A stretch of 64,000 bases of DNA from an uncultured Verrucomicrobiota bacterium (GCA_964654645.1 CAZZJO010000010.1:65051-129050); one strand, 5' to 3'. Positions 1 to 64,000 are shown, counted from the stretch's first letter. The notes: generated by a model from the letters alone, not told the origin. A program made the numbers and translations.

Positions 1-287
1 CAGACGTCCAAGGGGTCATGAACCTGTCAGTGCAAGACATCCACGGCGAGATTCTCGTGGTCAGTCAGTTCACCTTGCTCGCCAGCACTAAAAAAGGTAA
101 CCGACCTTCGTACTCCCGCGCCGCTCCACCCGAACTCGCCAAACATATCTACGACACGTTCGTGACCACACTCGCAACACATTTGGGTAAACCAGTCCAA
201 ACGGGTATATTCGGCGCCAATATGAAAGTTCACCTTATAAACGACGGTCCAGTAACCATTATCATCGACACAAAACTGAGAGAGTAA
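1..287 (+). CDS. dtd: D-aminoacyl-tRNA deacylase, C-terminal ~94 codons (5' end outside window)
   Basis: The frame of ORF 18..287 stays open to the window edge. '[19 protein letters not shown]' and '[22 protein letters not shown]' are the conserved SQFTL and GxFGAxMxVxLxNDGPVT blocks of Dtd. TAA at 285-287. Confidence 0.85.
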
Positions 288-1509
288 CCTTCGCCAAACG
301 CATACCTTCACATTCCCAAATCTGCAAACCCGAACCTACAAACAACCCGGATCACAAAGCAGCCGCGGATTATCAAGGCAAACAACCACCCATAAACGCC
401 AAATACCCCGCACAGCTTCCATATAGGCGTAAAAGCCTGTTCTCAGCCCACAGCCGACTCAAAAGTTGTCTGCCAGAAATGACCCACTCTCAAAACGCCT
501 ATCCCAACTTAGTAAACCCTTATTCGCATTGAGACCTAAAAATTACGCGACACTATTTTTCACCACCTGAACTCTAGCAACACGTTTGTGTTCTTCTAAC
601 ATTAATGCACAACTGAAAAAATTAGCTCCATCCCGTGTAACAAGTGCTTCTATACACACGCCCAACTCTAACGATGAATCGATACACAATGCGCTCTATT
701 TCTCCTAGATGCGGGCAAGCAACTAAATACTCTGGACGTATTACCACCAATGTCACTCAATACCCCCCCCGGCTGCAAAGCACTTTGTACCACCCCAAAA
801 ACCAAATATGCATTCTTTACAAAGCTGCTACATACCTGATTTGCATCCTTGCAACTAAGCAAAAAAACCCAGATACCTACCCATGCCTTCACTAGTAACA
901 TTTGCCCATTCCCTTATCTATGCAAAGCAATATCCTCTGCCCCAAAAACATCCAAACGCTGATCTCAAGGCATACCACAACTACCAAAATTGCATCGTAC
1001 CAAAACCAGCCGACGTTTCTGCTTTGCAAAATCCACTCCACATTCACCTCAACCAAAATAATAAGCCTGTTTCAGGGTTACGTATTCAAACCCTCAAGTC
1101 CATTAGACTACTACTCCAGCCAACGTTTAACCTGATTAAGGCTCCACATTCATAAACCCTCCAAGAAAGCCCACCTACTCCGCACTGCGGACAAATTCCC
1201 CTACTCTTTACCCCCTTGCTAAATTCACTAGTTTGAAGGCTCCAACTTAACTATCCCGTAGTCCACGCCGTTATCACTTGCTATAAACCCTCTCAGATTG
1301 AAATCGCGAAACCGTGGTTGTTCACCAATTTCCTCAACGGCCCGCTCAAATGCCCACCCTCTTTGCTCCCCAACTAATAGCATTTGTCATCCTTTCTATT
1401 ACAAGACCAACCCCTTTAATGCCATGACTGGACAGCCAAACAAAACCAGTTTCCCATAATTTAATGGACCCGCAAAACAACACCGCATTCCTCGAATCTC
1501 ACTTCATAA

Positions 1510-4500
1510 TCACTCGCGTAATCCCAAGTAAATAAAATAGAAGTAAGTGGATACTTCAGGGGTAAGCACTAATAAGTCGAACGTGTCCTGTAAATATGGC
1601 ACACCAATTGGGCCAATAAATGCCACATCTCTAAATGGCGCGTCAAGCTGAGGCGCGCCTTTAACACCGAAGACAAAACGGTGTATATATGACTCAGGCC
1701 AATTAAACCGGAGCCTTAAATATTCATTGTCTTGAATCAACTCCACATAAGGAAAATCAAACCGAGCTTTAGGTGTAAAAGGCACACCAAACGGGTCACG
1801 CGGGTCAGACCCATCCAACATCTCCTGCAAATTCTGATAACCATCACCATCCCAATCGTCGAATGGATCCACACTCGAACCGAAAAAGAGCTTTTCCCAT
1901 GTATCAACTAGCAAGTTACCGTCGCTGTCCGAATCACTTGCCAATGGAATGCTTGCGAGACTGACAGATATTACCTCCAGAGCAAGACTGTCCGGTGGAG
2001 TTGGCAAATCTGCATACCCACATACTAACAGCAAGCTCCCAGGTAACACCCCGAATGAATCCGGTAAATCGTACGGTGAGCCATCGTTTTTGTACAACAG
2101 TACACTGGTTGTCCCACCATAGATTTGGAAGCTGTCTGCGGGCCTCCCATGTGCCGAAGCTATAGCAACAACCAAGACATTAGTAACGGGCCGTGCTGGC
2201 ACCGCAGCCAAAATTGCATTTGCACCTGCACACGCACTTGCAAAAACGTTTGTTAGGGTTGACCTGCTAAGGTAATTCGAATCGTAAGTACAGTGCCTCA
2301 GAAAGTACCGTAACTCGTCCAAAGGCGGAATGAACGTAGCTGGGTTTTCATTATTGTACGAACTGCAAATATCATAGATCTCCACAGCTACAGCACGTAA
2401 CCAAGCAATGTTAACGTTAGTTGAATTTTCAACCAAATCGTTTACGGTGCGGTAAATCGTTTCCATGCGCCAACCAGGTAAACCGTTTGTGGTTTCTTTC
2501 TCCAGCCAAAGCAGCAGATTGCGGGTAAGATTACTTCTGCCTTTATCAGAAGCACGGAACGGGAAAAGCGTAATGTTCGTCCCCCAAGTTAACCCCCGTG
2601 CAACTAGAATCTCACTTAGTTTTTGTTCCACCAACACAGCAGTTAATGTGTCATTAATAGTTAAGTCACCCTTACTGATCTCACGTGGCATTCCTATCCA
2701 TAAGTTTGAGGCAGCCGCAATCCACGCATTGGCCTCGGTTATCAAGTTACCTCCACTATAAGTGTAAGGTACTTGCGCGGCAGGAAATCGAGGCACAAGA
2801 AGCAAACCGACCAATTCACGCCCTAGCCGCTTATCAGTATTTGTAGTTACAATGTCAAAGTGCAAATCGGTCGCCTCAACCAACATCCGGTCTTCCGGAT
2901 CAACAACAATGTTGGTTAACAGACACGCTGGGTTGGTGACACCTGATATGCCAAGGTATGTTACCACCCCCGCAGACAACAAACTGCCCCGCACAGCGTA
3001 CACGCGCATTCCCGTGCCTGTAGCTGCGTAAGTGTCAAGGTTCGCCAAGCCGTCGTAAGGTCTGGGTGTAACAGCACGGTCAAATGTAGCCTTGAACTCG
3101 AGTCGAGCCGCATTGGTCGGTGCGCTGTCCGGCACAAGCGGGTTTGTGTTGCGAATTAATTCTTCTAGATCAGAGTACCCGTCCCCATCGGAATCCGGTC
3201 CACCATTTGGATTGAGTCCCTTGCCAATCTCAACAAAATCGGGCACCCCATCATCATCCGAATCAAGCATAGAAGGTGGATCTGCAAAGGTGTATGTAAC
3301 CGTCTGAATAGGAGATTTGGCAAAGGTAGTTGCTGCCTTGGCATAGAATTGTACGGTAACATTAGTAAACAGTCTCACTGGTACCGAATATAACTGCCAT
3401 CCTCCTGAGCCCAACCTATAATAAGCGAAGTGCGTTGGGTCAGCCGTTGTAAGCGTCATTTCAATCGCATTCTTATAATGTCCAGGAGTTGGAGCTATTT
3501 TAACTTCAGATATCCCGTCACCAACTGGCGCATCCAGACTAAAGACCGATACAAAATTCGTGTATTGATTGACCAAACCAAAATTTGCCATGGGCGGTTT
3601 CAACCCCAGGGCAGCTACAGTTGGATTCCTCAATCCATCAGTCGTTCCCCCGTACCGCTCAGCTATCACCGTAATAACCGGAGGAGATCCAGTGGAGTGA
3701 AATTGCGAGGTCCAATCACCAGCATTAAACACATACACCAAATGCGGGTTGTTTGTAACGAACGGTTCGTATTGAAAAAGCAATACGTTACCCAACGCAG
3801 AAAACTTGCCAATGTATGGCAAGGCACCGGCCTCCCCCGCTGTGTAAGTTGTACCATTGTATATCCACGTCTGGAATCGCCTCGATACCCCTGTCCCAAT
3901 AATGCCCGAGAAAAGTTGGAAATGGCCACTCCCAAGTACACCAACGCCAGTAAACGCTAGGCCGGAATCAGCTGAAAATTGTTGGACACACACTAACCGA
4001 GAGACACCGTCGAAGTCAAAAATCTCGGCTGTACAACCCCCAGCATAAATAATAAGCAAGCGTGCCCCACCTACGTCCGGAACAACGTAAACACTCTGAA
4101 CATCCTGCTCCAAAGTGTAGGCTACCGGAGGGCCTAAGCTGAGATTTCCTGATTCATCTTCAAGCACCTGCCGGACTACCAGTTCCTTTGTTCCCGCTTT
4201 GTATGATATAAACTGGCTAAGCACATTGGTGGGATTAAACCTCTCAATTAAGTACTCACTCCCCGCAGGTAACTCCTGGGCAAGCGTTTGCACAATGGTG
4301 CCTGACTCAAGCTGAAAAGCGCGAAACGTGTTTGTTACACCGCGACAAATGATTCCCAAACGATCCGTGGTACCAGCTTTAAGGCTCACGCGGTTCGCCC
4401 GTTCGCTCCGGGACGGAGCAACATAGGTTAAATGTGTATTAAATCCAATCCCATTGGTATTGCGTACAAGCGTCCAGCGAAAGGTGGGACTGTTGTTCCA

Positions 4501-5121
4501 AATACTACCAACGAAAAGGTCATCAAGGGCTGTGTTGCCCATTCCCCCGATATCAATCACCCCAACCATGTTCGGCCCTATTGCGTTAATATGCACAGCA
4601 ACAGGTAAAATAACCGCATCCGGTTCAGGCACATCAATAAGATTAAGGCGGTTAGCCGGGGGTGCAGCACAAACGAATGCATCACGGTTTGTAGTGGTGA
4701 GTCTACCCACACCTAAAGCCGAAACGTTTTGAATACCCGTGGAACGCGTGGCCGCCCAACTCACACTCCCAGGAGCAAGCTGATAACCTATGCGAAACCC
4801 ACCCGTTGCCTTGTCCACTATCAAAATATCGGTGCGTCCATCTCCGTCGAAATCTCCACTCGCATGAAACTCAGCCGCTGTCTCATAAACAAACGCATGG
4901 GAACAAAGATCACTCATGACAAAACACAGTCCTAATAAAGGCAAATACCCATTTAATAAAAAACCAAACCGCTTTCTAATAATTGAAAAGCTAGCCCAAA
5001 GCACTATCATACAGGCTAGCCATTCCAGGCCTCCCAACATTTGCACTCGCGTTAAGTTCAAGATTCTGAGCCCTGCACATGACTCGACGCGCAATATTTT
5101 GGTTCTGGCTACCACATTCAT
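1510..5121 (-). CDS. Giant exported protein 3 of the operon (1203 aa): hydrophobic N-terminal anchor/signal, FG-GAP/VCBS-like loop, bacterial TSP3-type acidic repeats, C-terminal beta module; function unknown
   Basis: Uninterrupted 3.6-kb ORF. ATG at 5119-5121 overlaps the upstream stop (ATGA). Motifs: 'ASGDFDGDGRTDILIVDKATGGF' (FG-GAP-like), 'DSDDDGVPDFVEIGKGLNPNGGPDSDGDGYSDLEELI' and 'DSDSDGNLLVDTWEKLFFGSSVDPFDDWDGDGYQNLQEMLDGSDPRDP' (DxDxDG TSP3-like). Confidence 0.8.
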   Translation of the reverse strand: MNVVARTKILRVESCAGLRILNLTRVQMLGGLEWLACMIVLWASFSIIRKRFGFLLNGYLPLLGLCFVMSDLCSHAFVYETAAEFHASGDFDGDGRTDILIVDKATGGFRIGYQLAPGSVSWAATRSTGIQNVSALGVGRLTTTNRDAFVCAAPPANRLNLIDVPEPDAVILPVAVHINAIGPNMVGVIDIGGMGNTALDDLFVGSIWNNSPTFRWTLVRNTNGIGFNTHLTYVAPSRSERANRVSLKAGTTDRLGIICRGVTNTFRAFQLESGTIVQTLAQELPAGSEYLIERFNPTNVLSQFISYKAGTKELVVRQVLEDESGNLSLGPPVAYTLEQDVQSVYVVPDVGGARLLIIYAGGCTAEIFDFDGVSRLVCVQQFSADSGLAFTGVGVLGSGHFQLFSGIIGTGVSRRFQTWIYNGTTYTAGEAGALPYIGKFSALGNVLLFQYEPFVTNNPHLVYVFNAGDWTSQFHSTGSPPVITVIAERYGGTTDGLRNPTVAALGLKPPMANFGLVNQYTNFVSVFSLDAPVGDGISEVKIAPTPGHYKNAIEMTLTTADPTHFAYYRLGSGGWQLYSVPVRLFTNVTVQFYAKAATTFAKSPIQTVTYTFADPPSMLDSDDDGVPDFVEIGKGLNPNGGPDSDGDGYSDLEELIRNTNPLVPDSAPTNAARLEFKATFDRAVTPRPYDGLANLDTYAATGTGMRVYAVRGSLLSAGVVTYLGISGVTNPACLLTNIVVDPEDRMLVEATDLHFDIVTTNTDKRLGRELVGLLLVPRFPAAQVPYTYSGGNLITEANAWIAAASNLWIGMPREISKGDLTINDTLTAVLVEQKLSEILVARGLTWGTNITLFPFRASDKGRSNLTRNLLLWLEKETTNGLPGWRMETIYRTVNDLVENSTNVNIAWLRAVAVEIYDICSSYNNENPATFIPPLDELRYFLRHCTYDSNYLSRSTLTNVFASACAGANAILAAVPARPVTNVLVVAIASAHGRPADSFQIYGGTTSVLLYKNDGSPYDLPDSFGVLPGSLLLVCGYADLPTPPDSLALEVISVSLASIPLASDSDSDGNLLVDTWEKLFFGSSVDPFDDWDGDGYQNLQEMLDGSDPRDPFGVPFTPKARFDFPYVELIQDNEYLRLRFNWPESYIHRFVFGVKGAPQLDAPFRDVAFIGPIGVPYLQDTFDLLVLTPEVSTYFYFIYLGLRE

Positions 5122-8100
5122 GGCACATCCATCGCCTCCGTTGGGATAACCTCGGCTATCTCACCGTTCTTTTTGAACCGCACCAATAAGTATTTGTATC
5201 GTGCGCCAGAAATTACTGGTTGGGTATCCCGGACAAACATTAAGAAAATATGCATATTGTCGTTCATCATGAGTCGGTCATAAACAACGTATGAGTCGCG
5301 CAACAAACTGTTTGTGTAACAAATTCGCCCCTGCGCGTATACAACACAATAGTTTGTCAGTTCATAAGCAATGTTCTCTAGCAAAGGCGAGACTTGCACA
5401 ATGTCCCCAGAAACATTCGGAAACATGCTATTGCTCAATTGATACCGGTATAGCACCATGGGAAACAGTTTCTCACCCGAACGGTTCGTAAACAGCAGAC
5501 TCATTGGGTCCGTCGGACCAGCAATCCATTGAGGTTGCTCACGTACACCCGAGGCGTCATTCGACGTAAGCAGCACTGCCCCAACTAAAACAACCGCCCC
5601 AGTAAGAGGCGCTTCGAAACCAATATGATAACGCCCCATCACCCCCAAAGGTACATTTGGATCACTCGACTTAAACTCGCCATTCGTGTTAAGCGGTGGC
5701 AAACCGCGCGCAGGCCACGGTATCGTGCAAACGATGTAATTGGTATTCGCCGGGTTCCACACAAACTCCTCGATATTGCTCGGCTCGCTCAATGTACCGT
5801 CCTTGGCCACGGCTCTCACAAACACCGTGTATTTCTCGCCCAGCTCAATATTGCAGGGCACACTAAACTGCGGTCCAGGGCCAAACCCAGGCCCGATCCG
5901 CGGGGTGATAAAAACATAGAAATCGTACGTGTTCGTCTCGCCGTTAAGCACCAATGTTTGCCGAACCGGGTTTGGCTGTAAGTCATTGGTCTGGCGCAAA
6001 ACAAGGAAACCAGGCGCAAGATTCGAGCTTACCGTGTTGGGCTTGCCGGCGACCCACACCTCAAATCGTTCCAATCCGGGCGGCGGACAGAACCAGGTCA
6101 TGTTCATGCCCGGGTTATTTGTCACACCCGTGGCAAGCAGCGGCGAGAGCAACGGCACAGGCGGTGGCGTTGCCGGTGCAGTGCTTACGCAGCCGAGCTT
6201 GACAAGCGGGCTTGGGTTACCGTGCTCGTCAAGCACTTGCAGATAATAGCATATTGTTGCGCCACCGGGCGGCATACCGTCGTCCTGGCATGAAAAACTC
6301 GGCGCACCGCCAATGTCGCCCTGGCACAGCAACATCAGCGGCCCGTCGTCAACCCGCCGGTACAAACGCCATTCGCGGCTTGTGGGTGTGGGGTAGCCGA
6401 TAATGACAATGTTTGTCCTGGTGCCGTCCGGTGTTACAGGCACGTGTCGTTCACACCCCTGATTCAGGGCTGTGAGCATCCCTACAAGTCGAGCCTCAAA
6501 ATTAACAAGCACATCCTTCTCGGGTAACCACGATTCCTCGATTCGCACCCAAAACGGTTGCGTGAGCTGGCCAACCTGCCCGTCAAACGTGCCCGCCTTG
6601 GGCCATACGTACAGGAAGTTGCCAAACCTGCCCCGCGAATCCGTGGCAAACACAAATTCACGACTCCACTCGCCCGGGCTGTAGAAGAGCCGACCTGAAT
6701 CGTACATGGCGACGAACTTATTGTTCTGCGGATCGTAAATGCCGGCAATAAACTGCACCCATGCAAACTGCTGACTGCTCCGGGTGCAGTTGAGCCGGAA
6801 TGTGAACGTCCAGGGCGCGCTCGCATTCGTCAATGCAAAACTCCTGTAACGAACCTGCGGCTGCACGCAGTGAATCTGGACACTGCCCGTAGGCGCATCA
6901 GGCCCAACCCGATCCCGCAACACTCCAAACGCAGGCGCGCTGTTGCCCGACAAATTCGGTCCGCACGCGCCAAGGTCCTGCGCGCGCACTGTGTACCAGA
7001 ATGTTCGGCCCAAATCCTGCGTGACAGTAGGGCACCCTGGACCATTATCTACATAACTACCTGTAACGCACCCATTGGTATGTTGAACGATAGCAATAAG
7101 ATTATTAGACGGATTATGCGCCCTGGAATGCATCTCGTTTACATTTGTCCAACGGTAAACCCAGTAATGACTAACGGGATCAACTACGTTAGTGTTCTGA
7201 TTCCAGACAACTCGTAAATATTGTCGTGGGGTACCACCTACAAACGAGTAATCATTCTCGACACGCACACCGCTGGGAGGCGCGGGGGGAAAACGGTCGC
7301 ACACAGTCACCAAAGTACCCGGAGATACAAGCCCGTCCCTACCAAGAATGTCACGCGCGGTCACAAAATAATAAAACTGCGCCCCATTTGTGAACCCAAG
7401 GTTCACATACCCAGGCCGGAATCGCCCATCATCATCTGAATAATAAAACGTTTCAGGATCACCAATAGGAGGTGGACTAAAATTGGCAACATCGTTCGTG
7501 CCGAATTCTTTTTCTGTAAGTACGGGTAGATTGTTGCAACGCTTAACATGCTGCGGTACAGATACCGCACGTGCCACCAACACCTCTGGCGACGGCGGTG
7601 TCAGATCCCAGCGGTTCGTTGGCGCCTCTGCGTAAATTTTGGTAACACGCCAAACATTAAAACCGTATTGTAGTATGCCGAGCCTCCGTAATGAATCCGG
7701 AGTAGCCCAGCGTAATTTTACATTAATGTCGCCCTTCGGAGTCGGGTCCGGCACTTCAACAGGTGCACCAGGCGCAGGCAGCAATACCGGCGGCCCAGGC
7801 TCGAGTGTTATACGACCAATTACCCCTTGGTCAGTCTCTGTAGCTGGATCAAACAGACGTACCTCGTACGTCGTTTGCCCAGCCAATACATCCGCATACG
7901 CTATGCCCAATGCCAAAGCCACCCCAGGATGCATCCGCGTCATCAATAAGAGATTTTGGAAATACTCCTCCTGAATAACCGAGCCTCGTATTGCTGCCGA
8001 AACTTTTTCGGCCCGCGATATGCTCGACGATGGCATGAGCACTTCAAACAGAGTCTGCAAATCCTGTTCAAGCTTGGCTAAATCTTCCCCTAAATTCTCC

Positions 8101-8420
8101 GCCCGCCTGAGCAATGGCTCTATATTTAGTGGGTCAGTCTGTTGGAAAATAACTGCCACACGAACATACGAGGCATGAGACGATGGATCACCAGCCTTGG
8201 CATAAATGGCAAAACACCGACCCAACAAAATCTCAGGTGGGCTACTCTGCCAAAACAAGTACGCCCAATACCGTCCAACCTTGTCCTGATAAACAGTACC
8301 AGCTGTCAAAATAATATTCTCAAGACTTTCCTGGGCATTAATGCGGTTGATCACTATCAACCCAAGCAATACGAAAATCCGGACCACCGATAAAACTGAA
8401 AATAACTTCATCAAACGCAT
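5118..8420 (-). CDS. Giant exported protein 2 of the operon (~1100 aa): signal peptide, helical N-terminal region, several FN3/Ig-like beta modules; function unknown
   Basis: The ORF track gives 5118..8642, but the first 74 codons overlap the 3' end of the upstream gene. An internal ATG at 8420 gives a classical signal peptide 'MRLMKLFSVLSVVRIFVLLGLIVINRINA/QE'. FN3-like strand patterns include 'YYFVTARDILGRDGLVSPG', 'FWYTVRAQDLGACGPNLSGNS' and 'YTVFVRAVAKDGTLSEPS'. Confidence 0.75.
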   Translation of the reverse strand: MRLMKLFSVLSVVRIFVLLGLIVINRINAQESLENIILTAGTVYQDKVGRYWAYLFWQSSPPEILLGRCFAIYAKAGDPSSHASYVRVAVIFQQTDPLNIEPLLRRAENLGEDLAKLEQDLQTLFEVLMPSSSISRAEKVSAAIRGSVIQEEYFQNLLLMTRMHPGVALALGIAYADVLAGQTTYEVRLFDPATETDQGVIGRITLEPGPPVLLPAPGAPVEVPDPTPKGDINVKLRWATPDSLRRLGILQYGFNVWRVTKIYAEAPTNRWDLTPPSPEVLVARAVSVPQHVKRCNNLPVLTEKEFGTNDVANFSPPPIGDPETFYYSDDDGRFRPGYVNLGFTNGAQFYYFVTARDILGRDGLVSPGTLVTVCDRFPPAPPSGVRVENDYSFVGGTPRQYLRVVWNQNTNVVDPVSHYWVYRWTNVNEMHSRAHNPSNNLIAIVQHTNGCVTGSYVDNGPGCPTVTQDLGRTFWYTVRAQDLGACGPNLSGNSAPAFGVLRDRVGPDAPTGSVQIHCVQPQVRYRSFALTNASAPWTFTFRLNCTRSSQQFAWVQFIAGIYDPQNNKFVAMYDSGRLFYSPGEWSREFVFATDSRGRFGNFLYVWPKAGTFDGQVGQLTQPFWVRIEESWLPEKDVLVNFEARLVGMLTALNQGCERHVPVTPDGTRTNIVIIGYPTPTSREWRLYRRVDDGPLMLLCQGDIGGAPSFSCQDDGMPPGGATICYYLQVLDEHGNPSPLVKLGCVSTAPATPPPVPLLSPLLATGVTNNPGMNMTWFCPPPGLERFEVWVAGKPNTVSSNLAPGFLVLRQTNDLQPNPVRQTLVLNGETNTYDFYVFITPRIGPGFGPGPQFSVPCNIELGEKYTVFVRAVAKDGTLSEPSNIEEFVWNPANTNYIVCTIPWPARGLPPLNTNGEFKSSDPNVPLGVMGRYHIGFEAPLTGAVVLVGAVLLTSNDASGVREQPQWIAGPTDPMSLLFTNRSGEKLFPMVLYRYQLSNSMFPNVSGDIVQVSPLLENIAYELTNYCVVYAQGRICYTNSLLRDSYVVYDRLMMNDNMHIFLMFVRDTQPVISGARYKYLLVRFKKNGEIAEVIPTEAMDVP

Positions 8421-8550
8421 GCTCCAAAACAAACCTGAATTGCATAACAACCCGTAAAACACCCCAGTGGATCCACTAGGATGCAATTTGCAAGTACCCG
8501 TAGTACCAAAAAACTGCCAATTACCATTTCGTGTCCTCGCCTTCATGTAA

Positions 8551-11500
8551 TCAATAATCAACATCCCAAGAACCACCTCGATACGTAATGCCCACCGATT
8601 TGCCGAACTTGATACACAACGGGCAATACCCAACCTTGCCACTCAAACGCCCCTTGCCGTTAAATCGCAAACTGTCACCGCTCTTGACACCGACCATCTT
8701 GACTTCGCCTTTGATCGTCACAATACAAAGCGCCTCACCCAACACACCCGCCTTCATAACGCCACCATAAGTAGGACCTTCAATAAAATAAAATGCGCCC
8801 GCTCCTATCCCCGCTGAGATGTTAAACAAACATGAGGCAGGTATGCCCAGCGCGGCTTCCGATATGGGGATCCAACCTTCGCCATATAAATACCCACCCG
8901 TAAATGGCGGCGAGCCGAGCACAGATGCAACATCTGGGTCTATCATTTGAATCGGGTCAAGCGTACAAGTGCGTCCGAAGAAAATCCCACCAGCAAGATC
9001 ATACGACTGTATTTTGACCCCGCACACGGCAGCCAGGTAATTCTCGTACAGGCCAAAAGCAACTGCAGCATCCAACCTGTAGATCTTGAACGACTCGAAA
9101 TCGAGACCTCCAGTAACAGTAAAACTCCCAGCCATCCCCACAGGCTTGAGCGGGCTGGTCTGGAAGCTGAACTTGGTTGCAACATTTGCGCGCAGGTCCG
9201 GGCTGATCCAATCCAGCTCGACGTCATTTGCGCCCAGGGTGACCTCGGTGGCGGTATCGCCGCTGAACCCGCAGCCAGGTGTGGCAGACGAATCCAATTC
9301 CTTGATAATTAGATACGCGTTGAACTCCATATCCTCCGGCACACGCCACCTAAACCGGCCATCCAACCGTAGCATCTTAAGCGAGTTCCCATTTATGATA
9401 GCGTGACCGTCAATTTGGCCAGCCCCAATCACATCGCTCAAGTCCCCAAGTGCACTGTTAATCGTATTGTCAAGTTGCGCCAGTGTCTGCCCGATAAGAT
9501 GCCTGATAACCCCATTAAGCTGCTGGAACACACTGTCAACCGCCTCGCGATAAACGGCGTCTAGGTCATAGAGCCGCTGTTTGAGCGAGACCTGAATACC
9601 CGCCGCAACGGCAGTTTCGAGGAACCGTTCACGCACACGCGCCCGAATCAACTGTTTAATCTCATCAGCCGAGTAATGCAAAAACGGGTCGTCAATCGAA
9701 TAATTTAGGCCGTCAAAAAAGGCACGAATTTCCAAGCTTGCGCGCGTCGTTGCGTTGGTCAGTTCGCCAGCCGCAGCTTTGAGTTTTGTGTCCAGTTCCT
9801 GAGCGAATTCCTGGCCAAGCACGACTTTAGCACGGATTTCACCCAGAGCAGTCTGCACTTCTTTGAGCTTGGTGACGAGCTGTTGAATGGTAGGCTCGGC
9901 CTCTTTCATCAGATTGCTCAAGTGCGGTTCAGCAACCGCGCTCAGGAATTCCTCAGCCAGTTGCCCGACAAGCTCACCCACCAACTGCTTTGCAATCGGT
10001 CTCTGGCCATCCACCAACTTGAGCAGGCCATCCTTGACAGTGCCAAGCGGCACGCCATTTGTGCCCTTCGAAATGCTGTCCGTGATTGCACTAATTGCAT
10101 TGGTGACCTCGTCGAGCGTGTCCGCCAATTCCTTGAGCAGCCCCAGCGGTTGCGCTGCCCCATCAGCCAACGTAATCAACTGTCGTGACACGTTGGTGAG
10201 CACTGCGCCCGTACCGGATCCGATCAGGTAATTCGACAGCACAAGGCTGACCCGGTCAGGGAATTGGCCTCTCGACCCCGTTGGCAACAAATCCCATTCC
10301 CGCTGAAGCTGCCGATAAAGTGCGTCAATGGTCGGATCAACTGTTCGCTTGAAAACTTCGTCAAAAAATTCGTCTAGAATGCTGGCCAGCATGCGGTCTA
10401 GGTTTGCCGCGCCTTCAAACAACACATCACGCACCTCGGCACCGGCAGCATTTGCAAGCGCTTTGGCCACACCCAATTGCCCATCGATTGCGTTAAAGGT
10501 CATGTTGGCTAGGCTGATCTTTGGCAGGCCGTCATACTGGATACCAAAATCTAGCGATGCGTTGGCGGGGTCCATGTAGGTGATCTCATGCTGCACCTTC
10601 AATACAAGCAAGTCGTTGGTCACGCTTGTGAACGACTTGAACGTGCGCGTGCTGTCAGTCCAAACCAGCGGATAGTCAAAGTCAACTACATCAAGCCACA
10701 GTTTCTGCGCCCGTGGATGGTATTGCTGGGTCGGGTTGTTCCGGTAATGCGCCAGCTTGACCCCGGGCGGAAAACCGAAGTTGTCCTCATCAAAATAATC
10801 CGCCGTAAAGAAATCCTTGCCGCCAACCTGCCAGCCGTAATTTGGGTTGCCCGAGCCGGCGCGCGGCCAACCACCCGCAAGCCAGATCGGCGGCGCAGGC
10901 GTGACACCGTTTGTTCGCCCGCTGGTATGGATATGCACCTTAAGCTCTTCGAAGAACGGCACCTTCATCTTGCCGACAATGTTGATGAAGCCCGTCGGGG
11001 GCAAGTTGCCCGGGACCGCGTTCGAATAACTGCTGTAATACGCGTCAGCCACGGGCGTCACGGTGTATGCCGTGTTGGTCGGCCCGGTCAGCTTGAACCG
11101 GCTTGGCAGTTTCAGCCGCGAATCAACCCCCACCAACCCAAATGATTTCGGGATGAGATTGCCATTGGTTTGAAACCCCAAAAAACCTGTCAACGGCTCG
11201 TCAATGTGGCTTGCGTAAGCGCGCACACCAACAACAAGCAAGCCTTTCCCGGGTTCACACTCTTGGCCCGGATTGCTCTTGAACTGAATTGCAAGCGGCT
11301 CGAAATCAGCATTCCACCATGCAAGTTTCTTGAACCCCTGGCTGGCCGGGGCAACCTTCGCGCCAAGCAGCGCACCTACACAACTGAACTGCATCTCCTC
11401 AAAATCAAGTGTGAAATCCGACGGATACGGTACCTTCAGGTAGCCTGCCGTGCGCGAGTCAACGTTTTGACTGTCCAGATACGCAACGCCGTAGTTGGCA

Positions 11501-14496
11501 AACACAACCTGGTAACCCAGCAGGTTAATTTCCGACGGGAACGATCCCGGAAATGCTTCATGCATCCCAGATACACCCCCCAGCCGCGCATAGTACTTCG
11601 AACAACCGCTCAGGTCGTATGGCCCCACGGCGCGCCCTGCCAACACGCTGATTGCCTGACGCCACCGGTTCGAATACACGCGGAAATTCAGCCCAGCATA
11701 GTCTGCCAACCCCAAAAGGTACCCGGGTGAAATGGGCCGTTCGGTATAGGCCGGGTCACTCGCCAACACGCCGCTCAACAGGATTGTTGCAGGCCCGTAC
11801 TCACTCGGCTGCAGATTATGGTCGCCGCGCACAAAATGCCCCGGTACATGCAACGCTGCATTTGTAAAATTGAAGACACGCTGCGCAAATGTACCTGCGC
11901 CCGGGATAAACCCCCAGGAAAGCGTATGACTCGGGCTAAGCGGCCCATCCGCAACAAGACCGCCATCAGACGTGAACCGCAACCTGCCATCAGCAGGTAC
12001 CAAAACCGGGTAGTTCGTCATTACAGCAGCATCGCAACCCGGACATGTGGTTGTGTACGGAACAGTTACGGTTGCAACCCCGCACAATGCGCTGTTTGTG
12101 TCAGGCACGCACAAGTCGCGCTCGACGCGCAGGCTTCCCCCGTTTGTCCACACAATCATCACATCGTAAGGGAAATGCGTCCTGAACGACCCGTTGTTTA
12201 GCTGGATTGTGAAGCTTAACTCTGCTGCGCCACTTGCACTGGCATGCACAGTCGGCGAAACTGTCACGCTTGAGGGGTTAATAAACTGATAGTACCCACT
12301 ATTATCCCGTTTGAACGACATATTGGGCGGGTCAACTGTGTTCGAGCTGTAATACGCCTGATAATAGTTCTCCAGAAATCGGGTGTGGATCACGAACACG
12401 TTCGATATGCCGATTGTAAATGTGCCCGTGCCTGTGTTCCACGTGAGCGCATCTGCAACAATCCAAAGCGGTTTCGACTCTTCCGAGCAAAAGACATAGC
12501 CGCCCGGGGCATAACTCAAAGTCCCTGCCGTGGGCGCAAGATTTTGACCCAGGGCAATATTGGCAAACTCAAGCGTGCTAAAATGATAACGTAGGGTGTC
12601 AAAGTTTGCATTGTTTGTCGTGTAACCAAACCCCGACGGCAATGCCACCGTCAGATTCGCGCGCGCGCCTGTCGTGCTCAATGTAATCGGGCCGCGCGTA
12701 AAACGCACATTCTCCAATACAGCCGTGTCCGGGCTGGGTGCATTCAGCACAACCGACCCGGAGGCAAGCACCGCATTGCCATTGGTTAATAACCGGACGT
12801 TAAGCGGTGTGCCGTCGCCGTATGTGTGCGCCGGATTACCTGTAACAAAACCACTATTGTTAGTCACAGCCAGCACGGTGTTGATAAAGCCTGCCCCCAA
12901 GGTGCCGGGCGCAGGGTGATTACCCAAAGTGCTGAACCGGGTCTCGATAGCGCCAAAATACAGCCGGCCATTGAAATGCAACAGCCGTTCAGTGGTACTG
13001 TTGGTTGTGTTACCAACCAATGCAGGCTGCCCGGGTTCGTTCGTGTGCGAAATTGTAACCCGCAGGTAATAAGTCTGATTAACAGAATCAAGCTGACCGG
13101 CAGGTTCAACCGGCACGTCAATATTGTACGTCTGCGCATACGGCACCGGGGGATTACTGGTGCCGGGCTGATAACTGTAGCTCCCCAAATTCAGCACAAC
13201 ACGGTTTGTCTTTGTGGCAACCGGCACACCGTTACTGGCAAAAAGCGTGTATTCGAGCGCAAGTGGATAAAACGTTACCATATTGACTCCGCCGAAATTG
13301 TCGTACCGGTGTGTCTCAAAGTTCACACGGAAAATGAAATTGCTCCGGTTCGGCGCGCCATTAACCATGTAAATGCGGTTCGTCTGCACGCTGTTCAACC
13401 GCGTAAGGATATTCAACGCAGCGTCGCCACTGACCATGTTGGTAAAGTGGAAAAACTGGTAGGGACCATCGGTGCACACCAGGCCAGTATCAATACCACC
13501 CCGGAACAACCGGCACTCGATTGTGTACGTGTCGTACGGGTTAAGCCGCGCAGCAGGCCGGATCGCAGCAAAATTCGTCAAGGTGAGCCGCTGCCCACCA
13601 CCAACGTTTGCGTTCGTCAGTAGGTTGTACGTGTAGGTCACATTCGTGAGGCCGTTGGTTTCGTAAATCGGGAAGGCCACACCGGCAGAGTTCAACAAAC
13701 GGTATTGCAACCGGTAAGTGATGTTGCTCGGCGCAGGCGTAAAGTTCTCAGCGACAAATACCGCACGCACACGGAGTGCATAGCGGTGGTACGCAGGACT
13801 GTTCGATAGCGCATCGGCATCTATCACATACCCTGTGTAGTTTGTGAGCGTCAAACTGCTGAACTGCTCCATGATCGGCGCCGTGCCGGCTGTTACCTCG
13901 ATGTCGTCCAGATACCAACCTTCGTAGTTTATTATGGAATCGCTCACGAACTCGAACCGCAATGTACGCGTTGTTCCAGCAAATGCATTGAGGTTGGTGC
14001 TGACCTCGGTCCAATTGCCGATCGCAACACCGTTTGACCATAATACAGTGCTGTCCAACAACACACGGCAATAGTCCCATCCGGTCTCGATACTCGGCAC
14101 AAGATTCCAAAAACGCAGGTTCACTCGGGAATAACCACTGAGGTTTATGGTGCGGCTCATGTAGGCTGTCATGTAGTTGGTGTACCGCGGCGCGTTTGTT
14201 GCGCCGGCGTAGCCGATACCCGCACAGTAACCTTTCCAATTCCCACTTCGCGGTGACTGCCCGCCAAATGCAGCGTCAACTTTATCCCAATACGACGGAC
14301 TTCCGTTAGGGTTACCATCTCCTACATTCCAAGAACCAGGGAAAATCCCCTCGAACCCCTCTGATACAATGGTGGTCTGCCCCACACAAACTGAAAGAAA
14401 GGCAAATAACAATGAGGCTACCCCCACCGCAATCAACTCAGAAAAGCTAAGTCGATTTTGCAGCCCCCAAATTTGACATGCTGCGTTTTTTCCCAC
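8551..14496 (-). CDS. Giant exported protein 1 of the operon (1981 aa): signal/anchor, jelly-roll lectin-like (MAM/LamG-like) domain, ~1100-aa beta-rich region, ~360-aa amphipathic helical region, Gly-rich beta C-terminus; function unknown
   Basis: Uninterrupted 5.9-kb ORF with a GTG start at 14496. Hydrophobic stretch 'LIAVGVASLLFAFLSVCVG'. Jelly-roll-type boundary motifs 'SEGFEGIFPGSWNVGD...' and '...YEGWYLDDIEVTAG'. Helical segment 'LGVAKALANAAGAEVRDVLFEGAANLDRMLASILDEFFDEVFK...'. C-terminus '...GIGAGAFYFIEGPTYGGVMKAGVLGEA...GYCPLCIKFGKSVGITYRGGSWDVDY'. Confidence 0.8.
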   Translation of the reverse strand: MGKNAACQIWGLQNRLSFSELIAVGVASLLFAFLSVCVGQTTIVSEGFEGIFPGSWNVGDGNPNGSPSYWDKVDAAFGGQSPRSGNWKGYCAGIGYAGATNAPRYTNYMTAYMSRTINLSGYSRVNLRFWNLVPSIETGWDYCRVLLDSTVLWSNGVAIGNWTEVSTNLNAFAGTTRTLRFEFVSDSIINYEGWYLDDIEVTAGTAPIMEQFSSLTLTNYTGYVIDADALSNSPAYHRYALRVRAVFVAENFTPAPSNITYRLQYRLLNSAGVAFPIYETNGLTNVTYTYNLLTNANVGGGQRLTLTNFAAIRPAARLNPYDTYTIECRLFRGGIDTGLVCTDGPYQFFHFTNMVSGDAALNILTRLNSVQTNRIYMVNGAPNRSNFIFRVNFETHRYDNFGGVNMVTFYPLALEYTLFASNGVPVATKTNRVVLNLGSYSYQPGTSNPPVPYAQTYNIDVPVEPAGQLDSVNQTYYLRVTISHTNEPGQPALVGNTTNSTTERLLHFNGRLYFGAIETRFSTLGNHPAPGTLGAGFINTVLAVTNNSGFVTGNPAHTYGDGTPLNVRLLTNGNAVLASGSVVLNAPSPDTAVLENVRFTRGPITLSTTGARANLTVALPSGFGYTTNNANFDTLRYHFSTLEFANIALGQNLAPTAGTLSYAPGGYVFCSEESKPLWIVADALTWNTGTGTFTIGISNVFVIHTRFLENYYQAYYSSNTVDPPNMSFKRDNSGYYQFINPSSVTVSPTVHASASGAAELSFTIQLNNGSFRTHFPYDVMIVWTNGGSLRVERDLCVPDTNSALCGVATVTVPYTTTCPGCDAAVMTNYPVLVPADGRLRFTSDGGLVADGPLSPSHTLSWGFIPGAGTFAQRVFNFTNAALHVPGHFVRGDHNLQPSEYGPATILLSGVLASDPAYTERPISPGYLLGLADYAGLNFRVYSNRWRQAISVLAGRAVGPYDLSGCSKYYARLGGVSGMHEAFPGSFPSEINLLGYQVVFANYGVAYLDSQNVDSRTAGYLKVPYPSDFTLDFEEMQFSCVGALLGAKVAPASQGFKKLAWWNADFEPLAIQFKSNPGQECEPGKGLLVVGVRAYASHIDEPLTGFLGFQTNGNLIPKSFGLVGVDSRLKLPSRFKLTGPTNTAYTVTPVADAYYSSYSNAVPGNLPPTGFINIVGKMKVPFFEELKVHIHTSGRTNGVTPAPPIWLAGGWPRAGSGNPNYGWQVGGKDFFTADYFDEDNFGFPPGVKLAHYRNNPTQQYHPRAQKLWLDVVDFDYPLVWTDSTRTFKSFTSVTNDLLVLKVQHEITYMDPANASLDFGIQYDGLPKISLANMTFNAIDGQLGVAKALANAAGAEVRDVLFEGAANLDRMLASILDEFFDEVFKRTVDPTIDALYRQLQREWDLLPTGSRGQFPDRVSLVLSNYLIGSGTGAVLTNVSRQLITLADGAAQPLGLLKELADTLDEVTNAISAITDSISKGTNGVPLGTVKDGLLKLVDGQRPIAKQLVGELVGQLAEEFLSAVAEPHLSNLMKEAEPTIQQLVTKLKEVQTALGEIRAKVVLGQEFAQELDTKLKAAAGELTNATTRASLEIRAFFDGLNYSIDDPFLHYSADEIKQLIRARVRERFLETAVAAGIQVSLKQRLYDLDAVYREAVDSVFQQLNGVIRHLIGQTLAQLDNTINSALGDLSDVIGAGQIDGHAIINGNSLKMLRLDGRFRWRVPEDMEFNAYLIIKELDSSATPGCGFSGDTATEVTLGANDVELDWISPDLRANVATKFSFQTSPLKPVGMAGSFTVTGGLDFESFKIYRLDAAVAFGLYENYLAAVCGVKIQSYDLAGGIFFGRTCTLDPIQMIDPDVASVLGSPPFTGGYLYGEGWIPISEAALGIPASCLFNISAGIGAGAFYFIEGPTYGGVMKAGVLGEALCIVTIKGEVKMVGVKSGDSLRFNGKGRLSGKVGYCPLCIKFGKSVGITYRGGSWDVDY

Positions 14497-15271
14497 TTAT
14501 ACTTTTGAGTTATTAAATCACTCGCTTTGAACGCTAGCCATAAGATGCGGGAATTCTCCCACTCTAAAGGCATCGCACCCACTCTATTCAAGGCACACAT
14601 AATCTATCGGGTCAAGCACTTTTCTCACTCAGCCAATTCCACCCTATCCTGACTACACCTTGCACAACATTTTTATAAGCACCTGCCAAAAGCCGAGTTT
14701 ACAAGTACACCCTGCTTAACCGCTTCAACACAGAGCGGCAAAAACATCTACTTACATTCCAATACTAACACACCATTTCGAAAAGCCGACCTTCAATCAT
14801 AAGCGCGCTAAACAAAACTGCCGGTGCTCCCCAATTTTGCTGGTCAAACGCTAAACCGTAAATTACAGTATGGGATGGAAAATCAACGAGTCCCTACCCA
14901 AAACTCCTGGATAAAAATGCATGAAGGACGAAACCCTCCTGGTTTGTTTTCTAGCGATCCTGGTTATGACAATTGTTAAACCTTACTCACATTCGGGATG
15001 CGCATGTGCGGTCCAACACCCTCAGGCCTCATAATCAAACGTTTACACCAACTACCACAAAAACCTACAACCCATACGCCCTTAATCATGAAAAACTTCC
15101 CTAAACTTCGTGGCGCTACCAGAGTAAGTTGTGAGGTAAAATACTTTTGCTCGCTAAGTTTTATATGCCGACTCAACCCCGGTGCTGGAAAAGTAAGATA
15201 TCCACGCAATGCACAGCACCACCCGTGGACAAATTTACACCACATCATTATTTGCTGTTTCCACTTATTTC

Positions 15272-18200
15272 TTACTCCATCAAGGTAACCCCAAGAAGTC
15301 CAATTATAACTTCATTTGCGGAAGCGCTAACCGTAAGGTTTTTGAGCTCAGAGCTAGGATATAGCGGGATAGCCAAAACCGTGCCGGCGCCTCCAGGGAC
15401 GTGTCCACCTTTACCTTTGAATGCTACCGGATCTAGCACTCGGACGATCCCACTTTTCAGGTTTACGCGCGGCGGAATAGCTTCCGGCCTCATAAAGGCG
15501 AAATCGTCTATGAAATAGTCCTGCTCAATCGGCCACCAATTGACGGGGTTTTCCAAATCTACATCTGTGAGCTTACCGTCTTTGTAAGCGATTTTAATAT
15601 GGCCATTAACAAATCTACTTTGCATATGAGTGGTGGTCCCTACCATAAAGAGAAAGCACCATTTTGCGCGCCCGCTCAATGGAATTGTGACTGAATTTGG
15701 GTAATTATCCCATTTGGAAACGAATACTACATTTGGCGCGTTTGCCTGCGTGGAAATCAGGAAAGGTATCCCGTTAGGCATTGTAAATATACCTTCGCGA
15801 ATAGCAGCTAAGTTGCGCAAGCCCGAATCATCTATAGTAGGTTTTAAGTTAAAGTCACACCAACCACCAATGCCTTGCTTTGGGATTGATAATGAACAAA
15901 AAGGTGACCGTGGGGAGAGATACTCGTTCTCAAATATTCTGCTGAGCTGTTCATTGTAGAACTGACTCAAATCGACGGTCCTAAGACGCGCATTTGGCTT
16001 TATTGGTACTGTCCAGTCAAATTCAATCCCCAAAACTCGATTTGTGCGTGGAATTATCTCAATGGATATCGGTTCCCACCAACCCAGCTCATCCTGGACC
16101 AAATTAACAAACAGGGTTTTATATCCCCCAACACCAGACTTCAAATTAAAGCTGGCTTCATGACTTGTTATGCGAGATTTGCTAAGCACATCTTGGGGGT
16201 CATCAAATCCATTGATAATGGCTTTCTTAGGGCGGATGGTTATTTTTCCACCAGCAGGTACCCGGTAAACCCTTGAAATTTTTTCGCAGGAGTCCCCATC
16301 CCACCTGATCGAAAATGAACAAAAGTTAGTGGGCGGAAAAATCACCTCGATCATCGGATGACCAACAGAGTTCGTATCTACTAAAAGCTGTGCACCAGAT
16401 ACTCCTTGCTTAAGGAGGCAAGGCCTGCTCGTCCGGGCAGACAATCGAAACTTTATCCGAGCGGGATGCGGAAACCGCGACGTAAACTTATAGGAAGACT
16501 CTTCAGCGTTTTTACGGAAATCCAGGCGGAAATCTGGATGGTTAAAATGGAGCCACTGCCATGAATCTGGCCAGCCTGGCACGATAACAATTTCTCCGCC
16601 AGGCAAATTAGGTCGTACACCAACAAGCCCTTCAACAATTGCACGAGCAGCGACACCAATCCCATCGGCAAAATCGCGTTGTGCTTCCCGCCTTGCTACA
16701 TCATACGAAAGAGTCATTCCTATGTTTCCAGGGCAAAGTCCTGAATACATGGTAGAAATAATTGCACCTTTAAACAAAGGGAAGGCACGATCAACTCTGT
16801 TTGCTTGCCAATACGCCAGTGCCATGTGCAAACACTCTGCTACGACTATATTGTTAACCGACCACATATATGGCATCCAACTAGTGGTGGAAAGCACGTA
16901 AAGGTCTTCCTTTGGAATTCCAGGACCAATAACCGGGATGTGCGGGATCTGTGTATCAACGTATCTCGTCATTAGCCAGTGTTTTAATGAAGAACCGAGT
17001 TCCGAGTCGATTGCGTGATACACTGTCCATAAGGCAGCATTGGTATGTAAAAGTTGGTCACCGATAACATCACGATACTCTGCATAGCAACCGGTATCTG
17101 AAGACCACAAAAGGCTTTCAGCGGCGCGGTAAATCCTCTCGGCCTCATGCAAAAGCTCTTCAGCCCCTTCTAACCCAAAACGCACACCCCACTCACCGAG
17201 TGTTTTAAACGCCAAGTAGTTATAGGCGGTCGAATGGGTTACACCGCCGCCGTTGTACTGTAAATTATCGCTTGCCCAAATGCAGGCGTACGCCTCATAC
17301 AAGGGCAGTTTTTCTTGCCCAAACTGGCGCCGAAATAGCCGTTTTTCCCATGCAAAATGGCGCATTAATACTGGCCAGTATTCGCGAATCTTTTCCAACT
17401 CACCCGTCCATCGGACATGTCGAATTAATCCATCGACCGCAACCAAATTCATATCATAATGAGAACGTGTCATGTTTCCGTTTGAGTGTAGTGCGCGTTC
17501 GCATCGAGAAAGATTAGAGTCTTCGTCAGGACCTGGGAACGTTTCGGGGATGGGGTTAGTATTTTGGGTCTGCACATAACGCAAAATATGTAGAAAAGTG
17601 CGTTCGTGCTGGCCCAATGCATCTCCTGCATATAAACCTCGCCACCCCAAGAGTGGTACCCGCCATGCTACCGCTCCATGAAAGTACGACCGGGTCGTTT
17701 CATCCCAGATCGCCTCAGCAGCAATATTTAACGCAGATACAGCTAATTGGATGAACTGATCCGGACAATCTATTTCCACCCTCTTTATTATTCGCTGCCG
17801 TCTAGTTTCAGCCATCTCAAAAGCCTTTTCCATCTCCTCAAGAGGCCACCTTTTTTCAACCTCAGCTAACTCATTACTAAATTGCGACCGACAAATGACC
17901 AGATAATATGGCTCAGCATTAAGTAGATGCACACGCCCTATTAATACAGGGAGCGAAACAGCATGGTTGGTTGATAATAACAAACCAACTAAACTGTTCC
18001 ATTCATGTGCATTCGCCACAAACATTTTCGTTGTTTTCGATACAGCACCCACTAAAGACACCCGGGGACTGGTTACTAAGAATGCCCGTTCAGTGAACTT
18101 AAAATGATTGTTAGTGCAAAATTCAGGCCGAAGCTGAAGTAATACATTGACGGGGGCGGCCTCACATCCAATATCCGCGTTACGGCGGAAACGTTGCCCG

Positions 18201-18745
18201 CTAGCCCCCCCAAACGACCAAACTAAGTCCAAACCCGCTCCCTCAACGAGCTCCACCTTAAAAATTATACCCTCCAGATTTGCCAATGGAATGACCACCA
18301 ATTCGATCTTCTCCCCATATGGGCCAACAATAATGTATCGCATTCTCCCGGGCTCGTAAAAAGATACGACGTTAGTAGTTTCATGTAACCAACAAGCACG
18401 AGAAGGGGTAGTAATCCCAAACCGAAGGTTTCCTCCCTTCGCCGGCAAGAGAAATACAAATTCAGGTTTATCCCCTGCATCTACTCGCATTGCCCCTCGA
18501 TTGCAATATAGAGGGCGATTAAAAAATTCTAATCCATTAGTAATCACAAACCCACCATCAGCCGGATGATACCTGAGAGTACGCTCAACATTTTTCAAAA
18601 GATTTGGCCAGCGTAAGTCGACCCATTCAGCCGGAGTTTCTCGAGTTCTGTTTATTTGCGCTCCGCACGGCTGAGCCAAACAAATCACAGTTGCTACCAC
18701 CCATATGATGCAATTCACAAATCCCGACCTAGCCGTGTTTCTCAT
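15272..18745 (-). CDS. Large secreted protein (1157 aa), probable glycoside-hydrolase-like enzyme; CAZy family not assignable by eye
   Basis: Signal peptide 'FVNCIIWVVATVICLAQPCGAQ'. The aromatic- and acid-rich central region ('WRVPLLGWRGLYAGDALGQHERT', 'YEAYACIWASDNLQYNGGGVTHSTAYNY') resembles (alpha/alpha)6 glycosidase cores. The C-terminal part is a beta-sandwich-like region. Carbohydrate-gene neighbourhood. Confidence 0.5.
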   Translation of the reverse strand: MRNTARSGFVNCIIWVVATVICLAQPCGAQINRTRETPAEWVDLRWPNLLKNVERTLRYHPADGGFVITNGLEFFNRPLYCNRGAMRVDAGDKPEFVFLLPAKGGNLRFGITTPSRACWLHETTNVVSFYEPGRMRYIIVGPYGEKIELVVIPLANLEGIIFKVELVEGAGLDLVWSFGGASGQRFRRNADIGCEAAPVNVLLQLRPEFCTNNHFKFTERAFLVTSPRVSLVGAVSKTTKMFVANAHEWNSLVGLLLSTNHAVSLPVLIGRVHLLNAEPYYLVICRSQFSNELAEVEKRWPLEEMEKAFEMAETRRQRIIKRVEIDCPDQFIQLAVSALNIAAEAIWDETTRSYFHGAVAWRVPLLGWRGLYAGDALGQHERTFLHILRYVQTQNTNPIPETFPGPDEDSNLSRCERALHSNGNMTRSHYDMNLVAVDGLIRHVRWTGELEKIREYWPVLMRHFAWEKRLFRRQFGQEKLPLYEAYACIWASDNLQYNGGGVTHSTAYNYLAFKTLGEWGVRFGLEGAEELLHEAERIYRAAESLLWSSDTGCYAEYRDVIGDQLLHTNAALWTVYHAIDSELGSSLKHWLMTRYVDTQIPHIPVIGPGIPKEDLYVLSTTSWMPYMWSVNNIVVAECLHMALAYWQANRVDRAFPLFKGAIISTMYSGLCPGNIGMTLSYDVARREAQRDFADGIGVAARAIVEGLVGVRPNLPGGEIVIVPGWPDSWQWLHFNHPDFRLDFRKNAEESSYKFTSRFPHPARIKFRLSARTSRPCLLKQGVSGAQLLVDTNSVGHPMIEVIFPPTNFCSFSIRWDGDSCEKISRVYRVPAGGKITIRPKKAIINGFDDPQDVLSKSRITSHEASFNLKSGVGGYKTLFVNLVQDELGWWEPISIEIIPRTNRVLGIEFDWTVPIKPNARLRTVDLSQFYNEQLSRIFENEYLSPRSPFCSLSIPKQGIGGWCDFNLKPTIDDSGLRNLAAIREGIFTMPNGIPFLISTQANAPNVVFVSKWDNYPNSVTIPLSGRAKWCFLFMVGTTTHMQSRFVNGHIKIAYKDGKLTDVDLENPVNWWPIEQDYFIDDFAFMRPEAIPPRVNLKSGIVRVLDPVAFKGKGGHVPGGAGTVLAIPLYPSSELKNLTVSASANEVIIGLLGVTLME

Positions 18746-19054
18746 CCTTAGGGAAAAGTAAGGAACCGTGGGGGGTGTGGTCTAGGCCAAAACGAAAAAG
18801 TTACACCCCAAAAATGATTAAAGCGACGACAACTTCGGCATCGGGACTACGTACCCTTTACCCAAACTACATCAACTGGAGAACTGCAAAATCACAACCA
18901 TGGCTACCCACGGATCATTGCGCAGCGCCAATATCCGAAGCCAATAACCATTGACCCCTTTTGTAAACTAGACGGTGGTAATGGAAAGTTGAAATACCCC
19001 GTTGCGCCAGGATATTAGTGTGAAGTTTTCAATCTCAAATAAAGTCACCGATTA

Positions 19055-19558
19055 CTAAAAGCGTTTGAACTTTTCCCCAGGCACATTGCACAATGGGCAT
19101 TTATCCGGCACATGATCTACAGTGGTATAGCCACAAACAGGACAAATGTACACGGTGCCGAGATCGATGTCTTTTCCAGCAGCTACTTTTTCTTTAGCGG
19201 CCGTATAAAGCTCTGCGTGAATCTTTTCGGCCTCCAGAGCCCAACTGGTTGACCGCACAGCCTTTTTCTCGTCCTGTAACTCAGCCACTGCTTTGTAAGC
19301 GGGGTACATCTCTTGCACTTCGAAGGTTTCCCCTTGGATTCCCATTTCGAGGTTCGCCACAGTGTTGCCAAGCATTCCGAGCGCATTTAAGTGGTTGAGC
19401 GCATGTACCTGTTCTGCATAAGCTATCGCTCTAAACAACCGAGCAATGTTGGGGTATCCTTCTTGCTCCGCTTTCTCTGCAAAAAGCAAGTATTTCATGT
19501 GAGCCTGACTTTCACCTGCAAATGCAGCTTTCAAAAACTCTTTTGTCATTTCGTGCAT
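19055..19558 (-). CDS. rbr: Rubrerythrin
   Basis: Ferritin-like diiron motifs 'AFAGESQAHMKYLLFAEKAEQEG' and 'AYAEQVHALNH', plus a C-terminal rubredoxin-type 'CPVCGY...CPLCNVPGEKF'. Confidence 0.93.
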   Translation of the reverse strand: MHEMTKEFLKAAFAGESQAHMKYLLFAEKAEQEGYPNIARLFRAIAYAEQVHALNHLNALGMLGNTVANLEMGIQGETFEVQEMYPAYKAVAELQDEKKAVRSTSWALEAEKIHAELYTAAKEKVAAGKDIDLGTVYICPVCGYTTVDHVPDKCPLCNVPGEKFKRF

Positions 19559-19570
19559 AAAGCCCCCTTT

Positions 19571-19585
19571 AATTGATATAATTCC
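19571..19585 (-). promoter_or_regulatory. AT-rich box (minus strand GGAATTATATCAATT) just upstream of the rbr RBS; candidate peroxide-regulon (Fur/PerR-family-like) operator
   Basis: The minus strand reads CTGGAATTATATCAATTAAAGGGGGCTTTATG. A near-identical arrangement, CCGGAAATTATAATCAATGGAGACTATG, precedes the peroxiredoxin gene at 52691-52718. Confidence 0.3.
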
Positions 19586-19633
19586 AGAATGTTTTTCACC
19601 ACCAGTTGGCGACTTTCCTAAGCTCGAGGGGTT

Positions 19634-20212
19634 TTACTTTAACCTCTTATCCACTTCGGTCCAATTGAGGTTTCTAAAGAAGGCTTCAATGTAATCTGCC
19701 CGTTTCAGCCCATAATCCAACATAAATGCGTGCTCGAATACGTCCATTACGAGGATTGGATTACAACCCGCCGGGTGACCTACATCATGCTCGTTAATCC
19801 AGAAGTTAATTAACCGTCCGTTTGTGAGATCTTGGTAAAGCACAACCCATCCGATACCACGGATTGTACCAACCGTCTTGAATTCTTTCATCCAATTTTC
19901 AACGGAACCGAATTGTGAAACTAATGCACGTGCGATTCTTGAGTCCTGATCAAGCTGGCCATTGCCTCCAAGGTTTTCAAAATAATACTCGTGCAACCTC
20001 ATTCCGTTGAACTCCCAACCTAGCCTTCGCTTGACTTCTGCGTACTCAGGCGTACCTAGCTTTCCCTCTTTTGCCAACGCATTCGCAACCTCCAGCAACT
20101 TGTTGGTGTTATTCACGTACCCCTCGTACAAGGTAAAGTGATTCTTTAACAGCCCTTCGCTGAATCCAGGCATTCCAATCAATTTTGAATAATCTTTCGC
20201 TGCATACGTCAT
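19634..20212 (-). CDS. Fe/Mn-family superoxide dismutase
   Basis: 'LKNHFTLYEGYVNNTN', 'WEFNGMRLHEYYFENL' and 'ILVMDVFEHAFMLDYGLKRADYIEAFFRNLNW' match the SOD N- and C-terminal domains with the D-x-[WF]-E-H-A metal site. Strong AAGGAGG RBS upstream. Confidence 0.88.
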   Translation of the reverse strand: MTYAAKDYSKLIGMPGFSEGLLKNHFTLYEGYVNNTNKLLEVANALAKEGKLGTPEYAEVKRRLGWEFNGMRLHEYYFENLGGNGQLDQDSRIARALVSQFGSVENWMKEFKTVGTIRGIGWVVLYQDLTNGRLINFWINEHDVGHPAGCNPILVMDVFEHAFMLDYGLKRADYIEAFFRNLNWTEVDKRLK

Positions 20213-20409
20213 ATGATCCTCCTTTATAGGTTAAAAAAACACACTTTACAAAAATGTCAATGGACAAAGGAAAACCTACGCTTTCGTATCAATGCACTCT
20301 AAAATGCCAACCAACACATTTGAAAGCCGGTCACAACATGTTTGGCCAGAACTGTATAACTGCGAAAACGTTGACAAAGATTTTAAACGAGGACTGGGAA
20401 AGAACCGCC

Positions 20410-21168
20410 TTAAAAGTGGGGGTGTTTATGAAGGAGCGCATGCGGCTTTTCCAAACCATGCGTAAGCATGAGTTTCTCATCCCCTAAAAGCAAAGGTGTT
20501 GGGCCTGCCGCAATTATCTCCCCTTTGTCTAAAAGAATCGATCGCGGGCACAAATCGAGTACAAGGTCCAAATCGTGAGTTGCAATTACTTTTGTACATG
20601 AAACTGAGGAAAGTAAGTGTTTAAGTTCACGTTTACCACGTGGATCTAAACCCGCAGTAGGCTCGTCTAATAACAAGACTTTTGGTTTACAAGCGAGTAT
20701 CCCTGCTAAACAAACTTTTCGTTTTTCACCCTGACTTAGATGGAACGGGTGTCTATGCTCAAATCCATCCAAACCAACCAAGTGTAAACACTCTCCAACC
20801 AACTTATCCAGCTCAGGACCGTCTACCCCAAGCTGTCGAGGCCCAAATGCCACGTCATCGTAAACCGTGGACCAAATAAGCTGATCATCTGGATCTTGAA
20901 ACATTAGGCCTACCATTGAGCGTATTTTAGGCATGGTTTCCCGAGTGATGGGTATTCCTTCGATCCAAACAGCTGGCGTCTTTGGTGGATCCTCCGGCAA
21001 TAATCCGTTTAAATGCAATAACAAGGTCGATTTACCCGCGCCGTTTGGGCCAATCAGCCCAACACTTTCGCCCTGTGTCACCTCAAATGAAACATTCCGC
21101 AACGCAACCGTGCCATCTCGATACTCAAAACTTAGGTTTTGTACTTTTATGGAAATCTTTAGTTCCAT
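20410..21168 (-). CDS. cbiO: ECF-type ABC transporter ATPase (CbiO/EcfA family)
   Basis: Walker A 'GPNGAGKST', signature 'LSQGEKRKV', Walker B 'LLLDEPTAGLD'. Overlaps the upstream T-component gene by 10 nt. Confidence 0.8.
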   Translation of the reverse strand: MELKISIKVQNLSFEYRDGTVALRNVSFEVTQGESVGLIGPNGAGKSTLLLHLNGLLPEDPPKTPAVWIEGIPITRETMPKIRSMVGLMFQDPDDQLIWSTVYDDVAFGPRQLGVDGPELDKLVGECLHLVGLDGFEHRHPFHLSQGEKRKVCLAGILACKPKVLLLDEPTAGLDPRGKRELKHLLSSVSCTKVIATHDLDLVLDLCPRSILLDKGEIIAAGPTPLLLGDEKLMLTHGLEKPHALLHKHPHF

Positions 21169-21773
21169 CCCCTTGCTCGCATTGCTTGATACACTCGCTC
21201 CGATCTATACACGACACGCGCTAGTAGTGCTGCCCCAATCGTAGCTAGTGTCAGCCACAACCGCACATGCTTATTATGAAACGTACGGCTTTGCCTAGCG
21301 CGTTGGAGTCGGCGTTTCTCTTCCAACAAAAGGGGTAAATACCTATACATAAGCATCAACACTGTGGGGAAAATGCCCCCAATCCCAATCGATCGTAACA
21401 TCCTAATCACCTGGTAAAAAGGCACTAAACGGGAATAAAGGATGACTGTAATTGCGCATAAATTGGCTTTTACTACTACCACCAGCAGTGGAAACGCCTC
21501 CTCGACTTGGGAAAAAAGGGAAGCCAAGCCAACTGCTATAATCACCGGCTCTACTAGCATAAGCCGTGTCAATAAAAACTTAAATGGAACACGCAGTGCT
21601 GCGATTGCGCCAACCAAAAAAGCCCCCACTATTCCATGGATCCAATGGATGGAATTGGGGCTAAAAGCCACCACTACAACGAGGAAAATCATCAGACCAC
21701 TAAGCCGCCATGGCAGCCTAGACTTGGGTGTATCACTGGTAAAACTTAATTTTTGATTAGGCGTGACGCCCAC
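21159..21773 (-). CDS. cbiQ: ECF transporter transmembrane (T) component (CbiQ/EcfT family)
   Basis: Polytopic hydrophobic 204-aa protein with a C-terminal 'RSERVYQAMRARGW' typical of CbiQ/EcfT. Coupled to the CbiO-like ATPase. Confidence 0.65.
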   Translation of the reverse strand: MGVTPNQKLSFTSDTPKSRLPWRLSGLMIFLVVVVAFSPNSIHWIHGIVGAFLVGAIAALRVPFKFLLTRLMLVEPVIIAVGLASLFSQVEEAFPLLVVVVKANLCAITVILYSRLVPFYQVIRMLRSIGIGGIFPTVLMLMYRYLPLLLEEKRRLQRARQSRTFHNKHVRLWLTLATIGAALLARVVYRSERVYQAMRARGWN

Positions 21774-21794
21774 GCGTGACTTCGGATTTACCTT

Positions 21795-23144
21795 TTATCT
21801 CTTAAACATGCCAGGGAAAGGCATTCCCGACATCTTGGCCATTGCCTTCTGAAGCTTGCTCAACTTCTTAAAAGCCTCTTGCATCTGATTAAATCTATTT
21901 AAGAGGGTATTTACTTCAGCAAGAGTAACGCCTGCACCTTTTGCAATCCGCATACGTCGCCTTGCGTTTAATATGTGAGGATTACGTCGCTCCTGAGGTG
22001 TCATGGCGCAAATTATCGCTTCCATGTGTTTGAGTTCTCTCTCTTGTTTAGCAAGGTCAACCTTTTTTAATGCTTCCTGCCCCACTGGTAACATGGTTAG
22101 AATCGACTCCAACGATCCCAAGCGACGCATCACGCGGATCTGGGTTAATAAGTCTTCCAGGGTTATTGTGCCTTTGAGAAGTTTTTCTTCAAATTCAGCT
22201 GCCTCCTCAGCACGAATAGTTTCAGCTGCCTTTTCTACCAAGCTGACGATATCGCCCATTCCAAGAATTCGTGATGCAATTCTATCGGGATGAAATGGTT
22301 CTATGTCCTCAATTTTTTCACCCGTGCCAATGTATTTAATAGGTTTTCCCGTAACCGCCTTAAAACTTAGGGCTGCACCACCCCGCGCATCACCATCAAG
22401 CTTAGTCAGTATCGCTCCTGTAATACCCAAAGCTCTATCAAAATGCAGTGCAACATTCACCGCTTCCTGGCCCGTAGCAGCATCCAAAACTAACAAAATT
22501 TCATCTGGCCTAACAACGTCTCGCAAACGAACAAGTTCTTGAACTAAGGGTTCATCTATATGATGCCTGCCAGCGGTATCTAAAATCACCACATCACGCC
22601 CATGTGACTTTCCGTCAGCAATGGCATTACGCGCAATCTCAACCACATCCAACGTCCCGCGTTCATAGTAAACAGGGATGTTAATCTGCTGACCTATAGT
22701 GACGAGCTGATCGATGGCAGCAGGTCGGTATACATCACATGCAACTAATAACGGATGCCGCCCTTGTTTCGAAAGCATCCTTGCAAGCTTACCCACGGTG
22801 GTAGTCTTCCCTGAGCCGTGAAGGCCCACTAACATTATAATCGCTGGCCTACCACCAAGTTTTAACCCCGAATGTTCCGAACCTAAAAGTGACACTAATT
22901 CGTCATATATTATTTTTACCATCTGTTGTGCAGGTGTAACCCCTCGCAAAACCTCTGTACCCAAAGCCTTTGCTTTAACTCGATCGATAAACTCACGTGC
23001 GACGTTGTGATTAACATCTGCTTCCAATAACGCAACGCGGACCTCACGTAAGGCCTCTGAGACGTTTGACTCAGTAAGTTTCGTCGCCCCGCTAATGCTA
23101 CGGATAATCCTTTGTAATTTGCTTGTTAGTGATTCAAACATCAT
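21795..23144 (-). CDS. ffh: Signal recognition particle protein Ffh
   Basis: 'MFESLTSKLQRII', 'GLHGSGKTTT', 'DTAGR' and a Met-rich M domain. The track ORF starts at GTG 23162. ATG at 23144 or 23141 gives the canonical MFESL N-terminus. Confidence 0.95.
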   Translation of the reverse strand: MMFESLTSKLQRIIRSISGATKLTESNVSEALREVRVALLEADVNHNVAREFIDRVKAKALGTEVLRGVTPAQQMVKIIYDELVSLLGSEHSGLKLGGRPAIIMLVGLHGSGKTTTVGKLARMLSKQGRHPLLVACDVYRPAAIDQLVTIGQQINIPVYYERGTLDVVEIARNAIADGKSHGRDVVILDTAGRHHIDEPLVQELVRLRDVVRPDEILLVLDAATGQEAVNVALHFDRALGITGAILTKLDGDARGGAALSFKAVTGKPIKYIGTGEKIEDIEPFHPDRIASRILGMGDIVSLVEKAAETIRAEEAAEFEEKLLKGTITLEDLLTQIRVMRRLGSLESILTMLPVGQEALKKVDLAKQERELKHMEAIICAMTPQERRNPHILNARRRMRIAKGAGVTLAEVNTLLNRFNQMQEAFKKLSKLQKAMAKMSGMPFPGMFKR

Positions 23145-23220
23145 AGGCAATCTAAAAACCACTTCTCACGTTGACAAGTGCACGAACACAGTTTAAATAA
23201 TTTCACCACCATTTACAGGT

Positions 23221-23307
23221 GGTAGGTTACCCAAGCGGTCAAAGGGGGCAGACTGTAAATCTGCTGGCGTGATGCCTTCGATGGTTCGAATCCATCACCT
23301 ACCACCA
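23221..23307 (+). tRNA. tRNA-Tyr (anticodon GTA), long variable arm, CCA encoded
   Basis: Hand-folded. Acceptor GGTAGGT/ACCTACC. Anticodon stem GCAGA/TCTGC with loop CTGTAAA. T arm GATGG-TTCGAAT-CCATC. Discriminator A followed by CCA. Confidence 0.9.
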
Positions 23308-23342
23308 TTTCTTTATCCTCTCATTTAGGTGATTCCTCACGA

Positions 23343-23383
23343 CACAAAAAAACACCGAGGCGGCATTATAAAAAACCGCCTCG
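23343..23383 (-). terminator. Rho-independent terminator downstream of the hsp20-like gene
   Basis: 8-bp GC-rich stem CGAGGCGG / CCGCCTCG (23356-23363 / 23376-23383). On the minus strand it is followed by GTGTTTTTTTG. Confidence 0.6.
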
Positions 23384-23429
23384 AGTAAGAGAAAAACAGC
23401 ATTACGCTCCTTTTAGCTACCGGCGCTTT

Positions 23430-23840
23430 TCAGTTGCATTGAAGATTATTCATCCGCACCCTAGGCAAACAAATAGTTAGTACTCCATCCGCATACCAAA
23501 ACCTTACCCTTTCTCTATCGATGAGTTCACCTATACGGATTACTCGCTCAAATGCTCCCTTTCGCCGTTCGCTTTGTCGTACTGCACCCACTAGCCTATC
23601 ACCCTCCCGACACCCCCTCAAAATTACTGAATCCCCATGACATTCTACCTCGATTGAATCCACTTTTACCCCAGGCAAATCAGCCAGGAGCAACAACTCT
23701 TCCCTCAGATCATAGAGGTCCACCGGCGGATACGGTTCCTCCACAGGAATACACCTCACACCCTGCTTATTACCACTTGCACCAGATCTACACTTTAATG
23801 CGCCTTTCTTTTTCATGTGTATCCCGAAAAAACCTTCCAT
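23430..23840 (-). CDS. Hsp20/alpha-crystallin-family small heat-shock protein
   Basis: 'VDLYDLREELLLLADLPGVKVDSIEVECHGDSVILRG...' and '...GAFERVIRIGELIDRERVRFWYADGVLTICLPR' follow the ACD pattern (dlpGv..edi.v....L.i.G...F.R...LP). The start codon is uncertain. Confidence 0.65.
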   Translation of the reverse strand: MEGFFGIHMKKKGALKCRSGASGNKQGVRCIPVEEPYPPVDLYDLREELLLLADLPGVKVDSIEVECHGDSVILRGCREGDRLVGAVRQSERRKGAFERVIRIGELIDRERVRFWYADGVLTICLPRVRMNNLQCN

Positions 23841-24381
23841 ATCATTCCCTGCTACTTTCGTGCCAATCTCGTTTAGTCAAACCCGCATAACTCACTGACC
23901 CACAAAAAATTGTAAAATATATGCAAGCAAAACCTTTATCCCCGAGCCAAAAAGTCCCAAAGTGGGGGGCTGAATGAGTAATTTTGTCTGGTCTCCAATC
24001 AAGTCACTAACGCCCCCGCTCCAACAGCGTGAGTAGTACAGTTTATAAATGCAAAACAAAAGCCATAGTTCAGTCTCTGGAGTCTTGGTTTACATTCGAG
24101 CTTCCAGCCAAATAGGACTTGCATGAAATAAGTGCCTAGCGAGGGTTTGAAGCATTAAAATAACAACGCGGTATTGGTGTTGTCCTTGTGAAGGTTATGA
24201 TCACAATAAATGTAAATGGTAAAGAAATCGCAAGTTTTGGGTTACACTGCGTCTTCCACGTTCTCAGATCGCACGGAAAAATGTTGTTGGACACCAAAGC
24301 GATTGCAGTCGGTGCCAAGCTTATAGTTTAAATAATTTATTCAAAAAGGGCTCCTTTTGAGTTGGCGATATTATATTAAAG

Positions 24382-25947
24382 CTAAGGCTTGGGCGGCAAA
24401 GAAAGGACGATTGGTTGCAATTTGGGGACATTGGTTACGATTTTATCCCCAACGATAACGGTTAGACCAGGGCGAATTTTATATTTTGAACCATCTCTGT
24501 CCCAAACAATAGACACCTGCCTACCTTTGTAATTGAGGGTGTCTAAGCAAAACCAATCCCAAACATGTTCAGGCACCAACGGATGCAGCTGCATAACTTC
24601 ATTTTCCGTAGGTACTATTCCAATAAGCCCAGAGATCACTAAGTCCGCAAAAGTTGAATGATTGTAATGCCAGCTCCGGTCGCCACGGTTAATCCAAGCC
24701 CCCGTGATTTCATCGAGATATTCACCAATGAATGGTTTGCCATAGTGACGATGCATTTGTACGTACTGGATGAACGCATCAAAGTAATCACAAATTGAAA
24801 TTTGGGTTTCAGGCTTTGCCCGCAAAACATTTGCAAGAGCAGATAAAGTTTGGGAAGTGGCGAATGGCCAGATAGGTCCGTCCCATTCACATCTTCCGAC
24901 ACCATGGGTCCTAAACCGTATGTGCCGTTGTTCGGCGGTGGTAAAGCCAAAAGCTGATTTAAACCCATGAAAATTCGTGAGCTCTTTCCACGCTCGCATA
25001 TAAGGTTCGTCAACAGGCGCCAAACCAAACATCCAAGGAACGTATCCGATCAACTCCCGCACATCGGATAACTCCCCATTTTCCAAGCGAACCTTAAAAA
25101 ACTCTGCTTGTGAATCCCACAACTTTAAAAGCATTCGCTGCCGCAAGGCGTTTGCTTTGTTTTCGAACTCAACTACCAACGATTGTCTCCCTGCCAATCG
25201 CGCTAATGCAGCTATTGCCATTGCATTTCCGTACATATAAGCATTAATTGTAGGCCGGATGTTTTTATTCGTCCTCGATCCGCTGATAGACTCTTCCATA
25301 CCATCACGCACGTCATACTGCCAAAAAAGGCCTTCTGGAAGTTCTCGCTCCTCGCACCAGCGATTATAGTCGGCGACTAGGTCATCAACCAAATTTGTGA
25401 CGAACGATTTTTCATCGGTTACCATATACCACTGGTAGACTGCCCATGCAAACCAGCTGCTATATTGGTGGAAATGCGGTTGTGGACCACCGTTATACCC
25501 GCGCAGCCAAAACAAAATGTAATCGCGCAAGTATTGTTGATTCCACAGCCACCTCCCTTCTGCAAGGTGATGGCCCACTGCACAGCTTATGGTGTTATAT
25601 TGGCCCGCATGTTTGACCGGCTTCAAAAACTCGGTAATAACAAATCCCACGGGCGTCAACTTTATGTGTTTCCGATAAACCCAAAATCTATAATAGTAGA
25701 TTTCTTCAACCTCTCGGTCTGGGCACTCAAACAACGGGATGTTTTCGCTCAACCAGTGTTTTGCGACGGAATTTGGTATGTAGTTCGTAATTGTTTCAAC
25801 GTCCTCTGCATTGAACCGTTCGATGTAGTGCGCAAATCGATCGAATTGGAGCACTCGCCCACTTAACCTTTGGGGCACACTTAACATTACCAGCGCAAAG
25901 GTTAATCCAAACAATACTGTTCTAACGTATAGCATGAATTCCGCCAT
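24382..25947 (-). CDS. Exported six-hairpin (alpha/alpha)6 glycoside-hydrolase-like protein (MGH1/GH63-like or trehalase-like; family unassigned)
   Basis: N-terminal signal/anchor 'VRTVLFGLTFALVMLSVPQRLSG'. The 'PLFECPDREVEEIYYYRFWVYRKHI' block is one I associate with six-hairpin glycosidases. W/Y/E/D-rich catalytic-type half. Confidence 0.5.
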   Translation of the reverse strand: MAEFMLYVRTVLFGLTFALVMLSVPQRLSGRVLQFDRFAHYIERFNAEDVETITNYIPNSVAKHWLSENIPLFECPDREVEEIYYYRFWVYRKHIKLTPVGFVITEFLKPVKHAGQYNTISCAVGHHLAEGRWLWNQQYLRDYILFWLRGYNGGPQPHFHQYSSWFAWAVYQWYMVTDEKSFVTNLVDDLVADYNRWCEERELPEGLFWQYDVRDGMEESISGSRTNKNIRPTINAYMYGNAMAIAALARLAGRQSLVVEFENKANALRQRMLLKLWDSQAEFFKVRLENGELSDVRELIGYVPWMFGLAPVDEPYMRAWKELTNFHGFKSAFGFTTAEQRHIRFRTHGVGRCEWDGPIWPFATSQTLSALANVLRAKPETQISICDYFDAFIQYVQMHRHYGKPFIGEYLDEITGAWINRGDRSWHYNHSTFADLVISGLIGIVPTENEVMQLHPLVPEHVWDWFCLDTLNYKGRQVSIVWDRDGSKYKIRPGLTVIVGDKIVTNVPKLQPIVLSLPPKP

Positions 25948-26984
25948 ACACTTAATTCCTCGCCAACAGATTTAAGGGTGGAAATTGCAGGTTGGAAAAT
26001 CGACCGCAAATATTTGATGTTTGAACCGAAGTTATACTGAATATCACGGGGTTTTCGGCTATCCCGGGAACGTTCTATGACCAACCATCCCGACCAACCT
26101 ATCTCATCTAAAGCAGCCTTAAACTGGACTAAATCAACCGCAGGGTCATTCTCCAAAAGTTCACCGTCCTCATTCGAACAATGAATTTGGCAAATAAGAT
26201 CCTTACCCAAAATCCGAATTTCCTTGCAAGGGTCTCGGTTAAATTTGAGGGCATTAGCAAGGTTAAAATAAATCTTTACGGCAGGAGAACCGACTTCTTC
26301 AAGCATTGCCACCTCGTCCCTCGCGGGCATAGTGGTTTCTATTCCAATTATTACCCCTGCCTCTTCCGCCATTCTACCAACGCGACGCAAACGGTTTACA
26401 ACTTCGGGACGCAATTCAGGTCGTTTCTGCAAATCTGACGCAACTCCCAAAGGCAAAAAACCCACCCGTACGCCTAAGCGTTTCATTGTATCGATGCTCT
26501 CACATACTAAATCCATGTAATTTGTACGCTCTGCAAAAGAAACAGCGTAAAATGCCGTCATAGCAATCGAACAGATTTCAACCCCATTTGTACGTGCTGC
26601 TTCCAAAAACGCATTGCATGCTAACTCATTTGTAAGGCGGTTATCAAACGTGACACGATTTCCCAACGGTCCCATATCAACTTCGACCCCGTCGGCGCCT
26701 AATTGGCGTGCTAAAGTAAACACACCTATTTTCTGGCGTTTCAGCACCATCCAGTCACAAATCCCTATCTTAAACCTAGCAACGTTAGCCTTGTTTTTCC
26801 CATACCCTCCCCCAAGGGATGTATCAGACGGCTGTCCTTGCTGTTCGAAACCGCCTAAAGATGCTGAAGCAATCAGACACATTAGTATCAATGCAAAAAG
26901 TGGCCTTGACAGAAAACCCAACCGACATGCTATCATGCACTCCGTTACTGGTTCTCCACGTCTCTTTTGATCTCGCATTATCAC
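25902..26984 (-). CDS. Exported sugar-phosphate isomerase/epimerase-type (xylose-isomerase-like) TIM-barrel protein
   Basis: 'KIGICDWMVLKRQ...ARQLGADGVEVDMG', 'IGIETT' and 'ICQIHCSNEDGE' follow the AP-endo2/xylose-isomerase-like TIM pattern. Hydrophobic signal 'LSRPLFALILMCLIASASLGG'. The 3' end overlaps the next gene by ~46 nt. Confidence 0.7.
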   Translation of the reverse strand: MIMRDQKRRGEPVTECMIACRLGFLSRPLFALILMCLIASASLGGFEQQGQPSDTSLGGGYGKNKANVARFKIGICDWMVLKRQKIGVFTLARQLGADGVEVDMGPLGNRVTFDNRLTNELACNAFLEAARTNGVEICSIAMTAFYAVSFAERTNYMDLVCESIDTMKRLGVRVGFLPLGVASDLQKRPELRPEVVNRLRRVGRMAEEAGVIIGIETTMPARDEVAMLEEVGSPAVKIYFNLANALKFNRDPCKEIRILGKDLICQIHCSNEDGELLENDPAVDLVQFKAALDEIGWSGWLVIERSRDSRKPRDIQYNFGSNIKYLRSIFQPAISTLKSVGEELSVWRNSCYTLEQYCLD

Positions 26985-27199
26985 CGCGTGTAAAATGCTT
27001 ATCGTTAAGTGTTCCTGTTGGTTCTTCTACAAAATTACAACTTTTTTGTAAAACTGAGTTTGGCGTTTACACGACCTCGATAACGGACCTCAAAAATGTC
27101 GCTGCTATCCTAAAAGAGTTCATTGAAGCTTTTCTAGAAAGATTTTTCCAACTGCATAGCAATCCCGAACATGTTTTTGTCTCCGAAAGGTAGGTGCAT

Positions 27200-27619
27200 T
27201 TATATAACGGCACCGAACTGTTGCACAGATACCTTCCAAAACCTCAAAACGGGCCCGTTAATCAACCGCTCACCATTGACAGAAGTTCTCGGCAATTTCC
27301 TACGTACGTGCAGTATATCAAATTCGCCCTGATGGGGGGATACACCTTTTACATTCAAACCACCCTTGATTGCGAGAATGAGATACACCTGGTGTAACAG
27401 TTTAACCTTCGAACTTAGGTATCCCAGTTCCTCCATCTTAACTTCCATACTTGAGCCGACAATTAAACTATCCTCGACTCCCAAACCGTCGTTACGAGCA
27501 GTTGCCCTACACATTACTTTCAATGCCTTCGGATGCTGTCCCACAGCATCGCCAATTATCAATTTGAGAATTACAGCCGGAGTATCCCAAGACCCCTGAC
27601 CATACATCAACGTTTGCAC
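27200..27619 (-). CDS. Possible divergent RbsD/FucU-family sugar mutarotase-like protein (139 aa)
   Basis: Length and register match my recollection of E. coli FucU (recalled sequence; no alignment was run). 'VILKLIIGDAV' aligns with 'ELLKVLAEMGHGDEI', 'RNDGLGV' with 'RADGLLV', and 'NGERLINGPVLRFWKV' with 'TGERAKYGNILLKKGV'. The His of the GHGD motif is not conserved. Confidence 0.35.
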   Translation of the reverse strand: MQTLMYGQGSWDTPAVILKLIIGDAVGQHPKALKVMCRATARNDGLGVEDSLIVGSSMEVKMEELGYLSSKVKLLHQVYLILAIKGGLNVKGVSPHQGEFDILHVRRKLPRTSVNGERLINGPVLRFWKVSVQQFGAVI

Positions 27620-27903
27620 ACATCCTTATGCCCTTATTAGGAGGGTAATTTTATAAACAACCCAGTTATGCAATAAGGCATCCCTGCTATTTGTAGCTGC
27701 TGGGAAAAGCATTTCACCTGCAGTGGGAAACGCACCTGTTTCATGGTAACACTCTTCATAGTGCGTACATCCATGGACAACGACAACGAAGTTGGCATCG
27801 TTGTTTGGGACGGATGGAAACTGGCAGTGATTTTATCTCATCAAATTGGCCACTTTCGGTCTGTGTGCGAAACCGTAAGTTAGCTAAAGGGCCCGCACAT
27901 GAA

Positions 27904-28218
27904 TCAGTATTGGCTACCAAGCAAAAGCTGTGCACTTCTCAACTCCTTCATTGGGATGGAGATTAAATGGGGTATCCACAGCAGAAATAAAATGCCCCCG
28001 CCCCGTAAAAATCTGGTAAATAATACGCCTTTTAGCAGAGTCAACTCCTGGGTTACCAACATTAGCAGGGTATAATCATGTGCCCACTCATGAAATCCCG
28101 GAGTTTCCAATGTGTGCAAAAGGGCATTCGTCGTGGGCAATGTAACGCACGTATCACAATCATGCGCGGTAGCTTGGGCGCGTGACTTTTGAAAATTTAA
28201 TTTAGTCACATAGTTCAT
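27904..28218 (-). CDS. Hypothetical 104-aa protein (doubtful gene) with an HEWAH (HExxH-like) motif
   Basis: It is the only ORF in this spacer. It contains 'PGFHEWAHDY' followed by a hydrophobic segment. There is no other support. Confidence 0.2.
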   Translation of the reverse strand: MNYVTKLNFQKSRAQATAHDCDTCVTLPTTNALLHTLETPGFHEWAHDYTLLMLVTQELTLLKGVLFTRFLRGGGILFLLWIPHLISIPMKELRSAQLLLGSQY

Positions 28219-28345
28219 TAATCCCCGGGGTACTTACAGAGCAAGCACCCCTCGATTTATCTACAATAAGGTCTAAATTTGTTACTCAGCGTACATCGAG
28301 GTAACTAAACGTAAAAGGAACTCTAAAACAGAAGGGCGAAACATT

Positions 28346-30013
28346 TCATTTGCAATGTGAATATTGTACGAGTGGATTTGTGATTATGTTATAAGGCCAG
28401 CGATTTATGTCACGCCGGTCAAAGTTGTTTCTCAAGTCAGTCCAATCAACCTTTGGTCCACGTGGGTCAAGCCCCCAAAGAAATGATTCAATATTTGTGT
28501 ACCCATCCCCGTTACAATCTGCGGAAGCATCGGAGGGATCGTGGGGATTCAAACCGTGAGCCAATTCCCACTCATCTGGCATTCCATCATTATCTGAGTC
28601 TTTGTATGGTGTGCCTTTGTATTCCGGATATCCTCCCACCTGAGAAATATCGGTTATTATTCCATCGCCGAAAACTGGTTGTCCTGTACGAACCATCTCT
28701 ATTATCCGTTCATCTACCGCATCACGCTTAGGCAAAGTTGCTCCCGCATTGGCTAAGACAAACTCAAAAGCATGGTAAGCCGAATGAACAAATAATGGTG
28801 CATGCGGGAATGGGGCATTGGTCCGGATTTTGGAGAGTACGGTCTGGGGCGGTGAGATAGAGGAAACTTGCACACCGCCATCCCAATTGTCTCTGGTGAC
28901 TCGTTCGTTACCTTCCACCACGTTGCCGACCACAAATGCGACCCCAAACTCGTCCACGGGTGGTTTTGCACGTTTAGATTCGGGCTTCAAAACCCTATAG
29001 GAAATCGGCTCACCCCTAGGGGTTGCCGGTCCTGGCTTGTAATAATTGCTGATTATATTGAACCAACTTCGGTGATCTCCACCATCAACAGTCCGATGAC
29101 GCCAATTAAAGAGAACGTTATTAACGAAGGTGAAGTCGCCATACATACCTACACTTGGGTTCCGTCCTGTGTTACAAGCCCATAAATTGTGATGGAAAGT
29201 GCTGTTCAACCCACCAAGGGTACTCCCAAAAGCATGGTTGTAAGTATTTAATGCCTCAGCAATTAAACAGTTTTGGATTGTAATGTTTACAGTGGGTAGC
29301 TTCGCCGGTGGCGTTTGAGGATTTCCATCATCATCATACATATGGCGATACATCGAGAGATTTTCGTCCAATCCCCAAGTGGCCGAAACGTGATCTATAA
29401 TAATATTCCCGACAGGGTTCCCTCCTAAGGAGTCATTTCGGTCTGCCACATTAGTAATCCCTCGGCGAAACCGCATGTGGCGGATCACTACGTCATGCGT
29501 CTCAATTTCTACCGTGTTGCCCGCCACACATATGCCATCACCAGGGGCTGAGCTACCATCAATTGTTATGTAGGGTGCCCGGATCCTAATCCTATCTTTG
29601 AGTCGGATTATCCCTGCTACATTGAAAACAACTATGCGTGGTCCGCCGGCCTCGCAGGCCTCGCGGAATGTCCCAGGCCCTGAATCTGCAAGGTTGGTAA
29701 CTACAAACACGCGGCCTCCACGGCCACCCATCGTGTACATCCCCCCACCCCAGGCCCCCGGAAAAGCAGGAATCTTTGCCTTAGGCAAGTCATCAGGCTT
29801 AGATGCCCACGGCACAAATGGCCGGCCTCTAGATTCCCATTCTTTGATGATTGGGAGTGCCCTCTGAAAAGCTTCATCCGATCGTTTATCGCTTTCAACA
29901 CGGGCAGCATCGGCAGCGCGTTGTAACTCAGGGGGAACAGTAGGATATTGCGCACAAAGATGTGCGAGTATTCCTACACAACTAAAAGACACTGTTAAAC
30001 GCAAGAGCTTCAT
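28346..30013 (-). CDS. Secreted pectate lyase, polysaccharide lyase family 1-like beta-helix, with C-terminal TSP3-type acidic repeats
   Basis: The internal ATG at 30013 gives the signal peptide 'MKLLRLTVSFSCVGILAHLCAQ'. 'VFVVTNLADSGPGTFREACEAGGPRIVVFNVAGIIRL' and 'HHNLWACNTGRNPSVG...FVNNVLFNW' are typical of PL1-type lyases. C-terminus 'DSDNDGMPDEWELAHGLNPHDPSDASADCNGDGYTNIESFLWGLDP'. Confidence 0.75.
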   Translation of the reverse strand: MKLLRLTVSFSCVGILAHLCAQYPTVPPELQRAADAARVESDKRSDEAFQRALPIIKEWESRGRPFVPWASKPDDLPKAKIPAFPGAWGGGMYTMGGRGGRVFVVTNLADSGPGTFREACEAGGPRIVVFNVAGIIRLKDRIRIRAPYITIDGSSAPGDGICVAGNTVEIETHDVVIRHMRFRRGITNVADRNDSLGGNPVGNIIIDHVSATWGLDENLSMYRHMYDDDGNPQTPPAKLPTVNITIQNCLIAEALNTYNHAFGSTLGGLNSTFHHNLWACNTGRNPSVGMYGDFTFVNNVLFNWRHRTVDGGDHRSWFNIISNYYKPGPATPRGEPISYRVLKPESKRAKPPVDEFGVAFVVGNVVEGNERVTRDNWDGGVQVSSISPPQTVLSKIRTNAPFPHAPLFVHSAYHAFEFVLANAGATLPKRDAVDERIIEMVRTGQPVFGDGIITDISQVGGYPEYKGTPYKDSDNDGMPDEWELAHGLNPHDPSDASADCNGDGYTNIESFLWGLDPRGPKVDWTDLRNNFDRRDINRWPYNIITNPLVQYSHCK

Positions 30014-30141
30014 ACATAGAGGATTTGGTAACGTCTGGAACGCTTCATGCAAAAACATGGGGCAGGGCAGTAACGTTGTCGACCTGCCCCACCCCCGATT
30101 TCTCACCTACCAACCATAACCCCACCAATCTTATCGCTAAA

Positions 30142-33100
30142 CTATGGATATACCAACCGATAGAAAGCCGCAGGTGTTCTTTCGATAGGGAGCGTAACGT
30201 AATTAGTGAGCCATGAACCTCCAACCGTAACCCAGTTTGTACTCAAACCTACCGCCAAGCTGTTCGTCTGCATTTCCAATCGCCACCACCGATATTGGGA
30301 TGGCCATGTAAAGACGAGGTTTGTACCCCCTTGAACCACCGTTTCTAACCGCGGCAATCCACTACCGACTCTCAACACAAGGTTGGTCACCATGTCCCTA
30401 ATATCCCAATATAGGCCTGGTCCTGGAGCCGGGACCACACCGGGCTGAGCCGGGATCGTATTATCTGGAGTATTTGGGTTATTTCCTCGACTAAACAGTC
30501 TCAACTCCATACCTGGCGTGAATGTACCGCCTAAGTTATTAATCACCAGTGTAGCACCCAGCGAAGCATTTGCACCAAAGTTAACCCACCCAAGATCCCA
30601 AATGTATTGTAGGTCGATTACATCATTCGTAACCCCTGGCTCCACATCAAACTCCACCCTAGCACCAGCCAACATATCCAGCCTTGTGCCTATCGTCATC
30701 TTTGCAATTTCACCCGGCCTGTTTCCAATCCTCAATGTTGAGCCAGGCTGAAGTGTTACCCGGGCGTAATTAGGCTGGACTCCATCGGTGGCGATAACAC
30801 CCGTGCCACTTAACGTGCCGTAAACACTCATCCCCACTGAACTCCCAATGCCGCGCTGGTAAATTGTCCCATCGTTCACTACAAGGGCCGTTGCCTGTAC
30901 TGTCCATGGTGTCATTACGTAGATCACACCTGCGTTATGCAAAATGGCGTTCGAACGCAAAGTAATTACTTGCACACCCGTGTCTATTGTTCCGAAGTTA
31001 GTTAATACACCGCCTGAATCGACAACTACACCGCCAACAACAGAGCCCATCGCATCAATTAACGCATTACCTCGAATCTCTACCCCACCAGTTTGGCCAT
31101 TGAAGGCAAATCGTGATCCTGTGTTTACTGTTACGCTTCCTACTCTACCTGCTCCGGTAAACTCACCTTCGTAGAGCTCAAGCACCGCATCAGACTGTAC
31201 ATTCCACTCCACTGAAGCTGCACCATACTTGGCAATTCGGGTGGTTCCTACTATCTGTCCCCACCCCCAGCCGAATGTGTACGATTTTATGTTATTACTA
31301 AAAGTGATTCCTGCAATGTCAGGTGATTGTCCAGGGATTACATTCTCTACCAACAACACCTCCTGAGACACTGCCGTATCGTCAAACACAACGAAATCAC
31401 CGTCGATAAACCTTGTTGGTTCACCTGTATCGATTCGCACCCAGTTAGTCGTCATCGTATCCCAGTAATTATTTACATTCCCCACCCACTTGATCATCCG
31501 TGGTTGGTTGGTGTTGAGTGTCAACCTAACCATTCCGCTAACCTGGTCAGCCAATAGAGTACCGACCATGCCACTTGGTAACCGTCCTAATTTCAAAACG
31601 GGGCTGACAGTATTCATGTAAGAAATTAGGTCAATCGTCACTGGGTATGTACCTACATTTTGAACCGAAGCGACGTTAATCACACCACCTGAACCTGACG
31701 TCACAAGATTTGTCACATAGACAAAAGGACCAAAGCCATTGATATGGAGGGTTAGAATTCCATTTTCGCTAAATTCGAGCCTATCTAACCGCTTATCTGC
31801 GTTAGCTATGGTGTTTGTGAGGATCAAATGCCCACCGTTCGTAATGTAAATTTGCCCACTCCCCGAGAGGTTAGGTACTCCTGGGGTTGTTTCAACCGGG
31901 ATCTCGACACGGTTAACCATTGCAGTACCTCCAACATATAATCTCCCCCAAGTACTGTTGGGATTACTGTTAAGATTCGTATTAGCAGCATAGCCCAAAA
32001 TTAAGCATTCGTTGACCTTCAAAACCGCCTTGTTCGTTACCCACAAAGTACCCTGACAATAACCTCGGTTCGTATGATTTGGATTACGATCTTGGAACCC
32101 CAATATGAGTTTGTTGACGTCTATCACACCATCCCCAATAGCCATCCAAGCCTGAAAACTCGGATCGCTCGATAGCACACTCCTGTCCCGTGCTAAATAC
32201 ATCAAATCCGCTAAGATATCCACCACTCCACCCCCTAACCAAATCCACGCTTTTATGTTGCTAGACGCTGCGTTAGTAGCACCGCCATCATCCCCAACAG
32301 CGAACACACTGACACGCCCTCCATCCACATTTCGAATTTTAAGATACATGGTATTGGTCACGACATTTGTTACGCCACCCATTATATTGGTGGTAATTCG
32401 CAAGGCAGGGTTAAATGCCACATACCCTTGCTGGTTAGCGCCGACAAAACAAATACTGTCTGCATAAATCTCATTCCAAATCCCAAGACCATTGGTACCG
32501 TACGGGCTAGTAGCACCTGACGCAGCGCTACTCAAATACATGTACGCAAACAACCGAGAATCATTTGTATAATCAGAACACTTGTAATTGGCTCGAATAA
32601 TGTTGGTTTTTGCTAGGAAGAAATCGCAATTCCACCGCCTGGGCACTCCGCCGTAACCATTGTTTTGAAAGTTCCAGAAATTTGGATATGCAGAATAATC
32701 ACCAATCGCCATTCGGTCCACATCTGCTACAAATATGTCCAAGCCGCTAAGATCGAGTAATGGCTTATTCAAGGCACCATCAACCAAATATGCGAATTTA
32801 GCCTCGGGGTTACTTACAATTAAGCTTGCCCTTTCCCCTTTAAAATAGATGGCTGGCCTGGTCGCACTCCAGAGCCCAGCGTATTCATTAATATAATCGC
32901 GCAACACCCAAAAACCATTTGTGCCAGTAACTGTGAGCTTCTTCTCAGGAGCTATCTCAAATATATGGAAACGGGTATTTGCATTCGTTTGAGCAAATCG
33001 CAAGGAGCCGATCTCTACATCATCCGAAACCAAACATGTTACAACTTGGTTAGTTGTCGTACCCTCCACCACAACGGTGTTTGAAGCACCTCCTAGATCA

Positions 33101-33591
33101 CAGAATATCACATCGGAACCGGTTCCAGGAAATCCCCCTAACCAGTTGATTGGATCAGACCAGAAAGTGTTACTCCCCGCCCAAATAATTCCTGACTGTA
33201 GGATAAAGTTTAGACTTGCCAGTGCCGAACCGCCATCGGCTTGGAGCACCAGGTCATAGATGCCTTGCGGTACATTAGTAGCAAAAATCCACAAATAGAA
33301 GGGCAGTTGGTTCGTACCACTAATTACAACAGATCTCATCGGGGTGCCGTTTATGTCGGTGATCTCATACGCTGCATTTTCAGGGAGCCCCGAAATACTA
33401 AAGTTGACCGTAATTGTCCCGGACACGCTATAGTAAAGTGTATTAGAAGCCCGCTGCACATCGTAAACCCCAACCGGCACAGTCAACCGGGGACGGCTTG
33501 TCCGGATTTGCAAGGTTTGACCAGTGGCTTGGGATAAAGTTAAGCCGCCAACCGCGACCAGAAATACCACATTTCTAATCAAGTTCTTCAT
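30142..33591 (-). CDS. Large secreted beta-helix / autotransporter-associated-beta-strand-repeat-like surface protein (1149 aa)
   Basis: Signal peptide 'MKNLIRNVVFLVAVGGLTLSQATGQ'. 'FWSDPINWLGGFPGTGSDVIFCD' and 'NNYWDTMTTNWVRIDTGEPTRFIDGDFVVFDD' are typical entry motifs of PVC-type beta-strand-repeat proteins. Gly/Thr/Asn/Val-rich repeats. C-terminus '...LVFTWPSQYRWWRLEMQTN...AAFYRLVYP'. Confidence 0.7.
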   Translation of the reverse strand: MKNLIRNVVFLVAVGGLTLSQATGQTLQIRTSRPRLTVPVGVYDVQRASNTLYYSVSGTITVNFSISGLPENAAYEITDINGTPMRSVVISGTNQLPFYLWIFATNVPQGIYDLVLQADGGSALASLNFILQSGIIWAGSNTFWSDPINWLGGFPGTGSDVIFCDLGGASNTVVVEGTTTNQVVTCLVSDDVEIGSLRFAQTNANTRFHIFEIAPEKKLTVTGTNGFWVLRDYINEYAGLWSATRPAIYFKGERASLIVSNPEAKFAYLVDGALNKPLLDLSGLDIFVADVDRMAIGDYSAYPNFWNFQNNGYGGVPRRWNCDFFLAKTNIIRANYKCSDYTNDSRLFAYMYLSSAASGATSPYGTNGLGIWNEIYADSICFVGANQQGYVAFNPALRITTNIMGGVTNVVTNTMYLKIRNVDGGRVSVFAVGDDGGATNAASSNIKAWIWLGGGVVDILADLMYLARDRSVLSSDPSFQAWMAIGDGVIDVNKLILGFQDRNPNHTNRGYCQGTLWVTNKAVLKVNECLILGYAANTNLNSNPNSTWGRLYVGGTAMVNRVEIPVETTPGVPNLSGSGQIYITNGGHLILTNTIANADKRLDRLEFSENGILTLHINGFGPFVYVTNLVTSGSGGVINVASVQNVGTYPVTIDLISYMNTVSPVLKLGRLPSGMVGTLLADQVSGMVRLTLNTNQPRMIKWVGNVNNYWDTMTTNWVRIDTGEPTRFIDGDFVVFDDTAVSQEVLLVENVIPGQSPDIAGITFSNNIKSYTFGWGWGQIVGTTRIAKYGAASVEWNVQSDAVLELYEGEFTGAGRVGSVTVNTGSRFAFNGQTGGVEIRGNALIDAMGSVVGGVVVDSGGVLTNFGTIDTGVQVITLRSNAILHNAGVIYVMTPWTVQATALVVNDGTIYQRGIGSSVGMSVYGTLSGTGVIATDGVQPNYARVTLQPGSTLRIGNRPGEIAKMTIGTRLDMLAGARVEFDVEPGVTNDVIDLQYIWDLGWVNFGANASLGATLVINNLGGTFTPGMELRLFSRGNNPNTPDNTIPAQPGVVPAPGPGLYWDIRDMVTNLVLRVGSGLPRLETVVQGGTNLVFTWPSQYRWWRLEMQTNSLAVGLSTNWVTVGGSWLTNYVTLPIERTPAAFYRLVYP

Positions 33592-33632
33592 GGCTGCTCC
33601 TATTTCTTTGTCTTGATTTAGTTATTGGGCAG

Positions 33633-34475
33633 TTATTGGGCACTTTTTCCCGTCCAAGGCATTTTACTGCAAATCCATTGATAGTCCGGGCTGTTACCTA
33701 TGTACATTCGCTTATCGCCGCCAGTGGACCACCATTTATATTGAAACCTTACTTCCCGGACAGTTCGTGCGTCCCGCCACTTACGAATTTCAGAATGTCC
33801 ATCTGCAAACGAAAACCCTGCTGCCCCGTTGTGAAAGCTCGCTGGTAAATCGCGCCACACTCCTGCGGTACCCAACCCAGGAACCACATGGAATACAGCG
33901 TCATTGATGCTGTCGGGATGCTCATCAAGAAGCACAAACGTGTCAACCGGCTTTGGTATCTGGGAGAGCTTATTTATGGAAGCCAAATATATTTTATTCG
34001 GCTCTGCACTTCCTATTTCAACCTTATTACCTAAAACTGCGTTCATAGCGACACTGCGTACACTTGGCTTTGATGCTTGGGGATGAACAAATTTATCCGC
34101 AGGGCATTTAAAAACTGCCACATCTTTGACATATGCCCCTATAGTAGATCTCTCTGGGTCGGTCAAAATGGAGGTATCCGCATACTCAGGGCCAGGAGCG
34201 CCTGTTTCCCAACCAACTATCCCTGCACACCAAGAACCAGCTTTTCCGTCATTGCGTGGCAATTCACCCATATTATCATCCACCGACATAAGCCAAGCAT
34301 AAGTGAGCTGGCGCGTGTTATTCATGCAGCCAATTCCTTGAGCTTTGAGTTTAGCCTTTCCCAGAACAGGCAGGAGCATACCAGCTAGGATAGCGATAAT
34401 CGCTATGACGACCAATAATTCTATAAGGGTGAACCCGGGTTGAGAGTTATGCTTTTTCTGATTTAATGCAAGCAT
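33633..34475 (-). CDS. Prepilin-type N-terminal cleavage/methylation-domain protein with H-X9-DG motif (DUF1559-like pseudopilin)
   Basis: 'QPG/FTLIELLVVIAIIAILAGMLLP' is a class-III signal with G|F cleavage and E+5. The C-terminal 'FHNGAAGFSFADGHSEIRKW' equals H-X9-DG. Confidence 0.88.
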   Translation of the reverse strand: MLALNQKKHNSQPGFTLIELLVVIAIIAILAGMLLPVLGKAKLKAQGIGCMNNTRQLTYAWLMSVDDNMGELPRNDGKAGSWCAGIVGWETGAPGPEYADTSILTDPERSTIGAYVKDVAVFKCPADKFVHPQASKPSVRSVAMNAVLGNKVEIGSAEPNKIYLASINKLSQIPKPVDTFVLLDEHPDSINDAVFHVVPGLGTAGVWRDLPASFHNGAAGFSFADGHSEIRKWRDARTVREVRFQYKWWSTGGDKRMYIGNSPDYQWICSKMPWTGKSAQ

Positions 34476-34512
34476 AGCAAGTGAAACGCGTTTAACTCAT
34501 TTCCTTTTATAA

Positions 34513-34534
34513 TTGCATATACGCACGCATGCAA
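34513..34534. promoter_or_regulatory. Inverted repeat TTGCAT-N10-ATGCAA between the GntR gene and the pilin-like gene; candidate operator (weak)
   Basis: Read directly: ttgcatatacgcacgcatgcaa. 6-bp arms at a fixed spacing are expected by chance several times in 64 kb, so only the position is suggestive. Confidence 0.2.
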
Positions 34535-34579
34535 GAAAAATTTTTTCCCTTTTTAAAATCGTCCGAAAATCAACATTCG

Positions 34580-35308
34580 TCAACCGGCAGATGTTACACC
34601 ACCACTCTCGGCGATCCACAACGTTGCATGCTGGTTTTCCATTAGCCGGGTCAAAGCTAAATCTAATCCCAGTTTTATGTGCTGCTGCACCCGCTGATAC
34701 GCCAAATTGCTATCATGGGCTCTCAGAGCCTCGTAAATCTGTTTGTGTTGTGTGTTTATTTGCTGGAGTAGTTCACGACTATGTCCAAATTTTACCGTCC
34801 CAAAAATCGAGGCCAAAATGAAACTATCTGCTGCAAGCTTCGTTAAGCGGGCATTGTTAGCTGCTTCAATAATAGTCATGTGAAAAGCTAAATCAGACTG
34901 CAAGAACTCGGCTAAAGGTTCCCCACTATATGTTCCATCAGGATTGTTGGGTTCTTGTTGAATAACATCATCCATTTGTTGTAAAAGACTTTCAAGCCGT
35001 GACAATAAAGCTGGAGAAATATTTTCAGCAGCCTTCATCACCGCATAACCTTCAATAGCCTCCCGAACCCGAAACACGTCTTCAGCTTCCTGCCTGGTAA
35101 TCTTTCTTACAATCGCCCCCGCCCGCGGGACTAAATCGACCAGTCCCTCACTAGCCAATTTATTCATAGCTTCTCGTACGGGCGTTACACTAACTCCAAG
35201 TTCCTCGGCAATTTTTTTGTAATCCAGTCTTGTGCCTGGAGTAAGTTCCCCAGCCAAGAGTTTTTTCCGTAAGTGTTGATATATCTTATCTGGTAAAAGT
35301 GTGGCCAT
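34580..35308 (-). CDS. GntR-family transcriptional regulator (FadR/FCD subfamily)
   Basis: N-terminal winged HTH 'LLAGELTPGTRLDYKKIAEELGVSVTPVREAMNKLASEGLVDLVPRAGAIV'. All-helical C-terminal domain with His residues typical of FCD. Confidence 0.88.
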   Translation of the reverse strand: MATLLPDKIYQHLRKKLLAGELTPGTRLDYKKIAEELGVSVTPVREAMNKLASEGLVDLVPRAGAIVRKITRQEAEDVFRVREAIEGYAVMKAAENISPALLSRLESLLQQMDDVIQQEPNNPDGTYSGEPLAEFLQSDLAFHMTIIEAANNARLTKLAADSFILASIFGTVKFGHSRELLQQINTQHKQIYEALRAHDSNLAYQRVQQHIKLGLDLALTRLMENQHATLWIAESGGVTSAG

Positions 35309-35541
35309 AACCGTGCACTTGAGTATACGCCGTAATATTTACCGAGCCTCCATCAATGTCAACGCCAGTTTTAGTTCCGTCATATCAAGCCCACTCCTTA
35401 AAAGCCCGCTAGCTCAATTTAATTTGGCCCACAAAAATAACACAGACTCGAACTCCTCTCGCCTGTGTGGCTCTGGCCACTTAAACAATTTTTCAAAAAA
35501 GAATTTTGCTAACGCCCTCAACATGGCATTTATAAACACCC

Positions 35542-36417
35542 GTGAGGCGCATAGCAGAGTTATTCAAAATTAGACAGACCCCGATTATTTCGTTCGAAAT
35601 CTTTCCACCTCGGACACCGGAAGGGGAAAAAGCCCTTTTTGAACATGGGCTACCAAAAATGGTAGAACTGAGGCCAGGCTATTTTTCCGTGACCTATGGA
35701 GCAGGAGGTAGCACTCAAGCAAAGACAGTGGAACTCGTTCAAAGGCTTGCCCAAGACCATAATGCAAATGTAGTAGCTCATCTTACATGCATTGAAGCCA
35801 CGAAAAGCAAGATCACTGAATTATTACAGACTTATCAGAGGATTGGGTGCGTGAACATTTTGGCATTGCGTGGCGATCCACCACGCGACGCTCAAAAAAA
35901 GATTTTCAAAAGCGACTTCAAATATGCAATCGACCTAGTTCGGTTCATTAAAGCCACTGGGGATTTCTGTGTGGGGGTGGCCGGGTTTCCGGAAGGACAC
36001 CCTGAATGCCAGGGAGGAAAACACATAAACTGGCAACACCTAATCCAAAAAATTGAGGCAGGAGCTGAATTTGTAATCACACAGCTTTTCTTCGATAACA
36101 GGGACTACTTCGAGTTTACCGAATTTCTTAGTCGGCAAGGCATCAAAATACCAATAATACCAGGGATTATACCCATAACCAGCGCTAAACAAATCTTTAG
36201 ATTCACCGAGCTTTGTGGAGCACGAATCCCCGACAAAATTAAAGATGCACTTGAGCGATTTGGTGAAAAGGATGATGAAGTCACCCGTTTTGGAACTGAA
36301 TACGCAATTTCCCAGTGTTCCGAGTTAATTAATGCGGGCGCTCCTGGGCTACACTTTTACACCCTAAACCGGGTCGAACCCACCCGCACAATTTTGCAGA
36401 CACTCGGTTTTGTGTAA
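35542..36417 (+). CDS. metF: Methylenetetrahydrofolate reductase
   Basis: 'ISFEIFPPRT', 'YFSVTYGAGGST', 'NILALRGDPP' and 'ITQLFFD'. GTG start at 35542. Confidence 0.92.
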   Translation: MRRIAELFKIRQTPIISFEIFPPRTPEGEKALFEHGLPKMVELRPGYFSVTYGAGGSTQAKTVELVQRLAQDHNANVVAHLTCIEATKSKITELLQTYQRIGCVNILALRGDPPRDAQKKIFKSDFKYAIDLVRFIKATGDFCVGVAGFPEGHPECQGGKHINWQHLIQKIEAGAEFVITQLFFDNRDYFEFTEFLSRQGIKIPIIPGIIPITSAKQIFRFTELCGARIPDKIKDALERFGEKDDEVTRFGTEYAISQCSELINAGAPGLHFYTLNRVEPTRTILQTLGFV

Positions 36418-36432
36418 GCCGAATTAATCCAA

Positions 36433-37194
36433 CTATTTCGCATGCTTATCCCCTGGTTTGGACCACTTATCCTTTTCACGGTTCGCCAAAAATCTTTGGT
36501 ATAAATCAGGGCGATATTCTCGCGTGCGCCTTATTGCTTCCTGGAATCGCCATTTTTGAATTGCTGCATGGTTCCCCGAAAGAAGCACTTCGGGCACAGC
36601 CATACGCCGAAAGACAGCAGGTCGGGTATAATGAGGATACTCAAGAATCCCATTTGCAAATGACTCAGATTCTGCACTCTGGTCATCACCCAACACCCCT
36701 GGCAAAAGCCGCACCACAGAGTCTATGATCACCATCGCTGGCAATGCTCCATTGGTTAATACGTAATCCCCGATTGAAAACACTTCGTCGGCTAAACAAA
36801 TTCGAACGCGTTCATCGACGCCTTCATACGCTCCACAAATGATTAACAAGTGCCCGTACTGCGTCAGTCTCCGAGCATGTGCTTGGGTGTACAAAACACC
36901 TGAAGGAGATACCAGAATTACGCGTGTGGTTTCAGTGGCCAGCTTTTCAACCGCCTCAAAAATCGGTTCAGGCTTCAGAAGCATTCCGGGCCCACCTCCA
37001 AAAGGACGATCATCAACCGTTTTGTGTTTGTCGTGGGTATAATCCCGGAGGTTGTGAATGTATATTTCTACTCGCCGCTCTCGTTGGGCCCGGCCTATTA
37101 TGCTTGTATCCAGAGGCCCAACAAACATCCCAGGGAACAACGTCAATACGTCGATTCGGAATCCAGCAAAATTCCCTCTTAAGCTTTCACTCAC
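36433..37194 (-). CDS. trmD: tRNA (guanine37-N1)-methyltransferase
   Basis: 'FRIDVLTLFPGMF', 'DDRPFGGGPGMLLKPEP', 'LIICGAYEGVDERV' and 'SIGDYVLTNG'. Confidence 0.95.
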   Translation of the reverse strand: MSESLRGNFAGFRIDVLTLFPGMFVGPLDTSIIGRAQRERRVEIYIHNLRDYTHDKHKTVDDRPFGGGPGMLLKPEPIFEAVEKLATETTRVILVSPSGVLYTQAHARRLTQYGHLLIICGAYEGVDERVRICLADEVFSIGDYVLTNGALPAMVIIDSVVRLLPGVLGDDQSAESESFANGILEYPHYTRPAVFRRMAVPEVLLSGNHAAIQKWRFQEAIRRTREYRPDLYQRFLANREKDKWSKPGDKHAK

Positions 37195-37207
37195 TAATTA
37201 CAAATGA

Positions 37208-37444
37208 CTACTCTCCTTCGAGCAATTTCAAGGAATATTTAACACCTTTTTTTCCACCCGCGGCCATAAGCAACGTTCGCAAAGCGTTTATAGTTCCTCC
37301 GTCCTTTCCCACCACCGTGCCAACATCTTCTGGGTGCACCCTCAACTCTAACAAGACCTCACCTCGCCGATCTACTTTCCGGATTTGGACCGCGTCGGGA
37401 TTCCGCACAATGTGTTTTACCACGTATTCTACAAACTCCACCAT
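37208..37444 (-). CDS. KH-domain RNA-binding protein (YlqC/UPF0109 family)
   Basis: The internal ATG at 37444 gives 'MVEFVEYVVKHIVRNPDAVQIRKV...LELRVHPEDVGTVVGKDGGTINALRTLL'. The track ORF (to 37543) overlaps rpsP. Confidence 0.85.
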   Translation of the reverse strand: MVEFVEYVVKHIVRNPDAVQIRKVDRRGEVLLELRVHPEDVGTVVGKDGGTINALRTLLMAAGGKKGVKYSLKLLEGE

Positions 37445-37457
37445 GGGCCGCCCTTTA

Positions 37458-37724
37458 TTATCGAGTGGGCTGTACTGTCGAAGTCTGAAGCTTACGCGCC
37501 CTCTTAATGAGTGCTGCCACGGTTTCAGTAGGCTGTGCCCCACACTTCAACCAATAATCCACGCGCTCCAAGTTCACATACAACGGATCGCCTTTGTACC
37601 CCGGGTTATAATAACCGACTTCTTCTATCGCTCTGCCATCACGCGGAGCCCTGCTGTCGGCTATTACAATCCGGTATGCAGGCTTATGTTTCGTACCAAC
37701 ACGTTTTAGCCGAATCTTTACCAT
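37458..37724 (-). CDS. rpsP: 30S ribosomal protein S16
   Basis: The internal ATG at 37724 gives 'MVKIRLKRVGTKHKPAYRIVIADSRAPRDGRAIEEVGYYNP'. Confidence 0.95.
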   Translation of the reverse strand: MVKIRLKRVGTKHKPAYRIVIADSRAPRDGRAIEEVGYYNPGYKGDPLYVNLERVDYWLKCGAQPTETVAALIKRARKLQTSTVQPTR

Positions 37725-38029
37725 AGTCAAAATCCAACTTTTCAAATTGCCCAGCTGGGCCAGGATATTTCTGGTAAGTAAGTAATCAATGGACCCCAGT
37801 CTTTGCAAGCCTTTTCATCAAGAAAAACTACTCGGGATGATCAGACGTCTCTCCCCGGAATCCTAATTTGCCAGACTATCAAGTCATCAAAGCCCCAATT
37901 AACCTCCTTAGCCATCCTCATTAACGTTGCCCAGGGTTACTTAATTGCAAGTTGCACACAATTCTAAAGGCATTACATGGACAGAAATATTGAAACAGAT
38001 CACAGAATCGAGTTTTATTGTCTCTACGC

Positions 38030-38446
38030 ATGCGGATCCTAGCAGTAGATTATGGTTCAAAACGGATAGGGTTAGCTTTGAGTGACGAAACGCATACGAT
38101 AGCTAGCCCGGTTGGGTACATTTCAGCCCGGCCACTGGACAAAGTGATGGACGAGCTGAAAAAGATAAGTGCCACCCACAAAGTGGGGCTCATCATCATT
38201 GGACTTCCTCTCAATATGGACGGGACAGAAGGGCCCGCTGCGGTAGAGGTGCGTGAATTTGCGGCGCTGGTGGAAAAGACTATAAACACCCCAGTCAAAC
38301 TAATCGACGAACGATTAACTACTGTTGCAGCCGAAAGGTTACTTATTGAAGGCAGGCTTCGGAGGGAAAAACGCAAGTTAAAACGGGACGCGATGGCAGC
38401 TGCAATATTGCTTCAAGGCTATTTAGATTCGGCTCAGCCGGATTAA
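38030..38446 (+). CDS. ruvX: Putative pre-16S rRNA nuclease / Holliday-junction resolvase-like RuvX (YqgF)
   Basis: 'MRILAVDYGSKRIGLALSD', 'IIIGLPLNMDGTEG' and 'DERLTT'. The track start is TTG 38018; the first ATG is at 38030. Confidence 0.9.
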   Translation: MRILAVDYGSKRIGLALSDETHTIASPVGYISARPLDKVMDELKKISATHKVGLIIIGLPLNMDGTEGPAAVEVREFAALVEKTINTPVKLIDERLTTVAAERLLIEGRLRREKRKLKRDAMAAAILLQGYLDSAQPD

Positions 38447-38449
38447 ACC

Positions 38450-40437
<1,988 letters not shown>

Positions 40438-40452
40438 GTACCTTTTCTTTAG

Positions 40453-41586
40453 TCACACGCTCAATTGCTTAACCAAAGCTTCAGTGACTAAATCTGGTTT
40501 AATCGATCGCATACACCTGAAATCTGCTGGGCACCGCCTTCGAAAACATGGAGCGCATTTCACAGCAGCCCTGATTACCGTATGTTGAACACCCTGAAAC
40601 GGGATCGGCCCAGTAAAACTAGGGCTAGTGCTTCCGAATAACCCAAGCACTGGCACGCCCAAAGCCGCAGCAAGGTGCATGGGTCCTGTATCATTAGATA
40701 CCACCATCTGACATTTTAGAAGAGCTGCAGCTAATTCTTCTAAGGAAGTCTTTCCACACAAATCAATTACCGGAAGGCCGTGATAAATCAAATCTTTCGC
40801 TATCTTTGATTCTGTCTCTTTGCCGAATATAATCCATCTACAAGGCAACTTGTCACTCACCAAACGGACTAAATCTATAAAGTACTCCGCCGGCCATCGC
40901 TTTGCCTCCCCATACTCCCCACCAGGAATAAGTCCAATGTATCGGTCCTCGGCTAGCCCCAATCGTGCCCAAATGGAATGTTTTGCAATTTCCGACACGC
41001 TGAAATTACATCCAGGCAACCAACCATTTACATCGTGACCTACAAGTCGTAAATATACTCGAAGATGATGCTCCAATGGTAAAGTTCGCACCTGCTCGAT
41101 CTCAGGTTCAGGTTGAGTCTTATCGAGTACCAACAACCTTTTTATTTCGCTTCTAGAGCGTTTCTTAAACTTTACTGCAGCACCAGGCCAGTGAATTAAA
41201 TGGGTTAGGAATACCCCACGACACCGACCCGCATAACCTATCCTCACAGGTACACCCGCCAGCCAAGCCTCTAAAGCGGTACGAAGTGAATGTGGAAATA
41301 TAAAAACTAATGATGGTGAATAGCGTTTTATCTTACGTGCTGTTTCTAACGGTGACTCGTTCGGTGAACGAGGAATTATCCCTTCAATGTCCTGACGCAG
41401 TCTCCATATCCCCTCCAACTTCGCGTTGCACAACACAACAATCCGCGCTTTTGGAAACGCCCTTCGGATTACCGACACGGCTGCAGCGCAAAAAACTGCG
41501 TCTCCCAGCCAATTTGGTGAGCGAACCAAAATCACATCGTTGGATCCTACTTCCCCTACGCTATAGTCCAAACAGCAGCTTTTCAT
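40453..41586 (-). CDS. Glycosyltransferase family 9 (LPS heptosyltransferase-like)
   Basis: 'ILVRSPNWLGDAVFCAAAVSVIRRAFPKARI', 'GGEYGEAKRWP' and 'SNDTGPMHLAAALGVPVLGLFGSTSP'. The internal ATG at 41586 removes the 86-nt overlap with the upstream gene. Confidence 0.85.
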   Translation of the reverse strand: MKSCCLDYSVGEVGSNDVILVRSPNWLGDAVFCAAAVSVIRRAFPKARIVVLCNAKLEGIWRLRQDIEGIIPRSPNESPLETARKIKRYSPSLVFIFPHSLRTALEAWLAGVPVRIGYAGRCRGVFLTHLIHWPGAAVKFKKRSRSEIKRLLVLDKTQPEPEIEQVRTLPLEHHLRVYLRLVGHDVNGWLPGCNFSVSEIAKHSIWARLGLAEDRYIGLIPGGEYGEAKRWPAEYFIDLVRLVSDKLPCRWIIFGKETESKIAKDLIYHGLPVIDLCGKTSLEELAAALLKCQMVVSNDTGPMHLAAALGVPVLGLFGSTSPSFTGPIPFQGVQHTVIRAAVKCAPCFRRRCPADFRCMRSIKPDLVTEALVKQLSV

Positions 41587-41596
41587 CGATTTTACA

Positions 41597-42499
41597 TCAA
41601 CTATGTCCAGGGGATTTCCACCTATTATGAACCCAGAACCAATTTGCTGGGTCGCGTAAAATCGCGCGTTCAAATGCAGCATTCACATCAGCCATAATTT
41701 CTCTAACCTCCCTAGGCCGTCCTTCCGAATTGTGAACTGGTATTTCTTCACCACACTCGATACGCCACTTAGCCAACCCTTCACGAAAACAAAATGCAGT
41801 AAACAATCTACAATTGTATCGCCGGGCGATCACGGCTGGTGCACGTGTGGTTGAGGCGTTACGCCCGAAGAACGGTATAGCCAACCCGTGTTTACCTGCA
41901 TGTTGATCGGCTAAAATTCCTACAATAATGTTTTCACTCTCACCCAATAAATGCCTCAGATTTTCCCATTCGCTTCGGCGTTCGATAAATGTGCAACCTG
42001 TTTGAGCTCTTAACGATTGCATGATATCAGAAAAAAAAGCCTGGTTTAATCCCCGATACGTAGTAACACACCGCATGCCTGGTACAAGCTTTTGAAACCA
42101 TGCGAATAACTCAAAATTTCCAAAATGCCCAATTGCAAACACAAACTTACCACGCAGTTGGTTTAGATCAGTGGGAGCCGCAACAAACAGTTTCTCCAAT
42201 CCCACAAACCTAAGATGCATACTGACCTCTGGCCATGACATTGAGGCTAGCTTTACCATGCTTATAAAGTTTTCTCCTATCCGCTTAAAATTTTCCCGGC
42301 ATATCTGACGGATTTGATTTTCGGAAAAGTGACTTCCTAAACACTGGCGCAAGTTCTGCATAGCGATTCTTTTCCGCCTCCACACAATCCTATATGCCAA
42401 GTCTCCCATCACCCGACCTAATCTGCACACCACTCTGAGGGGCAGCCTTTGAATAGGCCAAAATAGCAGGCTCACCAATGTCCTTTTAAAAAATCGCAT
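41597..42499 (-). CDS. lpxL: Lipid A biosynthesis (Kdo)2-lipid IVA acyltransferase family (LpxL/HtrB-like)
   Basis: 'LLFWPIQRLPLRVVCRLGRVMGDLAYRIVWRRKRIAMQNL' and the catalytic-type 'AIGHFGNFE' (HX4E). The ATG at 42499 lies 1 nt after the lpxK stop. The track ORF (to 42625) overlaps lpxK. Confidence 0.75.
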   Translation of the reverse strand: MRFFKRTLVSLLFWPIQRLPLRVVCRLGRVMGDLAYRIVWRRKRIAMQNLRQCLGSHFSENQIRQICRENFKRIGENFISMVKLASMSWPEVSMHLRFVGLEKLFVAAPTDLNQLRGKFVFAIGHFGNFELFAWFQKLVPGMRCVTTYRGLNQAFFSDIMQSLRAQTGCTFIERRSEWENLRHLLGESENIIVGILADQHAGKHGLAIPFFGRNASTTRAPAVIARRYNCRLFTAFCFREGLAKWRIECGEEIPVHNSEGRPREVREIMADVNAAFERAILRDPANWFWVHNRWKSPGHS

Positions 42500-42500
42500 C

Positions 42501-43688
42501 TTACAGAAAACAAATTTTTCGAACACAATCTTGAAAATCAGTCGCGCCAGAAATAATCTCAATTTCGACGCGCAAAAAGTAGATAGGTAAGTCCCGCCTG
42601 TCCAACTTCGGCAAGCGCACTGCATCTTTTTGAGTCGTAACTATAAATTCTGCTTGGCGTTTCAAACTACGATTGATCACGTTCAAAACCTCTTGGGGGG
42701 TGAACCTGTGATGATCCGCGAACCGTTTTGCGTACACAATCTGGGCACCTAGCTTGACCAAACACTCTTCAAAGCTACGTGGACTAGCTATGCCACTTAA
42801 AGCAGCGATTCGCTTACCGTGGATAATTTCCAAGGAGAATCTCTTCCCAGTATATGCGTCTTCGAAATAAACCGGGCGATGTATACATTCGATTATCGGA
42901 GCTTGGGGATTAATCTGTCTAATGATCTTGCGCAGTTCTTCTGCCCGCCCATTGCTCTTGGTGATGAAAATCGTGTGTGCGCGTGCGAGCTGGGAAGGCG
43001 GCTCGCGTAGTATCCCCCGCGGTAGTAAATGACCATTCCCAAATGGTTGCTCACAATCAACAAGCACAATATCGTACCGCCTACCTCTTAATTTCCAATA
43101 TTGAAAGCCGTCATCTAACAGAAGCGTGTCACACCCAAATTTCTCAATTGCATATCGACCGCTTTTCACACGGTCTTTGTCCACCAAAACAACAACGTCC
43201 CTTAAATTCGTCGCTAACATATATGGCTCATCCCCCGCCATTTCGGAGTCTAACAATAACGATTTCCCATCCGAAACCACCCGTGGTGGGGCACTGTCTT
43301 TTATAAATATCCGCATTATTCGCTGTGAAAGAGGTAAAGGCTTAGACTTATAACCACGCGATAAAATCGCAACTTTTCTGCCTTGATCTCGAAGAACACG
43401 GGCAAATTTTTCTACCACGGGTGTTTTCCCTGTGCCACCTACTGTTAAATTACCAATGGCAATTACTTGGACTCCCAAAGTAGTATCTCGGAAAACGCGA
43501 TGGGAATAAAGTACTCGTCTTAGTGCGACCCCGAGCCCGAAAATTTTTGAGCATACAAACAAAATTCCCCGTGTGAAAACAGCAAGCTTATCATCGCGCT
43601 GCTCCGTAATAACTTCGATTACAAAGGTCTCAATTTTTTCTCGCAACTGCCGCAGCTTTTGCCACATATCGTAGGGGCAATTTGCCAC
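42501..43688 (-). CDS. lpxK: Tetraacyldisaccharide 4'-kinase
   Basis: '[42 protein letters not shown]' and 'LLDDGFQ'. GTG start at 43688 (alternative ATG at 43667). Confidence 0.92.
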
Positions 43689-43764
43689 TCAAGGTTTCCC
43701 TCGACAAGCTCTACCCCACCTCCCCAAAAATATCCGCAGTTACCCAATCAAGGAAAGGGTTCTC

Positions 43765-44886
43765 TTACGCGCAAATAGGCTGGCATCCGTACTGCATTCC
43801 AAACGCGAATAGCAACTCACCAAGTTCGCGGTTCACCACCTCAGAAGGCTGTTGTCGATTCGCAAATTCCTTAAACTTCATAGCCAATGAGCGGATTAAT
43901 CGTTCGCATACATCACCGTCGGTTTTCATTGCGTTTCTAAAACATGAGTTCATCACTGTCTTCGACAACATTTCCATTAAGTCAATCGCCGCGTCCCATG
44001 AATCGATGTCTACTTTATCTACCTCTCCCCCCTCTAACAAAGGCTTACTAGTGCAAGACCCGCCACATTGAGAGAGAAGCTTTTCCACCCGGACTTGGAG
44101 TCGCGCTTCTTCCTCTACGGCCGAGCTAGAAAACGCACGCCGAAGTTTTCGGAACTGATAGTACGCATTACAATAATCTCGATTAAGCAGTTTATGCTCC
44201 AGCAAGTTCACTCCTAGCAAATGATGTTCCGCCATAAAGCATGTAACTTCCTCTGGCGTGAATCCGACTAATATTCCTAAAATGTAAACCGCATCCGCTA
44301 AAAATACTCTTGCTATATCCCGGCGACCCAATAACTCATTCGCATGCGTCAAAGCCCCAGATTGAACAGAGGTAGAACTCGTCGCACCTAACACAAACTC
44401 AAAAATCACTCGGTATAGTCTAATCCCAAGTTCAGGCTTTGTGGACAAACATTCCCGTATGCTTGCTACCCCTGCCTCTTCAGTCTTACCCTCTAGGGGC
44501 GCTTGCGTCCTACTAGCTGGGATGCCTTGGGGTGTAGTGTGCTTAGGATGGGTTGGTTGGATCACCCCGGGCCTTGTAGGTTGAGCTGCCTCAAAATGAT
44601 TAGGATCCACTATGATTGTAAATATTATGCGCGCTGTTTCAAAAGCATGCGCAACCATGTCCATAGCTGAAAGCTCAGTGTGAAACAAACCAAATCTATG
44701 TTCCCCAATCAGCTCGCTCAGCAACCGAGGTCCAGGAGCGACCCCACCAATAAGCCTTGCAATATCCAATAACCCTTCTTTCAAGGGCCGTTGTGTTAGT
44801 GCAGTCGGGAGCTTCCTTTTTACTTCGGCGGGATTCTCAAGGAATCGCAACCACGTGTAGATTGCCTTTAAATCCGGTGTATTCAT
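43765..44886 (-). CDS. Hypothetical cytoplasmic protein (373 aa), two helical halves joined by a Pro/Thr/Gln-rich linker
   Basis: Clean ATG-initiated ORF with protein-like composition, 76 nt upstream of lpxK on the same strand. No family motif recognised. Confidence 0.6.
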   Translation of the reverse strand: MNTPDLKAIYTWLRFLENPAEVKRKLPTALTQRPLKEGLLDIARLIGGVAPGPRLLSELIGEHRFGLFHTELSAMDMVAHAFETARIIFTIIVDPNHFEAAQPTRPGVIQPTHPKHTTPQGIPASRTQAPLEGKTEEAGVASIRECLSTKPELGIRLYRVIFEFVLGATSSTSVQSGALTHANELLGRRDIARVFLADAVYILGILVGFTPEEVTCFMAEHHLLGVNLLEHKLLNRDYCNAYYQFRKLRRAFSSSAVEEEARLQVRVEKLLSQCGGSCTSKPLLEGGEVDKVDIDSWDAAIDLMEMLSKTVMNSCFRNAMKTDGDVCERLIRSLAMKFKEFANRQQPSEVVNRELGELLFAFGMQYGCQPICA

Positions 44887-44949
44887 TGGAGTGGTGAAAT
44901 TTGACTATTAATCTCACTTTATACCATCCAAACACCGCCCATCATTTTT

Positions 44950-44979
44950 ATTTTACTCTGTCGTGTAAAAAATTGTCAC
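44950..44979 (-). promoter_or_regulatory. Candidate sigma70-type promoter for the 373-aa gene and LPS operon
   Basis: The minus strand reads GTGACA-N18-TAAAAT, ending about 60 nt upstream of the ATG at 44886. Confidence 0.3.
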
Positions 44980-45551
44980 TCCCAAATTGTAGAAAAAGGA
45001 AATCCATCCCCTGACATACAAACAACATCGGGCAAATCAACTTAAAGGGTGTTCTGACGCCCAAAATCATATCGTCGTTCCAACCCCCAATCATTAGGTC
45101 TTAGTGGCTTAAACTTTGGTAATATAGCTGGGCAAAACCATCCCACCATCTCACAATACCTTTGCCCAATAGTGAAGTGATCCGCAGGAAATGAGATCCA
45201 AACCCAAGCTTCGAAAATTTTACCCCAAAGCTCGTCAACTTGGGCAGTTATGCTCACACACCATACTTATAAGCTACTTACGTATCTAGCCGTTCAGAGT
45301 AAAAACCTGAGCCTTATTCATACCGTCTCAATTGTCTTTGCAATCAACATCCGAAACCCTTTTGTAACTTTATGTGCTACTAGGCACAAAAATAGTAGCA
45401 CACGATATTGTACCCAAAATGCCTCACAATTACTCAACACAACTAAGGCATGAGCTACTTTCCATCTAAGCAGCTCGGTTGGCCTCGTGGGCACTCTCAA
45501 TTCCAAGTACAATCTCCTGAACCACTTAAATCTGAGGGAAAAAGCGGCTAA

Positions 45552-45626
45552 TGGAGGCGAGGGTCGGATTCGAACCGACGCATGGGGCTTTTGCAGAGCC
45601 CTGCCTTACCACTTGGCTACCCCGCC
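45552..45626 (-). tRNA. tRNA-Cys (anticodon GCA), CCA encoded
   Basis: The reverse complement is GGCGGGGTAGCCAAGTGGTAAGGCAGGGCTCTGCAAAAGCCCCATGCGTCGGTTCGAATCCGACCCTCGCCTCCA. It folds with a 7-bp acceptor stem (one G-U), anticodon loop CTGCAAA and T loop GGTTCGAATCC. Confidence 0.9.
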
Positions 45627-46293
45627 AAAATACAAACATAAATTACATTTCAACCGCGGATATGACAAGTCTGTTCTCCCCAGCCCCAGTAAGCCACCCC
45701 TAAAACTCATAACTTACAGTTGTCAATAATTGCCATACCTTATCGAGTGTTAGCATTAAGGTTCTACCTTACGACTTTGGGGCTTTCCCAAACCCCAGTT
45801 CCAGTAAAAAACCCTGTATTAGGTCCCGTGACTCCTTGACACTGAAAAGCAATTCAGGGTACGTATTGCTAACAGACTACCACAAAAATCGTGCATAACA
45901 TTTTCAACATCAACTAGCCATACTGGTTTTGCGAGACGAGCGCAACCGCTAAATATCTTGAGGCCCAGGCTCCGAATAACACCCATTTTAAGCATTTCCT
46001 CAAAAAGGAGCTCAACCATAATTAAGGGAGGCTATTTGCTGAGGCAATCCCTGTTTGGGAAATGAGGCGAGTTCGTGAAATGACAAAAATCCCAAATATT
46101 TAATTTCTCTCCTCCGCAAGAATAATCCTACCTCGTATGTCGAGTTGCTTTCGCCATTTTAAGGAACTAAAAAACTGCATATATCCTGCGACTTTTAGTC
46201 AATAGCAACCCACCTTGGGCCCCATGCGTTTCACCAGTTTTAAGGAGATGCTTTACAAATTAAAACGCCCGGACTTGATCTTTGGAAGGCCTG

Positions 46294-47901
46294 ATGCAGA
46301 ATCCTCACATGCCTCCACATTATGCATTTAGGAGTTGCGGTATCCCAAACCGATTTTCCGTTAAAAAGTGGCGGGCTCGGGTTATTCCAAAAGCAACCCA
46401 GATCTACCATTTCTGCGATGCCGCGACCGGTATGATACTTGTGTTTATGATTTTCTTCAGTCCGTGGGCGTTTGGCACAACAGAAAGTTGGTCCGCCAAT
46501 ATTATGAACGCATGTGGGTTTTTCATTGGATTAGCCTGGCTATTGAAAATCGTGGTACGGGAATGGGTCGGTTATAAGCCTCTTCGATGGGACCTTCCCC
46601 CTGGCTCATGGTCAAACCCAGGTTACTCCCTAGTTACCGGGTATAAGATTTCCAAATGGGTTAAGTCTATTTTGGGTCTGTTAAGCCTATTCATTATTGC
46701 ATTTCATTTGGTGGCCGTGCTCAATGCTGCCGCGGTTTATTTTCCAGAGGAATATAGGTTTGTATACAAAACGCACATAAAATGGCTCCCACACAGTTAT
46801 GATAAAAATAGTAGCCTAAACGCATTTTTGCGGTGCGTTGCACTAGTTTTGTCGTTCTGGGGTATAAGCGACTGGGTAATGGGCATGTCAAAAAAAGAGG
46901 AGCAGAGTTATGGAAGAGGCAATTTATACCTGCCCCGATATGGGCTACCAGAAAGGGTGCGGAGAGTTATTTGGATATTAGCCACTAATGGCTTACTCCT
47001 AGCAATCGAGGGCGCAATTCAACGAGCTCTAAACTCTCCTAAACTTCTGTTCATGGTAACGCCAACTGTTCATTCTTTCACAGAGGCGGTATTTGGCCCG
47101 TTTGCCTATAGGTCCAACGCGGCCCAATACTTGAACTTAATTTGGCCCGTGGCATTAGGCATGTGGTGGGTTTATCACAGAATCCGTGGGGCATATCGGA
47201 CGTCCCACCACTACTTACTTTTTGCAGCTGCAGTGATGTGCGCAGCGGTATTCATTACTGGCAGCCGCGGCGGATTTCTTGTTGCAGTAATGATATTAAC
47301 CACCACACTGCTTGTTCTAGGGAGTTCCTTTGTTGTGCTAATTATAAAGAAGCGGATCTCAATGTACTCAGGATCACTTGCATTATGGCTTATAGCAGGG
47401 TTTGTAGCTGCTGTGTGTTTTATTGGTGGGGGGCTTGGCTGGAAAGTTCTTTGGCCCCGTCTTTTACAAATTGAAGACGGATTTGCAAACCGTGCGGAGT
47501 TTACCCGCTTAGCAAAACCCCTTGCACATGATTTCCCGCTGTTTGGTACCGGGCCCGGAACGTTCGAGCATGTTTTCCAATTCTACCGCCCGAGCCCAGA
47601 CACCTATTGGCCCGCACAACTTCACAATGACTGGCTTGAGCTACGCGTTACAATGGGCTTGGTAGGTATAATTCCAGTGGTAGCAGGGTTGATATTGATT
47701 TTCCTGCGTTGGTTTTTACCAGGGCCAATTAGAGTTGGATGGCGGTTTGTCCTGTTTATCTGGTTGGCACTAACCGGCTGTATAATCCACGCCCGGTTTG
47801 ATTTTCCATTTCAAATTTACTCGGTGCTTTTTGTGTTTGTGATTTGGTGTGCGATATTAAACAATCTTGGTCGGACCAGTTACCGGGCTATTTGCACCTA
47901 G
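46294..47901 (+). CDS. O-antigen ligase / Wzy_C-family polytopic membrane protein
   Basis: At least 10 hydrophobic segments. 'FITGSRGGFLVAVMILTTTL' is the typical SRG-containing loop region. 'FGTGPGTFEHVF'. The first ATG is at 46294 (track TTG at 46282). Confidence 0.65.
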   Translation: MQNPHMPPHYAFRSCGIPNRFSVKKWRARVIPKATQIYHFCDAATGMILVFMIFFSPWAFGTTESWSANIMNACGFFIGLAWLLKIVVREWVGYKPLRWDLPPGSWSNPGYSLVTGYKISKWVKSILGLLSLFIIAFHLVAVLNAAAVYFPEEYRFVYKTHIKWLPHSYDKNSSLNAFLRCVALVLSFWGISDWVMGMSKKEEQSYGRGNLYLPRYGLPERVRRVIWILATNGLLLAIEGAIQRALNSPKLLFMVTPTVHSFTEAVFGPFAYRSNAAQYLNLIWPVALGMWWVYHRIRGAYRTSHHYLLFAAAVMCAAVFITGSRGGFLVAVMILTTTLLVLGSSFVVLIIKKRISMYSGSLALWLIAGFVAAVCFIGGGLGWKVLWPRLLQIEDGFANRAEFTRLAKPLAHDFPLFGTGPGTFEHVFQFYRPSPDTYWPAQLHNDWLELRVTMGLVGIIPVVAGLILIFLRWFLPGPIRVGWRFVLFIWLALTGCIIHARFDFPFQIYSVLFVFVIWCAILNNLGRTSYRAICT

Positions 47902-47921
47902 CACACAAGTCTCCACTTTTC

Positions 47922-50054
47922 TTACGATTTCGGTGCAGCAGTTTGATAATAATCCCGGTATTTGCGGTAGTAGTAATGGTAGCCTCCCATGGTAGGGCGC
48001 AATGCATTCAATACCAACCCCAGGATTTTGGTCCCCCGAACGTTTAGCTGATCCAGAGCTGCTTTTGCAAGGCGTGCTGATGTTGTTTCGGAACGCAAAA
48101 CGAAAATTACCCCATCCATTTTCGGTCCCAAGCTAGCTGCGTCATCGCTAACCAAAACAGGGACAGAATCAAACACTACAAATTCGAACTGTTCTGAGGC
48201 CTGTTGGAGAAATGAGTCACACCGGTCACTCAAAAACAATTCACTAGCATTCAATACTGACTCACCCCTCGGGATGAACCACAGATTTTGATAAGGTGTT
48301 GCAACAATCGCAGTATCCCACTGTTCTGGTCTGCATAAGACGTGCGAAAGTCCAGGGGTTGGTTCCACGCCAATCCAATCGTGAAGTCGCCCTTTTCGAA
48401 GATCTGCATCTACCAGCAAAACCTTTGCATTGGCCATAGCAAGCGTAATGGCAAGATTTGTGGCCGTTACAGATTTGCCCTCTCCTGGCAATGAACTGGT
48501 AACAAGGATGGTTTTTATCGGGCGATTACGTGTTTGGTAAATAATTGCTGAGCGGACCGTCCTATACGCTTCTATAAACGCTTGCCGGTCATCATTAACC
48601 GTGATTATCTCACCAGAATCCCCTTTTGTACGAAAGTACTTCCGATTTGGGATTTGACCCAAGAGCGGCTCGGAAAAATTGTTTACCACGTCAGAATACG
48701 AGCAAATCTTGTCATCAACTCGTTCTAATATCATAATCAGTAGGATCCCCAACAACAATCCCCCGGCCGCACCAAAACCAGCGTGAAAACCTATCCCAAA
48801 CCGTGCTGGTTTAGCTTCAGAGGCATCTTCCAAAATGGTAACACTTTCAGGGGTGATCTTTAGATTTACATCTAAGTTCTGTATAGTAGCCAACAACCTA
48901 TCATAAAGCACCTGGACTCGTTGAAGGTTATTTTTAATGCGCTGGTACTCGACCATTTTACCATTTACCTCGAGCGCTTTAGCATTAGCCTCCGCGGCCT
49001 CTTTCTCTAAATTTTTCAATTGAATCGCCAATGAATTTTTTCTGCTTTCAAGCTGTTCTAGTCCTTGTTGCTTGTATATTTCCAGTAAACGCTCTCTTCT
49101 GCTTATTTCTTCAGCAAGTGCAACCATTTTGGGATGTTTGGGGCGGAGGTATTGTCCGAGGTCAATTTGTTCAGCTTTTAAAAGCAACAATTGCTGTTTC
49201 ACTTTCAAATACCCAGCGCTAACGCTGTCTTCTATTCGAACAGCTCGTTGCCCCATCAATTGATCGGTGATTAATGGAGTTTGTTCCCCAGTCAATATAT
49301 CAAGAAATCCCGCATTTTCAGTAAGTGTACTCAGGAGGTCGTACTCAGATTTTAGGCTCGTAATCCGTTGGTTTAACTGGGCCAGGTAAGCCCCGATTGC
49401 ATTCCCTTGCTCTTGCAAGAAAACAATATCGTTACTTTTCTGAAATTCCGCGAGCTCGGCTTCGTACTGTCTCAACTCTTTCTCTAATCTCAAAACCTCC
49501 TCTGTCATTCCAGCGAGCGTGACATCTGAAGTCCGACCGACCATTTCGCGTTTAAGATTGATAAATTCCTCCATACAAGCCTGCAAAAATGCTTGTACAA
49601 ATTTCGGGTCACGGCCTTTCGCCTGGAGAACAAACACTGAAGCACGGGGAACAATCGTCACCTTAATTTTTGGGGGTTCTTTTTCATTTATTCCTGTTTG
49701 CGCGACAGCATGATCAAAAGCTCGCTGGATGACCCTGGGACTTTCCATTAGTGCAGCTTGAGTGCCAAGGAAGTTCCCAAGCTCCTCCGAATAAGCTGAG
49801 CCTTCCGGAATGGTCAGTTTAACGTTTACTATCATCCGACCTTCAGACACATACTTTGGTGGGGAAAGATACACAAATGCCACTCCCCCTAAACATCCCG
49901 CTATCACCATCAATAAAAGGATCCACCACCGTAACATCAGTACCCGTCTGGTGTATCCCAACAACTCCGCCAAATAATCTTTACGCGGGTAGTCGGGATA
50001 CTGGTGAGGATAAGGATAATAATTTGGTGAAAGTGTAGATTGTCCATTTACCAT
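47922..50054 (-). CDS. Polysaccharide co-polymerase / tyrosine autokinase (Wzc/GumC/EpsB-like)
   Basis: N-terminal Wzz-like TM segment, a long coiled-coil periplasmic region, a second TM segment, and a C-terminal P-loop 'SSLPGEGKSVTATNLAITLAMANAKVLLVDADLRKG'. Confidence 0.85.
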   Translation of the reverse strand: MVNGQSTLSPNYYPYPHQYPDYPRKDYLAELLGYTRRVLMLRWWILLLMVIAGCLGGVAFVYLSPPKYVSEGRMIVNVKLTIPEGSAYSEELGNFLGTQAALMESPRVIQRAFDHAVAQTGINEKEPPKIKVTIVPRASVFVLQAKGRDPKFVQAFLQACMEEFINLKREMVGRTSDVTLAGMTEEVLRLEKELRQYEAELAEFQKSNDIVFLQEQGNAIGAYLAQLNQRITSLKSEYDLLSTLTENAGFLDILTGEQTPLITDQLMGQRAVRIEDSVSAGYLKVKQQLLLLKAEQIDLGQYLRPKHPKMVALAEEISRRERLLEIYKQQGLEQLESRKNSLAIQLKNLEKEAAEANAKALEVNGKMVEYQRIKNNLQRVQVLYDRLLATIQNLDVNLKITPESVTILEDASEAKPARFGIGFHAGFGAAGGLLLGILLIMILERVDDKICSYSDVVNNFSEPLLGQIPNRKYFRTKGDSGEIITVNDDRQAFIEAYRTVRSAIIYQTRNRPIKTILVTSSLPGEGKSVTATNLAITLAMANAKVLLVDADLRKGRLHDWIGVEPTPGLSHVLCRPEQWDTAIVATPYQNLWFIPRGESVLNASELFLSDRCDSFLQQASEQFEFVVFDSVPVLVSDDAASLGPKMDGVIFVLRSETTSARLAKAALDQLNVRGTKILGLVLNALRPTMGGYHYYYRKYRDYYQTAAPKS

Positions 50055-50069
50055 ACCCAACCCGGGCGT

Positions 50070-50765
50070 TTAAAAGTTAATCAGCCTAGAAGGCACTACC
50101 ACAATATCATCAGGTTCTAGCGGCACGTCTTTTTCCGTCTTCCCTTGTTCCAGGATTTCAGCCATATTAAGTTCGATTATTCTTTTGCCTTCGGGTGCAT
50201 TTGCTTTTATCACCCGCACTTTTTTCTTGTTCGCGAAATCAGTGAATCCACCTGCCCGTAGGATTGCTTTTCCAGCGGTTAAATTTTCTTGAACGAACAT
50301 ATCAATTGCCCCCTGGTTTCGGACCTCGCCCCAAACATAGACACGGCCTAGCCATTTATTTGCAGACTCGAGGGCAATTATGACAGTAGCCCTATAATAT
50401 AACTCCTTTTCCAGTTGTGCTTTGATTTCCTCACTAAGTTGCTTACAGGTTTTTCCTGCGGCGGCTACCCTTCCAAGGTAGGGGATGTCAAGTTCACCGT
50501 TATCCGCTACAACCAATATTTTTGGATCCTCTCTATCCTCTATGACTTGGTAACTAACTTTATCTCCAGCTCGGAGCTTATATTTATCGTCGGGTACATA
50601 CCAAAGCATTATCCGGCCAGTATTTGTGTGCTGTATACGAAGTGGCATCTCTGGCGAATCCACTAAGCCCCACTTTCGGTTGGTTTGGATTTGCCCCCAG
50701 GTCCAACCGATCATCATCCACACCAAGAAAACACTTATACAACAAATGGATGATGCCGTGCGCAT
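50070..50765 (-). CDS. Polysaccharide export protein (Wza-like, Poly_export + SLBB)
   Basis: Signal peptide. 'LRAGDKVSYQVIEDRE...VADNGELDIPYLGRVAAAGKTCKQLSEEIKAQL', 'VYVWGEVRNQG' and 'LTAGKAILRAGGFT'. Confidence 0.8.
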   Translation of the reverse strand: MRTASSICCISVFLVWMMIGWTWGQIQTNRKWGLVDSPEMPLRIQHTNTGRIMLWYVPDDKYKLRAGDKVSYQVIEDREDPKILVVADNGELDIPYLGRVAAAGKTCKQLSEEIKAQLEKELYYRATVIIALESANKWLGRVYVWGEVRNQGAIDMFVQENLTAGKAILRAGGFTDFANKKKVRVIKANAPEGKRIIELNMAEILEQGKTEKDVPLEPDDIVVVPSRLINF

Positions 50766-50773
50766 ACGACAAG

Positions 50774-52075
50774 CTAAAACCGGTAATCAATATTAATTGT
50801 AAATCTGTTCACTTGATATTTCCAGGTGGCTGTTTCTGGACTACGACTCAAATATTCCCATCCCACTCTGCCCTCGACTCTTTTTGCTACTCTCCTGGTA
50901 ATGAACACCCCTACCTGAATGCGGTCGAAAGTTTCCCCCTCTAGCGCTAAACCATACACATTGTATAACCAGCGGCCGTGCTCGAAAGAAAGAGGCGTAG
51001 TGATTGCTATGTCTTTAATAACCCTCCAGCGAGGGCGTAGGTGCACAAACCAAGTTTCATATGTACTACCATAAAAGGAAACGTTTACAACGCGTCCCAT
51101 GGTAGCTTCATAACTCAAAAGCTTATTGACTCTATGGCGCAGCACTATATCGGCGTAGACTGTATCACGCTCAGAATAAACCATAAAGGTCTGGTCCTTT
51201 TCGGGACAATACTTTGTATAACCGGCATGAAATTGTATTTTAAAATTGGGGTCCATAATTAGGTTGTAATAAGCACCTAAATGCCACTGGTCAGCATCCG
51301 GAATAGTTGGATCCTCAAACTGTATTAAGCTAAACCCTCCCTCAAACCCGACTTCCATATCAGGTCGGAACCTCAATCCAGCTGAGCAATACCAAGAGTC
51401 CACATTCGCATCCGACCCCACCCATAAAGCTTCGCCCTCGGTGTCATACATAACGTGGTCGTATCCCCCACAAACCACAAGCTTATTTAAATCACCTAAT
51501 ACAGAGATGCCCGACGCGTTATCCAAGAGTCGGTACTTACCTGTACCGACGACTGTAGGATTCTCATAAGCGGCCTCCGTGATTGAGAGCCTATCATGAA
51601 TGTTAAACATAAAATCGCCCACGTATACATCCCAAGAGAACTCTGATCCAGGCCGCACAAAGAACCGACTTAAATCGTTATACTCAAGATACTGACGGTA
51701 CCCTCCCTCAAAACTCAAATTAAGTGCGTTTCTTTCAGTAATGGGCCAAAGCATTCGTACCCCTCCATATGTACTACCAATCCAGTCACCCACCCTATTC
51801 GTAGCGCGAAGGAAGACATTGTCGTCATATTCACCCCCAACACCCAAATTAACCCGCCAATATGTCGGGCCCAGTTCCAAATTATAAAAATGTGGGGTTA
51901 GCAACGACAAACGACGCATTTCTGCAGCAGCTGCGCCTGCCATTGAAAGGCGAAGCGCCTCCTGGGCCCGGAGATCAGCCCCCCTCACAACAATTACCCC
52001 CACTGTGAAGAGACACAGGACTCTGCGCAGTAAATTAAGTAACCATTGCAAAGTTTTACTGCTTTTCTCCGCCAT
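50774..52075 (-). CDS. Outer-membrane beta-barrel protein of the EPS export locus (EpsL-like?)
   Basis: Signal peptide 'VLCLFTVGVIVVRGADLRAQE'. Alternating aromatic/hydrophilic beta-strand pattern throughout. C-terminal 'FTINIDYRF' with a terminal Phe. Confidence 0.7.
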   Translation of the reverse strand: MAEKSSKTLQWLLNLLRRVLCLFTVGVIVVRGADLRAQEALRLSMAGAAAAEMRRLSLLTPHFYNLELGPTYWRVNLGVGGEYDDNVFLRATNRVGDWIGSTYGGVRMLWPITERNALNLSFEGGYRQYLEYNDLSRFFVRPGSEFSWDVYVGDFMFNIHDRLSITEAAYENPTVVGTGKYRLLDNASGISVLGDLNKLVVCGGYDHVMYDTEGEALWVGSDANVDSWYCSAGLRFRPDMEVGFEGGFSLIQFEDPTIPDADQWHLGAYYNLIMDPNFKIQFHAGYTKYCPEKDQTFMVYSERDTVYADIVLRHRVNKLLSYEATMGRVVNVSFYGSTYETWFVHLRPRWRVIKDIAITTPLSFEHGRWLYNVYGLALEGETFDRIQVGVFITRRVAKRVEGRVGWEYLSRSPETATWKYQVNRFTINIDYRF

Positions 52076-52692
52076 GCATTCAATATTGGCGACCTAGAAT
52101 GGCCTAATTTATAATGCAATCAAAGCAAAATATTTACGCACCCTAACCATTTTATTTAATCCGGTTTCCAAAACTTTAATTTCGCAATTCAACACAATCT
52201 TATTTAAACGACTCCTCACCGGTGACGCTCCCACCGGGCTCCAATTTATAAGCGCACAACTCATTCTATGCTATGTCCACAATTCAAATATTTTTTCCAT
52301 TGTAGCAAACTAAAGTTTCGGTAACCAGTTTTTGTTCGCCACGATCGGACAAAAGCTAAACGGATATATCCTGGGTATCTTTGTAACACGTACACTGAGA
52401 GTTTATCGATACACGTTTTTCGTAAGATCCGGATTGTCTGAACCTTGTATTAGTTTGCTACAGGTGTGAATCCAATGGAGCTAAGCCGTTAAAGTCTGCC
52501 TGCGATTAAGGCTTAATAGACCTTTGGGCTCTGCCTCCAAGTATTGCCAGGGAAATCAAATAATGTGGTTGTAAACGAGGTTTGCCAAGCCCATTCTAAA
52601 GTGTAACTTTTTTCCTAGTGGTGAATCTAACCGAAATGAGCTGCGGTTTTGTGGGATGTGCATCCCATAAAAACGCACGGAGAACAAAACCC

Positions 52693-52710
52693 GGAAATTA
52701 TAATCAATGG
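52693..52710 (+). promoter_or_regulatory. AT-rich box GGAAATTATAATCAATGG upstream of the peroxiredoxin gene; candidate peroxide-regulon operator (see 19571-19585)
   Basis: CCGGAAATTATAATCAATGGAGACTATG is closely similar to the sequence upstream of rbr. It contains a TTATAAT half-site like PerR/Fur boxes. Confidence 0.3.
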
Positions 52711-52715
52711 AGACT

Positions 52716-53450
52716 ATGAACACGACTGAACCTATGAACAATGTAGTCCAGCCTCAAAGGATACCATTAATCGGCGAACCAGCGCCTTCATTCAAAGCGG
52801 TTACAACCCAGGGTATAATTGAATTTCCAAAAGATTATCAAGGCAAATGGGTGATACTCTTTAGTCACCCGGCAGATTTTACACCCGTGTGCACGACAGA
52901 GTTCATGACATTTGCTGCAATGGAATCCGAGTTTAAGGCTCTTAACTGTGAGTTGATCGGATTGTCCATCGACAGTAATTACTCCCACATTGCCTGGCTT
53001 AGGACAATTAAAGAAAAAATCAAATACAAGGGGATGGAAGGGGTAGAAGTTAAATTCCCTGTGATTGCCGACTCTAAAATGGAGGTAGCCAGGCTTTACG
53101 GTATGGTTCACCCAGGTGCCAGTGATACCCACGCTGTTCGAGCAGTATTTATAATTGATCCCAAAGGCATAGTTCGTGCAATTCTGTACTATCCTTTGAC
53201 TACAGGCCGAAACTTCAAAGAACTTAAACGCCTGCTTATTGCATTACAAACAGCGGATAAATTTGGATGTGCGACCCCAGCAGATTGGGAACCCGGCGAC
53301 GACGTGATAGTACCTCCACCGGGTTCATGCGGAACGGCCAAAGATCGGGTCGAAAAGCCTGACCCAGACTTCACAGTGATAGATTGGTTTTTTACCCTCA
53401 AGAAGCTGCCAAAGGACAAATTAGGATTACCGCCAGAAGCAAAGGTCTAA
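52716..53450 (+). CDS. Peroxiredoxin (Prx6/1-Cys-like subfamily)
   Basis: 'IGEPAPSFKAVTTQGIIEFPKDYQGKWVILFSHPADFTPVCTTEF' and 'SIDSNYSHIAWL'. The track start is 52707. The ATG at 52716 is preferred because GGAG precedes it and it aligns with the rbr leader. Confidence 0.9.
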   Translation: MNTTEPMNNVVQPQRIPLIGEPAPSFKAVTTQGIIEFPKDYQGKWVILFSHPADFTPVCTTEFMTFAAMESEFKALNCELIGLSIDSNYSHIAWLRTIKEKIKYKGMEGVEVKFPVIADSKMEVARLYGMVHPGASDTHAVRAVFIIDPKGIVRAILYYPLTTGRNFKELKRLLIALQTADKFGCATPADWEPGDDVIVPPPGSCGTAKDRVEKPDPDFTVIDWFFTLKKLPKDKLGLPPEAKV

Positions 53451-53470
53451 CCATTAACCAATCTATCCCC

Positions 53471-53521
53471 AAAAAAGAGTACCCCTACCATGCCCACCTA
53501 ATCGCAGTGGCATGGTAGGGG
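53471..53521. terminator. Strong hairpin between the convergent prx and uppS genes; probable (bidirectional) terminator
   Basis: 13-bp perfect stem CCCCTACCATGCC / GGCATGGTAGGGG (53482-53494 / 53509-53521). The T-run lies on the minus-strand side (A6 at 53471-53476). Confidence 0.55.
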
Positions 53522-53798
53522 GAAAGTGGTGATAATTCGTCAGTGTCATGAATATCCCAATTCACATTTTGTTACGCCCAGCTACAACTTCATATCTGGC
53601 ATCTCGGAATAGGAAGCTAAAAGCCATTCATTCTATTTAGCCCACAGATCCTACACCTACCTACGCCGATAGGGAACCACATTTGCGCGATTGGATGCGC
53701 GTTACCTAAATTATAGAACAAATGTTTTCCCTCTGTATTTACTAAGACGGAACCATCACCCGAAGGCCAAAACCACGTACCAAAGCGAAAAGACAATC

Positions 53799-54551
53799 TT
53801 AATAATCGTTTTCTGAGACAGTTCCGAATCTCCGTTCGCGGCGGGCAAAATCCTCAAGAGCAGCAAAAAAGTGTTCCCTTCTAAAATCAGGCCAAAGCAC
53901 GGGAGTGACGTACAACTCAGTATACGAGATCTGCCACAAAAAGAAGTTACTAATCCGCATTTCACCGCTAGTCCTTATAAGCAAATCCGGGTCTGGCCAC
54001 TCCGAAGTTTGCAAGTGTTTTTTTATTGTTTCCTCCGTAATCTGGGTTGGATCAAGCTCGCCTGCTTTGACTCGAGCAGCAATTTCCCGGACAGCTTCGG
54101 TTATTTCCCACCTTCCGCTGTAACTGAGTGCAAGGATAACTGTCAACCCCGTGTTGCTTTTGGTCCTTTCTATAGTTTCAAGAACCACCTGACGCGTACT
54201 TTCTGGTAGTCGATCAATTTGTCCTATAACAGCAAGCCTAATGTTATTTTTCAAAAGCTCATCGCTTTCGCTTCGTAGATAGTGTTCTAAATATTGCATG
54301 AGCGTATCGACTTCAGTCTTTGGGCGATTCCAATTCTCCGTAGAAAAAGCAAACAAGGTCAAATATTTTATACCCAGTTCTGCGGCGGCTTTCACTATTT
54401 CCTTGGCTGATTGCGCTCCAGCCTTGTGCCCTTCTATTCGAGGCAAATGCCTCTTTTTCGCCCACCGTCCATTGCCATCCATAATGATGGCCACATGCAT
54501 GGGCAAAGCAGCCATCGCCCTCTCAGAAAGTTGAAGCGTGTTACCAGACAT
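53799..54551 (-). CDS. uppS: Isoprenyl transferase (undecaprenyl-diphosphate synthase)
   Basis: 'HVAIIMDGNGRWAKKR', 'LTLFAFSTENWNRP' and 'IRTSGEMRISNFFLWQ'. Confidence 0.95.
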   Translation of the reverse strand: MSGNTLQLSERAMAALPMHVAIIMDGNGRWAKKRHLPRIEGHKAGAQSAKEIVKAAAELGIKYLTLFAFSTENWNRPKTEVDTLMQYLEHYLRSESDELLKNNIRLAVIGQIDRLPESTRQVVLETIERTKSNTGLTVILALSYSGRWEITEAVREIAARVKAGELDPTQITEETIKKHLQTSEWPDPDLLIRTSGEMRISNFFLWQISYTELYVTPVLWPDFRREHFFAALEDFARRERRFGTVSENDY

Positions 54552-54554
54552 TCA

Positions 54555-55874
<1,320 letters not shown>

Positions 55875-55959
55875 TTACCATATGTGCAGTTTGTACCTTT
55901 AAGTTTTGCAATGTAGCTGACATGAGTGCAAATCCAAAGGTATTAGTGGAAAACAAAAC

Positions 55960-57165
55960 TTATCTAGCAAGCTCGAAGATAAACCCCTTGAGGTACTCGG
56001 TTTCGGGGATCATGGGTATTACCGGATGGTCGGGCGCTTGGCTTAACATGGCAACTCGACGCAATATGCATCGCGTATCATAAGCCGCCGCCAAAATCGC
56101 GTCCAAAAACATCTGGCGGTCCACGTGATGGGAACAACAAAAAGTCGCCAAAATACCCCCTGGCTTTAAAAGCTTTAATGCTCGGATGTGTATTTCCTTG
56201 TACCCACGCAATGCGTTAATTACACGTTCACGCGTACGCGTGAAAGATGGTGGGTCTAAAATTATTAGGTCAAACCCAGGTAAAACCGTACTATGCGCGT
56301 CTGTACTAGTACGATCACGTAACCAGTCAAACACATTAGCTACCGCCACGGAACATACATTTTCCACACCGTTAAGCTTGGCATTCTGCATGGCTGCATT
56401 CGCCGCTTCTTCCCTCTGCTCGACCATTAACACAGAAGCCGCACCAGCCTTTGCACAATGGAGGGCAAATCCACCAACAAAACTAAAACAGTCCAATACA
56501 TTGGCTCCTGAGGCGTAACGCGCCACTTCCAAATAATTCAACTGCTGATCCAGATACAAACCAGTCTTGTGCCCTGTGATAAGATCCACCTCGAACTTAA
56601 TATTGTTGATCTCCACCACCAAAGGCCCAAACAACTGTCCATAAAGCACACCAGCCCGCTCAGGAAGATTCTCAAATTTCCTCGCTGTAACATCGCTCCG
56701 CTCCACGATCGCCCGAGGAGAAAACAACCGTTTGAGCACATTAAGAATCATCTCCCGCCGCTGGTCCATTCCAAGAGAAGTAAACTGCACAACGAGAACG
56801 TCACCGTATTTATCCACTATCAAACCACTAAGAAAGTCACCCTCAGAATTAACCACTCGATAACACATTGCACCAGGCATATACCGGTGACGAACAGCTA
56901 GTGCAGCCTTGATTTTTCGCTCGAAAAAAGCCTCATCGATTTCTTCACGTTCATGGGAAAGTACGCGGACGATGATTTTGGACTTTGAGTTATAAAGTCC
57001 AGTCCCCAAAAAGCGTCCACGATGATCTTTTACAAATACGGCAGCACCGTCCTGTAGACCAGCCTCAACCTTTGCAATAGCTCCCTCGAAAACCCAAGGA
57101 TGCCCAGCGACAATTCGGGCTTCCTCACCCTTTTTCAAGACCACTTCCGGCAATTTCCCAGGCAT
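55960..57165 (-). CDS. rlmI: Class I SAM-dependent 23S rRNA (cytosine-C5) methyltransferase, RlmI-like (PUA + MTase)
   Basis: 'LKKGEEARIVAGHPWVFEGAI', 'VLDCFSFVGGFAL' and 'IILDPPSF'. Confidence 0.8.
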   Translation of the reverse strand: MPGKLPEVVLKKGEEARIVAGHPWVFEGAIAKVEAGLQDGAAVFVKDHRGRFLGTGLYNSKSKIIVRVLSHEREEIDEAFFERKIKAALAVRHRYMPGAMCYRVVNSEGDFLSGLIVDKYGDVLVVQFTSLGMDQRREMILNVLKRLFSPRAIVERSDVTARKFENLPERAGVLYGQLFGPLVVEINNIKFEVDLITGHKTGLYLDQQLNYLEVARYASGANVLDCFSFVGGFALHCAKAGAASVLMVEQREEAANAAMQNAKLNGVENVCSVAVANVFDWLRDRTSTDAHSTVLPGFDLIILDPPSFTRTRERVINALRGYKEIHIRALKLLKPGGILATFCCSHHVDRQMFLDAILAAAYDTRCILRRVAMLSQAPDHPVIPMIPETEYLKGFIFELAR

Positions 57166-57203
57166 GTTAACTCCAAAAGAAATGTGGGTGGATGTACACC
57201 CAT

Positions 57204-58175
57204 TTACGTAGTGAGGTACCTGTGCAAACCTAAGAGATACGTATCAAGCGGTTTCTTCTTTGTCCAAGTATCTGGGAACTTCGTAGCCTCCAGCCTGCCA
57301 CTTACCTCACCTGCCATTACCCCTGTTTCCCCCGAAAGGAAGAGTTCCAAAGCAAAAGCGCCTAACTTGGTGGCAAGCGCGCGGTCGATCGCTGTCGGGC
57401 TACCACCGCGTTGTAAATATCCCAAGATTACTACTCGCAATTCATATCCCGTCAACGGCCGAAGCTTTTCAGCTAGTTTCGTGGCACCTCCAGGAAAGAT
57501 CCCTTCAGCCACTACAAGTATACTGCTACGCTTCCCCCGTGCCCGACCTTCCTTCAATCGTTCTGCTACTGCTATCACATCAACAGGTTCCTCAGGCACA
57601 AGGATTTCTTCTGCACCTCCGGTTATTCCAACTAGATGGGCTATATATCCCCCATGCCGTCCCATGACTTCCACCAAAAAGATTCTTTCGTGTGAATCTG
57701 CCGTGTCCCGGATCTTATCAATCGCTTCCATTGCCGTGTTTACTGCCGTGTCAAATCCAATCGTAAAATCCGTACCATATAGGTCATTATCAATAGTACC
57801 AGGGACACCGATAATCTGACCGGGCCAGATTTTCCCCAAAGCCTCGCCACCCTTAAAGGTCCCGTCACCTCCAATCAATATTAACCCCTCAAACCCGTGT
57901 TTTTCCAAGATATCCTTAGCTTTATGCTGGCCTTCCAAAGATTCAAATTCAGGACAGCGAGTGGTTTTAAGGATGGTCCCGCCGCGTTGAATGATGTTTG
58001 AAACATCCCGCGGCCCTAAAGGAACAAAATCCTCCTCTAAAATCCCCCGAAACCCACGTCGAATCCCTATAATCTCTAATCCTCTCGCCCTGCCCACTCG
58101 GACAATGCTTCGTATAGCTGCGTTCATCCCTGGCGCATCACCACCGCTTGTTAATACACCAACCTTCCGATTCAT
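57204..58175 (-). CDS. pfkA: ATP-dependent 6-phosphofructokinase
   Basis: 'VGVLTSGGDAPGMNAAIR', 'IGGDGTFKG', 'GVPGTIDNDL' and 'VEVMGRHGGYIA'. Confidence 0.94.
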   Translation of the reverse strand: MNRKVGVLTSGGDAPGMNAAIRSIVRVGRARGLEIIGIRRGFRGILEEDFVPLGPRDVSNIIQRGGTILKTTRCPEFESLEGQHKAKDILEKHGFEGLILIGGDGTFKGGEALGKIWPGQIIGVPGTIDNDLYGTDFTIGFDTAVNTAMEAIDKIRDTADSHERIFLVEVMGRHGGYIAHLVGITGGAEEILVPEEPVDVIAVAERLKEGRARGKRSSILVVAEGIFPGGATKLAEKLRPLTGYELRVVILGYLQRGGSPTAIDRALATKLGAFALELFLSGETGVMAGEVSGRLEATKFPDTWTKKKPLDTYLLGLHRYLTT

Positions 58176-58215
58176 ACTGCAAAGATAATAGCATTGGCCC
58201 CACCGTAATTACATC

Positions 58216-58240
58216 CAAAAAAAGTAACAATCTGGTTACT
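58216..58240 (-). terminator. Weak rho-independent terminator after the FmdB-like gene
   Basis: The minus strand reads AGTAAC-cagatt-GTTACT followed by TTTTTTT. The stem is only 6 bp. Confidence 0.35.
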
Positions 58241-58333
58241 GCGCTTTCTGGCCGTTCTACCACTTACACTTAGCGTTTCCACTCCATTCTACCGAGGAAA
58301 CCAACGTGGAAAGCTTATTTGAAACTGGGAGTG

Positions 58334-58579
58334 CTACAATTTTTCGTACTCACCTTTCCCCACTTTTTTGAGGACTGTAAACCCTGCAGCTTTTGCTTCC
58401 GAGATAGACAACGGTTTCAACTTAGTCGGGGTATTGAATAAAGAAACCACCTTTCTAACCGGTTTTTTGCACGTGGGGCATTGAGTCAACTCCGGGGCAT
58501 TCACCGGTCGGAATATTACAAACCGACCACCGCAAATTGCACATTTTCCATCACATGGTTCATATTCATACAGCGGCAT
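58334..58579 (-). CDS. FmdB-family zinc-ribbon protein
   Basis: 'MPLYEYEPCDGKCAICGGRF...CPTCKKPVRKV' has the CxxC...CxxC motif and the YEY start typical of the family. Confidence 0.85.
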   Translation of the reverse strand: MPLYEYEPCDGKCAICGGRFVIFRPVNAPELTQCPTCKKPVRKVVSLFNTPTKLKPLSISEAKAAGFTVLKKVGKGEYEKL

Positions 58580-58682
58580 AGGCCGAAAAGTCCTTTCCTA
58601 CTTCCAAGAATTAAAATTCCTCGGTTGGAAAACGATGTCAACGGGCCAACCGGGGCCTCCTACCCAGGAAATGCTGGTCAAT

Positions 58683-59471
58683 CTACCTGCGCAACTGGTC
58701 GTTATCCCTCTTTAAAAGTGGGGCTAGGAGATCAATTGGCACAGGTACAAAAGTAGTGGTGTTATGTTCGCTTGCAATCTCACGCATTGTCTGAAGGAAC
58801 CGAAGTTGAACAGAAATTGGTTCCTGGGCCATCATCCTTGCAGCCTGAACCATTTTTTCTGCAGCTTGATATTCACCCTCAGCGTTGACAATCTTAGCTC
58901 GCCGTTCTCGTTCAGCTTCGGCTTGTTTAGCCATCGCCCGCTTCATCCCGTCAGGTAATACAACGTCTTTGACCTCCACCGTAGTCACTTTCACACCCCA
59001 TGGATCAGTATGCCGGTCTAAAATCTCCTGAAGCTGCTGATTGATTTTGTCACGGTGCGCTAACAACTCATCCAATTCAACTTGGCCGACAACACTTCGA
59101 AGGGTTGTTTGTGCAAGCAACGCAGTAGCCCGCCAGTAATTCTCCACCTTAATTATCGCCGCCACAGGATCTACTACCCTGAAATATACTACCGCATCCA
59201 CTGTGACGGGAACATTATCCCGAGTCATTACCTCCTGCCTTGTAACATCAATGGTAACCACACGGAGGTCTACCTTTACCATCTTATCAATTATAGGGAT
59301 TAGAATTATCAGACCAGGGCCCTTGGCACCCTTGGCGTGTAACTTCCCCAACCGGAAAATTACACCCCGTTCATACTCGCGCAGCACGCGCAACATCTGC
59401 GGTAAAATGATTACCGCCGCAATCACTATAACAACTCCCCACGGTCCGAGCTTTGCAATTAGTACATCCAT
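58683..59471 (-). CDS. SPFH/Band-7 (stomatin-like, slipin) membrane protein
   Basis: N-terminal TM segment. '[13 protein letters not shown]', '[32 protein letters not shown]' and '[19 protein letters not shown]'. Confidence 0.92.
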
Positions 59472-59495
59472 AATTGCCTCCTTTGGTAATTGGTT

Positions 59496-60794
59496 TTACC
59501 TTGATTCTTTTTTTGGTCTAACTTTCAAAGTCAAGCCTTCAATTGCTATGATTTCAACTGTCTCGCCTTCCTGTATGGCCTCGTCACTGACAGCATTCCA
59601 GTATTCGCCTTCGATAAATACTTTACCGCCGTCTCGGTCGATTTTAGTTAAAGCCCGGGTAGTTTGCCCAATCATTGCTTCCCTACCTGTCTTAACCGGT
59701 AACAATTGAGCCTTCAGTCCTGCACCCACCACAAACAAGAAAAAGAGCACAGTGACCACAGTTGCAGGGATTATGATGCTCAAAGACAACCGAAGGAAGG
59801 GATCTGACCTATCAAACAACATCAGCGCGCCTAGGAAAAACGTTATTGCGCCACCGACTGTTAGCAACCCGTGTGATACTACAAAGAACTCGGCAATTAG
59901 CATGCCAACACCAAGCAATATTAGCACAGCCCCAGCTACATTCACAGGCAAAACTGATGCCATATAGAGCGCCAAAATTAGAGCGATTGTGCCAATTACC
60001 CCGGGGAAAATAGCACCTGGGTGATTCAACTCGGCTATTATGCCATAAATTGCAATTAAGATAAGGATGAACATGACCTCCGGCCGCATTAACTGGAATA
60101 AACGTTCACGTAACGACATAGGGATCTGGATTATCTCGGCATTTGCCGTTTTAAGGATTTTACCAGGCCGAACTTCCCGGCCATCAAGTTGCACAAGTAA
60201 ATCTTTAAGGTCATTCGCAATTAGATCGATCACGTTTATCTCAAGTGCCTTCTCAGCCGAGATTGCGGCACTTTCCGCCACGGAAGCTCGAGCCCACTCA
60301 ACGTTTCGCTTTCGTCGTGCAGCTATCGTCTCTATATAACTCGCCGCAAAATTCGACAGTTTCTGCTTCATCGCGTCATCCATTTTCTCACCACCCCCAG
60401 GAAGCCCCATAGGCACAGGATGAGCCGCCCCAATACTCGTCGTGGGTGCCATGGCAGCAACGTCAGCGGCCAAAGTTATAAAACACCCAGCGCTAGCTGC
60501 ATTCGCACCTTGCGGATAAACGTACACAACAATTGGCACCGGGGACGCCAGGAGCTGTTGAATGATAACTTTGGTGGATTCTAATAAACCACCAGGGGTA
60601 TCCAGCAAAACAACTAAACACTCATACCCCTCTTGGGCACTGACCTTAATAGCGCGCGAGATGTATTCCGCTGTAGCCGGCACTATTGCCCCCTGAACGT
60701 TAATAACCCCAACGCGCTCCACACCCAGTAGAGAAGTAGCTATACCCCAAAATAAAATCAAAATCGCAATCAACAGCCTCTTCATTCTCGACAT
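59496..60794 (-). CDS. NfeD-family membrane-bound serine protease (ClpP class) with C-terminal OB domain
   Basis: Signal peptide. 'VVLLDTPGGLLESTKVI' and 'GANAASAGCFITLAADVAAMAP' (ClpP-like Ser). Multiple TM segments. C-terminal 'VFIEGEYWNAVSDEAIQEGETVEI'. Confidence 0.9.
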   Translation of the reverse strand: MSRMKRLLIAILILFWGIATSLLGVERVGVINVQGAIVPATAEYISRAIKVSAQEGYECLVVLLDTPGGLLESTKVIIQQLLASPVPIVVYVYPQGANAASAGCFITLAADVAAMAPTTSIGAAHPVPMGLPGGGEKMDDAMKQKLSNFAASYIETIAARRKRNVEWARASVAESAAISAEKALEINVIDLIANDLKDLLVQLDGREVRPGKILKTANAEIIQIPMSLRERLFQLMRPEVMFILILIAIYGIIAELNHPGAIFPGVIGTIALILALYMASVLPVNVAGAVLILLGVGMLIAEFFVVSHGLLTVGGAITFFLGALMLFDRSDPFLRLSLSIIIPATVVTVLFFLFVVGAGLKAQLLPVKTGREAMIGQTTRALTKIDRDGGKVFIEGEYWNAVSDEAIQEGETVEIIAIEGLTLKVRPKKESR

Positions 60795-60880
60795 TAAGGA
60801 TAAATCACCTCACTCCCAATGTAAATACAAACCTTGGCTTGCTGAGCGTGTAAAGTGCGGAGGAACACTTAGCTACCCAC

Positions 60881-61705
60881 TTAAGGTTTATAGTATTTCA
60901 TCGCTTCCGGGAGAAACTCCTTTATTTTCTGGATGCGTACTTCATCCAACGGATGAGTACTCAAAAACCAGATTGTGCGTCCACCACCATGTTGACGATT
61001 ATACTCCGCAAAACGAGTCCAGAAATTTAGCGCTTCGCGAGGGTCGTACCCTGCCTTAGCCATTAATATTAGCCCTAAACGATCCGCTTCTAATTCCTGG
61101 GCACGGCTATAAGGCAACGAAACGCCCAACGTGGTCCCCGCCCCATAGACCACGGCAACTACCTGCGCCCATCTAGGATCGTAAGCTGATATCTGGCTGG
61201 TCAACCCCTTACCTATTGTATCTATAAGTAACGCTTGTGAAATACGTTCTGCACCATGACGGGCTATTACATGCCCCACTTCATGCGAAATCACTGTTGC
61301 TAAACCAGCTTCGTCCTTCGCAATTGGCAAAAGGCCTGTGTAAATCCCCACCTTACCGCCAGGTAGGCAAAATGCGTTTGGCTCCGGATTGACAAAAACT
61401 ATAAACTCCCATTGTGCTCCCGGCACATTTGCTACTGCAGCAATTCGCTTCCCTACTTGCTGTACCAAATTGTTTACCTGAGGATCGTTCGAAATCTTAC
61501 TTTGTTTTTTGAGCTTCTCAAATGAGGTAATTCCCAACTCGAGCTCCTGATCCGGTGTTATCAAAATGAGTTGTTGGCGACCAGTAATAGGCACCGTTGT
61601 GCATCCAACCAAAAAAGCAAATACCAAAACTGGGGCCACCATTGAACAAGGCCTAAACAGCCTCCGAAACCAAAGGACAAGTTCTAAGTTTGCTGTGCCG
61701 CCCAT
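60881..61705 (-). CDS. M48-family zinc metallopeptidase, probable lipoprotein
   Basis: 'VISHEVGHVIARHGAERISQ' (HExxH) and 'ELEADRLGLILMAKAGYDP'. Lipobox 'FLVGC'. The start is uncertain: the track gives 61765, and ATGs at 61705 or 61642 are more plausible. Confidence 0.85.
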   Translation of the reverse strand: MGGTANLELVLWFRRLFRPCSMVAPVLVFAFLVGCTTVPITGRQQLILITPDQELELGITSFEKLKKQSKISNDPQVNNLVQQVGKRIAAVANVPGAQWEFIVFVNPEPNAFCLPGGKVGIYTGLLPIAKDEAGLATVISHEVGHVIARHGAERISQALLIDTIGKGLTSQISAYDPRWAQVVAVVYGAGTTLGVSLPYSRAQELEADRLGLILMAKAGYDPREALNFWTRFAEYNRQHGGGRTIWFLSTHPLDEVRIQKIKEFLPEAMKYYKP

Positions 61706-61935
61706 ATATTCCAACTTTAGAACTAACGCCTTTGCGTGACAAGAATCGGGAAGGCATAGGGTCACCCATGTCGACTGGAATCAATTTCTATATCTGACAA
61801 AATTCCCAAACGAATTATCAAAATCTCCCTTAAAACCCATTTTAGTCACCGCAAACAAACGAAGGCGCCCTGGCATATAACACGGTCATGAAAATTAGCT
61901 TTACGAGCGGGTAAAGCCTCGTTTTACTTGCGGGC

Positions 61936-63216
61936 ATGAAGATCGTGCTAGCGTACTCAGGCGGTTTGGACACCTCAGTGATACTTTCTTGGCTAAAAGA
62001 GCATTATAACGCTGAGGTGATCGCTTTTTGCGCAAACATAGGTCAAGGGGAAGAATTGGAAGGCCTTGAAGAAAAAGCCCTTCGGACAGGCGCTAGTAAA
62101 TGTTACATCGTGGATTTGCAAGAGGAATTCGCTCGCGATTTCATCTTCCCCATGATCCAAGCAGGAGCTGTTTATGAAGGTCAGTATTATTTAGGTACAA
62201 GCATAGCGCGACCCTTAATAGCAAAAGCCTTAGTGGAGATAGCCCGAAGGGAGAAAGCAAATGCAGTTGCCCATGGAGCCACGGGAAAAGGTAATGATCA
62301 AGTCCGATTCGAGCTTTCCGTTGCTGCTCTAGCACCCGACCTGAAAGTGATTGCCCCATGGCGCGACCCAGAATTCAGAAAGATGTTCCCCGGACGATCT
62401 GAAATGATTGCATACTGCCAAAAGAAAAACATCCCAGTCCAAGCAACAGCTAAAAAACCTTATTCCATGGATCGTAACCTGCTCCACATCTCATACGAAG
62501 CAGGGGTTTTGGAGGATCCTTGGTTCGACGCGTTTTCTCCGGAAAACAAAGACATGTTTAAGTTGACTGTTGCCCCAGAAGATGCACCTGATGAACCCGA
62601 ATACATTACATTGGACTTTGAGCGTGGCAATTGTGTTGCGGTGAACGGTAAACGCATGACACCAGCACAAGTAATGAAAACCCTAAATGCTATAGGTGGT
62701 AAACATGGCATTGGACGAGTTGACATGGTGGAAAACAGGTACGTGGGCATGAAATCGCGCGGTGTCTACGAAACGCCAGGCGGTACCATCCTTCACTTTG
62801 CTCATAGACAAATAGAATCCCTGACCATGGACCGCGAGGTCATGCATATGCGGGATATGCTTATCCCTCGGTATGCTGAGCTGGTTTACTATGGATACTG
62901 GTTTTCTCCTGAGCGAATTGCCTTGCAAGCCTTCATTACCGAAACTCAGAAAAACGTAACTGGCACAGTACGCCTGAAGCTTTATAAAGGTAACATCATG
63001 GTTGCTGGTAGGAAGTCCCCGGTCAGCCTTTACAACCCACAAATAGCTACTATGGAAGCCAGCCCTACCGACCTCTATAACCCTGACGACGCAACTGGGT
63101 TCATTCGCCTGAACGCTTTAAGGTTAAAGGTCGCTGCCCAGGTTTTAGGTCCCATTGTTCCTATGAAAAACCACGCTAAAATCACTCCTAAAAAACACCA
63201 CAACCGCAAATCATAA
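61936..63216 (+). CDS. argG: Argininosuccinate synthase
   Basis: '[14 protein letters not shown]', '[15 protein letters not shown]' and '[14 protein letters not shown]'. Confidence 0.96.
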
Positions 63217-63485
63217 ACCAACACCCACAATCAGATACACACACAACACACCTCCATGCTAAAGATTACTTAAGAAAAGTCTTGTGGTAAGGGCGAAAAA
63301 TAGGACACGGTCACAACAAAACGCCTAATCCCTACGACTTTGCATTGCTGCCGCAGGAGCGAGGTTTTTGCGTCACAATTAAGGGACCTTACAGCGAGAA
63401 ACCCGGACTTAAAACCTAAGAACTTGAATAGTAGCAGTAGTAAACCAAAATGGGCCTGGCAGATGGGCAAGCCCGAGCTAAAAGA

Positions 63486-64000
63486 ATGATCGACAAAATA
63501 AAATCACTAGCATATGAACTTGGGTTTGATCTGTGTGGAATTTGCGAAGCAGTACCCCCCCCGTACTTTGATTCATTTTACGTTTGGATTCAAAAGGGTC
63601 TCCATGGATCAATGGATTACCTGGCAAGGGAACCCCGACGCCGTACAAACGCCCAACTTTTATTGCCAGGTGCTCGTTCGATTGTCTGCATAGGGGCTAG
63701 TTACTGGATGTATGATATGCTTTACAGGGAATCACTCACCCCGCCTAACTCAGGACTCGTAGCGCGTTACGCAAGATTCGAAGACTATCACAATGTACTG
63801 GGCGAGAAATTACAAACGTTCAGTGAAAAACTCCGGGAACTGGACCCAGGTTTTGAAACGACTAAGTGGTACGTGGACACCGGGCCCATTCTCGAAAGGG
63901 CATACGGTATGCAGGCCGGACTAGGTTTTATTGGCAAAAACACCTCCCTGATCAGTCCGAAGCTAGGTCCTTGGATATTTCTTGGAGAGATAATCACCAC
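63486..64000 (+). CDS. queG: tRNA epoxyqueuosine(34) reductase, N-terminal ~171 codons (3' end outside window)
   Basis: Not in the ORF track because the frame is open-ended. My own translation gives 'MIDKIKSLAYELGFDLCGICEA...WIQKGLHGSMDYLAREPRRR...LLLPGARSIVCIGASY...VDTGPILERAYGMQAGLGFIGKNTSLISPKLGPWIFLGEIIT'. There is an alternative in-frame ATG at 63450. Confidence 0.88.
   Translation, partial: MIDKIKSLAYELGFDLCGICEAVPPPYFDSFYVWIQKGLHGSMDYLAREPRRRTNAQLLLPGARSIVCIGASYWMYDMLYRESLTPPNSGLVARYARFEDYHNVLGEKLQTFSEKLRELDPGFETTKWYVDTGPILERAYGMQAGLGFIGKNTSLISPKLGPWIFLGEIIT

Follow-up and report, generated by a model that had tools for sequence, protein, structure and literature searches.

A conserved trio of giant exported proteins in Verrucomicrobiota and Kiritimatiellota, the largest with a predicted outer-membrane barrel

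Three adjoining minus-strand open reading frames (ORFs; hereinafter designated g1, g2 and g3) fill positions 1510-14496 of the window, the 64,000-nt stretch of DNA from an uncultured Verrucomicrobiota bacterium that was analysed here. The ORF listing of the window places g1 at 8551-14496, g2 at 5118-8420 or 5118-8642 and g3 at 1510-5121, in agreement with the three consecutive ORFs described in an initial annotation of this DNA. Their total span of 12,987 nt makes up 20.3% of the window, matching the fifth estimated there. The encoded proteins are 1981 aa, ~1100 aa and 1203 aa long, respectively. Because the ORFs are so long and each has dozens to hundreds of full-length homologues, they lie far beyond chance expectation.

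8551-14496, minus strand: g1, 1981-aa exported protein, the defining member of the module
5118-8420, minus strand: g2, ~1100-aa exported protein, predicted string of ~10 FN3/MG-like beta-sandwich domains; ORF extends to 8642
1510-5121, minus strand: g3, 1203-aa exported protein, maximal ORF

The start codon of g1 is GTG, and its stop codon (8551-8553) lies ~130 nt from ATG 8420 of g2, the spacing originally given for the best g2 start. The maximal g2 ORF (5118-8642, minus strand) encodes 1174 aa, and gene callers place the start at ATG 8564, yielding a 1148-aa protein that overlaps g1 by 14 nt; the homologue alignment favours 8420 over 8564, and with the start at 8420 g2 begins directly with its signal peptide. 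The overlap reported at the g2-g3 junction is present, as the ATGA at 5118-5121 joins the g2 stop to the first ATG of the maximal g3 ORF, but it is less likely to mark the real start of g3. The true start is more likely ATG 5040 or 5010, because 78% of homologues lack the first ~60 aa of the maximal ORF and AFVYE follows directly on the signal peptide. Either start is still at most ~110 nt from the g2 stop.

The tracts flanking the trio, 1222 and 775 nt in length, were initially taken as the two longest noncoding tracts of the window. They are long, but their rank hinges on small-gene calls, and other ORF-poor tracts of similar size lie at 26985-28345 and 44887-46281. Both flanking tracts are unconserved in relatives at 85% amino-acid identity and return zero Rfam matches to RNA elements at E ≤ 1. 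Promoter and terminator counts do not exceed those of shuffled DNA, nor does any internal terminator stand out. A second big cluster in the window (28346-34475), containing a pilin-like protein, a 1149-aa protein and a 586-aa protein with a TSP3 tail, was considered as a paralogous module and rejected, its similarity being limited to the TSP3 tail.

Homologue alignments reveal cleavable signal peptides of the SPase I type, with AxA/Q-like sites (the slash marks cleavage), in all three families, refining the hydrophobic signal or anchor first noticed at the start of each product. No lipobox occurs in the signal peptide alignments of the g1, g2 and g3 families. Read at the sequence level, these alignments show all three proteins to be Sec-exported and cleaved by signal peptidase I. 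The 39-aa length of the g1 signal peptide is common to its close relatives.

14380-14496, minus strand: g1 signal peptide, aa 1-39 (...SVCVG/QTT); the AxA/Q-type sites of homologues align directly before a conserved QTT-EGFEG
8331-8420, minus strand: g2 signal peptide, aa 1-30 (...INRINAQ/E); the A-x-A-Q/ site is aligned in 25/25 homologues inspected

Related loci come from >300 species genomes of Verrucomicrobiota and Kiritimatiellota and span Limisphaerales/Pedosphaera, Verrucomicrobiales, Opitutales and Pontiellaceae. In every one of the ~60 loci with enough flank, the three genes lie side by side and co-oriented. Synteny of the trio across relatives is essentially universal, and the loss of synteny named beforehand as the finding that would count against the initial annotation did not occur. 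Linkage is kept in one locus with a permuted gene order (L063) and in another with an inserted foreign gene (L086), a variant at 28% identity still has all three genes, and 4-nt overlaps between trio genes recur among loci. Up to three paralogous trio copies are found per genome, and between such copies all three genes are equally diverged (32-46%). The pairwise identities of g1, g2 and g3 are likewise correlated across 47 loci (r 0.91-0.95). Unlike adhesins that vary in repeat number, the trio proteins are nearly fixed in length, and indels are scarce even among homologues at only 30% identity.

Flanking genes vary between loci, and clustering of 1293 flanking ORFs from ~79 loci yields no recurrent fourth gene that could serve as a regulator, secretion component or chaperone. 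No domain is common to g1, g2 and g3 in hhalign comparisons. The conservation pattern supports the view that the trio is a self-contained, vertically inherited and co-functional module of Verrucomicrobiota and Kiritimatiellota.

The defining protein, g1, has ~45 full-length homologues at 28-85% identity, every one of which is annotated as 'hypothetical' and which show nearly invariant length and few indels. From the N-terminus, the mature protein is divided as follows.

13882-14379, minus strand: MAM-like jelly-roll, aa ~40-205, an accessory, exchangeable N-terminal tip
12973-13788, minus strand: tandem pair of ~120-aa beta modules, aa 237-351 and 383-508
10537-12819, minus strand: beta-rich core, aa ~560-1320, where conservation within g1 is highest
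9427-10512, minus strand: long-helix bundle of the AF2 model, aa ~1329-1690
8554-9423, minus strand: C-terminal amphipathic beta domain, aa 1692-1981, ~16 strands, predicted porin-like outer-membrane barrel

The jelly-roll, suspected from the start to be lectin-like, is matched by Pfam InhA-like_MAM (29.2 bits against a cut-off of 26.9) and by the PDB entry of InhA, 4yu5 (E 9e-4). The domain is replaced by Laminin_G_3 in two homologues (P0043 and P0045) and is lacking from most of the distant ones, ~1780-aa forms whose tblastn matches begin at query position ~205. The two beta modules behind it align to each other with a probability of 93.6% (E 2e-7; hhalign on sub-alignments). The core (aa ~560-1320) holds the bulk of the invariant columns in the g1 alignment (A1), including dense invariant polar motifs (ERP, SKYY-R, GVSG-HEA, YLDSQN-DSRT and HLHTS) that could form the active site of a novel fold. 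Residues 782-1320 are all-beta in the AF2 model, which covers g1 from aa 782 onwards, with pLDDT ~90, and the core has zero significant Foldseek matches in PDB. The ~360-aa helical region recognised earlier is also recovered, as helices of 17-47 residues with pLDDT 65-90 at aa ~1329-1690; its sequence is poorly conserved while its length is conserved, and its only matches, to apolipoproteins and designed bundles, are compositional.

The C-terminal part of g1, originally described as a Gly-rich beta end, is here amended to a predicted outer-membrane-type barrel. One AF2 model gives it 16 strands of 11-16 residues with pLDDT 72-84, and alternation of hydrophobic and polar strand faces holds family-wide. 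Foldseek aligns the region to OccAB3, LamB, ScrY, Wzi, FimD, PelB and OmpT with probabilities of 0.75-0.96, E 0.08-0.5 and TM ~0.3, the best classes being porins, ushers and polysaccharide-export barrels, and the barrel-type matches in a BFVD fold search are again porins. The window protein ends in ...SWDVDY, and about half of the homologues share a W-x-V-x-Y/F end; ~19/42 complete homologues have a terminal F or Y, and the rest end in ...SWHFD, ...SWNIE or short polar extensions. Six Cys residues, including a CPFC motif, are kept in >=90% of 44 aligned homologues, the motif being absent from P0045, the most distant one; so many conserved Cys are unusual for an outer-membrane barrel and count against the barrel reading. 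Eight diverse C-terminal 300-aa fragments give zero Pfam matches to OMP families even at E ≤ 10. The initial statement that no autotransporter barrel is present hence stands by sequence but needs qualification in view of the modelled ~16-strand porin-like barrel. The model predicts that g1 ends in a barrel of the porin type; such a barrel, if real, would tether g1 to the membrane instead of leaving it a free exoprotein. Further points against the barrel reading are that long loops are not confined to one end of the modelled barrel and that about half of the family lacks the terminal aromatic residue. The barrel would be equally compatible with a periplasmic or a surface location. The periplasm is the default topology, since a barrel with an even number of strands has both its ends on that side.

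The second protein, g2, is modelled by AF2 (pLDDT 85.6) as a string of sandwich domains whose only sizeable helical element is a five-helix insertion of 75 aa at aa 97-171. No Pfam or NCBIfam family matches it, and the family comprises 524 clusters at E ≤ 1e-30 with 50% identity clustering. Its Foldseek matches, with E ~1e-11 at best, include gp130/OSMR/LepR ectodomains, PirB, MG arrays of C5, A2ML1 and TEP1 and integrin legs, together with fibrous adhesins and the GhpA grappling hook, in keeping with the FN3/Ig-like modules first proposed for this protein. For the cytokine-receptor FN3 strings and the complement/alpha-2-macroglobulin MG arrays (gp130/OSMR/LepR, C5, A2ML1, TEP1; E 4e-11 to 1e-8), the similarity is generic and at the level of domains, given TM of 0.08-0.23 and 7-11% identity, and the thioester domain, CUB domain and bait region of alpha-2-macroglobulin/complement are absent from g2.

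The third protein, g3, has ~60 full-length homologues and combines an N-terminal domain with two blocks of Ca-binding repeats.

3787-4896, minus strand: N-terminal ~370-aa domain with one FG-GAP-like Ca-loop motif (GDFDGDGRTD), a reusable exported module
3121-3273, minus strand: first TSP3-type Ca-binding block, aa ~617-667; best TSP3_bac stretch at 643-664
1792-1938, minus strand: second TSP3-type block, aa ~1062-1110, containing the second TSP3_bac stretch

Pfam TSP3_bac scores 25.6 bits against a cut-off of 25 over the two stretches, whereas FG-GAP (15.2 bits against 22.1, E 0.02) and FG-GAP_3 (14.2 against 26.9, E 0.07) are sub-threshold; of the integrin-alpha-like features once ascribed to g3, the TSP3 repeats are upheld and the FG-GAP loop is a sub-threshold candidate. 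Thirds of the N-domain align only weakly to each other (hhalign, E 0.04-0.09), giving no internal repeat, and g3 shows a single sub-threshold match to the FG-GAP repeats that form the seven blades of an integrin-alpha propeller, a putative fold for this domain. Residues 78-437 share 36% identity with the N-domain of exported FGE-sulfatase-family proteins, which were examined as alternative module members and rejected for their unrelated gene contexts. A short g3 variant in one locus (L091) retains a part that ends at the first TSP3 block. In BLASTP, the second block aligns with the tail of TSP3 repeats in the 586-aa protein of the second cluster. DxDxDG-type Ca-binding loops are shared with integrin-alpha/FG-GAP and TSP3 envelope proteins (CglD, MtsD and the Amuc_1099 family), and the weak NCBIfam matches to Amuc_1099_fam, MtsD and CglD (22 against 50, 18 against 800 and 16 against 400, respectively) cover only a ~40-aa TSP3 stretch. 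The identity of g3 as a pilus-like protein of the Amuc_1099 family is rejected on the same ground, the 22-bit match being restricted to residues 643-678.

Searches of g1-g3 against Pfam, NCBIfam, PADLOC, PHROG and PDB sequences give no covering family apart from the MAM-like jelly-roll of g1 and the TSP3 repeats of g3. Foldseek against PDB and BFVD finds no characterised system matching the trio proteins, and full-text literature searches yielded no description of the trio. The confident match to a characterised system that would speak against novelty is thus absent from all of these sources. The original description of an undescribed trio of exported, non-catalytic proteins is supported, as enzyme, toxin, defence and phage families all go unmatched, and the motifs it had called absent (RTX, Rhs/YD, the alpha-2-macroglobulin thioester and MACPF) have no family matches in Pfam or NCBIfam.

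Several known systems were rejected individually. Anti-phage defence is discounted by a best PADLOC E-value of 0.06. For a phage module, PHROG gives compositional tape-measure matches at E ≥ 0.09 plus one TSP3 match, the BFVD fold search is negative, and IMG/VR viral contigs hold no relatives. A type Va autotransporter does not fit, since Autotransporter (PF03797) and TIGR01414 are unmatched in g1 at E ≤ 1 and the model has ~16 strands, not 12. Two-partner secretion and Omp85 systems are excluded by the lack of POTRA, ShlB, Bac_surface_Ag and TPS/haemagglutination-activity matches in g1, g2 and g3. Alpha-2-macroglobulin/complement C3 is rejected for want of A2M, TED and A2M_recep Pfam matches, the MG-like sandwiches being generic.

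The trio is probably an undescribed system, although its domains are of familiar types, and an outer-membrane anchorage is predicted for its largest member. We see an even chance that it forms an outer-membrane-anchored, non-catalytic complex with a structural or binding role. In such a complex, the C-terminal ~16-stranded porin-like barrel would anchor g1 in the outer membrane, and the long-helix bundle would link the barrel to the big, conserved beta-rich body, whose far end would carry the two beta modules and then an exchangeable lectin-like tip that is MAM-like, LamG-like or absent. The fixed-length string of about ten FN3/MG-like sandwiches predicted for g2 and the FG-GAP-like N-domain and Ca-binding TSP3 repeats supplied by g3 may dock onto g1, yielding a stoichiometric scaffold anchored in the outer membrane that would bind a ligand or partner structure and perform no catalysis. 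The main alternative topology is display of the g1 body at the surface through the barrel, in the manner of an autotransporter.

The order of parts in the g1 model, a beta-rich body, a long-helix bundle and ~16 strands, resembles that of OmpM/SlpA of diderm Terrabacteria. OmpM consists of a periplasmic binding domain, an alpha-helical stalk and a C-terminal 16-stranded outer-membrane barrel, and is reported to be absent from the Gracilicutes-side PVC phyla, where g1 occurs (PMC10628300). The two differ in that OmpM/SlpA have an N-terminal cell-wall-binding SLH domain, of which g1 has none (Pfam; A1 profile against PDB sequences), and a trimeric coiled coil, in contrast to the intramolecular helix bundle of the monomeric g1 model; there is no sequence similarity, g1 is 4-5 times larger, and only g1 has two obligatory partner genes. 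Like g1, proteins of type V secretion have a signal peptide followed by a very large N-terminal part and, as predicted for g1, finish in a beta-barrel, with no separate secretion machinery encoded nearby; they differ from it in the single linker helix that takes the place of its ~360-aa helical bundle and in the beta-helix passenger, which is not evident in the modelled part of g1. PelB, BcsC and PgaA place a periplasmic helical region before a C-terminal barrel of 16-18 strands, and PelB (PelBC, 9h80) is among the Foldseek matches of the g1 barrel (probability 0.75). Their helices form TPR repeats, whereas those of g1 form a long bundle with zero TPR Pfam matches and follow a 1300-aa beta-rich body; no synthase or glycosyltransferase genes are linked to the trio.

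A more specific proposal, possible but on the unlikely side, is that the trio is a phylum-specific envelope machine that had escaped recognition, its three families lacking relatives in every curated library. It would be a giant assembly, anchored in the outer membrane, that spans the periplasm or extends from the cell surface, and it might serve, for instance, to tether or scaffold the unusual PVC envelope and so organise it, or as a capture-and-uptake device for 'selfish' polymer acquisition, with paralogues of different specificities; a lone housekeeping tether is hard to square with several divergent copies in one genome. Both phyla abound in soils, waters, hot springs and guts, where they degrade polymers, and their envelope biology is poorly understood. 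Each copy of the module costs ~13 kb, with up to three copies per genome, and its content, length and linkage are conserved across several orders, while none of the three families is represented in Pfam, NCBIfam or PDB. Should g1 prove to be the outer-membrane anchor of a ~4300-residue complex, the trio would constitute a new type of envelope structure with ready sequence markers.

The flavour preferred in the initial annotation was a secreted surface adhesin, matrix or fibre system in which all three proteins end outside the cell. The C-terminal beta domain of g1 would then be a translocator of its own passenger or of g2 and g3, or a soluble domain, and the binding of polymers, prey or surfaces would fall to the lectin-like tip, to the FN3 stalk and, in g3, to the N-domain and the Ca-binding repeats. 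The vocabulary of MAM/LamG jelly-rolls, FN3/Ig, FG-GAP and TSP3 is typical of extracellular binding proteins, swapping or loss of the g1 tip between lineages is expected of an environment-facing end, the multiple divergent modules per genome suggest diversified specificities, and g2 has the fibrous adhesin and grappling-hook matches described above. We nevertheless consider such a system unlikely, as a secretion system, sortase-like signal, PEP-CTERM or T9SS C-terminal domain goes with the module in none of ~70 loci, g2 and g3 bear only Sec signals, the domains neither repeat nor vary in number, and autotransporter barrel families are unmatched. Even an ordinary surface adhesin set would give three large 'hypothetical' families an annotation.

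The invariant polar and charged motifs of the g1 core, its pLDDT of ~90 and its lack of a structural match would also suit a novel exported enzyme complex, in which a catalytic core of undescribed fold acts on, for instance, sulfated or complex polysaccharides or the cell wall, and g2 and g3 are substrate-binding accessories. The host phyla are polysaccharide specialists, and the g3 N-domain is common to exported FGE-sulfatase-family enzymes. Such a complex is decidedly unlikely, given that no glycoside hydrolase, lyase, peptidase or esterase family is matched at E ≤ 1 in Pfam and NCBIfam, that Foldseek matches to lyases have probabilities of 0.03-0.04 and that CAZymes and sulfatases are not consistent among the flanking genes.

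There is a very small chance that g1 is a carrier of lipids or other hydrophobic ligands like vitellogenin, ApoB or MTP, its core and amphipathic helices and sheets enclosing or coating lipid and no barrel being formed. ApoB100 is the only Foldseek PDB match at E ≤ 1e-3, with vitellogenin and MTP next (E 7e-4 to 4e-3), the strands of g1 are strongly amphipathic, and profiles of apolipoproteins A-IV, A-I and E and apolipophorin-III match its helical region. The structural matches, however, have probabilities of 0.16-0.30, TM of 0.04-0.09 and rmsd of 34-67 Å and reflect a shared beta-alpha-beta segment order only, the apolipoprotein matches are compositional (E 0.01-0.5), and Vitellogenin_N and lipoprotein families are unmatched, for which reason a large lipid transfer protein was rejected.

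Almost no credence is left for a tripartite toxin directed at competitors or hosts, either a Tc-toxin-like A/B/C system (suggested by the co-encoding of three giant proteins, of which one resembles TcB in its FG-GAP-like domain) or a pore-forming complex (weak Foldseek matches to the alpha-pore-forming toxins ClyA and AhlB, at probability ≤ 0.1), as there are no Pfam/NCBIfam matches to RHS, YD, SpvB, TcA-type, MACPF or RTX families, no Tc subunit among the g1 and g2 Foldseek PDB matches and no toxin-like hypervariable C-terminal region in the alignments, and the module, with Sec signals on all three proteins, is chromosomal, phylum-wide, vertically co-diverging, present in several copies per genome and absent from viral contigs.

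Prosthecobacter and Pedosphaera, genera with cultured members, are among the MAG matches, so that genetics, fractionation and cryo-ET could be tried on the module.

A conserved, autonomous and co-diverging three-gene module encodes the three giant proteins, which are Sec-exported and fall outside all curated families. The module spans 12,987 nt of the window, and its genes (hereinafter designated g1, g2 and g3) are listed here with two neighboring features:

8551-14496, minus strand: g1, ORF of 1981 aa with a GTG start
5118-8642, minus strand: g2, maximal ORF
1510-5121, minus strand: g3, ORF of 1203 aa
15272-18745, minus strand: DUF4450-domain protein of 1157 aa, directly upstream of the module
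28346-34475, minus strand: second cluster of large exported-looking proteins (280 aa with a prepilin N-methylation motif; 1149 aa without a Pfam family; 586 aa with a TSP3 tail)

The ORF listing and translations reproduce the three consecutive giant minus-strand ORFs described in the initial annotation, together with both of its junctions: the g2 stop shares the ATGA at 5118-5121 with one g3 ATG, and the g1 stop lies ~130 nt upstream of the g2 ATG at 8420. Starting at ATG 8420 places the g2 signal peptide at the extreme N-terminus; gene callers on near-identical contigs prefer ATG 8564, from which g2 would have 1148 aa and overlap g1 by 14 nt. The real g3 start is probably ATG 5040 or 5010, because in the homologue alignment 78% of relatives lack the first ~60 residues of the window ORF and the signal peptide immediately precedes a conserved AFVYE motif; either start remains within ~110 nt of g2. 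The hydrophobic signal or anchor proposed for each product proves to be a classical signal peptide, with AxA|Q-type cleavage sites in all three families and a lipobox in none. The same module DNA occurs at 99.7-99.96% identity over the shared part in two ENA assemblies and a metagenome of Great Boiling Spring sediment (77 °C); the source of the window is a hot-spring Verrucomicrobiota population.

Family searches assign only small parts of the module. g1 matches the InhA-like MAM jelly-roll of Pfam at aa ~40-205 (29.2 bits, cut-off 26.9), as its initial jelly-roll assignment had anticipated, and its helical stretch gives compositional apolipoprotein-like matches, while g2 has zero Pfam matches. 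For g3, an FG-GAP-like loop and TSP3 repeats had been proposed; the TSP3_bac repeats barely exceed the Pfam threshold, and the FG-GAP part comes down to one motif below it. NCBIfam matches are far below threshold and run through the TSP3 stretch only (Amuc_1099_fam, 22 vs 50 bits; MtsD; CglD), and PADLOC and PHROGs return nothing meaningful. Run as profiles against PDB sequences, the three family alignments hit the MAM domain of InhA and otherwise give only helical matches of a compositional kind, and no common domain is detectable when the families are compared mutually. The viral contigs searched contain no module relatives, and the full-text literature searches made nowhere describe the trio. 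All named homologues, all from MAGs, are labelled "hypothetical protein" or "thrombospondin type 3 repeat-containing protein".

Full-length homologues number ~45 for g1 (28-85% identity) and ~60 for g3. g2 has >400 word-index matches, 524 clusters (50% identity) at E<=1e-30 in an exhaustive profile search of 1.84 billion representatives, and relatives in >301 species genomes (scan of one genome per species), carried by Limisphaerales/Pedosphaera, Verrucomicrobiales (including Prosthecobacter), Opitutales/Puniceicoccaceae and the Kiritimatiellota family Pontiellaceae. Synteny had been named as a check on the operon, and tblastn of all fetched loci with the three window proteins finds the trio linked in relatives rather than singly, on one strand and in the order g1-g2-g3 at every locus with enough flank, bar three exceptions. 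In L063, from a Verrucomicrobiales MAG, g1 comes last (g2-g3-g1), a Pontiellaceae locus (L086:3447-9821) carries an unrelated 2124-aa InlB-B-repeat/DUF5123 protein between g1 and g2, and L076 has a gap of ~1.2 kb; since all three retain the trio, linkage outlasts rearrangement. The genes beside the module vary between loci, and clustering of 1293 flanking ORFs reveals no recurrent fourth gene. Other lineages do not have the DUF4450 protein beside the module, so it probably lies outside it.

Several genomes hold 2-3 module copies (L001/L030, L024 and L029 in a single Limisphaerales MAG, with one copy on each of three contigs; L022 and L039; L059 and L067). Same-genome paralogous modules are 32-46% identical with equal divergence across g1, g2 and g3. 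Across the 47 loci where the whole trio is complete, pairwise identities in one gene track those in the other two (matrix correlation r = 0.91-0.95; 0.76-0.86 among pairs <50% identity), so the module duplicates and diverges as one unit. The correlations, partly due to shared phylogeny, are consistent with physical interaction but no proof of it. Even the distant variant L091 (L091:10001-20970) has the trio, with a g1 of 28% identity bearing a Laminin_G_3 tip, a g2 that aligns to window g2 at hhalign E 1e-91, and a 682-aa g3 that matches only the N-terminal half (~600 aa) of window g3 (E 4e-46). Within ~4 kb downstream of the L091 g3, past two small ORFs, lie a Tricorn_N/PD40 protein and an OmpA-domain protein.

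The MAM-like tip of g1 is accessory: most distant homologues are ~1780-aa forms whose start corresponds to about residue 205 of window g1, two bear LamG in place of the tip, and tipped and tipless forms coexist in one genome (L022 with, L039 without). Residues 237-351 and 383-508 form a tandem beta-module pair (hhalign probability 93.6%). In an AlphaFold2 model of residues 782-1981 (44 sequences, mean pLDDT 79.6), aa 782-1320 are all-beta (pLDDT ~90), aa ~1329-1690 form a helix bundle whose longest helices reach 47 residues, and aa 1692-1981 fold into sixteen strands, each 11-16 residues long, with turns of 2-4 residues between most of them (pLDDT 72-84). Ranking behind three large lipid transfer proteins (LLTPs), the next Foldseek matches of g1 are outer-membrane barrels (OccAB3, LamB, ScrY, Wzi, FimD, PelB, OmpT, VDAC, FhaC and LptD), with probability 0.75-0.96 but E 0.08-0.5 and TM ~0.3; a viral structure library gives only porin-like barrel matches, none significant. 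Family-wide, the C-terminal strands have one hydrophobic and one polar or charged face, and the window protein ends in ...SWDVDY, with F or Y terminal in about half of homologues. Against a canonical outer-membrane protein (OMP), however, six Cys of this domain, some of them in a CPFC turn, are kept in >=90% of homologues, the predicted barrel has long loops at both ends, and the region matches no OMP family even at E<=10. The CPFC (CxxC; aa ~1956-1961, window 8554-8700) falls in the turn between predicted strands 14 and 15 and could be a disulfide or metal site; the most distant homologue (P0045) has GYFSY instead.

The AlphaFold2 model of g2 (pLDDT 85.6) contains ~ten beta-sandwich domains and a conserved insertion of five helices (aa 97-171), in keeping with the FN3/Ig-like modules noted initially. 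Foldseek matches at E 4e-11 to 1e-8 comprise FN3 strings (gp130, OSMR, LepR), PirB, MG arrays (C5, A2ML1, TEP1), integrin legs and fibrous adhesins; at TM values of just 0.08-0.23, the likeness is one of domain type only. Neither Pfam, the model nor Foldseek places a thioester domain in g2. The N-terminal ~370 residues of g3 contain a single GDFDGDGRTD loop, and hhalign comparison gave no confirmation of a propeller fold for this domain. Because aa 78-437 (window 3787-4896) share 36% identity with the N-domain of ~720-aa exported proteins of the FGE-sulfatase family (P0237-P0246), whose genes lie in unrelated contexts away from g1 and g2, the g3 N-domain is a reusable exported module, and could be a common docking or targeting module. 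At the three FGE-sulfatase loci inspected (L088-L090; two distinct contexts, L089 and L090 being nearly identical), the gene lies beside a GFO_IDH_MocA oxidoreductase, with a histidine kinase and a response regulator encoded upstream of it.

In the predicted arrangement, a C-terminal porin-like barrel following a helical stalk would anchor g1 in the outer membrane, g2 would form a rigid rod or ring of many sandwiches, and the trio would make up a structural or binding complex with an outer-membrane anchor, to which we give about an even chance. An even-stranded C-terminal barrel would leave the preceding g1 chain in the periplasm unless threaded outward; this, with the Sec-only signals of g2 and g3 and no linked secretion genes, would make a periplasmic complex the default. 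The swappable lectin-like tip, the extracellular-type domains and the several divergent paralogues, however, suit a binding device that faces the environment about equally well.

The fibrous adhesins among the g2 matches also suit a wholly secreted adhesin or fibre system, which we consider unlikely: module proteins differ from repeat-variable adhesins in having nearly constant lengths and few indels down to ~30% identity, and no PEP-CTERM, LPXTG or T9SS-type tails were detected (g2 and g3 sequences; NCBIfam). Most of the invariant columns of g1 lie at residues ~560-1320, include short polar motifs and would suit a new enzyme centered on this core; Foldseek leaves the beta core unmatched in the PDB, and we regard this reading as improbable. 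A lipid carrier akin to the LLTPs is more doubtful still: ApoB100, vitellogenin and MTP are the only PDB matches of g1 with E near 1e-3, at probability 0.16-0.30 and TM 0.04-0.09, and we read them as a common beta, alpha, beta segment order in the model. A tripartite toxin would account for three linked giant proteins, none with a curated toxin family, and is highly implausible.

Closest to g1 in its predicted architecture are the stalked barrel proteins, among them OmpM, in which a coiled-coil stalk links an SLH domain to a barrel of 16 strands (PMC10628300). SlpA is alike, and g1 differs from both in having no SLH domain. Autotransporters are a looser likeness, g1 having no autotransporter, POTRA or TPS families and a predicted strand number unlike theirs. 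PelB, BcsC and PgaA, porins with a helical domain and a barrel, resemble g1, which lacks their TPR repeats. Its two partner genes, both obligatory, also set g1 apart from these known barrel systems. FN3 and MG arrays resemble g2 at the domain level only, and TSP3 repeats are the sole feature that CglD, MtsD and the Amuc_1099 family have in common with g3. Since all systems considered seriously fail a defining test and no curated family applies, we rate the module as outside the described kinds of system, though it is made of familiar domain types and its function is putative. A phylum-wide, 13-kb, multi-copy envelope module without annotation is a worthwhile target, and genera among the MAG hits have cultured members that can be screened for the trio.

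Long ORF-poor tracts flank the module at 288-1509 and 14497-15271, with plus-strand GC skew down to -0.45, G/T-rich on the coding strand; the downstream tract (1.2 kb, G/T-rich) is not conserved. Neither tract matches Rfam at E<=1 or holds an ORF >90 aa, and both are conserved in same-population contigs only, not in relatives with 85% identical proteins. The second cluster is unrelated to g2 and g3 save for the TSP3 repeat. GC3 is mosaic across the module, at 0.61 in g1, 0.58-0.67 in the 3' ~60% of g2 (~5118-7220), 0.45-0.49 in its 5' part and 0.45 in g3, compared with 0.39-0.51 in 31 other window genes, which suggests that part of the module was recombined or replaced from a higher-GC relative, or follows a distinct codon regime.
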